Source: Nemertoderma westbladi
Taxonomy: Eukaryota; Animalia; Xenacoelomorpha
Assembly (NCBI GenBank): GCA_032718475.1
Contig: JAUCBJ010009108.1
Location: forward strand, 78,971-142,970
Direction of reading: 5' to 3'
Length of the DNA stretch: 64,000 nt
The position numbers were made by a program, and so were the translations under genes. Below, one piece after another: positions 1-64,000 of the stretch. The notes below the pieces were generated by a model. It was not told the DNA's origin and made no database searches. It saw nothing but the letters and a program-made list of their open reading frames with translations. The first letter of the stretch is position 1, and every line of letters starts with the position of its first letter.

Positions 1-792
1 GAATCATTAGAGGGAGCCCAACGGCTCCTCATCTCATTAGAACATGCTGCTCCTAGTGTTGGTCTTTTTATTAACTCCAGAAATACCAAAATTCTGACCG
101 TTAACTTTGAAAGTCCTCAGCAAGTCTCTGATCGGATGAGCATAAGCTCAAAGGATGGTATGCTTGAGCATGTGGACGACTTCTGTTACCTGGGTTCATG
201 GATCCGGAAGTCAGGTGAGGACCTTCGAATATGTAAGGGAAAGGCATGGGCAGCCTTGAATAGGCTTTCCAGGATTTGGAAGTCACCGAGAATTAATCGG
301 AAACTTAAGGTCCGATTATTTAGAGCAGCAGTAGTTCCAGTACTCCTCTACGGGAGTCCATGCTGGGCTCTAACTGCTGAGGACACCAAATCTCTGGATG
401 GCACATTCACAAGAATGCTACGCCGGGTTCATTGTGTCAAGTACAATGCACACATCTCCAACCAGACACTATTTAACATTGGAGGTGTCTCATTGGTTCC
501 CCCAAGCTTGACACTAGAACAAAATCGCCTCCGCTTTGCAGGACATTGCTTTCGCCGTGAGGACCAGCCAGTGCATAATCTTGTATTTGGCAGCCTCATG
601 GAGTGAATAAGCATGGTGGACAGCCCATGACTTTCTTGAGACGCATCTTAAAGGAACCTGGCCTTAAAGATGCGGATGATCTAGCAAATGTCATGGGTGA
701 TAGGGAGTTGTGGCGGTGCAATTTTGTTGACAAGCCGGCACAGCATTCTTAAAAATGCAGCTGCAATGCAGCATGCCGATCCTAGTAGTAGT
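1..792 (+). mobile_element. Non-LTR retrotransposon (RTE-type LINE), 3' part of RT ORF plus 3' UTR and (TAG)n tail, degraded
   Basis: ORF 136-606 has post-RT LINE motifs (HVDDFCYLGSWI, KAWAALNRLSRIWKS, KVRLFRAAVVPVLLYGSPCW, RLRFAGHCFR). Ends in cctagtagtagt. Near-identical to the minus-strand copy at 41366-43008. Confidence 0.9.
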
Positions 793-1173
793 GGCACATA
801 CCATTATAATTTTAAGGCTATAAGGCATATTGTTTGTAAAGTAAATTAATTCGAAATTAACAGGTTAATTTCTATATTAAACTATACATACATAGTATTG
901 TAGGTAGGACACAATTACGTGGCTCCTAATATGTGTCAATTATGTTCCAATTTTGTTTCAACTAAACAGAGACATACTAGTGGCAGCACGTGCGCCAATT
1001 AGCGCACATGGTATCAGCAACACGATGTTAAACTAATCCTTCTGTTGTTGTCGGATTGGTTTTTATTACCTTATTTAAATATGGGAGATATGACGTTTGC
1101 TAAGGTTAATTGTCACTTTCCCAATAGGAATACTGTATGTCACTTGCCCAATGATTCAGTTGCCCAATAAAAA

Positions 1174-1422
1174 GAGACAGGGGGGAAACTCGACGCAAAA
1201 CCCGCCTTGGCGAATTAATATCCCGCCTCAATGTTAAATTCTCAATTTAGGGAAAGGAGCAGCTTACAGTGGCAGGTTATTTTAACCAAAACAATAAACT
1301 AAACACAATAGAACAGGTTACAGTTTTATTTTTGAAAATAAGCAGCTGTTATTTGCGTCGAATTTCCCCTGGAGAGGGATGAATTTTATTGCGTCCAGTC
1401 CCCCCCCCCCCCCCCCCCCCCT
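1174..1422. mobile_element. ~250-bp G-tract/C-tract MITE, copy 1 of 4
   Basis: Starts GAGACAG-G(n)-..GACGCAA and ends TTGCGTCCAGT-C(n). The same sequence recurs at 7665, 20464 and 27222. Confidence 0.8.
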
Positions 1423-1866
1423 ATATGAATAAAAATCAGACGAGTCACTTGCCCATGCCCAATGGGCCACTTGCCCAATAGTTTAAAATAGAAAAGTCAC
1501 TTTCCCAATAGGTCACTTTTGCCCAATACATTACCATTAATTGCCCATTAAAATACCACTTCACTTTTATATGCTTTTAAAATTCTTATCTTGCTTATTA
1601 AACTACTAATTTTATCAATATTGTATGTAAGAGGTGTTCGTAGACAATTAAATGGTTCATTCAAATTTATTATTGACAATATGTTAACTAATTTGTAATA
1701 ATCAATGTAGTATATTAACAGTATGTACACAAACACATCCCTTATATAAGGGTAAATTAACAAAAAGGTAATTATACAGAGATGCAGTGGATCACTATCT
1801 CTTTCCTAGTAAAGATTTGCCCACACCCCCCCCCCCCCCCCCGCTTTTGTTTCCATACAATCCCAG

Positions 1867-3106
1867 GGTGTTCGGACACTTCCCCCCCGGACACTTCCCC
1901 CCCCGGACAGTTCCCCCCCGGACAGTTCCCCCCCGCTCAAGTAGGACACTTCCCCCCCGGACAGTTCCCTCCCGCTCAAGTAGGACACTTCACCCCCGGA
2001 CACTTCCCCCCCCCGGACACTCCCCCCCCCCCCCCCCCGACTGTTCGCACACTAACTTCGCACATTCGTATTTTTCATTTTGTAAGGTAAACGGGCCGCT
2101 TGTATCCAGACAAGTTGTATCCAAATTTCCTTTCGTAGCTCAGAAAGTGATCTTTTGCATCCCGATTTTACATTTTATATCCAAGTTTTATTTATGGGTT
2201 TTATCAATGCAATTACATCGTATTGTTTGCTAATCTTTAAACAATTAATTAGATGACCTATAAATTCCATCCCCCGAATGATATACTGTTTTTATTTTAA
2301 CTATAGAATTATAATAATTAATTGTTTTAATTATAAGTATTATTATGTAATAGTCTTCTTCAAATTGTATCAAATGGGGATGAATATTATTGTTGCAATT
2401 AAAATTATACATCTCCAGGGTAAAATCGACATGCGTCGACCTGTATTCTGTGTTCAGCATTACATATTGATATACATATTACTATACATACATACTATAT
2501 ATATAAATATTATACACACTACATTTTAATTTCCTGGTTACTTGCAATATTTTTAATATGATTTTGTTGAATTATATAATATTGTAGTAATTTATATATT
2601 AATTTGGTTAACATTCAATACAGCTCCTACTTTAGGCTTAGTCAATTTATTATCTGATGATACAAACATGAATTGATTAATTCAAAACGGTCTCAAAGTC
2701 TTTCACCACGGGCACACAGGGAAATGCCGGGGTTTGGGGGCAGCAGCCCCGAACAAAAGAAGCGGGGATTTGGGGGCGGCAGCCCCCAAGAAAAGAAGCG
2801 GGGGTTTGGGGGCGGCAGCCCCCAAGAAAAGAAGCAGGGGTTTGGGGGCGGCAGCCTCCAACAAAAGAAGCGGGGGTTTGGGGGCGGCAGCCCCCAATTG
2901 AAAGAAAAACAAACAAAATTTGACTATAAAAATGTTTCTTTTATAATTTTGAAAAAACTTGTCGAGGTACAACTTGTTCCGTAACCATCTTTAACTTTTG
3001 TTTATTGCTTTGATGCACCCAGATTAAGGGCAAGTGTCCGGGGGGGGGGGAGTGTCGGGGGGGAAGTGTCCGGAGGGAACTGTCCGGGGGGAAGTGTCCT
3101 AGATCC
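1867..3106. mobile_element. MULE/foldback-type non-autonomous DNA transposon with repetitive TIRs
   Basis: Left arm has tandem GGACACTTCCCCCCC and right arm has GGGGGAAGTGTCC. Flanking direct repeat (c)aatcccag at 1858-1866 and 3106-3114 gives an 8-9 bp TSD. Confidence 0.8.
2728..2900. repeat. 36-bp tandem repeat x5 (GGGGTTTGGGGGCGGCAGCCCCCAAGAAAAGAAGCG)
   Basis: Directly visible; lies inside the 1867-3106 element. Confidence 0.9.
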
Positions 3107-3935
3107 AATCCCAGAATATTTTATTGCGTTGTTTAAATCTCATAGTATGAAAGGGACTGCACTGGGATAACATGTTTGTAATTGTTGAAACTATAGTGGC
3201 GTGCTATTGCATCATATCTTGCTCAAAATTCAATATTTGAAGTGGGGTTGCAATATAAAAAAAAACTGCAAAATATTGACACAGTTCAGTTTAAATATTG
3301 ACACAACAATATAATATTGACACAGTACAATATAATATTGACAAAGTACAATATAATATTGACACAGTACAGTTTAAATATTGACGCAGTACAGTTTAAA
3401 TATTGATGCAGTACTTAAATATTGACACAGTTCAGTTTTAATATTGACGCTGTACAATACTGTATGAAATGACAATTCAAATTTCCCTCTCCACACATAC
3501 ATGTACTATTTGATTGGATAGTTAATCCAATGTACCACCAGTACATAGATGTCAGTGCCATACAGTACGTCATTCCTTATCCTCACTGCTTTAATATAAA
3601 AGTACAGTGATGTACTAAGGCATACTGCAGTGGAGTACATTTAGTACTAACGCTTAGATGTTGAATTTACAATTCAGATATCAGCCACTCAGGTTGTCAG
3701 GTAATAGGAATAACCTCATTAAATATTAGCCAATTAGGAGACAACTGCTACACAGGGTATTGAATGATTTATAAAATAAGCAGACTGATAGCTCGCTGCC
3801 CGTTATTTCAACAATACCGGTACAACAGCAATAATGTTAATTCAGTAATTTTGTTGTTTTATTACTGTACTGTATTCTGTATTCGCAATAATTTTTATTG
3901 TCTGTTTAAATCCTTTTTTTGTCCTTTTTTTTTGT

Positions 3936-4120
3936 CTTTTTATGTCCTCCAGAAATCTACCGTTAGGTTCCATGCTACCGGTTTCTCTACTGCTGTTCTC
4001 TCAGGCTATCAGTACCGGTATTAGTTTTTTTTTTACTTTTTATGTCCTCCAGAAATGTACCGTTAGGTTCCATGCTACCGGTTTCTCTACTGCTGTTCTC
4101 TCAGGCTATCAGTACCGGTA
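3936..4120. repeat. ~99-bp tandem duplication
   Basis: ttttatgtcctccagaaat.taccgttaggttccatgctaccgg...cagtaccggta occurs twice. Confidence 0.85.
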
Positions 4121-4267
4121 TATAGAGCACTATTTTGCAGTATTGCATGTACAGATGTAGGTATAAAGCAGGTATTTTAGTACCGGTACCGGCACCGGTA
4201 CTGCTGTAGGCCTACTGTGTAGCCTACCATTTAAATACGGTACTGGTAGGCCTACCGGCTAACCGGT

Positions 4268-4930
4268 TGTTTTCGTTAGAAAATCCCGCCTCTGTAACCT
4301 GCTCCTTTCCCTGATTTGGTAAAAGTGACCGTTTATTGTTTTGGTTAGAAATCCCGCCTCTGTAACCTGCTCCTTTCCTTCATTTTGTAAAGTGACTGTT
4401 TATTGTTTTGGTTAGAAAATCCCGCCTCTGTAACCTGCCCCTTTCCCTCAATTAGTTAAGTGATCGTTTATGTTTTGGTTAGGAAATCCCGCCTCTGTAA
4501 CCTGCTCCTTTCTCTCAATTGGTAATGTTATCGTTTATTGTTTTGGTTAGAAAATCCCGTCTCTGTAACCTGCTCCTTTCCCTGATTTGGTAAAGTGACT
4601 GTTTATTGTTTTGGTTAGAAAATCCCGCCTCTGTAACCTGCTCCTTTCTCTCAATTGGTAATGTTATCGTTTGTTTTCGTTAGAAACTCCCGTCTCTGTA
4701 ACCTGCTCCTTTCCTTGATTTGGTAAAGTGACTGTTTATTGTTTTGGTTAGAAAATCCCGCCTCTGTATCCCGCTTCTTTCCCTCAATTAGTTAAATGAT
4801 CGTTTATTGTTTTGGTTAGAAAGGCCCGCCCCTGTAACCTGCTCCTTTCCTTCATTTGGTAATGTAACTGTTTATTGTTTTGGTTAGAAAATCCGGCCTT
4901 AACCTGCTCCTTTCCATCAATTGGTAATTG
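4268..4930. repeat. ~60-70-bp minisatellite (AAAATCCCGCCTCTGTAACCTGCTCCTTTCCC...GTTTATTGTTTTGGTTAG), about 10 units
   Basis: Directly visible. The reverse complement array is at 13349-14268. Confidence 0.9.
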
Positions 4931-5623
4931 TTTTTGGCTATAAAATGAGTGTTTTGCTACGTCATGTGGTAATCGATTATCGACAACAACCACAAACTAT
5001 TAAATTTTTTAATAAATAATTAAACTTATTAAATTCTTTTTACCACAGGCGCATATGGAAATCTATCTCATAGTCTATAAATCGTGGAATAATTGAATGT
5101 TTTGGCACAGGCATAGTGAAACCAACTGTCCGACAGACCAGAAATCAACAAATTTTGAATGTTTTGGCATAGGCATGTTGAAATCAACTGTCTGACAGTC
5201 CAGAAATCAGCAGTCTGACATAAAAAAACATAATAACAAAAAATACATAAAAAGTCATTAAAAGGACAACAAAAGTCATTAAAGGGACAACAAAAGTCAT
5301 TATGCACAATTCGTAAAAAAAGGAGGACAAAAAAGTCAAATAAAAGGACATAAAAAATCACTCCTTATGTATTTATTAGCTAGGCCTATGTACTGTATTA
5401 TTAATTTTGAAGTTATTAATTTCTCTTGACTGTTAGGCCATACTGTGCGTGGTAGGCCTCTTATGTATGGCATCATATCTGGCTCAAAATTCAATATTTG
5501 AAGTGGGTGTTGCAATATTTACAAAAACTGCAAAATATTGACACAGCACAATATAATATTGACACAGTTCAATACAATATTGACACAGTTCAATATAATA
5601 TTGACACAGTACAGTATAATATT

Positions 5624-6209
5624 TGTAGGCCTTGGTATGTTAAGACTGTGATGGGATCCGAGAGGATCCCGGTTTATCCGGTGTTGTTTCGTACGCGTCA
5701 GCCGCACCGTGTGATGGAAAAGGAGTTTGTTGTTCCAGTATTGTTAATAATATGAAATAGGTGATAGCATATACAGATATAGATTGACAGATAGCACCAA
5801 TGACTGAATACTGCTGGTAATATGGGTGACGGTGGCGACGGTCTTAACAGTCACCGTACTGCCTGACTGTACTGGGATGACTACTGAGTAAACTAAACTG
5901 AATAGGGAAGCACCAACAGGTAATATACTGCACAGTTGGCCATATTACTGTATCTAGTCGATGCTGTCCCCCCATTGGCTAATATCCCACTTCTCGCCCT
6001 TTCACCTTCCCTGGTGTGTTTCCCGTTGCCCCTGTTGTTCTCTCTCTGTCAGGGGTTTGGCCCCTGACCCTTATTGTGTGTTTCTCCTTCCCACTTTATT
6101 GGGGTGACACGAGGTTGATATTGGTAATCAACCTCGTGCTCCCAATATTGCTTCACAGTTTAATGGCTCACTCCATGGGGTTTGGTTAGCGGAATTGGAT
6201 AAGCTAACA
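5624..6209. mobile_element. Solo LTR inserted in the 21-22-bp TIR satellite
   Basis: TGTAGGC...GCTAACA (TG..CA) ends, 586 bp, 5-bp TSD ATATT (5619-5623 and 6210-6214). The satellite resumes in register after it. Confidence 0.75.
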
Positions 6210-6875
6210 ATATTGACACAGTGTACAGTATAATATTGACACAGTACAGTGTAATATTGACGCAGTACAGTTTAAATATTGACACAGTACAGTACAGTAT
6301 AATATTGACACAGTACAGTTTAAATATTGACACAGTACAGTTTAAATATTGACACAGAACAGTTTAAATATTGACACAGTACAGTATAATATTGACACAG
6401 TTCAATATAATATTGACACAGTACAGTATAATATTGACACAGTTCAATATAATATTGATACAGTACAGTATAATATTGACACAGTACAGTATAATATTGA
6501 CACAGTACAGTATAATATTGACACAGTACAGTTTAAATATTGACACAGTACAGTATAATATTGACACAGTACAGTTTAAATATTGACACAGTACAGTTTA
6601 AATATTGACACAGTACAGTTTAAATATTGACACAGTACAGTATAATATTGACACAGTACAGTTTAAATATTGACACAGTACAGTTTAAATATTGACACAG
6701 TACAGTTTAAATATTGACATAGTACAGTATAATATTGACACAGTACAGTTTAAATATTGACACAGTACAGTTTAAATATTGACACAGTACAGTTTAAATA
6801 TTGACACAGTACAGTTTAAATATTGACACAGTACAGTATAATATTGACACAGTACAGTTTAAATATTGACACAAT
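6210..6875. repeat. 21-22-bp satellite (AATATTGACACAGTACAGTAT / ...GTTTA) within IS3EU TIRs
   Basis: About 30 units here. The same unit occurs at 3270-3460 and 5533-5620, and inverted at 11590-11845 and 12550-13045. Confidence 0.95.
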
Positions 6876-7664
6876 ATAAATGACTATTCAAATTTCCCTC
6901 CGCGCACATCCCTTTTGATTGGATAGAAAGTGGGATGTTGTACAGTCCCAATCCCAATAAACATTAACTTGGTCGTTTTGGCGGCCAAAATGACCAAAAT
7001 CGCCAAAAAAATGTAGTGTATTCCTATGGGCTACTTGGTCGTTTTGGCGAAGCGATTTAACTCGACTCAGTCAAGTCCAGACAGCCCGTCTCCTTGGACA
7101 TCCATTTGGTTGCTCTGACTAAATGTCGGCTCTCTTTCATTTTTATTATTGACAGATTGTTAACTTACCTGGAGCTGAGTCGGGCCTTTCAGTTGTAGTA
7201 AAGACCACCCACTGAGGCATACAGCACAGGCTAATACGTAATAAGGGAGTTAGTTGAATGCGGCTTTGTTAAAAGGAGGAGTATGTATAATAATCGGATT
7301 TTGTGTGTTATTATTAGATAATCACTTCTCACCTTTTCCTTTGTGTAGCTTCAGTTTAGAGTCATTATGAAATGGCAACGTGTTCTGTATGAAGGCGTCC
7401 TAATTATAGTTTTATAGTTAGAAGCTGGGTCTGTGACAGGGCGAGAGGTAGCTATTAAATAGCGACACTCAGTCTCGAACGAGTTCGGTATACTGATGAA
7501 ATTCAGATTAGACGGCGCGGCCTATTTCTAGTAGCTGGGTCTGAATTCGAGGGCGGCGGCGATAGTAACTGAAAACATTATAATATCAGGCTCTGGCTCT
7601 GTGCTAACAGTCAACAGAGTCGGCATATTTGGGTGAATTTATGATGATGTAATTATTATTTATC

Positions 7665-7904
7665 GAGACAGGGGGGGGGGGGGGGGGGGACTGGACGCAA
7701 AACTCGCCTTGGCGAATTAATATCCCGCCTCAATGTTAAATTCTCAATTTAGGGAAAGGAGCAGGTTATAGTGGCACGTTATTTTAACCAAAACAATAAA
7801 TTAAACATAAATGAACATTACAGTTTTATTTTTGAGAGTAATCATCTGTTATTTACGTCAAATCTCCCCTGGAGAGTGATGAATTTTTATTGCGTCCAGT
7901 CCCT
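7665..7904. mobile_element. G-tract MITE copy 2 (part of the composite Tc1/mariner-type element)
   Basis: Same sequence as 1174-1422, at the same internal position in both Tc1-type copies. Confidence 0.8.
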
Positions 7905-8305
7905 TACTGTATTTATGAGAGCATTTATAATATAGCGTACTAAACAGCTAAATAAAGAAAAATCTATGTAAAGTACTTTTCTCATATTTTAAAGAATTTT
8001 TACAAATTAAATATATGAACTTGTTATTTTTATTACCAATTGAATAGAATTAAAGTAAATAATTAATTATTACGCTGCAAGTGCTAGCACACTGCTTATA
8101 ACCTAAGTGACAGGTAAAGGTGTGTCAATTATTAGATTACTAAAAAATATGTAGAAAATAATAAGTTAGGGCGGGCGCCTCACACAGCACTCTTACAGGC
8201 ATGTTTACTACAGTGGCGAGCCCAGCCATTACTACACTGGAGCCTTTCTCTCTACCTAAAGGTATAGAGAACTCTACATCAGCGCCAACATGCTGGGCTT
8301 TACTT

Positions 8306-9497
8306 GGTATACAGACGTTTCGGCCTAGGACGTTTCGGTCCAGGACGTTTCGGCCCGGACATTTCGGCCCGGACGATTCGGCCCGGACGTTTCGGCCCAT
8401 GACTGTAACTTAATGAAAAGGCCAACTTGTTTGATATGATAATAATTATTCATTAAAATTATAATTATTTCACAATAACATACAAACACTTAATAAAATA
8501 TCTTTCATGAAATGGCTATTTAATTTTATCTTTATTTCAAAATAAAATAAACATTAGGGAAGTGGTGTTCTGGTTACTGGTTCCATAGACAATTCGCCAT
8601 CAGTTATGTTATGCGGCCGAAAAAATGCAAGTCAGAACAAATCTATTGGTCTCGAGTACCACATTGCTAATCCTAATATACAGTACTACCAAAGTGAATC
8701 AATTTCACGACCCATGTAGAGCTTATATCTCGTCTGATCGATATATTTTGGAGATACTTCATTAACTTTAAACATTACTCAATTGATAATTCTTGTAGCT
8801 GGACAGTGTATTGCAGCTATGTCTTAATGATCTGTTGAAACAATAACTCTCATCTTCGATGATAGTGATAGATGATTTTGATTTATACTGATAGATAGAT
8901 AACGACGTATAATGCTTTTATTAATACATATGCTTTTAATACATATTTTATTTCACTTCACATCCACTCTGGTCCTTTTAATGCGCATACATTTCATCTA
9001 AATTTAAATTTAATACGCATACATTTCATCTAAATTTAAATTTAATACGCATATATTTCATCTAAATTTAAATTTAATACGCATATATTTTATCTCATTC
9101 CATATGACATCCTGTCTGTCTCTTAATTATTAGCAATGCTCCTATAATGAAATATTTCTTATCTATTATATTTTTAAGACCAACATTAAAATACAGTAAT
9201 AATTTTAATTCGGTTTATTTTAATGTACTTAATTTATTGACTCACATTTTAAAATACGTATGTTTTTTTATGGGGGAAACCCCATCATCATAATACGTTC
9301 CTACTGACAACTCCTCTTGTAACGAACGTAACAACTACAAAACAAATATATTGAATAACTTATTTATTATTAATAGCTTATTTAAGGGAGTAAAGTGAAT
9401 CTTTGGGCCAAAACGTCCGACAAGCAAATCTTGTATTTCATTCATTGGGCCGAAACGTCCTAGGCCAAAACGTCTTAGACCGAAACGTCTGTTACCC
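8306..9497. mobile_element. MULE-type non-autonomous element with 15-bp subterminal repeats
   Basis: GGTATACAGACGTTTCGG...CCGAAACGTCTGTTACCC with a 9-bp TSD gctttactt (8297-8305 and 9498-9506). Absent from the sister copy near 27875. Confidence 0.9.
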
Positions 9498-9740
9498 GCT
9501 TTACTTACACTCAGCATCTATTCACTGGCTGTGATTGACAAGCCAACGTGCCTCAGCAGTTCCTTTCATGAATACCGCAGTTTTTACTTGGCCATTTTGG
9601 TAATTTTGGCCGCCAAAATGACCAAGTTAATGTTTATTGGGATTGGGACTGTACCAGTGTACAGCAGTATTACTATACTAAATTAGGCCTACTGTCTGAC
9701 TGTGAACAGACTGTTAGCAAGATACATAGATATATGACAT

Positions 9741-10740
9741 ATGGATGACCTGTCGGCGTCTGTAGTTAGTGGATCTGAGCTCTTTCTGCGAGATTTAGAG
9801 AAAGTTCTTGAGTCATGTTTACGCTTTGCGAGGGACAATTCACACGAAATACATGGACAATATACACACGCCGGTTGTAAGTTGGTGTATGGAATCCTAA
9901 AGGCGACGGGGATCAAAGTACAGATGAATAGAGTTCACAGAATTCTAACTGAAGTTGACCCTGTTTTATCTTCTCAACGATGGGGCGCCCTCGTCACCCG
10001 AAGGAAATACTTTGTTCCTGGGGCAAATTCTCTGTGGCATATAGATGGACATCACAGTTTGATAAGGTTGGTTTGCTTTTTTGTAAGCATTTAAATTAGG
10101 CCCAATCCTAAATATCTTATACAATAAACAATAATTATACTGATTGATGATACAGATTTTCAGTTTGGATAGTGAAAATCCCTTTGCAAAATGGTGGTGA
10201 GTGGGATTTGAACACGGAACTTGGCTTAATAGTCATCAACCAATTAAGCTACCGGTATATTACTGTATACAGTAGTGTTTTACAGTTCATAACTATACAG
10301 TATTTATTTATATTGGTCTTAGATTATATTTATTTTATATTTTAATTGTTATACAGATGGGGTATTATTATTCATGGAGGAGTTGATGGATACTCTCGGT
10401 CGATAGTATATCTACGAGCCAGTTCAAATAACCGTGCAGAGACTGTGTTTACGTCCTTCATCGAAGCAATCAATTTGTTTGGATTTCCATCAAGAGTTCG
10501 TGGTGACAAAGGTGGCGGCGAAAATCGCCGAGTCGCTGATTGGATGATCGAATACTAAGGAACAGATAGAGGAAGCTATATTGCTGGCCGGAGCACCCAT
10601 AACCAGCGTATAGAGCGGCTATGGCGGGATGTATTTAGAGTATATAGTATGTCATTTATACTACAATTTATTTTACTTCTTAGAGCAAAACTCATTACTT
10701 AATTTTGATAACAATAATTTTGATTTACATTGTTACACTG
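9741..10740 (+). pseudogene. IS3EU/IS481-like DDE integrase-core transposase, two exons, disrupted
   Basis: Splicing 10067-10356 (AG|GT...TACAG|A) yields WHIDGHHSLIRWGIIIHGGVDGYSR...RVRGDKGG.EN...[16 protein letters not shown] (D,D,E triad). In-frame TAA at 10556-10558 and a frameshift near 10635. Confidence 0.88.
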
Positions 10741-12131
10741 TTAATCATACTCTAAGTTATTGGCTGTATACACTTGGATCTCAGTCACAACTGGCGCTAC
10801 GAGAGACTTGATCCCATGCCGAATTTCAAGTCCATCTTGCTACCCAAACATTGAAACTAAGATCGATTATTTTTTAATTATATTCGGTACGGATCATGAC
10901 TTCGCGCAGCACGAGCTAATATACAAATGACACAGACATTATAATGTAGCTATGAAAAAACACTAAAACAATCTATGAGTCTATTAATATTTTCAATGTT
11001 CAGGAGTAAGTACCAGTACTCAGTCATATTCTCCCAAATCCTGCGCCAGATTCGAAATATGAATTAATAAACTGTTGTTTCATTCCGTCCTCTGAGATTA
11101 TATGGCGTGGGATTATAAGTTGTTTGGCGCAAGTGGAATATGTCAAACGACACCTGCAGCCATCACTATAACTACGATTTAAAGATTACGGTTAAGTTGG
11201 CTGTCATAACGGGACTAGTAGAGCCAAATAAGGAAGGCTACCAGCGGACCGATTCACGGTACTGCGGTATGGGTCATGGGTAGTGCTGTAGTGTTGTGTA
11301 TGCGTGCCAGTCATTGCAGCATTGAGTCATTATTTACAGTACAGCAGTGGGCCTACAGGAATGGAACCATGGAACTGCAGTAGGCCTTAGTACTGTTGTA
11401 CAGCACTAAACTGCAGTACTGCTATAAGTAATGAAGGTAGTAATGAATGGCGTGTAGTACCATGGCCTACGTAGTACATAGTAAGGAATTATGCCTGTAC
11501 TGCTGTATGCTGTACTGCATACTCCTACATTGTGGATTAAATCCAATAAAAAAAGTACATGTATGGAGAGGGAAATTTGAATTGTCATTTCATATTGTGT
11601 CAATTTTTAATAAACTACTGTGTCAATATTTAAACTGTACTGTGTCAATATTATACTGTACTGTGTCAATATATACTGTACCGTGTAAATATTTAAACTG
11701 TACTGTGTCAATTTATACTGTACTATGTCAATATTTAAACAGTACTGTGTCAATTTTATACTGTACTGTGTCAATATTATATTGAACTGTGTCAATATTA
11801 TATTGAACTGTGTCAATATTATATAGTGCTGTGTCAATATTTTGCAGTTTTTTTAAATATTGCAACACCCACTTCAAATATTGAATTTTGAGCCAGATAT
11901 GTATGATGCCATATCTTATGTATTTATTGTATGTATTATTAATTAGGGCCTGCCTACTGGCCTAGGCCTACTTTGTTATGAACTTTCAGTTTTTGTTAGC
12001 CAATCGCAATGTCATTTTCATGCACTGAGTGCGGAATGGTTTTCAAACGCAGTGGGTTTTATAAAAAACACCTGCGTTTGAAATTGAAACACCTTGATGT
12101 TACTCCTCCAACTCAAGAGTTAGTTGTTCAC

Positions 12132-12210
12132 ATGCCTGCATGCGACAAATGTGACCTCTCCTACAACCTGCAGCTTTAGTTTAAAGAGACATGTGATTGA
12201 GAAGCACCCC
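12132..12210 (+). pseudogene. Frameshifted C2H2 zinc-finger remnant inside the outer IS3EU-type element
   Basis: Removing one base near 12165 gives MPACDKCDLSYTCSFSLKRHVIEKHP, a C-x2-C-x3-Y-x5-L-x2-H-x4-H pattern. Confidence 0.6.
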
Positions 12211-13179
12211 TCAGTCAGTCCACTCCTCAGTCAGTACTACAGTACAGCAGTACTACTGTAAGAGTTGCAGGGTTTTTCTTATCGATTAACAGGGTGCCGA
12301 TATTCCTAATTCTAACACGCTTGCTGTCACAAGGCAGGCGTATGAACTAAGGTGGACATCTATTGGCTAATTTTATATAATGAGGTTATTTCTATCACCT
12401 GAGTGCTGATTTCTGAATTGTAGATTCAACATCTAAGCGCTAGTGATTTAGTTACAGCAATACTGCTGTATACACTAGTACAACATTCCACTTTATATCC
12501 AATCAAATGGGATGTGTGTGGGTAGAGGGAAATTTGAATTGTCATTTCATATTGTACTGTGTCAATATTTAAACTGTACTGTGCTAATATTATACTGTAC
12601 TGTGTCAAACTGTCAATATTATTTTGTACTGTGTCAATATTATATTTTACTGTGTCAATATTTAAACTGAACTGTGTTAATATTATACTGTACTGTGTCA
12701 ATATAATACTGTACTGTGTCAATATTATATTGTATTGTGTCAAACTGTCAATATTATTTTGTACTGTGTCAATATTATATTTTACTGTGTCAATATTTAA
12801 ACTGAACTGTGCTAATATTATACTGTACTGTGTCAAACTGTCAATATTATTTTGTACTGTGTCAATATTATATTTTACTGTGTCAATATTTAAACTGTAC
12901 TGTGTTAATATTATACTGTACTGTGTCAATATAATACTGTACTGTGTCAATATTATATTGTATTGTGTCAAACTGTCAATATTATTTTGTACTGTGTCAA
13001 TATTATATTTTACTGTGTCAATATTTAAACTGAACTGTGTCAATATTTTGCAGTATTTTTAAATATTGCAACCCCACTTCAAATATTGAATTTTGGGCCA
13101 GATATGATGCCATTGCAAGCAAGCGGGTTGTAAATCGCGGATTGCACGCGGGTCGGTCGGTTGGTCGGTCGATGTGAAT

Positions 13180-15010
13180 GTTGGTAGATGGAAATGTGGG
13201 AAGATGGGAATGTGGGAAGGTGGGTGGAACGTAGGAAGATGGGAATTTGGGAAGATGGATGGGAATGCGGGAAGGTGATTGGGAATGTGGGAAGAGGGGT
13301 GGGAATGTAGGAAGTTGGGAATTACGTTATTTTTACCTTCCATGGGGGGGAAAGGAGCAGGTTACAGAGGCGGGCTTTTCTAACCAAAACAATAAACGAT
13401 ATTGTTACCAATTGAGGGAAATGAGCAGGTTACAGAGGCGGGCTTTTCTAACCAAAACAATAAACGATATTGTTACCAATTGAAGGAAAGGAGCAGATTA
13501 CAGAGGCGGGCTCTTCTAAACGAAAAAATAAACGATGTTGTTATCTACCAATTGAAGGAAAGGAGTAGATTACAGAGGCGGCTTTTCTAAACAAAACAAT
13601 AAACGTTGGTTTTACCTACAAATTGAGATAAAGGAGCAGGTCACAGCACCGGGCATTTCTAACCAAAACAATAAACGTTATTGTGTTGTTATCTACCAAT
13701 GAAGGAAAGGAGTAGGTTACAGAGGCAGGCTTTTCTAATCAAAACAATAAACGTTGTTGCTATCTACCAATTGAAGGAAAGGAGTAGGTTAAAGAGGCGG
13801 CTTTTCTAAACAAAACAATAAACATTGTTTTTACCTACCAATTGAGAGAAAGGAGCAGGTCACTGCAGCGGGCATTTCTAACCAAAACAATAAACGTTAT
13901 TGTGTTGTTATCTACCAATTGAAGGAAATGAGTAGGTTACAGCACCGGGCATTTCTAACCAAAACAATAAACGTTATTGTGTTGTTATCTACCAATGAAG
14001 GAAAGGAGTAGGTTACAGAGGCAGGCTTTTCTAACCAAAACAATAAACGTTGTTGTTATCTACCAATTGAAGGAAAGGAGTAGGTTACAGAGGCGGATTT
14101 TCTAAACAAAACAATAAACATTGTTTTTACCTACCAATTGAGAGAAAGGAGCAGGTCACAGCAGCGGGCATTTCTAACCAAAACAATAAACGTTTTTGTG
14201 TTGTTATCTACCAATTGAAGGAAAGGAGTAGGTTACAGCAGCGGGCTTTTCTAACCAAACAATAAACGTTGTTATTCCCAACTTCCCACATTCCCATCAA
14301 CCTTCCCACCTTCCAATCTTCCTACATTCCCATGAACCTTCCCATTTTCCCACCCAGCCACCATCCCACATTCCCATCCACCTTCCCACATTCCCATCTT
14401 CCTACATTCCCACTCACCTTCCCACATTCCGATCCAACTTCCCATATTCCAACATTCCCATCCACCTTCCCATCTCCCCGCATTCCCACCCACCTTCCCA
14501 TCTTCCTACATTCCCACCCACCTTCCCACATTCCCATCCACCTTCCCATCTTCCCGCATTCCCACCCACATTCCCATCTTCCTACATTCCCATCCACCTT
14601 TCCACATTTCCTTCTTCCTACATTCCCATCCACCTTCCCATATTCACACATTCCCATCTTCCCACAATCCCACCCATCTTCCCACATCCCCATCTTCCTA
14701 CATTCCCACCCACCTCCCCACATTCCAATGTTCCCATCCACCTTCCCACATTCCCTTCTTCCTACATTCACATCCACCTTCCCATATTCACACATTCCCA
14801 TCTTCCCACAATCCCACCCAACTTCCCACATCCCCATTTTCCTACATTCCCACCCACCTTCCCACATTCCAATGTTCCCATCCACCTTCCCGCATTCCCA
14901 TCTTCCCACATCCCCATCCACCCACATTCCCATCCACCCACATTCCCATCCACCCACATTCCCACCCACCCACATTGCCACCCACCCACCTTCCCCCCTA
15001 CCCACCCACC
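13180..15010. repeat. Foldback-like block: GGGAATGTGGGAAG low-complexity arm, 60-70-bp minisatellite core, inverted TTCCCACATTCCC arm
   Basis: 13180-13325 is the reverse complement type of 14270-15010. The core 13349-14268 is the inverted form of the 4268-4930 unit. Confidence 0.8.
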
Positions 15011-17119
15011 CGCCCGCCTTCTCACTCACCGTCCCACCGACTGATCAACAGACCATCCTCCTCAAAAAGAGGACTTCTCGCAGCACGTGAATACCAAAAT
15101 ACCCCATGTGAAGTTTCCCTGACTGTTAGGAAGATGGTCGAAAATACGAAGTTGCCTAATGATTGTGAATGGGTCAAATTCCTTTTCGATGTTTTTTTTT
15201 CGCTGGGAAAGGGAATCCTGGGAAACTTCACATGGGCGCCATTCAGACAATACACTCACTATATGAGGGTACTAAAAACAACACAATTTATAATTTATTG
15301 ACCGGATAGTTTCGGAGCCTTTCGTGTGACAATCAGTCAGACAGACACGATTTTCTTACAATTTACAGTAAGCAAATCTGAAGATTTACAAATTAAGATT
15401 GTAGAATGTATTGTGTATGCGAAATACATACTAAATTTACCAATTTACAAACATACCAATTTTGAGTGAATCCATTCCCAGAAAAAAATTATTGAGACAT
15501 GTAACGGCGACTGTTGGGAGAGTATAATTAATTTTGTAAATAATCATGGAATTTTTAGCAACTTATTGGGCGAGAAGTGACCTATTGGGGAAATGACTTA
15601 TTGGGAAAGTGACTCATTTTTAGTTTTAGATACATTTGTATTGGGCGTGTGACTGCACCCCTGGCCCTGGCCGGGCCGGTATCTTACTATAGTAGATGAC
15701 CAACCCCATTGTTTGTAAAGGATAATCTGTACAGAGAGATCACTGGAGATCTAATAATAGATTGAGACTTAGCTCTGGATAGGCTAAGTAAGGGGCCCCT
15801 CCAACAATAGCGCAATTCATCCTGCGAAGAAAGGATTTGCTATTTCTATACTGTAGTTATATTTAGCGGGTTAAGATCCTAATTAGCTTAGAAGGCAATG
15901 CGATGGACTGTTTGGCAACATTTATTTTCTGTATATTATTATGATGTATTTATTTCTTCGATGTCTTCTTACCCAGCAAAAAAAATAAAACCCTTGCGCC
16001 AACTTATTAAACCATCATTAATGATACTACTGTATATTGAGATTCCTTGGGATTTTTATAATAATAAAGAAGCGCGCGATAAGTAGTAGGGAATGCAGTA
16101 GTATTAGAAAGTGAAAGTGGAAAATTAAACATCTAAACATTATTTTTAGGTCTTCCGAATTTAGTTGAGACTAATCAATTATATTTCTACAACACGTAAA
16201 TCGTGAATGTTGGGTGAGATTGGTTTTAGTAAATGATTGATATTTTAGACAGCCCAGGGCTATCTTTGGGTGTTTTTTTTGTACATGTCTAACAAACAAG
16301 ACTTTTCCCTTCATTGTATCAAAGGATGTTTGAGTTTGGCCTGTAGGCAAAGCAGCAGGCAGCCTTCATCCTGTGCTATATCTGAGCTATCAAGGCTGCT
16401 GCTGCTGGCAGTGTATTGTATTCTGCAGGTTAGAGCAAGGAAAGGGAAATTGAATGTTTACTACTGTGCCTTCTGTTGGTGTTGACTTGCTGATGCTGCA
16501 TTATTATGTAGGCCTAGGGTTATGTGGATTGCCTGGGGCGTCCTAGCTGTTGATGTGTCAGTTTAATTTCCGTGATGAATAAGGAATTAAACCCAATGTT
16601 TTGTTTATGTTTTCTGTGTTTACGAATCAGTAATATTGGTTTACACCGTATTATTTGAGTGAATCGACAGGCTACGAATTGTTCTATGTTTGTATACAAT
16701 AAGTTTGTTATTTTTATGTACAAGTACTATAGTAGTCACTGAAACTTTTATGTTCATTTTACTTAATTATAAAATCTGTTTCGTTTATTGGTATAACCAA
16801 TTGTATTGATATTGGTATTTATTGGCATTTATTATTTATTTAAAACCGCCACTCGATTCCTTTTCCTTAAATTACGAAATATAGTTTCGTTTATTGTTTT
16901 GATAAGAAAATAATTATCCTTAATTAGGAAATATAGTACCGTTTATTATTACTGGTTTAGTAACAATTATGTTTATAATTTCCTATAAAATACTAAATCG
17001 TAGAGTTTCTGCTAATAATTTACATAAATAGTATAATTATAATTAATCGCAAACACACGATCAGGGCCATTCCCATGAGCGACCCGTTGAAACTATTCTG
17101 CCTCCTTCTTACAAAGCAA

Positions 17120-17170
17120 AAGTGATTGGCTATTGGATAGATTAAAACCCCCTTTCATTGGTCGGTACAA
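17120..17170 (+). promoter_or_regulatory. Cluster of three reverse CCAAT (ATTGG) boxes upstream of the 17367 ORF
   Basis: gATTGGctATTGGat...cATTGGtc, about 200-240 bp before the ATG. Function is inferred. Confidence 0.3.
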
Positions 17171-17366
17171 ACGTACCGGTATAATGCCACTTCTATTCAG
17201 GGCTTGATAAATAAATAAGGACTAGAAAGATAGTTTGACCATCAATCGATTTAACGGACCGGTAGATTAATGTAGTAGTCAAACACGTTATTAATTATTC
17301 GCGTTTTGAGTTGCGATATCTTGTTTCTTAAAACGTAAACATTTTTAGTATCAATAAAAATAGTCA

Positions 17367-19654
17367 ATGGCAAATATATTTAGATGTTCAGATCTTCCAG
17401 ATTGCCGAGCACTCAAGGATAATATAACTAGCGGTTATTGGTCGCGGAAACTTTGTGCAATGTTTAAGACATTCGACAAGTTGATAAAATTATCAATGCA
17501 TGGAGTTAGTAAGAACTTTAGAAAGACGGTATTTTTAGATCGTTTCCTATTATTGCTTACAAATCAACGGTTGTTTAATTCAAATGACGTAGTGGATATG
17601 GCTATTGTTGAAAGTTACTACAAAGAAGACGTTCCAGGATGGAAGGACTCCAAGTTACCAGATGCTACAGATATCCCAAAGAAAAGGGGAAGAAGGAAAC
17701 GTGAGACTGCGCTAAATACTCCTCCTACTAAGAAAATATGCACATCTGTTGCGAATAGTTCCAATTCGAATAATTCTGCTCCTCCGGTTGAACACTTCGA
17801 GCTGATCAATAGAAGAACGGCTCAACAACATTATCAGAATGTGTATCTAGACCAACATCAACGAAACTTCTTGCTTCGTTATCGACAGCTGCAAATGGCC
17901 GGGCTACAAGAAAACTCTATACAGCAAACGCTTCATGTTCCTCATCAACAGCTGATATCGCAGCAAGGGCCACTTCAACATTATGAAATCCCTCAGCCTC
18001 AGCCACATATTTTCCGACCACAGCATGGCCTGCAACCGACCCAACATCAGCCCCAACAAGTAATAGGCCTATTCCATACCAAAACCATCATTTTCAAAAG
18101 TGTAATCTGTCAGATAGTTTTCACGAGCCTTTACAAGGCCAAAGACTTACACATTTCAATCAACAATCCCCAAGTTCTTTGACACAACGACAAATGCCAC
18201 AAGCGCAATTTCCACAACCACAATTTCCACAACCACAATCGCTACAGCCACAATTGCCACAACCACAACAATCGCTACAGCCACAATTTCCACAACCACA
18301 ATCGCTACAGCCACAATTGCCACAACCACAACAATCGCTACAGCCACAATTGCCACAACCACAATCGCTACAACTACAATTTACACCATCGTTGTGGGAA
18401 GATCTGAATCCTTATTCGGCATTTTCTATAAGAGATAATATGTCCGTAATTAACATACAAGGGTTGGAGAAAGAAGATGTCACACCAAAGGAGTCGGAGA
18501 ATAATTCAATCAATGAAGCAGCATGCATCAAGGTTGATGAAGAAGGTCATCATCGTGAAGGCGAGCAAAGAAGAAGACAAAAACTTAATACTGAACCAGT
18601 TACGACATGTAGTAACTCAATCTTAGAAACAGTTAGCATTAAAAAAGAATTACCTAATGATATCATGGATTTCTTTCACGATGTATCAAATAATGAAATT
18701 GATGTTGATGTACTTATTCAGTATTCCTTAGAGGAAAAAGAGTTAGTTGATGAAAATATATTTGAAATTGAACATAAACTAGAGGAAGTTAGAGAAACTA
18801 GAGTTAAAGAAGAAAGTATTGGCGAGGCTGCAAATTCCAATGTGTGTAGTCCTGTGGGCTTACATGTTGAGAATTATCTTATTGATTCAACAATGGCCAA
18901 TGAAGGTAACACTGGTGTTGTTAATAGTGATGATAAATATCGTGATGATAACGAAGTCGATATTATATATGAATATAGGCCTATATCAAGTGAAGAAGAA
19001 GACGTGAAACCTAAACTAACTTCTATGTATAGTGGTATCAATAATAGCGTAACAGATGACATTGGTGTTGATGGAGTTAATTGTCAAGAAAAAATCAATA
19101 GTATTCATACACCCAATTATCTACCGAATGTGTCAGATACAAACTTAGAAACTGATACTAAGAGGAGGAGCAAACAGATTGAAAAGCGTTATATGAAAGG
19201 AACAACGGGTCGCCGTCTAAACGAAATTAAGTATAAAATTGACGAAATTGATGGGAAATTAGATAGTTTATTGTGCGAAGTTATTTACGATAGGAAAAAT
19301 GAAACAAAACAGGGTGATAATCAGAATAAGGAAATGTCATTTTCAGAAGGCAGTTCTAATATTTTGGCCACAAAATGGCCCCTCACTTTACAGAAAATCG
19401 ACAAGCCATCTGCGAAGAGTTATCGTTGTTGCGCTCCACCTGATCGTAATGGAATGACTCTGGAGAAATCAACATGTAAAACGGAACAAACCATCATAAA
19501 TGCTGACAAATTTTGTCCATGGCCATCCAGTCTACAAATAATAGATTTTCCCGAAGCAATAAAAAATGTTAAATATCAAGAGTCTCCGTTCCATAGACTA
19601 CGTTCGAATCCTTGTTTAATCCCGTTAATAGTCGACTGTGTGTGTAATGTGTAA
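17367..19654 (+). CDS. Uncharacterised ~750-760-aa Q/P-rich, acidic, probably nuclear protein, split across two overlapping frames
   Basis: ORFs 17367-18182 and 18179-19654; the second frame is open from 17987. They join either by a 1-bp indel at ~18059 or by a 41-bp GT..AG intron at 18060-18100. Has a KKRGRRKR basic motif and PQPQ repeats. Confidence 0.7.
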
Positions 19655-20463
19655 AAGCATGTTGGAATTAATACATTCTGCATAATTTTTTTATTATGAG
19701 TGGAATTTAGATTTACATTTCGTAGTTTCTAACTTTTTTATTATTTTTCAATTATAGACTTACCATCTAGATTTGTTATGTGGACTATATAGAGTTGTAT
19801 ATAATCATGTTAAAACCTATATATACGTAAATATACTGCACATTATATAACTGCCTTTATATGTTTATTTTACTACCGCATCTTACATTATTTAACACTT
19901 AGCCAGATTGACTATGCTATTGGTCGGAGTTTGTTATGCCGACCATCGTCACCCCATCCCCCCCCCCCTAGATGACAGGTGTGGCTCTATTATCCTCCGA
20001 GGGTGTGGGCAACGGGCAACCCAATTTGCAGGTAATATGCTGGTGGGAGAATGATGATGCGGTATATTATCCTAACAAACAATGACCCTTACTTACGATA
20101 AGCGATTGGGAATAAGGGGAGAGTGAGTAATGATCGTGACACTGTGACAGTGCAGTCATGCAGTAATATGTGCAATATTGATTGCACAGCTAGTTTTTGA
20201 TTGTTTTTTTTTATTGATAAACATAATTGGAAGAATATAGATAATGACAATATTCCAGTGTAATCGATTACATTGATTGTTTACGATGGTGATGCATCTA
20301 CCTCAACCTCAGGTACTATCACTGCGGTTCGAATGACGAGAGCAATGCAAGATTTCGAAATTATAATTTTTGGAATCATGGCAGTGAAGTGTCTCAAAAA
20401 TGTAACCAGTTCGGCCTGTTGTACGTTACCCCCCCCCCCCCCCCCCCCCACCCCCCGGATTAC

Positions 20464-20725
20464 GAGACAGAGGGGGGGGGGGGGGGGGGGGGGGGGGGGC
20501 TGGACTCAAATCCCAACTTGGCGAATTAATATCCCGCCTCAATGTTAAATTCTCAATTTAGGGAAAGGAGCAGGTTACAGTGGCACGTTAATTTAACCAA
20601 AACAATAAACTAAACACAATAGAACAGGTTACAGTTTTATTTTTGAGAGTATTCAGCTGTTATTTGCGTCGAATTTCCCCTGTAGTGGGATGAATGTTTA
20701 TTGCGTCCAGTTCCCCCCCTATCTG
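20464..20725. mobile_element. G-tract MITE copy 3
   Basis: Same sequence family as 1174-1422. Confidence 0.8.
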
Positions 20726-20992
20726 CGGATTAAACATTGTTAAATAGCCCCTTTGTTAAATACACCGTTGTTTTTACGTTGGCTGGGAATGTAAAGTAAA
20801 TAAAGATTGAGGCCGTAATATCCCAAGGCGAGCGTATAAGAATCTACTAATTATCTCGGAGTATTTAAGGGAAGCACTCCTCACTGAGGGTACAGGTAGA
20901 CATATTAAACTCTCCCTAAATTTTTCCCCATTACGGAGATGGGTTTGGTTAGGGTAAACAAGAAGGGGGTTCCTCCTATGTCCCAAAAATGC

Positions 20993-21346
20993 CCGCCCTA
21001 TTCAGATTCACAATATTTACGCCGCGTAATGGGGCCTGACACGACACGACACACGGATTGACCATGAATAATAAGCAGTTCCACAATGGGAGAGAAAGGG
21101 AATGAAAGAACCGATTCCGTAAGCTTCCAAATTCATTATACCTGTAACCAACGTTCGGGTAAGATTAATAAGCGACATTTCTTGTTCCATTCTTTCCATT
21201 GTTCGTTCTTGTTTCATTTCCAAAAATGTTTAAGCTAAACCTCGCCCTATTCAGAATCACAATACGCCGCATAATGGGGCCTGACACGACACACGGATTG
21301 ACCATGAATAATAAGGAGTTTCACAATGGGAGAGAACGGGAATGAA
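20993..21346. repeat. ~110-bp direct repeat pair (20993-21105 and 21243-21346)
   Basis: cgccctattcaga.tcacaat...ggggcctgacacgacacggattgaccatgaataataag...caatgggagagaa occurs twice. Confidence 0.8.
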
Positions 21347-21577
21347 TGGTGCGGATTCCTTACATTTTGGCTGCCAATTGTATTATACAGTTACTAATTG
21401 GCGACTGTCGCGTCGCATCTGATGGGCCAGACAATACAGCATATTCAGCAGGTTCGACTTACAAAGTAAGCACCATGCCTCCAGCCAGTTGGCCCGGGTT
21501 TTTGGTTGCTTATCTAGGAGGAGAGGACAGAGGCGTAGTGAGCCCTTGTGGCGCCCATGGGAATGAAGCTGAGATGG

Positions 21578-21757
21578 GGGTGAGTACAAAACGAAGACCC
21601 AAGACCCTATGTACAATGTACAAAAAACAAAGATGTAAAGTCGCGTTAGGTCGCTAGTTACACAGGCGTGTTGGGGGAACTAAAACAATAAACGAAAGTT
21701 AACATGTTACAAGATTATGCAGGTCTTTATAATTGGGTCTTTGTTTTGTACTCACTC
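21578..21757. mobile_element. Small MULE-type MITE
   Basis: TIR GGGTGAGTACAAAAC.AAGACCC; TSD gctgagatgg/gctgagatag (9 of 10 match). Confidence 0.7.
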
Positions 21758-24722
21758 GCTGAGATAGCGCCCCCCACCTCCCCGCAATTTTACATTAAAA
21801 AAAATTGGGCGAGTTATAGCGATTTTAAAACGCAAAATTAGCAACATCGAAAAATAAGGGGTGTAAACACTACGCCGACAGCAGACAACAGCAAATATGA
21901 AAATGTAACCTGAGTTCGTGACTCTCGTATATTGTTTTGGTTAGAATAACCTTCTACTGTAACCTGTTCCTTTCCCTCAATTAATGAATAACATTAATTA
22001 GCTTTAATAATGGTTGTCGGCGTTGGTTGTTGGTAGTCGGTTGTCGGCGTAGCGTTTACAACAAAAAATAAGGCCGTTTCTGAAAACTGAATTTAGTGAC
22101 GTCACGCATGGTCTTTTAGGCTTGACGTTTTCTAGATCTGGATATTTTGCCTTACAGTAATTCATAACTGCACAAAACCCAGGTGAGTAGCATTTTAATA
22201 CACAGGTCCAGCTCACCAACAACAGAGTACCATTGGATCCAATAGGAACCGATCGGATCCAACAGCTTCAAACACTTTCAGACAAACTCCAACAGTCAAC
22301 TTCCAACTCCCATCATGTGAAGAATACCAGGATTCCACTCTGCGGTCGACTTTTTATTGTAATTTTATATGTGAAGATTTTTTATTTTTTTTAATTTATC
22401 TTTATAAACCAAATGTTGGTATGAAATTGTTAGGGTTCGCAGTTTATGTAACACACCTTGGACCTGGTAGAGAAACGGGTTGCCTCGCATTCGTTTAATT
22501 GAAACAATCACTAGGGTACTGTTGTATAAACAAATTGCATTAATTCAAGTGAAGTCTGAGGTGATTCGACTCTGCGTGTTTAACAGTGTGAAATTAACAA
22601 ATTTATAAGAAATTGTTTACTTTAGCTCTCTGGAATTGTATTTCGGTAAAGCTATATGGTTCTGTTTAAGCCGAGAGGAGAGGACCTTAGGAATGTGAAC
22701 GCCGAATTCATTTACCTATGCTTTTCAATGGCAGCCAGATTGTCTGTGCGGCACTGCAGCGGGTAAACCGTTACTATTGTATTATACAAAGATAGCGGTA
22801 GGTATAAAGGAAGAGAAATACAGAGATCACTAATTATTGGCTGTTCCCACAGGTTAGGTAGGTTTGAATGGTATGGCGCCAGCGTAGTCTGGCTATTAGC
22901 TACCTGGCTATATATCTTCTAGAGTTCCTCTAGAGGCTACAGGCGCATTCACCCAGTAGTAAATTAGAGGTCAGGATGTTGGAGTTGGTTGAGTCTGGAG
23001 TGATTGACAGGTTGATGGAAGTTGTGTTATTCTGTTTGAAGATGACTGAATCTGTTGGAAGTGGCCCATGTGAAGAATACCAGACTTTCTGTCGTTATAT
23101 TTCACTTTGCAATGACGTAATCTTTAACATGACAACAGCCGAACAAGTTACAGGTATATAGCACACTAGTAATCGCCCTTTGATAATTGTGGATCACAAT
23201 AATTGTGACTGTAAGTCCAAGTCCAGGTCCAGTTACAAATAAATGAAATGGTACATCCCAATGGAGTCACATAATATTACAATGCATGAGATAGATACCA
23301 GGAGCAAATTATTATTTTTTAATTATTGTTACAATTCCAAATAGTATTGAGCACTTAACAGTAAAAAGTTACCTTTAGGAAATCTGCCAAGAAATAATAA
23401 TTATAGGCCCACAAAGTGAAGTGGCCCCATTAGAGTTACATAAAGCCAAACTTGGGAAAGTCATTAAAAAAATTGGACTTTAGTCGAAAATAGATATATT
23501 AGCCGTAAATTAGGCAACTATGGGTATGTTTTTCTTTTGCATCGAGGTAAATTATCTCCACTTCTGGTCATCTTCTATGTGTATGCATGGAATACTGTGT
23601 ATGCTTTTTATTTGTTCTATTTATGTATTTAGATTTGTATATTTGTTTACATACATATGAACAGTAGGCCTATACTGTTTATAATTATAGTGTTTTTAGG
23701 ATATTGGCGATTCAAAGGCGAAAGTGCACTTTTTGGGCTAGAATTCCTATTTCTTGCTCCAATTGAGGTGGGTCAGATAGAAAATTAAAACACAAAACCA
23801 TATAAATTCTTAGAATACAAGATATAATTAAGATTAAGTAAATAAAGGCTGTGTTTAATGTAAGGTTCTTTACAACAATTGTCGTTGCTACGTGTACGCC
23901 CTGTGTGAGAGAATCATCCGACGATCATCATCATATCCGATTAGAAGCTTGTCAGCTGGTCAGAGTATACTGTAGGCCTAAAATAATGACCGTGAGAAGT
24001 TTTATATAGAGCGGCTTTCATTGCTGCGGGTCAATGTCATTGTTATTCCCTCAATACTTAAATTATCAAACAGCAGTTCGGGGGCCTTGGATTCTTATAC
24101 CCAGAAACGAAACCGATGAAGCATACCCATTATTGCGGTAACAGCTGCTACAGTACTTTATAACAATGAATACGTATAATCATTCCCATATACTTTATAT
24201 TCTTGTCACAGATAGCAGTACACATGGTGTACTACTGTCCTGTATGTGTGACATTTTACTGGTCTTTGATTGGTCAGTAAATTTGCATTGTGTCAACAAT
24301 GGAAGCAGGACAATTCGGTCCCGGACAATTCGGTTCGGACAATTCGGTCCCGGACAATTCGGTCCCGGACAATTCGGTCCCATTAATTTTGTGTTTTGGG
24401 ACCGAATTGTCCGGGACCGAATTGTCTGGATACTGACTAGGACAATTCGGTCCCAAAACATGCATATAATGGAACATAATTGTCCGGGACCGAATTGTCC
24501 GGGACCGAATTGTCCAGGACCGAATTGTCCGGGACCAAATTTAATTGGTAATATATAATGGAGAATGTTCTAGAACCTTAATATATATTATTATATGGTA
24601 GCTAGTGTTTTTTTTTACTAGCTACTGTAGTATTTTTTTAAAAATTAAAAAAATTTACTTTTCTTTGTTAACATTATTATTTATGATAATTGAAAGTACC
24701 GACATACTGACTAATATATACG

Positions 24723-24970
24723 GTATACTGCACAAAAGCTAAGCCTATATTCTATAGAAAAATATATGACATTTTGTCGCCGTAATGGGGTAGGACTCAG
24801 GCAAAAATAATTATATTTTTGCCTGAGTTCTACTATTAAAAATAATTATATTTTTGCCTGAGTTCTACTATTAAAAATAATTATATTTTTGCCTGAGTCC
24901 TACCCCTTTACGGCGACAAAATGTCATATATTTTTCTATAGAATATAGGCTTAGCTATTGTGCAGTATAC
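24723..24970. mobile_element. Near-perfect palindromic MITE with an internal ~35-bp triplication
   Basis: ~85-bp arms gtatactgcacaaaagctaagcc...ggactcaggcaaaaata, inverted at 24885-24970. Confidence 0.8.
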
Positions 24971-25131
24971 TACCGGTATCATTTAGTGTATGGCGGTTAG
25001 GTTTTAGGGTTAGGGTGCGATACATACCTGTATGTTGAGCATGTTTCAATATATTTGTTCATGTCGTTTTTGTTTGTATTGTTTGTGTTGTTTTTTGATG
25101 GCCTTAGGGCTGAGTACTACTTAGGGCTTAA

Positions 25132-28088
25132 CCCTATTACCACTGGGGTGTTTTGACCATTAGCACCACTGGGGGGGGGGGGGGGGGGCGATTCGGCCCA
25201 CCCACTATATTTTTGTAGTCGTCCAATGAAATCCTACAAAATTTGGGCTGTTGGTGAAACAACTATACAGTAGATGAACACTACCAAACCTTAAAAAATT
25301 AAAATTTCATAAGCAGGGTCTCATAATTTTGATGAAAAATAAAAGTAGTCCCAGGACAAAATTACAAAATTTTTCGTTTTCTAAAAACTAATAGTGTGGC
25401 AGTGTTGGCTAGATTTAGTAGGTTTTTCAAGACGCTGAATCGAATGTGATTATATTCCACTTCCAAAAATTGAAGTGGATGCTATTTTTCGTGCACCTAA
25501 GAAGTGGGCGTGGCACTTCAAATTTTGAAAAATTAGATATTCAGAAAATGCCCCTAATTTTTTTATTTCAACGCATCTTTATGGGTTTTCTGGGCCGCTA
25601 AATCGATTGAAAGTAATATAGAAGCCTGAAGACTGAGTGGTTCGCCATTTTTGGTGCACCAAAATTAGGGCGTGGCACTTCAAATTTTGAAAAATACGAG
25701 ATTCGGAAAATAAACCAAAATTGAAATTTTAACGAATTTATATAGGTTTTCCAGACCGCTGAATCGATTGAAAGTAATATAGAAGCCTGAAGACTTAGAA
25801 GTTAGCCATTTTTTGAAATCAAAACTTTAGTGTTTTTTCCGAAAAAAGTAATTTTGAAAATTTGAAGTGCCACGCCCTAATTTTGGTGCACCGAAAATTA
25901 CGTACACAAAGGATTTGAGGCTTCTATATTACTTTCAATCGATTCAGCGCTCCAGAAAACCTATAAAATTAATTTGAAATCAAAACTTTAGTGAATTTTC
26001 CGAAACTCGTATTTTTCAAAATTTGAAGTGCCACGCCCTAATTTTGGTGCACCAAAAATGGCGAACCACTAAGTCTTCAGGCTTCTATATTACTTTCAAT
26101 CGATTCAGCGCTCCAGAAAACCTATAAAAATGCTTTGCAAATCAAAACTTTAGTGTATTTTCCGAATCTCGTATTTTTCAAAATTTGAAGTGCCACGCCC
26201 TAATTTTGGTGCACCAAAAATGGCGAACCACTACACTTACATACTTGTATAGAACATTAGAGTGATCCAAACCAATAAAAATAAATAAAAATACCCCAAA
26301 CATAAATAATTACTAAATCACGAATGACTTTGTAAAATTCGAAAATTTCAAAAAATTTGGTGCTGGAGACCAAATTTTGAGGTGGCACCCACATCGAAAA
26401 GTAGAAATCCAATTGCAACGGCGTTTTTTGCAAAAGATGCGGCATTAAATTTGGCTAATTCTCACAAAAAATTGGGCCGGTACGTAATGTGGTTGCATAC
26501 AGTCCCAATCCCAATAAACATTAACTTGGTCGTTTTGGCGGCCAAAATGACCAAAATCGCCAAAAAAAATGTAGTGTATTCCTATGGGCTACTTGGTCGT
26601 TTTGGCGAAGCGATTTAACTCGACTCAAGTCAAGTCCAGACAGCCCGTCTCCTTGGACATCCATTTGGTTGCTCTGACTAAATGTCGGCTCGCTTTCATT
26701 TTTATTATTGACAGATTGTTAACTTACCTGGAGCTGAGTCGGGCCTTTCAGTTGTAGTAAAGACCACCCACTGAGGCATTGATACAGCACAGGCTAATAC
26801 GTAATAAGGGAGTTAGTTGAATGCGGCTTTGTTAAAAGGAGGAGTATGTATAATAATCGGATTTTGTGTGTTATTATTAGATAATCATTTCTCACCTTTT
26901 CCTTTGTGTAGCTTCAGTTTAGAGTCATTATGAAATGGCAACGTGTTCTGTATGAAGGCGTCCTAATTATAGTTTTATAGTTAGAAGCTGGGTCTGTGAC
27001 AGGGCGAGAGGTAGCTATTAAATAGCGACACTCAGTCTCGAACGAGTTCGGTATACTGATGAAATTCAGATTAGACGGCGCGGCCTATTTCTAGTAGCTG
27101 GGTCTGAATTCGAGGGCGATAGTAACTGAAAACATTATAATATCAGGCTCTGGCTCTGTGCTAACAGTCAACAGAGTCGGCATATTTGGGTGAATTTATG
27201 ATGATGTAATTATTATTTATCGAGACAGGGGGGGGGGGGGGGGGGGGGGGAACTGGACGCAAAACTCGCCTTGGCGAATTAATATCCCGCCTCAATGTTA
27301 AATTCTCAATTTAGGGAAAGGAGCAGGTTATAGTGGCATGTTATTTTAACCAAAACAATAAATTAAACATAAATGAACATTACAGTTTTATTTTTGAGAG
27401 TAATCATCTGTTATTTACGTCAAATCTCCCCTGGAGAGTGATGAATTTTTATTGCGTCCAGTCCCCCCCCCCCCCTCTCTAACTGTATTTATGAGAACAT
27501 TTATATTATAGCGTACTAAACAGCTAAATAAAGAAAAATCTATGTAAAGTATTTTTCTCATATTTTAAATAATTTTTACAAATTAAATATATGAACTTGT
27601 TATTTTTATTACCAATCGAAAAGAATTAAAGTAAATAATTAATTATTACGCTGCAAGTGCTAGCACACTGCTTATAACCTAAGTGACAGGTAAAGGTGTG
27701 TTAATTATTAGATTAGTAAAAAATATGTAGAAAATAATAAGTTAGGGCGGACGCCTCACACTGCACTCTTACAGGCATGTTTACTACAGTGGCGAGCCCA
27801 GCCGTTACTACACTGGAGCCTTTCTCTCTACCTAAAGGTAGAGAGAACTCTACCTCAGGGCCAACATGCTGGGCTTTACTTAAACTCAGCCTGTATTCAC
27901 TGGCTGTGATTGACAAGCCAACGTGCCGCAGCAGTTCCTTTCATGAATACCGCAGTTTTTACTTGGCCATTTTGGTAATTTTGGCCGCCAAAATGGCCAA
28001 GTTAATGTTTATTGGGATTGGGACTGTAGTTACAGCAACTAAAAACTAGGAAGGGGCCGATTCGGCCCCCCCCCCAGTGCTAATAGGG
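25132..28088. mobile_element. piggyBac-type non-autonomous element (TTAA TSD, CCC..GGG ends)
   Basis: TTAA|CCCTATTACCACTGGGG ... CCCCAGTGCTAATAGGG|TTAA. Internal ~162-bp units are arranged as an inverted array at 25400-26235. Confidence 0.85.
26500..28026. mobile_element. Tc1/mariner-type non-autonomous element, copy 2 (1527 bp; contains G-tract MITE copy 4 at 27222-27480)
   Basis: Same TIR and TA TSD as 6943-9651; near-identical interior. Confidence 0.9.
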
Positions 28089-29029
28089 TTAATGTCCTGA
28101 TCCTATGTTTTTTGTTAGTTTAAGGGGTGTAAGACTTTAGTGTTTACCCATTTATTATAATTATTATTTATGGTAGCTATGGTGTTTTTATGGAGCTTGT
28201 GAATTATTTACTAGCTACAGTAGTAATAGTATGTACAGTATTTAAAATGTTTAAAACTGATTTGTTTTATATACTGCGTAAGTATACTGTATGTGTTGTT
28301 GGTTGGTTAACAAGCCTAAATTATTATCCTAGATAATAGTTGGATCTCATTCAGGGACTGTTATAATATCATCAATATTTTTGGTAATTAATATAATCAA
28401 CAACAGTTTAGGCCTAATTCTGAAATACTGTATCAATGTTTTCACAAGTGTTTTTATAATTTCAAGGAAATGCTAGCTAGTAAAAAAAAACACTAGCTAC
28501 ACCTTAATAAATAATATATAATAATGTTCTCGAACACTACCAATAACAAAAATAAAAAAAGTACAGTATTTTTAAATTTCAAAAAATTCTAGCACGTAAA
28601 AATAACACTAGCTACCATAAAAAATATCTCTACTAATGTTCTCGAACATTCATCAATATCAAAAAAGCACTAAAAAGTTGCTATCAGGAACCGGACAATT
28701 CGGTCCCGGACAATTCGGTCCCGGACAATTCGGACCCGGTCAATTCGGCCCCGGACAATTCGGTCCTAGGACAATTCGGTCCCGGACAATTCGGTCGCGG
28801 ACAATTCGGTCCCGGACAATTCGGTCCCATTTATTTAGTGTTTTGGGACCGAATTGTCCGGGACCGAATTGTCCGGGACCGAATTGTCCGGACCGAATTG
28901 TCCGGGACCGAATTGTCCGGAACCGAATTGTCCTACATCCATTTGGATGTAGGACAAATTTGGATGTATCCCTGTTTGGATTTGTATCCATTTTTTCATT
29001 TCATCATTTGGAAAAATGAACTTACTGCA

Positions 29030-30150
29030 AGGATACAGCTTATCGAATCAGTGTTTGTTATTTTTCACAAATTGTCAACCTGTGGTATTGATGGCGTGTG
29101 ACTCAGTGACTCCAGTTGTAGTCAAGGTCCATGAATGCTTAGTCCTAATACATCCCAACATAGGACTATTATTATATGGATGATTTCAGAATCAGCCGTA
29201 TTTGGTCCGTAATCTTTATGGACTTCTTCGAGAACTTCGGTACTTTTCGTACTTTTTCGATATTTAATGCAATTCGTTTGGTGTGGTTGGACGTGGTGAC
29301 GTCCATCAATCCGGGTGGTCAAATAGAAACCGAACTCTATAAAACATTATAATGCAGGTTTAATGCTTAATTTTAATAGCCGACACCCTCGCCTATAGTT
29401 ATCAGAAATTCCGCCTTGAGTAGGCCTACTATCCAGTGGTCCATAAATAGAAGTAGTACACCAGATGCCCAGTCGCGTGCTTTTGCCCGCGTAACCAACA
29501 TTCTAGTACGCAACGACTATCCAACCCACTTGATTAAAGAACTCAATAATACCGCACTCTCCCAGCACAGAAATACCCCAAGACAACGCACACCACCACA
29601 GATCATAGGCTACTTGCACCACTTAGGTTGCCTATCATAAACAATACACAGTAGAACAAATAATACGCAAAATTATTAAGCATTCCATTTTCGTCCCCCG
29701 CACCAGAGTTGTGGGCGAAGCTGGCCTCAAGATTAAAGACTTACTCATTCGCTACGCACTAACTCAACCCCATTTCACCCCATCCCCCCCCCCCCCCCCC
29801 CACCCCACACGCCCCGTGTCCTATACATGTACGAGTGGGATTACAAACTACCCTTACCAAAAATGTGGTGTACCAATTTACCTGCAAACTTTGCCCTGGG
29901 GGCTACATTGGGGAAACTGTGGGACCAGTTCGCGACCGCCTCAGAACGCACCGTAACGCTGTACGTAGGAAAGACCCCGACGAGACTGCATTCGCTACAC
30001 ACTTCCTTACTTTGCACCCCGCACAACAACACATACCCGTCCCATTCTCTGCTCGTCTGCTTCGACGCTGTGCAGGGACTGGGCGGACATTAAACTCGCA
30101 GAGAAGTCGTACATTAGGGAAATGTCCCCTAGCATAAACATACAGTATGG
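29030..30150 (+). mobile_element. Penelope-like retroelement remnant (RT plus GIY-YIG endonuclease), frameshifted
   Basis: YMDDF near 29175; QIETELYK..LNFNSRHP; ILVRNDYP; TKNVVYQFTCKLCPGGYIGET...DRLRTHR...AFATHF (GIY-YIG of PLE type). Confidence 0.85.
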
Positions 30151-31273
30151 AGACCCATGGGAACACCTCTGTTGGTAAAGTATGCACACACACAACATTA
30201 CCCCCATTCCCCAAATTTCCTCCCGCATAATTACCACGCACCCCCCCCTCCCCCCACCCCCTCACCCCCATCATATTTGTACTCTGGTTTATACAGTAGT
30301 TAGACTACCTACCTAGCACTACCCTACCAGTCATCCTGTAGTGTCTTTTACTGCAACTGTCATTTCGGTGTTTAAACATACTGTATATACTGTACGTTGA
30401 ATAAAGGCTTGTTGGCCGCAATATACGGTACGTCATTAATGTAATTATTCTTGGTCATTTTTGGTCTTACTTAATTTGCTTCAAATATGCACGTTCCACA
30501 ATATGTGTTTCTACTGTATAACTACAACATATGAGATCTACAGTCGAGTTTTTATTATTGATATTTAAGTGAATAAATTGCTTCCTCATAGATTACTGTA
30601 TGTTCCGTCATAAGCCGAAATTTAAGCCGAAATAAGTATTTTCTTAATTACAGTATTTGTAAATACTGTATGTATGTAGTTAACAAAGTAGGCATTTACA
30701 GAAGATTATATTTCAGAAGAATATTAAGCGGAGACTCCCACCCTAGGTGTCAAGTTTCCCCGCATTAGGGAGACATTGAACTATTAAAAAAAAATTATTA
30801 AAATTTTATTAATTTTTACCTCATTTTGTATTTTTAAAAATACGTTTTTATGTTCGTAGTTTGTTATTTAAAAAGAAACAGTAGTAAAATAATATGAATG
30901 CTGCAATTTTTTTCTGTTCTAGAACATTAGTAGATATGTTTTTTTATGGTTTTTATGGCTCGTGTTTTATTACTAGCTAGTATTTTTTGTAATTATAAAA
31001 AAAGTGAAAATATTGAAATATCATGTTTAAACTGTTGCAAAATATATTAATGACAAAAAAATATTGAGGATATTATACTGTAGCAGTTCACATTTTTTGT
31101 ATGGTAACAATGATTTATGTTTAAAAAATGTAGTTTTTTTAATTACTAGCAATTTTAAATTTGAAAAATGAGTAGCTATATTTTCTAGAACATTATATTT
31201 TTTATTTTATTTAAATTCTAGAATAGTGTATAACAATTATATTTTATTCTAGAGTGTAAATACTCTAAGCTTT

Positions 31274-31490
31274 CTATATTAAACCAGCGAAATTGGTATT
31301 TTGCGTTGCTCTGGAAACTAAATTGTAACTACAGTATATATAAGTGAATTCTTCTGTCATGCGATAGACATTAGAGTAAAGTTTGTCTGCTCCAAATTTG
31401 GAGAAAATCCCACCAATAGACCCCTTGTTGCTATGTAAAATCCATGTTGTTAAGGAAAGAAACAGGAAATTGAAAGTGATCCGCATAATA
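31274..31490 (-). other. Short signal-peptide-like reading frame, paralogous to a decayed segment near 40490-40640
   Basis: MRITFNFLFLSLTTWILHSNKGSIGGI. The nucleotides ccacca.tag...gttgctatgtaaaatc...taaggaaa are shared with 40561-40610. Confidence 0.35.
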
Positions 31491-31634
31491 TACTGTATTT
31501 TTATAGACTTTTTTGGGGGTATTAACAAGAGAATGTAGAATAATAAAAATAGGTCTGATTGAATTGTGATTTGTTATCAAAATGCATTTCGTTTTCCAGT
31601 AAATGGGTAAAACCTGATATTAATACTGTATAAT

Positions 31635-32092
31635 TGCGCCAGACCGTCCCACGGACATCTTGCCCCACCCACAGGGTTGGTTGGCATTAGGTTCATATAG
31701 GGCCAGTCGGGACTCCGCCAGAGTAGTAAAGCCGCCACTTGGCTGACTGGTAATAGGAATGGAAATCAGAAGATAGGCTATAATCCAATCGTATAATAAA
31801 GCGATAGACAGGGTGGTAAATATCCTGCTATGGTAATGGTAGGTAACTACTGTAACTAGGTGAGGTAAAGCCTACAACCGTAGGTACTCAACGGACCAGG
31901 GATATAGGCCGTGAGGTGTAGTACCGGTAAGGGTGCGATCTGGCAGTCAGGATCTCACTCGGCACAGGTACGTCCGACTCAGACCGGGACTCACAGATAA
32001 GGCTACCAGTAGGTCCCGACTGGCCCTATATGAACCTAATGCCAACCAACCCTGCGGGGTGGGGCAAGATGTCCGTAGGACGGTCTGGTGCG
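31635..32092 (-). mobile_element. 3' LTR of the Gypsy element, with ~78-bp inverted ends
   Basis: A polypurine tract (minus strand agaaaggtgaaaaggtcgaaggagg) abuts 32092. 31635-31713 is the inverse of 32013-32092. 31889-31995 is repeated at 34588-34695. Confidence 0.7.
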
Positions 32093-32363
32093 ACCTCCTT
32101 CGACCTTTTCACCTTTCTATTCTGGTGGCACTGCACAACACAATATCAAATCACTATCAATCAGACTAATATTGACACAGCTACACCATTCCTGCTCCAT
32201 CATCCTCATTACTACATCCACTCAGTTTGAACGACTTACGTCACGTTTTAAAATATAAGTTTGTGAAATGAATCACTAGTGACACAATTAACTTTCTGTT
32301 TCAGTTGTTCAGTCTGGCCGACTTTACTATCAGTTTTAAAGCTAAGTAGGCTCAACACTTGTG

Positions 32364-34587
32364 TTACAATCCGTTGTCCCTAGGGAATCCGTAATGATCG
32401 GGAGGCTGCCTTCTGCGGTGGGCTCGGGTAAGAGGCTCCATATCGAGTCCGCCATCAGCAACACTGTTGGTAGTACGAGGGGGAGACAAACTCAGCGGGT
32501 ACTTGAGTGGTGCCATTGGACTGGTAACTGGGTCATTCTGAGGGTGCTGGGGTGGTTTGACAGGTGACGCATCGATGTTGGACGTGTCGTCATCGTCCTC
32601 GGACGATTCATGAAGACTTAGAACTGGAGACTGATGGTATGGTACACGAAAACATTCCCATGCTCGTGCTCGTATTTGTGACCCCGAGAATTTGCGGACA
32701 CTGGCATAGTCCGCATCGACAGTGGAAACAATATACCGTGGACGTCCATGTAGTATGTATGTATGTATATACTAGAAAGATCTACCAAATTACCAATACT
32801 GATTGGAGGAGACACCTTAATTCGTTAACCGCCACGTGACTTCGATATAGTGCTGGGCTCGTGATTGGCTAGCCGGGACCGATGTTGAGATGTAATGAGG
32901 TCGCTGTCGGACATTGGGAGTTGTTCCCCCGTGAATTGATCCCTCTGGCTAAAAACTTCTCTAGCTGATAGACTTGATGCGCGAATTCTTGAGTTTAATT
33001 GGGCGACGGCGATAGCAATGGATACAGCTGAGTATGGTCCTCCGGTTGGGTGAAGCTTCAATACCTCCTCTTTGAGCTCCCATATTGCGTGCTCTGCTAC
33101 CGGGTTTTATTAACGTTTTTCGCGTCTCCTAACTGGATGTTGAGGTTGTGAGCCATCAACCAGTGTGTGGAAGCCACACACAGGGTTGGTGCGTATAACG
33201 TCGCGGGGCCTGCAATTGGGTAACGTCCAATGCAAAGACACAATAGAGCATCACACAATGTCTCATGGCGCTCGTCTGTGATAAGCGTTGCTGCTGTGTA
33301 AGAGGAAACTGTCTCCTGGATAAGGAGTATCATCTGTTTATTCTGCCGGATGACGTTGGCGGCGAATGAGATTCCAACAACATCTGGTGGGTCTTCTGAC
33401 TTCTGGGGAATGGATCTTCGAGGGGCAGCCTGCAAAGCTACACACTGGGCGCAACGACTATGGCACAATCAATATCTAGGGCACAGAAATATTGTAAAGC
33501 TATACGTCGAAGCTGGGCACGGGACGAGTGCTGTAACTCCAGGTGCATTGACATCAGTAATCCTGGTAAGGCATGGCGGGGAACAATAATAAGATCCCGG
33601 GGTGAGTTAAAAGGAGCCATTTGGCAGTGAATGAGAAGTCCATCTGAGGCCACTGTAGCACAACCAAGGTATCGCTTTATGTCCCTGATGGATGTCTCTT
33701 TTTTGACGGGCGGGTGCCCTGTGACAAGTGCGCCGCTGTGCGGCGTAAATCGGCACAATCTTGTTGAGTGGCTAACCAAGTGCTGCGAGTAGCATATAGT
33801 GGGCAGGATGACGCAGCACTAGCATTATAGTATGACACTCGAATGATGGGTGCCTCAAACAGCTCCTCGACAAACTTACACACTTGGCAGTGTCCATCGG
33901 TGCAGGTTGGTGCTTGTCGGCTTTGGAAGTCGGCAGGAAGGTTTCGTATGCTGGCAATATGGACTACAGCGACATTATGTTGGTTGAGAGTCGCCAGAAA
34001 CGTGGTTAGACGGAGCTGGATGAGTACGCACCACGGCTAAGCTTGGCAGATGCCTCCACACATGGTTTGCTGTCTGTCATGATGATTGATGGGGTGGTTG
34101 ATTGAGTCAGATATGGTGCAAAGTGATGGGTGGCTGATGCTATGGCCAGGGCTTCCATTTCGCACGGGAACCAAGCACGTTGATGCGTTCTGAGCTTTGC
34201 AGAGTAAAATCCAGCAAGATGAAGCGTGGAGTTGCGTTTGGCGTAAAAAAATTGCACCCAATCCATCTGTGCTGGTTGCAGCATCAGTCACGATAAATAG
34301 TTCGTCAGATGAATGGGGAATGACGATTGTCCGGCACGTCTTCAGTGCTGCCTGTGCTCGGCGAAAAGCTGTTAGGGTGACCTCCTCCCAGGCTACTGGA
34401 TCGCTAGGTTGACCACTGACTAATTCATTGAGTGGAGCGACTAGTGCTGAACATCGAGGAAGGACCCGAGCGAGTATTTTGTACGAACCGATAAAGGATC
34501 GCAATGCGCGAAGTGTATCGGGGGTGGTATACGTAGCAAGTGTTGACACAACATGGGGGGATGCGGCAAGTGAGCCGCGACTCCACT
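32364..34587 (-). pseudogene. Ty3/Gypsy pol remnant (end of RT, RNase H, integrase), multiply frameshifted
   Basis: LRSFIG..APLNEL, VTDAA, AGFYSAKL..PCEMEALAIA..TDSKPCV (RNase H); H..LQH..CAQC zinc motif; KNVNK; C-terminal RRRQPPDHYG. Domain order is RT-RH-INT. Confidence 0.88.
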
Positions 34588-34695
34588 TCAACGGACCAGG
34601 TATATAGGCCGTGAGGTGTAGTACCAGTAAGGGTGTGATCTGGCAGTTAGGATCTCACTCAGCACAGGTACGTCCGACTCAGACCGGGACTTACA
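34588..34695 (-). mobile_element. Fragment of the 5' LTR fused directly to RT sequence by an internal deletion
   Basis: Close direct repeat of 31889-31995. Confidence 0.75.
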
Positions 34696-34764
34696 ATACT
34701 CACTGCTTTATGGTGGGTGGAGGGTTTGGTAAATTTTCCACATCCGTGGTCTATGATATGCAGT

Positions 34765-35293
34765 AGGTTTGTGCAATTCGCGCATAGCGTTACATATGTT
34801 GTCACGTAAACCCGCCTTGCGTTTTCTTAGTTATATTTCATTTTTTGATTGCCGTAAGGTTAGTGGTGCAAATTTAGAACGTATTCGGCATAAATGTAAT
34901 GTTCCTTATTTATATAACTTGACTTCTAAAATGTGCTCTTCACTTAAATGGTATAGTAGTAATGACCTTACGTCAACTTATGTTAATATGTACAGAGAAC
35001 TAATTGAGTGCAGGCACAATAATTTGTCAGTCCCCGACTTCGAAATGTCTGAACTAAATGAAATCTTGAATTGCATCTGTACCAGTTAATTTGTCTTTTA
35101 TAGCAGTCATTTTGCCTATTATTTCTAACTTTATTGTATACTTATTTAATTAATCTACCTTCAATATTTTGTGCTTTTTCCACTATACTGGTCTGTCTGT
35201 ATGTATGTCTGTATGTATGCTGTACTGGTTATATGTATATTTATCTTTATCACGTTACTATGTACGAAATTAATATTCAATTAAATTAAATTA
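34765..35293 (+). mobile_element. 3' end of a non-LTR retrotransposon (CR1/L2-group-like ORF2 C-terminus plus UTR)
   Basis: RELIECRHNNLSVPDFEMSELNEILNCICTS* resembles LINE ORF2 ends. Followed by a T-rich UTR and an (ATTAA)n tail. Confidence 0.55.
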
Positions 35294-35332
35294 TGGGTTG
35301 ACCCTCTTTTTTTGCTAGACTGACTCGCCTAA

Positions 35333-36347
35333 CAGTCTATAATTGCTGAAATTTAATTGAATTATAAATTTTATTCTTGAACGTTTCTGCTTAAAAAACG
35401 GCAGCGAATTTTACAGATACTTCTCCAGGTGAATACAAAAGTTGTTCACTTCTATCGCGACCAATAGGAATACAGAGAATGTGAGAAAAGTGATAAACGG
35501 CTTTTACGGCCCTTGTTTTATTATCACATGTGTTAAATCACTCGTCCCGTAACGCTATAAGGTGCTACTTTATGAACAATGACGTAGTTATAATACCATT
35601 ATTTATATGTGGCGATGTAAGTAGAAAAGGGAATTTGGCCAAAATCTCGATTTTCACTTTCTGATCGATTCTGGTAGAGATTTTTTCGGGCTTTTTAATG
35701 GTATATTTGATTCTTGTGTTATCTTTTATCATCATGTCACAATTTAACATAAATGACACGGTATTTTAATTTTTTTGTAATAATTTGTAGTTTATTATTT
35801 TTCATAACTCAAATTGTTACAATTGTAATGCAATTATTACGAATCAACAGTTGTTATCAAATCAGTTAAGTTTTATATGTAAATAAATATTGTATTTTTT
35901 AATTGATTATTTTTGATTGTTAAACCAACAAATTAAATATTAACGTTGCTTTTAAATCATTACAATCAGAGATTAAATATAATATAATACAATTAATACA
36001 ATTAAATTGTAATCAGTAGTTACCCAAATCAACGCCACGCAAACCCGCGCCGGTTAAGTTAATCAGTTAAGTTTTTAGTTGAAATGTAAAAGAAAAACCC
36101 ACGCACAATGTAGTGTTTATTTCAATAATTTAAAATTTAAAAAAAAAAAAATTCAAAAATTTCAAACGTGATTTTCTCAAAATGATGTTTTGTACCAATT
36201 TCCCTTTTCTACTTACACCGCCACATGTACGTAGTATAATATTCACCTGGAAATGAGTATATTCACCTCTAAAATTCGCTGCCGTTTTTAAGCAGAAACG
36301 TTCTAGAATCAAATTTATAATTCAATAAAATTTCAGCAATTATACTG
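35333..36347. mobile_element. ~1-kb MITE with ~100-bp TIRs (CAGT..ACTG)
   Basis: tataattgctgaaattt.attgaattataaattt.attct.gaacgtttctgcttaaaaa.cggcagcgaattt is inverted at 36240-36347. Confidence 0.75.
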
Positions 36348-36494
36348 TGTAGTGCTAAAAATACGTTATGTTACCCCAGTAACATTCTTGAATATCAACT
36401 TTACGTCTAATTAAATAAAATTTGTTTGTTATACACTAGCTACTGTAGTGGGAATTTCGGGTTTTTCAGGCATTTGATTATATTTTTCTAATAA

Positions 36495-36711
36495 TAAGGA
36501 GCGGCGAGCGGCCGCGGCGAGTGGCAGCGGCGAGCGGCCACTTTTTAAAAAAGGACACATTATTTTCTATGGGTGATGATACACCACAAATGGCCGCTGC
36601 CGCTCGACGCTCCTCTGGCTGGTGTATCATATCAAAAGTCGCCGCACACAGAGGCCGCGCGCCGTGGCCGCCCGCCACTGCCGCTCGTCGCTCCTGTGGT
36701 GTATCATGGCC
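36495..36711. mobile_element. PIF/Harbinger-like MITE remnant
   Basis: Ends GGTGTATCATGGCC|TTA, with internal inverted GAGCGGCGAGCGGC/GCCGCTCGTCGCTC repeats. The left end is missing. Confidence 0.5.
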
Positions 36712-36954
36712 TTAAGCATTTAAAGATAGCGATAATGAGTTACAGTACTAATGCTATGGCCTATATATGACACTACTACTGTGCAGTATATAACGGATCA
36801 AGGTTATGTTATTTCTATAAAAAATTTTCTGGTACAATTTTTTGTGGGAGGCCCTCACGGCCTTATTAAGCATATGTCTAAAACCAGCCTAGTATCTTCA
36901 TAAGCTTCAGTTTCTCTGTCGGCCGCTAGTAGGGAGAGAAACGCGTTTTACATA

Positions 36955-37045
36955 CAGTAGTAGCAGTAGGGCCTACAGTACAGTAGTAGGGCCTACAGTA
37001 CAGTAGTAGGGCCTACAGTACAGTAGTAGGGCCTACTACTGTACA
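36955..37045. repeat. 20-bp tandem repeat (CAGTAGTAGGGCCTACAGTA) x4
   Basis: Directly visible. Confidence 0.9.
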
Positions 37046-37179
37046 GCAGTTTGGAGAACAACAATGTGTGTTTCCATTGCAAAATCGCATTCAAGTGGAA
37101 TCAATTTCAATTTTTAAGGAGTTTAACCAGCAGACCAGTCCATTGCAGTATGTCACTGCCAGTAATCATATAACAATAA

Positions 37180-39327
37180 AACAAAGAAAGGCGAGCGAAG
37201 CGAGCCGAAATTTTTAAAGCATTAACTAAACAGATAAATTAGCCCGTATATGGTCTTGGTCTTCCCCACTGGCAGACAGCAGACAGGTAATGCAATATTT
37301 GAGGCACTTCGCCGTACCGTAATTGTTAAACAAACAAATTGGTCCTGGTTTATATTTTGGGAGCGCCAAAACCGCCAAAGCGTTTTGGGATTGTCAAGCG
37401 CACGGGGCGCCAAATTGGCGCGTTTTTATTGTAAAGAGCGCCGGATTAATCCGGTTCTAAGTGTATGTATTCCAGTCTGGGTACAGTGTAGCTTACATTT
37501 GGCACCAAAATTTCCACATTTTTAATTTTAGTGACATGAAGTGCATAAATTATGACCCTTTTTTCGAGAAAGTTATGTTTGTGAATCTTAATAAATCATG
37601 TACCCTCATCGTGCAGTAGAATAAATAAAATACCAAAAATGACGAGTATCGGTATGTACAGTATGTATACTATAGGCATACTGTACTGTACAGTGCTGCA
37701 GTGTACACTGTACTGTACAGTGCTGCAGTGTACACTGCTGTACTGTACATGACATGAATCTTAGAATCGACCTTCTAAACACTCTCTGTTTAGGAGGAGG
37801 CGGTTCCCATATTTTCAGACGAAAAGTTTTTGTATAATTTTTATTTGATTTTTTTATTTTAATTGTATTGCAGTAGCGTCAATAGGACATTCATAGGACT
37901 GTAGGACTTAGGGTCATACTGGTGTACTAGTGCTGTACTGCTGTAGTGGACTGCTGTACTGACATACTGTTCTACAGTTCTATGTCAGTATGCAGACTGA
38001 AGACACTGATTATAGTTTCAACATTGACTCTTTAAACTTCAGGACCAACTAAACTAACGGAACCGTCTGAGATTCCGAATCTGTTTGACTGTTTGAAGCT
38101 GTTTTGTATGGTACCTAATACCTATCCGGCAGGTGGCAGGTCCGGCAGTCCGGAGGAATAGTTGGCTGGTTTAATTTCAACCCTACCTAGCAAACTGCTG
38201 AACTGGCTGATCAGCTGATGCTGGGTCAATCTACCGCACCGGTCCGGTATGGCAGTATGGTACCGGCTGACCGGTACCAGTACTGCAGTACTGCATTAGG
38301 CCTAAAGCTGTAAAGCAGTGTATGGTGTAAACTAACAAACAGACAAATTAATCAACAAATTATCGAATCGCGATAGCCTAGGTTTCATCGATGTTGTGGC
38401 GACACGTGGCTATACAGGTTGGAACTTAAGAAAGAAAGGTCTTTTTAATTAGTACCGGTAGCGGTAGGCCCTATTACTGCTATTAATGCAGTAATGGGAA
38501 GGTTCTGCTAACAGAGTAGGCCTATGAGTATGACGATATGAACAGGACTGCAGGATTGTACATCGATTCCATCCTTTAGTAATTCTCCTTGTCCTGTTGT
38601 CCGGTAAAACATTATTAACATTTCCGATTTAATTCACCAGTAGGTACGCGTTTGATATACGCACGCCTAGCCCTTGATAAGATTGCGGTTACTGAGTTAA
38701 CGTCTGTATTTCAGATTACCACACTTGCGTGTTGTAAATAGTTTTCCTACAGTCCTACAAATATTAAACTTAAAAAAGGTGCAAATAATATTAAAATTGC
38801 ATTAACTCTTGCAGTCTTGCACAGTTGCTGGCCTGTATGGAATCCATCCAAAAAGTGCGCCGGATAGCGCGCCGACCAATTTTTATGCGCGCCGCGCCGA
38901 CCAATTTTTATGCGCGCCGCGCGCCGATGCAATTTCGAAGCAAACCCCACGCCAACGAAATTGTTAAGCGCGCCGCACATCTGCACATAGAAACAATTTT
39001 GAAGAGCGCCACGCCAATGTAATTTCACTTTAGGAGTGTAACCAGTCTGCCAATGTCAGTACTGCTGTACCTGTCCCTTTTCAGCAGTACCAGTAACCAT
39101 ACAACAGAGAAAAGAAAGGCGAGCAAAGCGAGCCGAAATTTTTAAACAGCTACCGGTAATGTAATTTTTAAGGCGCTTCCATAATTGTTAAACCAACAAA
39201 TCGGCGCCGGTTTTTATTTTTGGAAGCGCCACGCGCCAAAGCCGGAGCGCTTATCTATTTTCGAGCGCGCTTTTATTGTAAAGCACGCCGGATTAATCCG
39301 GTGCAAAGTGTATGGATTCCAGTCTTG
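37180..39327. mobile_element. Two related hAT-like MITE remnants (37180-37479 and ~38830-39327)
   Basis: Both share aaagaaaggcgagc.aagcgagccgaaatttttaaa and cgccggattaatccggt...gtgtatg.attccagtct. Confidence 0.5.
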
Positions 39328-39573
39328 GTTGCTGGTGTGGTTTTATATTTTAAAATTTAAAAATTGCGAACTTTTTCTACATTGATTCGAAGCTCTAGTA
39401 GGCCTTTGGATTCATATACAGTCAACAGTAGGCCTAAACGTTTAAAGTTTCACGAAAAATGTCCTCGCATCCCTATCGCAATAGCTCTATGTTTGTAACA
39501 AAGCACACTTATATCAGAACTACCGCTGTACCGTACAAAATGTTTTACCTTACAAAAATGTTTATGTCGGGTC

Positions 39574-39982
39574 GGTGTTAGGATAATTGCGACCCAGACA
39601 ATTGCGAACGGCACAATTTCGACCCGATCATAAATATATATACGTAGGTTATGCCAAAACAATTAATTTTAATTCTAAGCATTCCAGAATATCTAATTGC
39701 AAACAATGTAAGGGCAGACCTATCCATTTTGTTCAAATAGCTACTGTAATTAAATATAGCTATAGTAATGAAATGTAGCTACAGTAATTATAATACAATT
39801 AGTAAAATTAATATAAAAAGCATTCCAGAATATAACATTACGAATAATGTAGTCACTATTTTAAAATATAGCTACAGTAATTTAACTGTAGCCAGCTACA
39901 ATTTCGACCCAGCAAATTTAATGAAATCATGGGTCGCAATTGTCCGGGACGCAATTGCCCGGGTCGCAATTGTGCGGACACC
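39574..39982. mobile_element. MULE-type MITE with ACAATTGCGACCC repeats
   Basis: GGTGT...ACACC ends and an 8-bp TSD gtcgggtc (39566-39573 and 39983-39990). Confidence 0.85.
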
Positions 39983-41365
39983 GTCGGGTCGGTAGTTGCC
40001 TATTATTTATATATTGAAACTATTTTTATTTTTTTCAAATGAGTTTGATTAAAGGAATCGATGTATTTACTATTTTAGTGCCTGTTTGTTTTCGTGCCGT
40101 ATTGTTTGCAGGTAGTTTCCCTGCCCAACCAACTTACTAATAACAACAGGAATTGCTCCTTCCCTACTGTTAGGAGGCTCATCATCATGTATTTGGCCAT
40201 AGTGCGACGAACGTGGCCATGTAAATACTTTCCATGCGGCAATTAACTTGCCCTTTGTGAATTTTGTGGCTGGATATCCGATTTGATCATTTGATATCAG
40301 ATCTTTATATGAAGGAACATAAATGGCACATTTCAACATGATGTCATTTCCTTAACATATCTTTCTATTGATTTCCTAACCTTGACCTACCTGCCTAAGT
40401 CTGCAATAGATACCAAGTTAGATAGTTTCAACACAGTTTTTCCGTGGCAAGTAACTCTTCTAAATATATCTTCAATGTCTGTTTCCACAATTATCTCTAA
40501 ATATCAATTGTCGAAACTATTGCCTAATACTTTCCATTTGCTAAAATTGTGAAACAGGATCCCACCATAGTTACTTGGTTGCTATGTAAAATCTAATTTG
40601 CTAAGGAAATGAACAAAACATGAACTTAAGAATTACCTTAATAGAGTATGGTCAGATTTTTGGTGCACGGGATTTTTGTCACCTACTGTGCAACTACAGG
40701 TACTCCTTAGAAAAATTTCGGCATTCTTGTAACAATTACACCTTTTTACCGAAAAATTTTGGCATTCTTATAACAATTACACAAGGCAATTTACAATTAC
40801 ACTTTTTACCAAGGCAATTCAAAAATTGTTAATATTATCAGTGAACGACTTTTGAAAATGTATTTCGCACAATTGCCATGGTAACCTGGTTTTAAAAATG
40901 ACTTGGGTAACGGATTCTATGTTTGTGATTTGGGGGTGAGTCAAGCTTTAATTTACACCATGCCCTGGAATATAGTGTCCGGCCCTGCCCCTGGCCCCCA
41001 AAAATCTTTCTACAAATATTAATGAGGTTGCATGAAATTTGAAATAGATATAGTTTCACCTCCCTTCTTCTTCCTGGGTGAGCTAAAAATTCTTATTTTC
41101 GTTTTCAATCGCTATCTACAAGCGTATAAAAAAGTGTCTCCAGTGATATTTAACCAGTTACACTGTAGTTATTCTTCAACCTAGTGATTTGTTTGCACCA
41201 ATGGAAAGCTGGACGTCCAATGATGCCAATTTGGTTGGGAAATAGCTGAGATATGGGCTTTCGACATTTGGATGTATTTGCTTCATTCCTCTACAGGCCA
41301 TTTATTATAATTAATTAAAATCAATACACCATGTTCTAGATCATTTTGTTTATGTATGAAATATC

Positions 41366-43008
41366 ACTACTACGATTGGCATGCTGCATTGCAGCTGCAT
41401 GCATTATATATATATATGACATATATATTAAGAATGCTGTGCCAGCTTGTCGACAAAATTGCGCCACCACAACTCCCTATAACCCATGACATTTGCTAGA
41501 TCATCCGCCTCTTCAAGGCCAGTGTCCTTTAAGATGCGTCTCAAGAAAGTAATGGGCTGTCCACCATGCTTATTCACTCCATGAGGCTGCCAAAGTAAAG
41601 GATTATACACTGGCTAGTCCTCACGGCGAAAGCAATGTCCTGCAAAGCGGAGGCGGCTTTGTTCTAGTATCAAGCTTAGGGGAACCAATGAGACACCTCC
41701 AATGTTATATAGTGTCTGGGTGGAGATGTGTGCATTGTACTTGATACAGTGAACCCGGCATAGCATTCTTGTGAATGTGCCATCCAGAGATTTGGTGTCC
41801 TCAGCAGTTAGAACCCAGCATGGACTCCCATAGAGGAGTACTGGAACTACTGCTGCTCTAAATAATCGGACCTTAAGTTTCCGATTAATTCTCGGTGACT
41901 TCCAAATCCTGGAAAGCCTATTCAAGGCTGCCTATGCCTTTCCCTTACGTATTCGAAGGTCATCGCCTGACTTCCGGATCCATGATCCCAGGTAACAGAA
42001 GTCGTCCACATGCTCAAGCATGAGCTTATGCACATCCGGTCAGAGACTTGCAGATTGAATTGACCATTGTAGATAAGTCATCAGCAAAGTCTAGATCAGT
42101 TAGGTACTTGGCAGAATTTCCTCGACTTTTGGAGCCAGTAGGTGGAGTTACCATCACCCCATCATCATTGTAATGATCTAAGGACATGCGTAGAACATAG
42201 AATGACATGTCGCTAGTGTGTCTCCATGAAGGACTCCCATAACACTTAAAATGGTTCTGTGTCACCGTTAACAGTCGATCCAAATGTCGTTGAACCATCA
42301 TATACTGATCTGATTGCTGCGATAATTTCATCAGGAATCCCATATAATGAAAGTATGCTCAACATACGTGAGCTAGAAACTGAATTAAATGCCTTGAAGA
42401 AGTCATCAAAGATAACAGCCAGATGCCTGTCTTTCTTTTTTGATAAATTTTCAATTATCCTTCAAAGTGCTAAAATGGACCCCATGGTCCCACGACCTTT
42501 ATGGAACCCATTCTGATTTCCACGGAGCAGTCTCTCAATGGGATCCCTGATGCGATTTAATATAATTCTATTGTATAGCTTTGCAGCAATCGAAATCAGT
42601 GAGATTCCCCGAAAATAACCATAGAATGTTAGGTTGTCCTTCTTGGGAACTGGCACCAACTTATTTGTTTTCATTTCTTGCAGTCCGTTTTGTACATGTC
42701 TACTATGATGGGATAGATGAGCTTTAAACACTCAGGTATTTTAAAGACCTCAGGGGGAACACCATCTACTCCACTGGCACGATTGGTCTTAATGCTCTTT
42801 GCAGCAGCCTCCACTCAGGAGCTATCGCCAATGGGAATATCTGGGAGTACAGACTCAGACACTTTTACTTCTATAAAGTTATCAGGCAATCCCCTGTCAT
42901 TATTGACGAGATTTTTAAAGTGGGCCTTCCAACCATTGAGGCGATCGGCTGGTAATCCTGCCTTAACCTTCGTGGTTGGTTGGTTTTTCCGCCCAGTCAG
43001 CATTAAAT
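41366..43008 (-). mobile_element. 5'-truncated RTE-type LINE, degraded RT
   Basis: VPVPKK..FRGISLISIAAKLYNRIILNRI..NQNGF, LTDLDFADDL, and the same C-terminus and tail as 1-792. TSD tgaaatatca/tgaaatacca. Confidence 0.92.
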
Positions 43009-43698
43009 TGAAATACCAAGGACTTCTAGATCATAGTATTTATTCTGCAATAAATATAGAATATAGATAGAATATAGTACATAGAATATAGAATACATAT
43101 ATAATATTCGAAAATGAAAATTCTGGCTCACCTATGGAGGAGGAGGAGGAGGAATGATGTGAAACGATCTTTATGTTTCAAATTCCATGCAATCCCATTA
43201 AGATTTGTAGAAAGAAAATTTTGAGCGCGGGGGGGGGGGGGGGGTGGGGTATGGTCGGTTGGCAATGGGGCATGCCACTGAATTATGACATTATTTTCCA
43301 TAGCATGGTGTAGTATTTAGAATGCTTTGGAAGTGACATCTAATTAGTCAGTAATTTATTTTGGATACGTCCCATTAGCACTATTTACTTCAGCCATCAC
43401 TAAAGGACCAGACAAAAAGGCTTCCTTCTACCTTAAAGGAAATTTATTTTCAATTTTCCCTATAGATGTGAATCCATGAGATACCGATAGGTTCAAGATA
43501 GGGGTTAGGTTCTTCAGAGCAAGATCATACTTGGCTCTAACTCCAACCGACACCACTTGCACTAACTCGTTTATAAATCGCATCACCGAAACCCAGGGTA
43601 ACCCAACCCTGCGTGCACAATATATGCATCTTGGCGGCCACTACTGCTATTTATATTTTATTAATTGGTGTTATAAGTGAATGTGTAGTTTCATGTTC

Positions 43699-44280
43699 TT
43701 ATAACTTTTTGTTGGGCACAGCTTTTGCACTGACGCTCTGACTTGCACTGACTGACGCTCTAACCATTCAGCTAGCGGCTGAGGTAAAACATAGACCTGT
43801 AAATACTATCACCTTGTATGTCCACCATTTACCTCCTCATGGCCTCCCATCTGTGTTGGTGTTATGGGTGAATGAGTGGCTTCATATTATTATAACTTCT
43901 CAAATTATAAATATACAGGTCGCATTTCTCTATGGATGTAACTGTCCTGATTAAAATAATAGTTAGAGTTTATAATTAATCATGTGGTCGTGATGGTTTA
44001 TGGTTATTATACACTACCCTTTCATTGCAGCGAGTGGTTTAAGACGTCCAAGTACAGTAGAGTTGAGCACACAGTGGCAGCATATGATGGTATTGACTAA
44101 TTGGAGGCCATGAGGAGGTAAATTGCGGTATCAGAGATAGTATTTCCAGGTCTACCTTTTACCTCAGCCGCTAGCTGAATGGTTAAAGCGTCAGACTTCC
44201 AACCCGGGGGTCACCAGTTCGATCCCTCCTGGACATTATTGCCGACTTTGCAAAAGCTATGCCCAGCAATAAGTTATAAC
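43699..44280. mobile_element. Inverted pair of tRNA-derived (Gly-TCC-like) SINE-like sequences
   Basis: 44166-44235 has an A box (agctgaatgg), loop cttccaa and a B box (agttcgatccc). 43699-43848 is the inverse of 44102-44280. A further copy is at 56103-56190. Confidence 0.6.
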
Positions 44281-44771
44281 TACTGCTATTGTATGATAGA
44301 TCAGTATGCGCAAGATCTTGTGATTTTACAGTATGACACACAGCTATTGAGAGGAAAGGAAACATGGAGCTGAAGGTGAGGTCAGCACGTCTACTGTATT
44401 GACAGGACATTCCTGTAAAGATTGCTACTAGATATATACTAGTTATGATAACGAGGATCAATTGGGGGTTTCCATGGCTGATTGTGATTTATGACGGTGG
44501 TGAGTCATAAATATTACCAAAGATTAATTCCAAGGCCGATGCGAGGAGGGGAAATGTATCATTACAATACTGCCAGAAATGATAAAAGGCTAAGGGATAA
44601 TCTTTTAGGCTCGTCAGGCCAAGGAATGCCTGTTTACCACCATGGGCGATCTTCTACAGTAAACCCTTCCAATCTGTTTCCCAACTTACCTTGGTTCCCA
44701 ATTAACGACCAGTGAAGGAGGAAAACCAGGGTTGGGCTAGGCTGTAGTATTTAAAGCACTGCCAAAAACAG

Positions 44772-44842
44772 TGCTACTCCATGTAGGGATCGAACCAGGG
44801 CTTCTTAATTGGATGCCAAGGATTGTTACCAATAGAGCAAGC
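44772..44842 (-). pseudogene. Degenerate tRNA-derived sequence
   Basis: Minus strand gctctattggtaa...ggttcgatccc (A and B boxes). The stems are broken. Confidence 0.45.
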
Positions 44843-45364
44843 TGTTGCTATGACTAATATAAATGAACCGAGTCTGTGTGATAATTTAGTTTCCCCACTA
44901 TCATAGGTATGTGTGCTCGTTGTTAATAATTAATTATTTGATATTTATTTATCCGTCCGTAAGAACCTTTTTCGGTGGCTAATCTTTAACCATTTTTTAT
45001 TGTCTGATGAACGTTTCACAGACTTCTGATTACATTAACTTTATCAAATATTATGTCACAACGCCGCCCAAAACTAGCCGACGGTCTCTTGCCATCATTT
45101 CTAAGAATATTGTTGGGGAATCCCAATCCGTGGCTCTTAGTGGTTCATTGGAAATGATCACTCCTTAATGGAACAAGGATATATTTAGTTTGTGGTGAGT
45201 GCTTCGAGTTTATATTAAATGTTGATTTAAGTTTTTCATTATTATATGACACGAACTATTAACTGCTGGGTACTATATAGTATATAGTATTCAACTTTAA
45301 TTATATCTGGATGTTTAAATTAAATAGATTTAAAATTTAAAGTAAGTGACAATGTTTGTAATGT

Positions 45365-45972
45365 CTTTTATTCCAAAATTGTAACATTACTTAACGCCGT
45401 TAGTATTAACAGCGAGTTGTTATTTAGCACTTCACAACTTTAGAGGACATTACAGCATTGTATTGGCCTGTACATTTAGTATTATATTTTGTGTTATCAG
45501 TTAAGTAATGTCCCCTTAGTGGACATTACTTAACGCCGTCATTGGTTACCACGTAAACAATAGGTGGAAATTTGCCTGACAGCCAGATAGGCCTACTGCA
45601 TTACCTACCGGTAGGCGGGGTATAGCTATTAATAACCAGTATCTAGATTATTAACATGGCTCCAAACGCCACCATAAATATAAGCTAACTTATTTATAAC
45701 ATAATTTATGTCATTTTTACATTTATTTATACAGTAACTAATTTAATTTGTGCAGTTTCTATCACTTATAATATATGTACAATCATTTCGTAATGTTAAA
45801 ATTTTGGAATAAAACTACATACTGTGTACATACTTGTTGCAATGTACTTTACAGTGTTCTGATCCTCGTGGCTTTATTTCACTCACTCATTAACGTTCGT
45901 TCGTGTAACAAAACCACTCGGATCATCACACTGTAAAGTGCTACTTTACACACACAAGTATGTAAATAGCTA
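45365..45972. mobile_element. Non-autonomous DNA element (TATTTACATACTTG terminus), partial copy
   Basis: Reverse complement of 59472-60170. Confidence 0.75.
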
Positions 45973-46560
45973 TTTCTTAAGAAGGCTCCTGTAAGGCAGT
46001 GGAAATTTCATTAATAATATTTAATTTTCATTCAACATCCCGTTATATATAACAATTAAATATATTAATCATTATTGATACTTTTATATTGTGCTTGGGA
46101 AGTTCAAATATCTTGCGACATGTTGATTAATGGTACCCCTATGCGCGCTAAGGCTCACTCACCTTACTTGGTTGCTCCACTTGCTCGCTCCGCAGTGGAG
46201 AAGTATAGGCATCTCGCATTACCGTACTCCTGTAGAGTATGTAGTGTAGACATGACAGCCTAGGCGAATCACCAGAAGTTAATCAGCGGAGGAGAATACT
46301 CTAATTGGTTCTATTTATTTTGGTGAACCCATCCCCCCCCCCTCCCTCCATGTATGTACTACAGTAGTTAATAGGGTTAGTCGCGAAAAAGCTGGGCTAG
46401 AAACAATTGAATAAGGCGTAACAAGGTGTCCTGAATCGAGTGGCGGGGTGTGTTTTTTTTAAACATAAGGAAACAGTCGAAATGGCGGGTTTTAAGTAAT
46501 TGCATCTGTGATTGGCTGGTACAGATTTGAAGTCACTACAAAGTGATCTGATAATTTCTA

Positions 46561-47093
46561 TCTTGGTTTCTATGGATAGCAATTTTCGATCCATTCAAAT
46601 ACACATTTAATCTCAATCATTTCACACGTGGCTTATATCAATTGAAAGCGGAAAGTCTGTCGCATCTTTTGACACTATAATTAATCAAATTCATAATGGG
46701 GTAAGAATAGATTTGCAGATTAATAATAACACTAACCTTGTAATAATGACCAGCCGGTACCTCAGCCCCTTGGAATATTAAAAATGTGTACCGGTCACCG
46801 TTAGTGTAACGGTACAGCGGTAGGTTTACTCAATTTAATGAACTTAAGCTGCAATACTCCGATACTGCAATGCAATATGCGGATAGTGCTAAGTGCTTGC
46901 ATCTGTCAGGCATTCTGTATAGCTTACAATTGCGAACAGCATTATCAATGTACCTCATCATGAATTTAATTAATTATGCTATCAAAAGATGCTCAAGACT
47001 CTCAGCTTTCAATTGATATAATTCCACGTGTGACATGATTGAGATACATTTGTATTGGAGTGGATCGAAAATCGCTGTCCATAGAAACCAAGA
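46561..47093. repeat. ~90-bp inverted repeat pair (MITE-like)
   Basis: tcttggtttctatgga.agc.attttcgatcca...atatcaattgaaagc is inverted at 47004-47093. Confidence 0.7.
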
Positions 47094-47691
47094 ATTATTG
47101 GAATAATAATATAAGTACATAATATTTAATTAGAAAAAAATCATCTGTATTATTACATTTTGTATTTCCTGCTAATCTGCAGTCCATTTCTCGCATTTCA
47201 GTCTACGCCCACGCACATCACACAACATACAGTACTTATTGTATCTTCCAGATAATAAGTTCCGACATTGACATTGCATGGTGTATGGGAGTGGTGTATT
47301 CCCAAAACCCATTCGGTCTCAGCGCTAATATAAATAAATGTATAAATTAAAATTATAACTGCGAGAAAGACAGTTAGACTGGTGCTACACGAAGGCCCCA
47401 CGCAAATTTTGCGTGGAAAAGAACTAAACTTTTGACAAACTATTTGTGTACCATGTTTGGTTACATTTCGTTGAGGATTGATCGAGTTATTAATGTTCAA
47501 ATATTCGGAACGACAGGTTGATAATTGTACCCCTACGCTAAGGATCACCTTACTCTGTGGCTCTCTCCACCCACAATTAGCTCTTCGACACGTGTAACAC
47601 GCTTCAAAGTCGTTTGAATCTCCCTTAACTGCTCGCAATACTAATTTCCCTACAGCTAAGTCACAATCACAATAATAACAATAACAATCAC

Positions 47692-50600
47692 ACTACTGCA
47701 CGCAATATTAATCTCCCTGGACAATAATAATCTCCCTATTGCACGCAATATTAATCTCCCTGGACAATAATAATCTCCCTATTGCACGCAATATTTATCT
47801 CCCTGGACAATAATAATCTCCCTACTGCACGCAATATTAATCTCCCTGGACAATGAAAATCTCCCTACTGCACGCAATATTAATCTCCCTGGACAATAAT
47901 AATCTCGCTATTGCACGCAATATTAATCTCCCTGGACAATAATAATCTCCCTACTGCACGCAATATTAATCTCCCTGGACAATAATAATCTCCCTACTGC
48001 ACGCAATATTAATCTCCCTGGACAATAATAATCTCCCTACTGCACGCAATATTAATCTACCTGGACAATAATAATCTCGCTATTGCACGCAATATTAATC
48101 TCCCTGGACAATAATAATCTCCCTACTGCACGCAATATTAATCTCCCTGGACAATAATAATCTCCCTACTGCACGCAATATTAATCTCCCTGGACAATAA
48201 TAATCTCCCTACTGCACGCAATATTAATCTCCCTGGACAATAATAATCTCGCTATTGCACGCAATATTAATCTCCCTGGACAATAATAATCTCCCTACTG
48301 CACGCAATATTAATCTCCCTGGACAATAATAATCTCCCTACTGCACGCAATATTAATCTCCCTGGACAATAATAATCTCCCTACTGCACGCAATATTAAT
48401 CTCCCTGGACAATAATAATCTCGCTATTGCACGCAATATTAATCTCCCTGGACAATAATAATCTCCCTACTGCACGCAATATTAATCTCCCTGGACAATA
48501 ATAATCTCCCTACTGCACGCAATATTAATCTCCCTGGACAATAATAATCTCCCTACTGCACGCAATATTAATCTCCCTGGACAATAATAATCTCGCTATT
48601 GCACGCAATATTAATCTCCCTGGACAATAATAATCTCCCTACTGCACGCAATATTAATCTCCCTGGACAATAATAATCTCGCTATTGCACGCAATATTAA
48701 TCTCCCTGGACAATAATAATCTCCCTACTGCACGCAATATTAATCTCCCTGGACAATAATAATCTCCCTACTGCACGCAATATTAATCTCACTGGACAAT
48801 AATAATCTCCCTACTGCACGCAATATTAATCTCCCTGGACAATAATAATCTCCCTATTGCACGCAATATTAATCTCCCTGGACAATAATAATCTCCCTAC
48901 TGCACGCAATATTAATCTCCCTGGACAATAATAATCTCCCTACTGCACGCAATATTAATCTCCCTGGACAATAATAATCTCCCTACTGCACGCAATATTA
49001 ATCTCCCTGGACAATAATAATCTCGCTATTGCACGCAATATTAATCTCCCTGGACAATAATAATCTCCCTACTGCACGCAATATTAATCTCCCTGGACAA
49101 TAATAATCTCCCTACTGCACGCAATATTAATCTCCCTGGACAATAATAATCTCCCTACTGCACGCAATATTAATCTCCCTGGACAATAATAATCTCGCTA
49201 TTGCACGCAATATTAATCTCCCTGGACAATAATAATCTCCCTACTGCACGCAATATTAATCTCCCTGGACAATAATAATCTCCCTACTGCACGCAATATT
49301 AATCTCCCTGGACAATAATAATCTCCCTACTGCACGCAATATTAATCTCCCTGGACAATAATAATCTCGCTATTGCACGCAATATTAATCTCCCTGGACA
49401 ATAATAATCTCCCTACTGCACGCAATATTAATCTCCCTGGACAATAATAATCTCGCTATTGCACGCAATATTAATCTCCCTGGACAATAATAATCTCCCT
49501 ACTGCACGCAATATTAATCTCCCTGGACAATAATAATCTCCCTACTGCACGCAATATTAATCTCCCTGGACAATAATAATCTCCCTACTGCACGCAATAT
49601 TAATCTCCCTGGACAATAATAATCTCGCTATTGCACGCAATATTAATCTCCCTGGACAATAATAATCTCCCTACTGCACGCAATATTAATCTCCCTGGAC
49701 AATAATAATCTCGCTATTGCACGCAATATTAATCTCCCTGGACAATAATAATCTCCCTACTGCACGCAATATTAATCTCCCTGGACAATAATAATCTCCC
49801 TACTGCACGCAATATTAATCTCACTGGACAATAATAATCTCCCTACTGCACGCAATATTAATCTCCCCACTGCATGCAATAATAATCTCCCTACTGCACG
49901 CAATATTAAATTCCCTGGACAATAATAATCTCCCTACTGCACGCAATATTAATCTCCATGGACAATAATAATCTCCCTATTGCACGCAATATTTATCTCC
50001 CTGGACAATAATAATCTCCCTACTGCACGCAATATTAATCTCCCTGGACAATAATAATCTCCCTACTGCACGCAATATTAATCTCCCTGGACAATAATAA
50101 TCTCGCATTGCACGCAATATTAATCTCCCTGGACAATAATAATCTCCCTACTGCACGCAATATTAATCTCCCCACTGCATGCAATAATAATCTCCCTACT
50201 GCACGCAATAATAATCTCCCTACTGCACGCAATATTAAACTCCCTGGACAATAATAATCTCCCTACTGCACGCAATATTAATCTCCATGGACAATAATAA
50301 TCTCCCTATTGCACGCAATATTTATCTCCCTGGACAATAATAATCTCCCTACTGCACGCAATATTAATCTCCCTGGACAATAATAATCTCCCTACTGCAC
50401 GCAATATTAATCTCCCTGGACAATAATAATCTCGCATTGCACGCAATATTAATCTCCCTGGACAATAATAATCTCCCTACTGCACGCAATATTAATCTCC
50501 CTGGACAATAATAATCTCCCTACTGCACGCAATATTAATCTCCCTGGACAATAATAATCTCGCATTGCACGCAATATTAATCTCCCTGGACAATAATAAT

Positions 50601-53600
50601 CTCCCTACTGCACGCAATAATAATCTCCCTACTGCACGCAATATTAATCTCCCTGGACAATAATAATCTCGCTATTGCACGCAATATTAATCTCCCTGGA
50701 CAATAATAATCTCCCTACTGCACGCAATATTAATCTCCCTGGACAATAATAATCTCCCTACTGCACGCAATATTAATCTCCCTGGACAATAATAATCTCG
50801 CTATTGCACGCAATATTAATCTCCCTGGACAATAATAATCTCCCTACTGCACGCAATATTAATCTCCCTGGACAATAATAATCTCGCTATTGCACGCAAT
50901 ATTAATCTCCCTGGACAATAATAATCTCCCTACTGCACGCAATATTAATCTCCCTGGACAATAATAATCTCCCTACTGCACGCAATATTAATCTCCCTGG
51001 ACAATAATAATCTCCCTACTGCACGCAATATTAATCTCCCTGGACAATAATAATCTCGCTATTGCACGCAATATTAATCTCCCTGGACAATAATAATCTC
51101 CCTACTGCACGCAATATTAATCTCCCTGGACAATAATAATCTCCCTACTGCACGCAATATTAATCTCCCTGGACAATAATAATCTCCCTACTGCACGCAA
51201 TATTAATCTCCCTGGACAATAATAATCTCGCTATTGCACGCAATATTAATCTCCCTGGACAATAATAATCTCCCTACTGCACGCAATATTAATCTCCCTG
51301 GACAATAATAATCTCGCTATTGCACGCAATATTAATCTCCCTGGACAATAATAATCTCCCTACTGCACGCAATATTAATCTCCCTGGACAATAATAATCT
51401 CCCTACTGCACGCAATATTAATCTCCCTGGACAATAATAATCTCCCTACTGCACGCAATATTAATCTCCCTGGACAATAATAATCTCGCTATTGCACGCA
51501 ATATTAATCTCCCTGGACAATAATAATCTCCCTACTGCACGCAATATTAATCTCCCTGGACAATAATAATCTCGCTATTGCACGCAATATTAATCTCCCT
51601 GGACAATAATAATCTCCCTACTGCACGCAATATTAATCTCCCTGGACAATAATAATCTCCCTACTGCACGCAATATTAATCTCACTGGACAATAATAATC
51701 TCCCTACTGCACGCAATATTAATCTCCCCACTGCATGCAATAATAATCTCCCTACTGCACGCAATATTAAACTCCCTGGACAATAATAATCTCCCTACTG
51801 CACGCAATATTAATCTCCATGGACAATAATAATCTCCCTATTGCACGCAATATTTATCTCCCTGGACAATAATAATCTCCCTACTGCACGCAATATTAAT
51901 CTCCCTGGACAATAATAATCTCCCTACTGCACGCAATATTAATCTCCCTGGACAATAATAATCTCGCATTGCACGCAATATTAATCTCCCTGGACAATAA
52001 TAATCTCCCTACTGCACGCAATATTAATCTCCCCACTGCATGCAATAATAATCTCCCTACTGCACGCAATATTAATCTCCCTGGACAATAATAATCTCCC
52101 TACTGCACGCAATATTAATCTCCCTGGACAATAATAATCTCCCTACTGCACGCAATATTTATCTCCCTGGACAATAATAATCTCCCTACTGCACGCAATA
52201 TTAATCTCCCTGGACAATAATAATCTCCCTACTGCACGCAATATTAATCTCCCTGGACAATAATAATCTCCCTACTGCACGCAATATTAATCTCCCTGGA
52301 CAATAATAATCTCCCTACTGCACGCAATATTAATCTCCCTGGACAATAATAATCTCCCTACTGCACGCAATATTAATCTCCCTGGACAATAATAATCTCC
52401 CTACTGCCAGCAATATTAATCTCTCTGGACAATAATAATCTCCCTACTGCACGCAATATTAATCTCCCCACTGCATGCAATAATAATCTCCCTACTGCAC
52501 GCAATATTAATCTCCCTGGACAATAATAATCCCCCTACTGCACGCAATATTAATCTCCCTGGACAATAATAATCTCCCTACTGCACGCAATATTAATCTC
52601 CCTGGACAATAATAATCTCCCTACTGCACGCAATATTAATCTCCCCACTGCATGCAATAATAATCTCCCTACTGCACGCAATATTAATCTCCCTGGACAA
52701 TAATAATCCCCCTACTGCACGCAATATTAATCTCCCTGGACAATAATAATCTCCCTACTGCACGCAATATTAATCTCCCCACTGCATGCAATAATAATCT
52801 CCCTACTGCACGCAATATTAATCTCCCTGGACAATAATAATCTCCCTACTGCACGCAATATTAATCTCCCTGGACAATAATAATCTCCCTACTGCACGCA
52901 ATATTAATCTCCCCACTGCATGCAATAATAATCTCCCTACTGCACGCAATATTAATCTCCCTGGACAATAATAATCCCCCTACTGCACGCAATATTAATC
53001 TCCCTGGACAATAATAATCTCCCTACTGCACGCAATATTAATCTCCCCACTGCATGCAATAATAATCTCCCTACTGCACGCAATATTAATCTCCCTGGAC
53101 AATAATAATCTCCCTACTGCCAGCAATATTAATCTCCCTGGACAATAATAATCTCCCTACTGCACGCAATATTAATCTCCCCACTGCATGCAATAATAAT
53201 CTCCCTGCTGCACGCAATATTAATCTCCCTGGACAATAATAATCTCCCTACTGCACGCAATATTAATCTCCCTGGACAATAATAATCTCCCTACTGCACG
53301 CAATATTAATCTCCCTGGACAATAATAATCTCCCTACTGCACGCAATATTAATCTCCCTGGACAATAATAATCTCCCTACTGCACGCAATATTAATCTCC
53401 CTGGACAATAATAATCTCCCTACTGCACGCAATATTAATCTCCCTGGACAATAATAATCCCCCTACTGCACGCAATATTAATCTCCCTGGACAATAATAA
53501 TCCCCCTACTGCACGCAATATTAATCTCCCTGGACAATAATAATCCCCCTACTGCACGCAATATTAATCTCCCTGGACAATAATAATCCCCCTACTGCAC

Positions 53601-55602
53601 GCAATATTAATCTCCCTGGACAATAATAATCCCCCTACTGCACGCAATATTAATCTCCCTGGACAATAATAATCCCCCTACTGCACGCAATATTAATCTC
53701 CCTGGACAATAATAATCCCCCTACTGCACGCAATATTAATCTCCCTGGACAATAATAATCTCCCTACTGCACGCAATATTAATCTCCCTGGACAATAATA
53801 ATCCCCCTACTGCACGCAATATTAATCTCCCTGGACAATAATAATCCCCCTACTGCACGCAATATTAATCTCCCTGGACAATAATAATCCCCCTACTGCA
53901 CGCAATATTAATCTCCCTGGACAATAATAATCCCCCTACTGCACGCAATATTAATCTCCCTGGACAATAATAATCCCCCTACTGCACGCAATATTAATCT
54001 CCCTGGACAATAATAATCCCCCTACTGCACGCAATATTAATCTCCCTGGACAATAATAATCCCCCTACTGCACGCAATATTAATCTCCCTGGACAATAAT
54101 AATCCCCCTACTGCACGCAATATTAATCTCCCTGGACAATAATAATCCCCCTACTGCACGCAATATTAATCTCCCTGGACAATAATAATCCCCCTACTGC
54201 ACGCAATATTAATCTCCCTGGACAATAATAATCTCCCTACTGCACGCAATATTAATCTCCCTGGACAATAATAATCCCCCTACTGCACGCAATATTAATC
54301 TCCCTGGACAATAATAATCTCCCTACTGCACGCAATATTTATCTCCCTGGACAATAATAATCTCCCTACTGCACGCAATATTAATCTCCCTGGACAATAA
54401 TAATCTCCCTACTGCACGCAATATTAATCTCCCTGGACAATAATAATCCCCCTACTGCACGCAATATTAATCTCCCTGGACAATAATAATCCCCCTACTG
54501 CACGCAATATTAATCTCCCTGGACAATAATAATCTCCCTACTGCCAGCAATATTAATCTCCCTGGACAATAATAATCTCCCTACTGCACGCAATATTAAT
54601 CTCCCCACTGCATGCAATAATAATCTCCCTGCTGCACGCAATATTAATCTCCCTGGACAATAATAATCTCCCTACTGCACGCAATATTAATCTCCCTGGA
54701 CAATAATAATCTCCCTACTGCACGCAATATTTATCTCCCTGGACAATAATAATCTCCCTACTGCACGCAATATTAATCTCCCTGGACAATAATAATCTCC
54801 CTACTGCACGCAATATTAATCTCCCTGGACAATAATAATCTCCCTACTGCACGCAATATTAATCTCCCTGGACAATAATAATCTCCCTACTGCACGCAAT
54901 ATTAATCTCCCTGGACAATAATAATCTCCCTACTGCACGCAATATTAATCTCCCTGGACAATAATAATCTCCCTACTGCACGCAATATTAATCTCCCTGG
55001 ACAATAATAATCTCCCTACTGCACGCAATATTAATCTCCCTGGACAATAATAATCTCCCTACTGCACGCAATATTAATCTCCCTGGACAATAATAATCTC
55101 CCTACTGCACGCAATATTTATCTCCCTGGACAATAATAATCTCCCTACTGCACGCAATATTAATCTCCCTGGACAATAATAATCTCCCTACTGCACGCAA
55201 TATTAATCTCCCTGGACAATAATAATCTCCCTACTGCACGCAATATTAATCTCCCTGGACAATAATAATCTCCCTACTGCACGCAATATTAATCTCCCTG
55301 GACAATAATAATCTCCCTACTGCACGCAATATTAATCTCCCTGGACAATAATAATCTCCCTACTGCACGCAATATTTATCTCCCTGGACAATAATAATCT
55401 CCCTACTGCACGCAATATTAATCTCCCTGGACAATAATAATCTCCCTACTGCACGCAATATTAATCTCCCTGGACAATAATAATCTCCCTACTGCACGCA
55501 ATATTAATCTCCCTGGACAATAATAATCTCCCTACTGCACGCAATATTAATCTCCCTGGACAATATTAATCTCCCTGGACAATAATAATCTCCCTACTGC
55601 AC
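47692..55602. repeat. 43-bp satellite array, ~7.9 kb, ~180 units (CCCTACTGCACGCAATATTAATCT + CCCTGGACAATAATAATCT)
   Basis: Directly visible. Made of 24-bp and 19-bp related subunits, with no unique spacers. Confidence 0.98.
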
Positions 55603-56744
55603 AAATAATACTATTACTGCCACAGGCTATATAAATATCACAGCTGCACCCAAAAATTATTACACACCTACAAACATGACCATAGATAATTTTCTAGTAA
55701 CAACTGCTAATAAAAATGCCTTAACTTGAACAAAAGGAATGTCGATATCTGAACTTCTGATTGATGTGTTGCCAACCCACGGATTGTGTGTGGTGTGGGT
55801 GGATACATAAAGTTTGAATGTCTCTTTGAACAAATTGGAGATAATAAGTTGTAATATTTCCCATACAGATTAAAATGTGGGTGTATTGGATACCTAACTT
55901 TAATTAGACATTCATAATTAGAGTTGAACATATGAATAACTGAATTTTACAAAATAACAATTTAACATGGATTTATTAGTGTAACAGCTTAAGAAAGAAA
56001 GATTAAACATGTAGATCTCTGAGGCTTGCTTAACAAAACTTTGTATAATAACTTGACATGTGGATCACATTGGATGCCACAATCATTAGAACTTTCGTTG
56101 GGCAAAGCCTTCCAATCTGGAGGTCACCAGTTCGATCCCACCTTGACATCTTTGCCGACTCTGCAAATCTGTGCCCTACGAAAGTTATAAATAATAATAC
56201 AATATTATTAAATCATTGAATATCATCGATCGATAGTGGTTTGCGGGTATCTTTATTAAAGTGGTTTGGACACCTCTAGATGTCAATGTTTCACTGAAAA
56301 AGTTTTACTACTGACAATTTTATGAACTGTCAATCACTCACAAACACTCAACTTCTGGAATCCCAGGTCGCTCTATTGTGGATGATAACCATTGTATGCT
56401 AGGCGTAGGATAGGCCTAACTGTAACTCTTTACATAAATGGATATGAATTTCATTAATATTCATCCTTAACATTTGAATATCAATTAAATCCCGGCATGT
56501 TGACATAATGTAACACGTTCGTGGGGCATTCGCGCAGCACGCAATCTCAGTTATGAGATACAGATTAATTGTATCACAAACTCGGTATCTAAGAAATTTA
56601 ACCAAAAACCAGTAAATCAAAGAGAGGGAAAGCCCCCCCCCCCCCTCCCCCACCCCTCTGAACCTTACTCTTAATCTGCACCACTCCAATCCAAGACGCA
56701 CACAGGATTGATGAAAGGCAAAATTTGTGTTTTAAAAGTAATAC

Positions 56745-57245
56745 GTTATATTTATTTTTAATCTAACTAAATTTTCTTGTTCCTCACTTTCTTCCTGATC
56801 TTCACTTTCTTCATTCTCTTCCTCTCATTTACTGTCTTCACCCTCTTCCCGACCTTCACTTTCTTCGTCCTCTTCCTGACCTTCATTCTCAACCTCACTC
56901 TCTTCAACTTCATCCTGACCCTCACTATTTTCATTCTCCATCTCATCGTCCTCTCCTTCTTCATCTTTTACACTCAAATTTTCATTTTCTAAAGGTAACT
57001 GATTTTGTATCCCTTTCAAAATATTCATTACTTTATGAAATTTATTTTCCATTGTCTGTTTTATCTTTAATATATCACGCTCATCTCTCTTTTTCTTTTC
57101 ATCTTCACTAAAAATATCTTCGGATTTTTGAAATTTCTTTGGTTAGCTTTCATTAGTTTATCCTTTCTATGTCTTCCATATGACGAGATAGGTTGTCTTG
57201 TCTCATGTCTTTATTACAAACCAAACAACTTTCATGTCTATGCAT
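56745..57245 (-). pseudogene. C2H2 zinc-finger plus highly acidic protein, frameshifted, probably Polinton-associated
   Basis: TATATA directly precedes ATG. MHRHESCLVCNKDMRQDNLSRHM..H, then KQTMENKF... and an E/D-rich tract. Confidence 0.6.
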
Positions 57246-57394
57246 TATATAAGAATATCAATTAATAGTATTGAATTTTCGCTAAATGATTTTACAAATT
57301 ATAATTATAATGAGTAAAATTGTAAATTTTAAATAAATAAAACTTTTAAAAATTAAAATATATAATGAATGGGAAAGCAGTTAGTTAGTTTGGA

Positions 57395-57482
57395 GTAGCC
57401 AATGAGACAGCAGATGCGAGTAAAGCAGCCAATGAGAGAGCAGATGCGAGTAAAGCAGCCAATGAGAGAGCAGATGCGAGTA
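57395..57482. repeat. 30-bp tandem repeat x3, each with a CCAAT box
   Basis: gcagCCAATgagagagcagatgcgagtaaa. Confidence 0.85.
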
Positions 57483-57554
57483 CACTCTTAATTTCTTTTC
57501 CCGTTTTTCGTTCATGATCAAATGATCAGCTTGAAGGCCTTGGACCCTTAATCT

Positions 57555-57890
57555 TAGCCTCAGTGCCTCAGTGAGGCATAGTCTGTGTCTTAGTGCATCA
57601 GTGAGGCATAGTCTGTGCCTCAGTGAGGCATAGTCTGAGCCTCAGTGAGGCATAGTCTGAGCCTCAGTGAGGCATAGTGTGTGCCTCAGTGAGGCATAGT
57701 CTGAGTCTCAGTAAGGCATAGTCTGTGCCTCAGTGAGGCATAGTCTGAGCCTCAGTGAGGCATAGTCTGTGCCTCAGTGAGGCATAGTCTGAGCCTCAGT
57801 GAGGCATAGTCTGAGCCTCAGTGAGGCATAGTCTGAGCCACAGTGAGACATAGTCTGAGCCTCAGTGAGGCATTGTCTGAGCCTCAGACC
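57555..57890. repeat. 22-bp tandem repeat with palindromic core GCCTCAGTGAGGC
   Basis: gcctcagtgaggcatagtctga, about 15 units. Confidence 0.9.
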
Positions 57891-57944
57891 TAAAACTTGA
57901 GACTTTAGGAGTGCCTCAGGCCTTAAATCCGAGTCTTTAGCAGC

Positions 57945-58550
57945 AGATTGGAGAACTGCGGACTGATCAACCTCCTCAGTAAAGTATAGCCTATATCATA
58001 GTAGATGCCTACCAAGTTTCAGCCTAAATGGATTAAAAACAATCAAATGAGATCAGGTTTTCACTTTGAGACATTTCGCCCTCTAGCGGCAGACTGGGGA
58101 ACTTCCGACTACTCTGCGACTCCATAAAAGATATAGCCTATATTTTAATAGATACCTACCAAGTTTCAGCCTAAATGAATTAAAAACAATGAAATGAGAT
58201 CAGGTTTTCACTTTGAGACATTTCGCCCTCTAGCGGCAGACTAGGGAACTTCAGACTACTCTGCAACTTCGTAAAAGATATAGCCTATATTGTAATAGAT
58301 ACCTACCAAGTTTCAGCGTAAATGAATTAAAAGCAATCAAATGAGATCAGGTTTTCACTTTGGGACATTTTGCCCTCTAGCGGCAGACTGGGGAAATTCA
58401 GACGACTCAGCAACTCCTTAAAAGATATAGCCTATAGCGTAGTAGTTGCTTACCAAGTTTAAACCTAAGCGGATTGTAAATAACAAAGTTAGAGAAGATG
58501 TTAATTTTCAGATAATGCGCCCTCTAGTGGCAGACTATAGAACTGTAGAT
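57945..58550. repeat. 147-bp tandem repeat x4, each with a CTCF-like motif
   Basis: tagccta at 57987, 58134, 58281 and 58428. (t/g)(c/t)gccctctag(c/t)ggc in each unit. Confidence 0.85.
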
Positions 58551-59471
58551 GGCTGGATATAGGTAAGAGATACCATTGGATACAGCTAAGAGTAATTTGT
58601 AATCACAGGTGTCACGAGAGGGGGGGCAGGGCGCTTGGATACAACCAATATTAACAACCGCTGCTTGGTTAAAGCTGCTTGTGGTCAAAGGTCAACATTA
58701 AAGCTGCCTAGATATAGCTAAAGAAGTTAGGAAAGAGCAGAGGTGTGTGTCACTTAAGACACCCGTTTGCTCCTCTAGGTGATGGTTAGACAACACTCAT
58801 GACCCATTGGGTGTTAGGGTGCTAATCGGTTTGATTAATTAGGATAATCAATTAAACCCTAATTAGGAGTCGTAAGACACCTATTAGGGATTAAATATAC
58901 TAATTAATTGATGACACCCGTCAATTAGGGTCTAATTAGCCTAATTGGGGGGTGTCACCCAGACAGTCTAGCGCCAATGACACCCTATGGGTGCTAAGAC
59001 TCATGAGTGTGGTCTAAGTGTCGCCGAGAGGATCAAACGCCTACTACTTGTATATAAAGTGATAGAAACTGCACAAATTAAATTAGTTGCTGTTTAAATA
59101 AATGTAAAAATCACATAAATTATGTGATAAAAAAGTTAGCTTATATTTATGGTAGCGTTTGGAGCCATGTTAATAGTTTATAGCTACTGGTTATTAATAG
59201 CTACCGGTAGGTAATGCAGTAGGCCTATCTGCTGTCAGGTAATTAGTTATATATACCACTTATTGTTTATATGGTAACCAATGACGCCGTAACTTTATAG
59301 CGCGTCATCATTGGTTACCAAATGATGAAGAGAGATTTTTACAACACCAATACAATACAACCGATATACAGGCCAATACAATATTGCAATGTCCTCTAAA
59401 GTTGTAAAGTGCTAAATAACAACTCGCTGTTAATTCTACCGGCTTTGAGTAATGTTACAATTTTGGAATAA

Positions 59472-60312
59472 TAACTATTTACATACTTGTGTGTAAAGTA
59501 GCACTTTACAGTGTGATGATCCGAGTGGCTTTGTTACACGAACGAACGTTAGTGAGTGAGTGAAAATAAAGCCACGAGGATCAGAATACTGTAAAGTACT
59601 TTGCAACAAGTATGTATGTAGTTTTGTTCCAAAATTTTAACATTACGAAATGATTGTACATATACATTCTGTAAGTGATGCACAAATTAAATTAGTTGCT
59701 GTATAAATAAATGTAAAAATGACATAAATTATGTTATAAATAAGTTAGCTTATATTTATGGTGGCGTTTGGCCATGTTATAATAATATAGCTAGGCTCTA
59801 CTGGTTATTAATAGCTATACCCCGCCTACCGGCAGGTAATGCAGACAGCAGACAGCCTATCTGGCTGTCAGGCAAATTTCCACCTATTGTTTACGTGGTA
59901 ACCAATGACGCCGTTAAGGAATGTCCCCTTAGTGGACATTACTTAACGCCGCCATTGGTTACCACGTAAAGCCGGCACAGCATTCTTAAAAATGCATCTG
60001 CAATGCAGCATGCCGATCCTAGTAGTAGTACCACGTAAACAATAACACCAAATACAATACTAAATGTACAGGCCAATACAATGCTGTAATGTCCTCTAAA
60101 GTTGTAAAGTGCTAATTAACAACTCGCTGTTAACACTAACGGCGTGAGTAATGTTACAATTTTGGAATAAAGTACTTTACAGTGTTCTGACCATCTTATA
60201 TTTATTTTTATTTGCGCTTACAGACTAATGTTAAAGTCGCACGTGTCAATACTGTATAACTCAGATCATCATGCTGTAAAGTGCAACTTTACACACAAGA
60301 ATGTAAATAATT
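59472..60312. mobile_element. Full non-autonomous DNA element with ~55-bp TIRs (a partial copy precedes it at 59049-59470)
   Basis: tatttacatacttgtgtgtaaagt.gcactttacag..tgatgatc.gagt is inverted at 60259-60312. Confidence 0.7.
59971..60028 (+). mobile_element. 58-bp extremely 5'-truncated copy of the RTE-type LINE
   Basis: Matches 734-792 including the (TAG)n tail. 11-bp TSD taccacgtaaa (59960-59970 and 60029-60039). Confidence 0.9.
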
Positions 60313-60565
60313 ATTACTTTAGTTTGTAATCGCGTCGAAAGGGGATCAGACCTCGGAATTTCCGGGATAGGGACCGGAATTGCATTGCCACTATCGGGAT
60401 CCCGGTTTTTCGGGATCAGGATCCCATTTACACACTATTTTGTAATTTAAACTGCCATTTGTATCACTCACTAAATTATTTTGTTTAAATTATTTAATTG
60501 TTTTTCTTTTAGATTCAATTGACATCCATAATCAAACTGTGTTACACTCTATAGTCGCAGGAGGC

Positions 60566-63500
60566 ATGGCGTTAAAGAAATCCGTTGTTAAAAACATTTC
60601 TGAGCAGTACCATCATTTAAACTACATGGTCCAATCTGCAGCTTTGATAAACTCAGTTGATAAGTATCTTAGCCGCAAGTACATGACTTTAGCACACAAA
60701 TTATCTAAGAAAGCTGTTATACGCATGGACACTGATCTTAAGCGAATGACTTGCAAGCATTGCCATAGCCTGCTGGAGGCGCATGTATCGGCGACTTTGC
60801 GACTTAGATCGGGTAATCGCAAACATTCTGTTCTTACTTGCCATAACTGTGGTAACCAAAAGAAGATTTATTATAACAACAGACCTCAAGAACTATGGAG
60901 CAAGAACCCCTTAGGTGCGGAAATTCACGAGAAACAATATGTAGTAAAAGATCATAAAGAAAGCGTTAATGAAGGTACTCTTGGGAAAATATCAAAACCT
61001 GGTAATGGTTTGAATGATAAATTTAACTCAGATTGTAATAACATTGTAGTACCTGCATCTAAAGAAGTAGATAGTTTGGAGCATCAGTATATATCATTGC
61101 TCAATATGTATGGTAAAACTAAAAACTTGTCAGCACTATGGGATGATTTTCTGGAAGTCCTGGAACAATTTAAGATAAGGAAATTAGGTCTACCATGTGA
61201 GATCCCTAGCCGCTTGAAAAGTATGTTGACTGCGGCAGATAAATATGCGGGCTTGTTTGTGAAGAATGATGCCAAAGATAACATTAAAGTAGTAAATAGG
61301 ACTATTGATTCAATGAATTTGGCTGATGTTGATCCAAAAATGGCCATGACCAGCACATTTTGCCATCTGTGGTCTGATACAACTAATGTGAACCTCCCCC
61401 TTCCGCCATGGTTGGAAGTTGGTTCTGGTAGTGATGGTTTACCAATTCCTCCTAAGTGCCGACCGCCACCTTTGTCATTCTGGTCAGCTATGTCATGCTA
61501 TCCACCTGAGTGGAAAATGCACAGAAATAAGATCAATCATCCTCGAATGAGCGACTTTGCTGAATTCATATCCATTTATGAGCACAACCTGGAGAGAATT
61601 AACCATGTGGACGTGGAACATCCTGTCAGTGATACTCCAACATCTCCGGATCCTTCTGCTGTCATTATCACTTCCAAATCGGGCTTGATTAATCCCCTTG
61701 ATTCCAGCTTTGAAGAACAGCCTAGTTTGTCTTTCGCAGCCGAAATTGTGAAGACGAGACTTGTATGTAGGAATAAAATAGTACAAGTTGATTCGCAGGA
61801 AGATTCAATGACATTGCGTTATAAAACAGTCCCTCTTCCTGGGCCTGCCCCAACTGAACCTCAACCACTCACTTATTCTGGGACCGTCTCAGATTTTGGA
61901 TTAGCTCCACTTCCAGACCCCATAGCAGCTCCACCATTGCCCAACGATGACCGAGCTCCACCACCTCCATCTCCAATACCTTCAACAGATGTTACACAAA
62001 TGCGTGATTTGAACAAGACCATGAAAATACCACTGGACTTTGATATCTCCAATTTGTATGACAATGATTTCTTATATAATTCGTTTGATGAACTACCAGG
62101 TCTGCAAATTGTTGAACCAGAAGGATTTGATGTGGAATTCTTTACTGGTAAACCAGAAGATTCCCTTCCAAAGTCAAGTTTAAAAAATATTCAAATTGGC
62201 TTAACATCTCCTTGCCAATCAACCTCAAAGCGACGCTTTTCACATTTAAGCCCTGATTATGATACTGGTCCAAAAAAACATAGATACAGTGAATCAGAAG
62301 GCATCTCACCTGGAGGTTGTCTGCAAATAGTTGAACCAGAGTCGTATGACTCTGAAAGCCCAGATGGAGAACACAATGGCAGTTACTGTAAAGTTTCCGA
62401 TAACATAAATAAAGACATCAGGGTGGGGGAAATTGGAAAAGAAAACGTTGCTAGCCCTAGATCGGAAGCTAAATTGAATTTTGCTATAGAAAAGGGACAT
62501 TATTCGTTAGTTCAACCAGAGTCATATGATATTGGGAATGAAGACCCAGTCAAACATAATCCTCAAGTAGGGAGTGATGCAAGGCACGCAGTAGAGAAAA
62601 TAAGTTTAGATAGCCAAAATAGTCCAGTTCGTGATCTACAAAATATTCTAAAACGGGAGTGTAGTAGTAGCAATGAGTTTCTTGAACAGTGCAATAGTGA
62701 TAAAGCCGAAAATTTTGGAATAGTCAAACCAACTGGAAGTGAAAAAGCATTGGATGATACAAATATGGTAATCGCCACAGATGTAGATATAGAAGTAGGT
62801 CTACCATTTGTCGGAAAACAGTGCAATGTTGACAATATCCAAGGCAATATTGATCAAAAAATGGATAGTTATTCAGATAACAATGGTAACTCATTTAAAC
62901 AAGATGTTGACATGAGATGTTCATTAGATGTGGATATGAGAATTCCTGATATCGACATGAGACTTATGAGTGCAAATAATAGTCATACGATCAATACGGA
63001 ATCATTTACTAAAGAATCTTATGGGTTGAATATTAGTAACGTGGTAAGTCATTGTAATAATCGTACAATTCCAGACGTCAGTAGCGAGGAGGTGTCTGGG
63101 GGTTGGGAAGCAGCTTCTTGTAGTTGGCCTTCCTATGTACATCGTATCGATATACCGAGAAGTGTAATTCGTACCCATTGGAAGGAGAAGCGTCATCAGC
63201 CACGGATATTGGAGGGAAATATAGTGTGGGAGTGGCAATGTAAGGATATTGTACCTGTTGATCCGCGAATAGCTAGTGCCGAGGTTCGCGCGAAAAGAAA
63301 CTTAGAACGGGATGCCTACAATATGAAGAAATATAAAATTAAATCGTCTCATAAAGAGAAAAATGAGATGTCCAAGTTTTTGAATTCATATCTCGAACCA
63401 ATTTCATTTAAACCCAAGGGAATCGTGATTGCAGAGACCATAAAGGAACCACGACCAGCTCCTTATACCGAAATTGTTACTGATTTGGTCAAGAAGGACG

Positions 63501-63742
63501 CTAACCAGGTATTCAAAGACCCCAGGATTAGGAACAGAGTACCTCTCCATAAAACTCAAAGTAATCAAATGAGTATAATGGATGAGACTACAGCTAGTGG
63601 ACTTATAGTGGAAACTGACCCAAAACTTAATGTTACCATGGACCCCGTAGTCCCTATGCAAATTAACCACCATAAAACCCAGGTTTATAAAGATCCACGT
63701 ATCCGAGACAAGACTGTTGCGACCAACCCCAACCAGAACTAA
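60566..63742 (+). CDS. RPP21: RNase P Rpr2/RPP21-domain protein with a ~940-aa C-terminal extension (1058 aa from the first ATG)
   Basis: N-terminal ~115 aa: HLNYMVQSA..LSRKY..LSKKAVIRMDTDLKRMTCKHCHSLL..LTCHNCGNQK..LW, the Rpr2 CxxC..CxxC pattern. Uninterrupted 3.2-kb ORF. A strong splice acceptor (tttttcttttAG) ends at 60512. Confidence 0.85.
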   Translation: MALKKSVVKNISEQYHHLNYMVQSAALINSVDKYLSRKYMTLAHKLSKKAVIRMDTDLKRMTCKHCHSLLEAHVSATLRLRSGNRKHSVLTCHNCGNQKKIYYNNRPQELWSKNPLGAEIHEKQYVVKDHKESVNEGTLGKISKPGNGLNDKFNSDCNNIVVPASKEVDSLEHQYISLLNMYGKTKNLSALWDDFLEVLEQFKIRKLGLPCEIPSRLKSMLTAADKYAGLFVKNDAKDNIKVVNRTIDSMNLADVDPKMAMTSTFCHLWSDTTNVNLPLPPWLEVGSGSDGLPIPPKCRPPPLSFWSAMSCYPPEWKMHRNKINHPRMSDFAEFISIYEHNLERINHVDVEHPVSDTPTSPDPSAVIITSKSGLINPLDSSFEEQPSLSFAAEIVKTRLVCRNKIVQVDSQEDSMTLRYKTVPLPGPAPTEPQPLTYSGTVSDFGLAPLPDPIAAPPLPNDDRAPPPPSPIPSTDVTQMRDLNKTMKIPLDFDISNLYDNDFLYNSFDELPGLQIVEPEGFDVEFFTGKPEDSLPKSSLKNIQIGLTSPCQSTSKRRFSHLSPDYDTGPKKHRYSESEGISPGGCLQIVEPESYDSESPDGEHNGSYCKVSDNINKDIRVGEIGKENVASPRSEAKLNFAIEKGHYSLVQPESYDIGNEDPVKHNPQVGSDARHAVEKISLDSQNSPVRDLQNILKRECSSSNEFLEQCNSDKAENFGIVKPTGSEKALDDTNMVIATDVDIEVGLPFVGKQCNVDNIQGNIDQKMDSYSDNNGNSFKQDVDMRCSLDVDMRIPDIDMRLMSANNSHTINTESFTKESYGLNISNVVSHCNNRTIPDVSSEEVSGGWEAASCSWPSYVHRIDIPRSVIRTHWKEKRHQPRILEGNIVWEWQCKDIVPVDPRIASAEVRAKRNLERDAYNMKKYKIKSSHKEKNEMSKFLNSYLEPISFKPKGIVIAETIKEPRPAPYTEIVTDLVKKDANQVFKDPRIRNRVPLHKTQSNQMSIMDETTASGLIVETDPKLNVTMDPVVPMQINHHKTQVYKDPRIRDKTVATNPNQN

Positions 63743-64000
63743 CCAGGATTAATCCAAACACTTTTGTTGGTAATTTAGAAATATAAACTCCCACATTGAC
63801 TCGCATATTTTTATAAAAATTCCTTCAGTAACCGATGTTACATTGTCTTGGACTTTGTATTACCTATTTTGGTGAAAACTGCTGGTAAATTTGTCTAGAA
63901 AGAAAAACTAAAATTTAATACAATTTTATTTACTTATTTATGTACTAAAAAATAGTTAGTAGGCCTACGTGGTCGCTCTGACGGCGTTCAGGTAAAAATA

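What the first reader, a model, noticed from the sequence alone, without database searches (positions are those of the whole stretch)
60566..63742. Giant RPP21/Rpr2-domain protein with a Pol II termination-factor-like tail (DVDMR x3, DPR x3)
Seen: a single 3.2-kb ORF whose first ~115 aa form an Rpr2 zinc-binding domain. It is followed by a possibly folded helical region (~aa 165-345), a Pro-rich stretch, three [IL]V[EQ]PEx[YF]D repeats and a bipartite NLS-like KRR..KKHR. Further on are DVDMR/DVDMR/DIDMR (62903-62962) and VDPRI, KDPRIR, KDPRIR (63257, 63515, 63689). Established: RPP21 is normally a ~150-aa RNase P subunit. DPR and DxD[LM]R short motifs are typical of disordered regions in 3'-end/termination factors such as ZC3H4/Su(s) and PCF11, and DPR motifs are implicated in WDR82 binding. 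Inference: a lineage-specific fusion or paralogue that could link an RNase P/MRP-type module to Pol II termination or RNA-surveillance machinery.
Basis: partly seen in the sequence, partly recalled or inferred. Interest (0 to 1): 0.85.

Follow-up and report, generated by a model that had tools for sequence, protein, structure and literature searches.

The report
RNase P subunit with giant tail
An unbroken animal reading frame joins RPP21, a normally small subunit of the tRNA-trimming enzyme RNase P, to a 930-residue tail with no detectable relative, whose repeated short motifs likely dock on the transcription-termination adaptor WDR82 and would tie RNase P to RNA polymerase II control.

Summary
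60566-63742 (+) is one 1058-codon frame. Residues 13-115 are an RNase P-type RPP21 domain (Pfam Rpr2 E=1.3e-15; human RPP21 E=2e-7, both CxxC pairs, no RMP24-type insertion). Two 11-residue DPR copies keep the peptide while third codon positions have drifted (3 of 11 identical), which points to selection on the protein. New here: the tail also matches the two other published WDR82-binding motif classes (LxxP, IPLD); all three classes occur together in 5 of 40,000 shuffles, using a relaxed DPR rule. Against: the motifs lie hundreds of residues apart, strict LxDPR is absent, no ZC3H4, PCF11 or PNUTS domain was detected, and no homologue of the tail was found in any search, so conservation is untested. 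There is no genome or transcript, so splicing and a separate short RPP21 are open. Verdict: a real, apparently undescribed RPP21 architecture; the WDR82 link is my best reading (about 40% as an RNase P tether) but is inferred from short motifs in one sequence.

The parts
60500..60512 (+). Pyrimidine-rich stretch ending in TAG, a possible splice acceptor 53 nt before the ATG; the frame is open from 60446, so either a 5' UTR intron or an upstream coding exon is possible
   Evidence: Read by eye; open frame. It has 10 of 13 pyrimidines and did not pass the 11-of-13 filter
60566..63742 (+). Single ORF, 1058 aa; ATG context ggcATGg
60602..60910 (+). RPP21/Rpr2 domain (aa 13-115): helical hairpin, zinc ribbon with CxxC at 60752 and 60839, and the C-terminal LW segment aligned to human RPP21
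   Evidence: Pfam PF04032 E=1.3e-15, 57.8 bits vs cut-off 29.3; 6ahr_K E=2.2e-7, 1.2e-8 with the domain alone
61058..61600 (+). Region aa 165-345, predicted helical at low confidence; no family assigned
   Evidence: pLDDT below 55 in every 10-residue block; no hit at cut-off
61388..61411 (+). VNLPLPPW (aa 275-282), match to the published LxxP WDR82-binding consensus
   Evidence: consensus from PMC12187157; match and shuffle rate 2,515 of 40,000
62027..62038 (+). IPLD (aa 488-491), identical to the motif of PNUTS and ZC3H4 predicted in print to contact WDR82
   Evidence: shuffle rate 975 of 40,000
62108..62530 (+). Three [IL]V[EQ]PEx[YF]D copies (aa 515, 588, 648); partner unknown; the first two look like a DNA-level duplication
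   Evidence: (5 of 11 codons identical, 3 synonymous, 3 changed)
62228..62284 (+). Bipartite NLS-like stretch KRR...KKHR (aa 555-573), between the first two PE repeats
   Evidence: pattern match; function inferred
62903..62962 (+). DVDMR, DVDMR, DIDMR (aa 780-799); partner unknown
   Evidence: codons mostly identical between copies, as for a local duplication
63257..63271 (+). First DPR (VDPRI, aa 898-902), after two Trp and before a predicted helix (aa 900-921)
63506..63538 (+). Second DPR, QVFKDPRIRNR (aa 981-991)
63680..63712 (+). Third DPR, QVYKDPRIRDK (aa 1039-1049); same peptide as the second, with synonymous drift
   Evidence: codon-position identity 8, 9 and 3 of 11; flanks 19 of 60 and 9 of 30 bases identical

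Best explanation
The frame encodes an RNase P-type RPP21 domain followed by a 930-residue, predicted mostly disordered tail, which is likely translated as one protein and likely docks on WDR82 through its DPR, IPLD and LxxP motifs while the head is predicted to sit in RNase P. Shown: one open frame, the RPP21 domain with all four zinc ligands, coding-type base pattern along the tail, and the motifs. Inferred: (1) the head binds RPP29 and RPP38 as human RPP21 does; (2) the tail hangs off the holoenzyme; (3) the DPR copies enter the aromatic pocket of WDR82 and the other two motifs its grooves; (4) this would bring RNase P, or an RPP21-RPP29 module, to WDR82-bound Pol II complexes (restrictor, PNUTS-PP1, SET1), where it could cut tRNA-like folds in nascent RNA or compete for WDR82. 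The tail most likely came from an exon of a fast-evolving WDR82-binding factor captured in frame; no donor was found.
For: Domain; ten best Atlas hits with a family share the Rpr2 family or clan, RPP21 clusters 0.86-0.88 above RMP24 clusters 0.80 (scores under 0.9 are leads only). PMC13184271 (passages): RMP24 has a large central insertion that RPP21 lacks; the alignment to human RPP21 shows only 1-3-residue gaps over aa 13-115. Tail is coding: 0 stops vs mean 63; stops 61 and 123 in the other two plus frames, with more in the third frame in each of 5 tail segments; GC at codon position 1 above position 2 in each of 5 tail segments. Protein-level selection on the DPR copies: best 11-residue repeat score 47, reached by 1 of 600 local shuffles, with 3 of 11 third positions identical. 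Motif classes defined independently in PMC12187157 (section 9 read): LxxP, IPLD and hydrophobic-x-DPR together in 5 of 40,000 global and 3 of 40,000 local shuffles. DPR is required for WDR82 binding by SET1A (PMC9911701 passages) and by fission-yeast Symplekin (PMC13710762 section 10). The two pocket aromatics named there align to positions that are F in 16 of 16 and 15 of 16 (one Y) fetched WDR82 homologues.
Against: No homologue of the tail or of the long form in any search, so nothing shows that the motifs are conserved. Strict LxDPR is absent; I relaxed L to L/I/F/Y/V, and the first DPR fails even that. In ZC3H4 the three motifs lie within residues 939-971 and in PNUTS LxxP and IPLD within 461-523; here they lie at 275, 488 and 983/1041. 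The LxxP match sits in a Pro/Leu-rich stretch and alone is unremarkable (6-8% of shuffles). No RVxF and no ARS2-type acidic motif (both patterns recalled), and no CCCH, CID or TFIIS-type Pfam domain. The patterns were tested after seeing the sequence. The head departs from the family at two spots (His for the Arg before LN; EA for the PG kept in human and two archaeal chains). This animal's own WDR82, RPP29 and any second RPP21 were not seen (no genome).
Confidence: 0.4

Rival explanations
1. The long protein is a working RPP21 whose tail is under selection for other partners or rides along as a passenger; the WDR82-type matches are coincidental or bind another WD40 protein.
For: Motifs are 3-8 residues, far apart and in one sequence only. 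The PE and DxDMR repeats have no known partner. PMC13710762 notes that another WD40 protein, CstF-50, reads a similar DPK motif, and the tail has two DPK. Unchecked notes of this scan report archaeal Rpp21 carrying unrelated C-terminal passengers.
Against: All three published WDR82 motif classes co-occur (5 of 40,000 shuffles), and the best-kept internal repeat is centred on DPR.
Confidence: 0.3
2. This is a derived paralogue: a short canonical RPP21 elsewhere serves RNase P, and here the RPP21 domain has been co-opted as the RNA-binding or RPP29-binding head of a WDR82-docking factor, in the place that CCCH fingers take in ZC3H4/Su(s).
For: Same motif evidence as the best reading; two substitutions at conserved spots of the head; the coding region is intron-free over 3.2 kb, as a retrocopy or chimera would be; RPP21 and RPP29 act outside tRNA processing in human cells (PMC12016569 passages; PMC4814222 and PMC5430778, listing only).
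Against: The head keeps both CxxC pairs, the KR before the first, and the RPP21-type C-terminal LW segment. Other intron-free genes are reported from this genome in unchecked notes. No second copy in the window (tblastn).
Confidence: 0.17
3. The gene model is wrong: the product is a short RPP21 made by splicing or early polyadenylation, or this frame is the last exon of a still longer gene, or an unexpressed young chimera.
For: A weak donor-like site at aa 137 and others at aa 211, 827, 843, 892, 982; AATAAA inside the ORF at 61772 and 62408 and none in 63701-64000, only variants. An acceptor-like site lies upstream with the frame open through it.
Against: 933 codons without a stop and coding-type periodicity in every segment cannot be intron or UTR; no acceptor-like site passed the filter inside the ORF. 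The ATG gives a natural RPP21 start (query aa 13 aligns to human aa 9).
Confidence: 0.13

Closest known systems
Human RPP21 (PDB 6AHR chain K, 154 aa) and archaeal Rpp21/RNP4 (1X0T, 2K3R, 6K0A)
   Same: Helical hairpin plus zinc-ribbon sequence, four Cys, C-terminal LW segment; aligned over aa 13-115.
   Different: Solved members are 120-154 aa and RPP21-named Atlas clusters 144-196 aa; this one is 1058 aa.
RMP24/C18orf21 and yeast Snm1 (RNase MRP counterparts)
   Same: Same fold family; takes RPP21's position in MRP (PMC13184271).
   Different: No central insertion here; no Pfam Rmp24-like hit at E up to 0.1 or 1; no chain named RMP24 or Snm1 among the 7 PDB hits.
ZC3H4/Suppressor of sable (restrictor) and PNUTS
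   Same: Large, predicted disordered proteins using IPLD, LxxP and (ZC3H4) LxDPR motifs on WDR82; the tail matches these classes.
   Different: No CCCH fingers, no RVxF, no detectable sequence homology, motifs dispersed instead of clustered; head is RPP21.
Other DPR-bearing WDR82 partners: SET1A/B, fission-yeast Symplekin, and (proposed in print) PCF11 and TASOR
   Same: DPR tripeptide in a flexible region.
   Different: None of their folded domains was detected; DPR use shows a shared adaptor, not membership of a termination-factor family.
TRIM39-RPP21 read-through (human)
   Same: RPP21 joined to other sequence (name seen in the listing; its nature as a read-through fusion is recalled).
   Different: There RPP21 is the C-terminal part and joined by splicing (recalled); here it is N-terminal within one open frame.

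Membership tests
Rpr2/RPP21/SNM1 family (PF04032) | Profile score above the curated cut-off | tested here: met
   57.8 bits vs 29.3, profile 2-90 of 90
Rpr2/RPP21/SNM1 family (PF04032) | Two CxxC zinc-ligand pairs | tested here: met
   C63/C66 and C92/C95
RNase P-specific RPP21 | No RMP24-type central insertion; C-terminal segment as in human RPP21 | tested here: met
   PMC13184271; near-ungapped alignment to aa 115
RNase P-specific RPP21 | Assembly with RPP29, RPP38 and RNase P RNA; supports pre-tRNA cleavage | not testable with these tools
   No genome or partner sequences of this animal
RMP24/Snm1 (RNase MRP) | Large central insertion and Rmp24-like profile | tested here: not met
ZC3H4/ZC3H6/Su(s) | CCCH zinc fingers | tested here: not met
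   No such Pfam hit on the whole protein or on 8 tail fragments
ZC3H4/ZC3H6/Su(s) | Clustered IPLD, LxDPR and LxxP motifs | tested here: inconclusive
   All classes matched, DPR with F/Y in place of L, but spread over about 770 residues
PNUTS/PPP1R10 | RVxF PP1-binding motif | tested here: not met
   No match to the recalled RVxF pattern
PCF11 | CTD-interacting domain and zinc fingers (recalled) | tested here: not met
   No Pfam or PDB hit
WDR82-binding proteins (functional class) | DPR motif present | tested here: met
   Three copies
WDR82-binding proteins (functional class) | DPR conserved across orthologues | not testable with these tools
   No orthologue found
WDR82-binding proteins (functional class) | DPR-dependent binding shown by experiment | not testable with these tools
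   Needs pull-down or co-IP

The most novel reading that the evidence does not exclude
In this animal lineage RNase P is hard-wired to the Pol II termination adaptor: its RPP21 subunit carries a multivalent WDR82-docking tail, so the ribozyme is recruited to nascent Pol II transcripts and acts as a cleavage step in early termination or surveillance of tRNA-like, repeat-derived RNA.
Probability: 0.2. Interest if true: 0.85.

Novelty: new variant of a known kind. Interest (0 to 1): 0.5.

Why it matters
Roles of RNase P subunits on chromatin and in Pol II-related processes are reported, but the review passages I read leave the way they are recruited open (PMC12016569). A natural protein joining RPP21 to WDR82-docking motifs would name a recruitment route and make it testable with three point mutants. 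If the tail proves a passenger, the finding is still an unusually long RPP21, of modest interest. In the searched library no paper holds RPP21, RNA polymerase II and WDR82 together, and the listings show no long RPP21; subscription journals are mostly not covered.

Tried and rejected
Genome: none is held, so a second RPP21, this animal's WDR82 and an upstream exon could not be sought. Expression: no RNA holder was listed, so no reads were laid; this is no evidence either way. Complex prediction of a WDR82 homologue from another animal (L017, 313 aa) with aa 878-1000: verdict 'no answer', runs 0.47, 0.30, 0.01, median 0.30 under the mark 0.34, controls not folded, my alignment not used; no evidence for or against. 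Only this one segment was tried; the LxxP and IPLD regions and the third DPR were not in it. Homologue searches: whole protein, 0 of 5,945 candidates; aa 1-125 among longer proteins, 0 of 197; aa 775-1050 at E up to 10, 0 of 542; aa 126-1058 against 1.84 billion representatives, 0 at E up to 0.001; Atlas aa 770-1058, no usable hit; exact sequence not in the collection; aa 1-125 in metagenome contigs, 0 of 127 stretches confirmed; no look-alike window in this scan. Since word-based searches missed even the RPP21 domain, these blanks mostly show that no close relative is sampled. Proteins of normal RPP21 length were not searched by sequence. Folds: single-sequence models of the whole protein (mean pLDDT 32) and aa 160-350 (35) are unusable; Foldseek on the latter gave nothing at E up to 0.001. 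By-eye resemblances that I recalled, of aa 170-245 to the N-terminal TFIIS-type domain of PNUTS and of aa 945-990 to the C-terminal half of Su(s)-like proteins, got no support from PDB or Pfam and were not compared directly, since no such sequence was fetched. Weak PDB hits to plant HMA domains (E 0.3-1.7) are taken as chance. Transposon origin of the tail: no hit and no second copy in the window. No Rfam match in the window. PMC9023261 and PMC10760643 hold no 'DPR' in the main text; the supplements of PMC13710762 were listed only, and its main supplement, with motif alignments that may bear on the motif rules, was too large to read.
Full report
Setting. The window is repeat-rich DNA of about 38% GC with broken retroelement pieces (all below Pfam cut-offs). 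Unchecked notes on other pieces of the same genome call it a fast-evolving animal. No genome is held and I did not identify the species.

The frame. 60566-63742 (+) is one ORF of 1058 residues under the standard code, by far the longest stop-free stretch among the 48 of 100 codons or more in the window. The ATG context is ggcATGg. A pyrimidine-rich stretch ending in TAG lies at 60500-60512 and the frame is open from 60446, so an upstream exon, coding or not, is possible; this site has 10 of 13 pyrimidines and missed my 11-of-13 filter, which listed no acceptor anywhere in 60001-64000. The tail (aa 126-1058) has 0 stops against a mean of 63 and a minimum of 39 in 2,000 base shuffles; the other plus frames have 61 and 123 stops and the minus frames 41, 28 and 53. 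In each of 5 tail segments GC at codon position 1 exceeds position 2 and the third frame has more stops than the second. The tail is therefore coding sequence throughout, not read-through into a UTR. Donor-like sites exist (aa 137, 211, 827, 843, 892, 982), there are two AATAAA inside the ORF and only variant hexamers after the stop, so isoforms cannot be excluded.

The head. Pfam Rpr2 matches aa 18-96 at E=1.3e-15, the only family at E up to 1 for the whole protein. PDB hits are archaeal Rpp21, human RPP21 (aa 13-115) and, weakly, yeast Rpr2. Both CxxC pairs are intact. PMC13184271 (passages) says that the MRP counterpart RMP24 has a large central insertion that RPP21 lacks and that the RPP21 C-terminus folds back with RPP38 to hold the RNA; the alignment to human RPP21 has only 1-3-residue gaps and runs through the LW segment. 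Atlas neighbours of aa 1-350 are RPP21 clusters (0.86-0.88; 144-196 aa) ahead of Rmp24-like ones (0.80), all under 0.9 and so leads only. Two conserved spots differ (His for Arg before LN; EA for PG). I read the head as RNase P-type RPP21.

The tail's relatives. None was found: 0 of 5,945, 0 of 197 and 0 of 542 candidates, 0 hits among 1.84 billion representatives, no usable Atlas hit, no Pfam hit at cut-off on 8 fragments, no PDB hit better than E=0.33. The word-based searches did not recover even RPP21 relatives, so the lineage is poorly sampled and the blanks say little on conservation. Structure models without alignment are unusable. A crude hydropathy-charge index is zero or negative in all 13 windows starting from aa 481 to 961 and positive in most windows between aa 161 and 491, so 'mostly disordered' is a prediction, firmer for the C-terminal half.

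The motifs. Three or more DPR arise in 179 of 100,000 shuffles and two or more DxD[ML]R in 21, but shuffles hold 7.3 triple tripeptides on average, against 13 observed. The best internal repeat is QVFKDPRIRNR / QVYKDPRIRDK: score 47, reached by 1 of 600 local shuffles; identity by codon position is 8, 9 and 3 of 11, and the flanks are at background. Of 11 codons 2 are identical, 6 differ synonymously and 3 change conservatively. The peptide is thus kept, or arrived at twice, without DNA likeness beyond what the peptide needs, which points to selection on the protein; the pair was picked for its peptide likeness, so the shuffle rate is the test, not the synonymous count. The DxDMR and PE copies share more codons and look like local duplications.

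What DPR means in print. DPR-to-AAA abolishes WDR82 binding of the SET1A N-terminus (PMC9911701, passages). A crystal structure shows fission-yeast Symplekin DPR in a pocket lined by two Phe, and the paper lists ZC3H4, SET1A and, as proposals, PCF11 and TASOR as DPR users (PMC13710762, passages and section 10). PMC12187157 (passages and section 9) defines from AlphaFold models three motifs: IPLD, LxDPR and an LxxP consensus. Applied to this protein: one LxxP match (aa 275-282), one IPLD (aa 488-491), no strict LxDPR, two F/Y-K-DPR. Shuffle rates per 40,000: 2,515, 975 and 2,503 (at least one relaxed DPR); all three together 5, or 3 with local shuffling. Against this, the published motifs are clustered within 33 residues in ZC3H4 and 63 in PNUTS, whereas here they are about 210 and 500 residues apart. 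From 118 metagenome loci, 19 gave uninterrupted WDR82-like frames; 16 were aligned, leaving out 3 identical or near-identical to L046. The first is related along its length to the fission-yeast chain 9scd_D (E=4.6e-45), and by my count along that alignment the two pocket Phe map to positions that are F in 16 of 16 and 15 of 16 rows. So the pocket is general, though this animal's WDR82 was not seen. For the DxD[LM]R motif I found no relevant paper (listings only); its link to termination factors is recalled.

Mechanism. Best reading (0.40): one long RPP21 that joins RNase P by its head and docks on WDR82 by its tail, so tethering the ribozyme, or an RPP21-RPP29 module, to WDR82-containing Pol II complexes. 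Rivals: tail selected for other partners or a passenger (0.30); a paralogue co-opted as head of a restrictor-like factor (0.17); a wrong gene model (0.13). Taken together I put WDR82 binding at a little over even odds. Human RPP21 and RPP29 have reported roles at DNA breaks and in H3.3 deposition (PMC12016569 passages; listing), which makes a chromatin-side role plausible but does not test it.

Comparison and novelty. The head is a member of the RPP21 family by every feature I could test. The tail works, at best, like the WDR82-binding regions of ZC3H4/Su(s) and PNUTS, but fails membership of those families and of PCF11: no CCCH, RVxF or CID; PMC4691828 (passages) notes that Su(s) and ZC3H4 themselves share little sequence outside the fingers, so a captured disordered exon could be beyond detection. 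No paper in the library holds RPP21, RNA polymerase II and WDR82 together; searches for duplicated, extended or fused RPP21 listed 1, 2 and 1 papers, none on such a protein by title and abstract start. I rate it a new variant of a known kind. Interest 0.5: the architecture is real and odd, but it is a single sequence without transcript, orthologue or binding evidence.

Noticed in passing
window 57981-58544: A 147-bp tandem repeat carries GCCCTCTAG(C/T)GGCA four times, at 58078, 58225, 58372 and 58519; by recall this resembles a CTCF-binding core. It lies 2 kb upstream of the RPP21 frame. The copy number reflects the repeat, not independent sites.
   Followed up: partly
window 47678-55576: A 7.9-kb array of 182 copies of a 43-bp unit, 95% matches, with strong GC skew.
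   Followed up: no
window 17364-19654 (+): Two overlapping stop-free frames (272 and 555 codons) in different phases with Gln/Pro-rich 15-bp repeats and an acidic stretch; no Pfam hit at cut-off. Possibly one gene with an intron or a frameshift.
   Followed up: partly
window 1-606 (+) and 41614-41931 (-): Two near-identical translated fragments that look like the end of a non-LTR retrotransposon polymerase (by eye; DUF6451 E=2.5e-5 below cut-off for the first).
   Followed up: partly
window 33097-34654 (-): Broken LTR-retrotransposon pol-like pieces in several frames (RT RNase H-like, E=0.003, below cut-off).
   Followed up: partly
window 29763-30137 (+) and 9738-10094 (+): A GIY-YIG-like fragment (E=0.0065) and an integrase-like fragment (rva_4, E=8.5e-5), both below cut-off.
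   Followed up: partly
window 60566-63742, aa 256 and 1018: Two DPK tripeptides besides the three DPR; PMC13710762 mentions DPK as a similar motif read by CstF-50.
   Followed up: no
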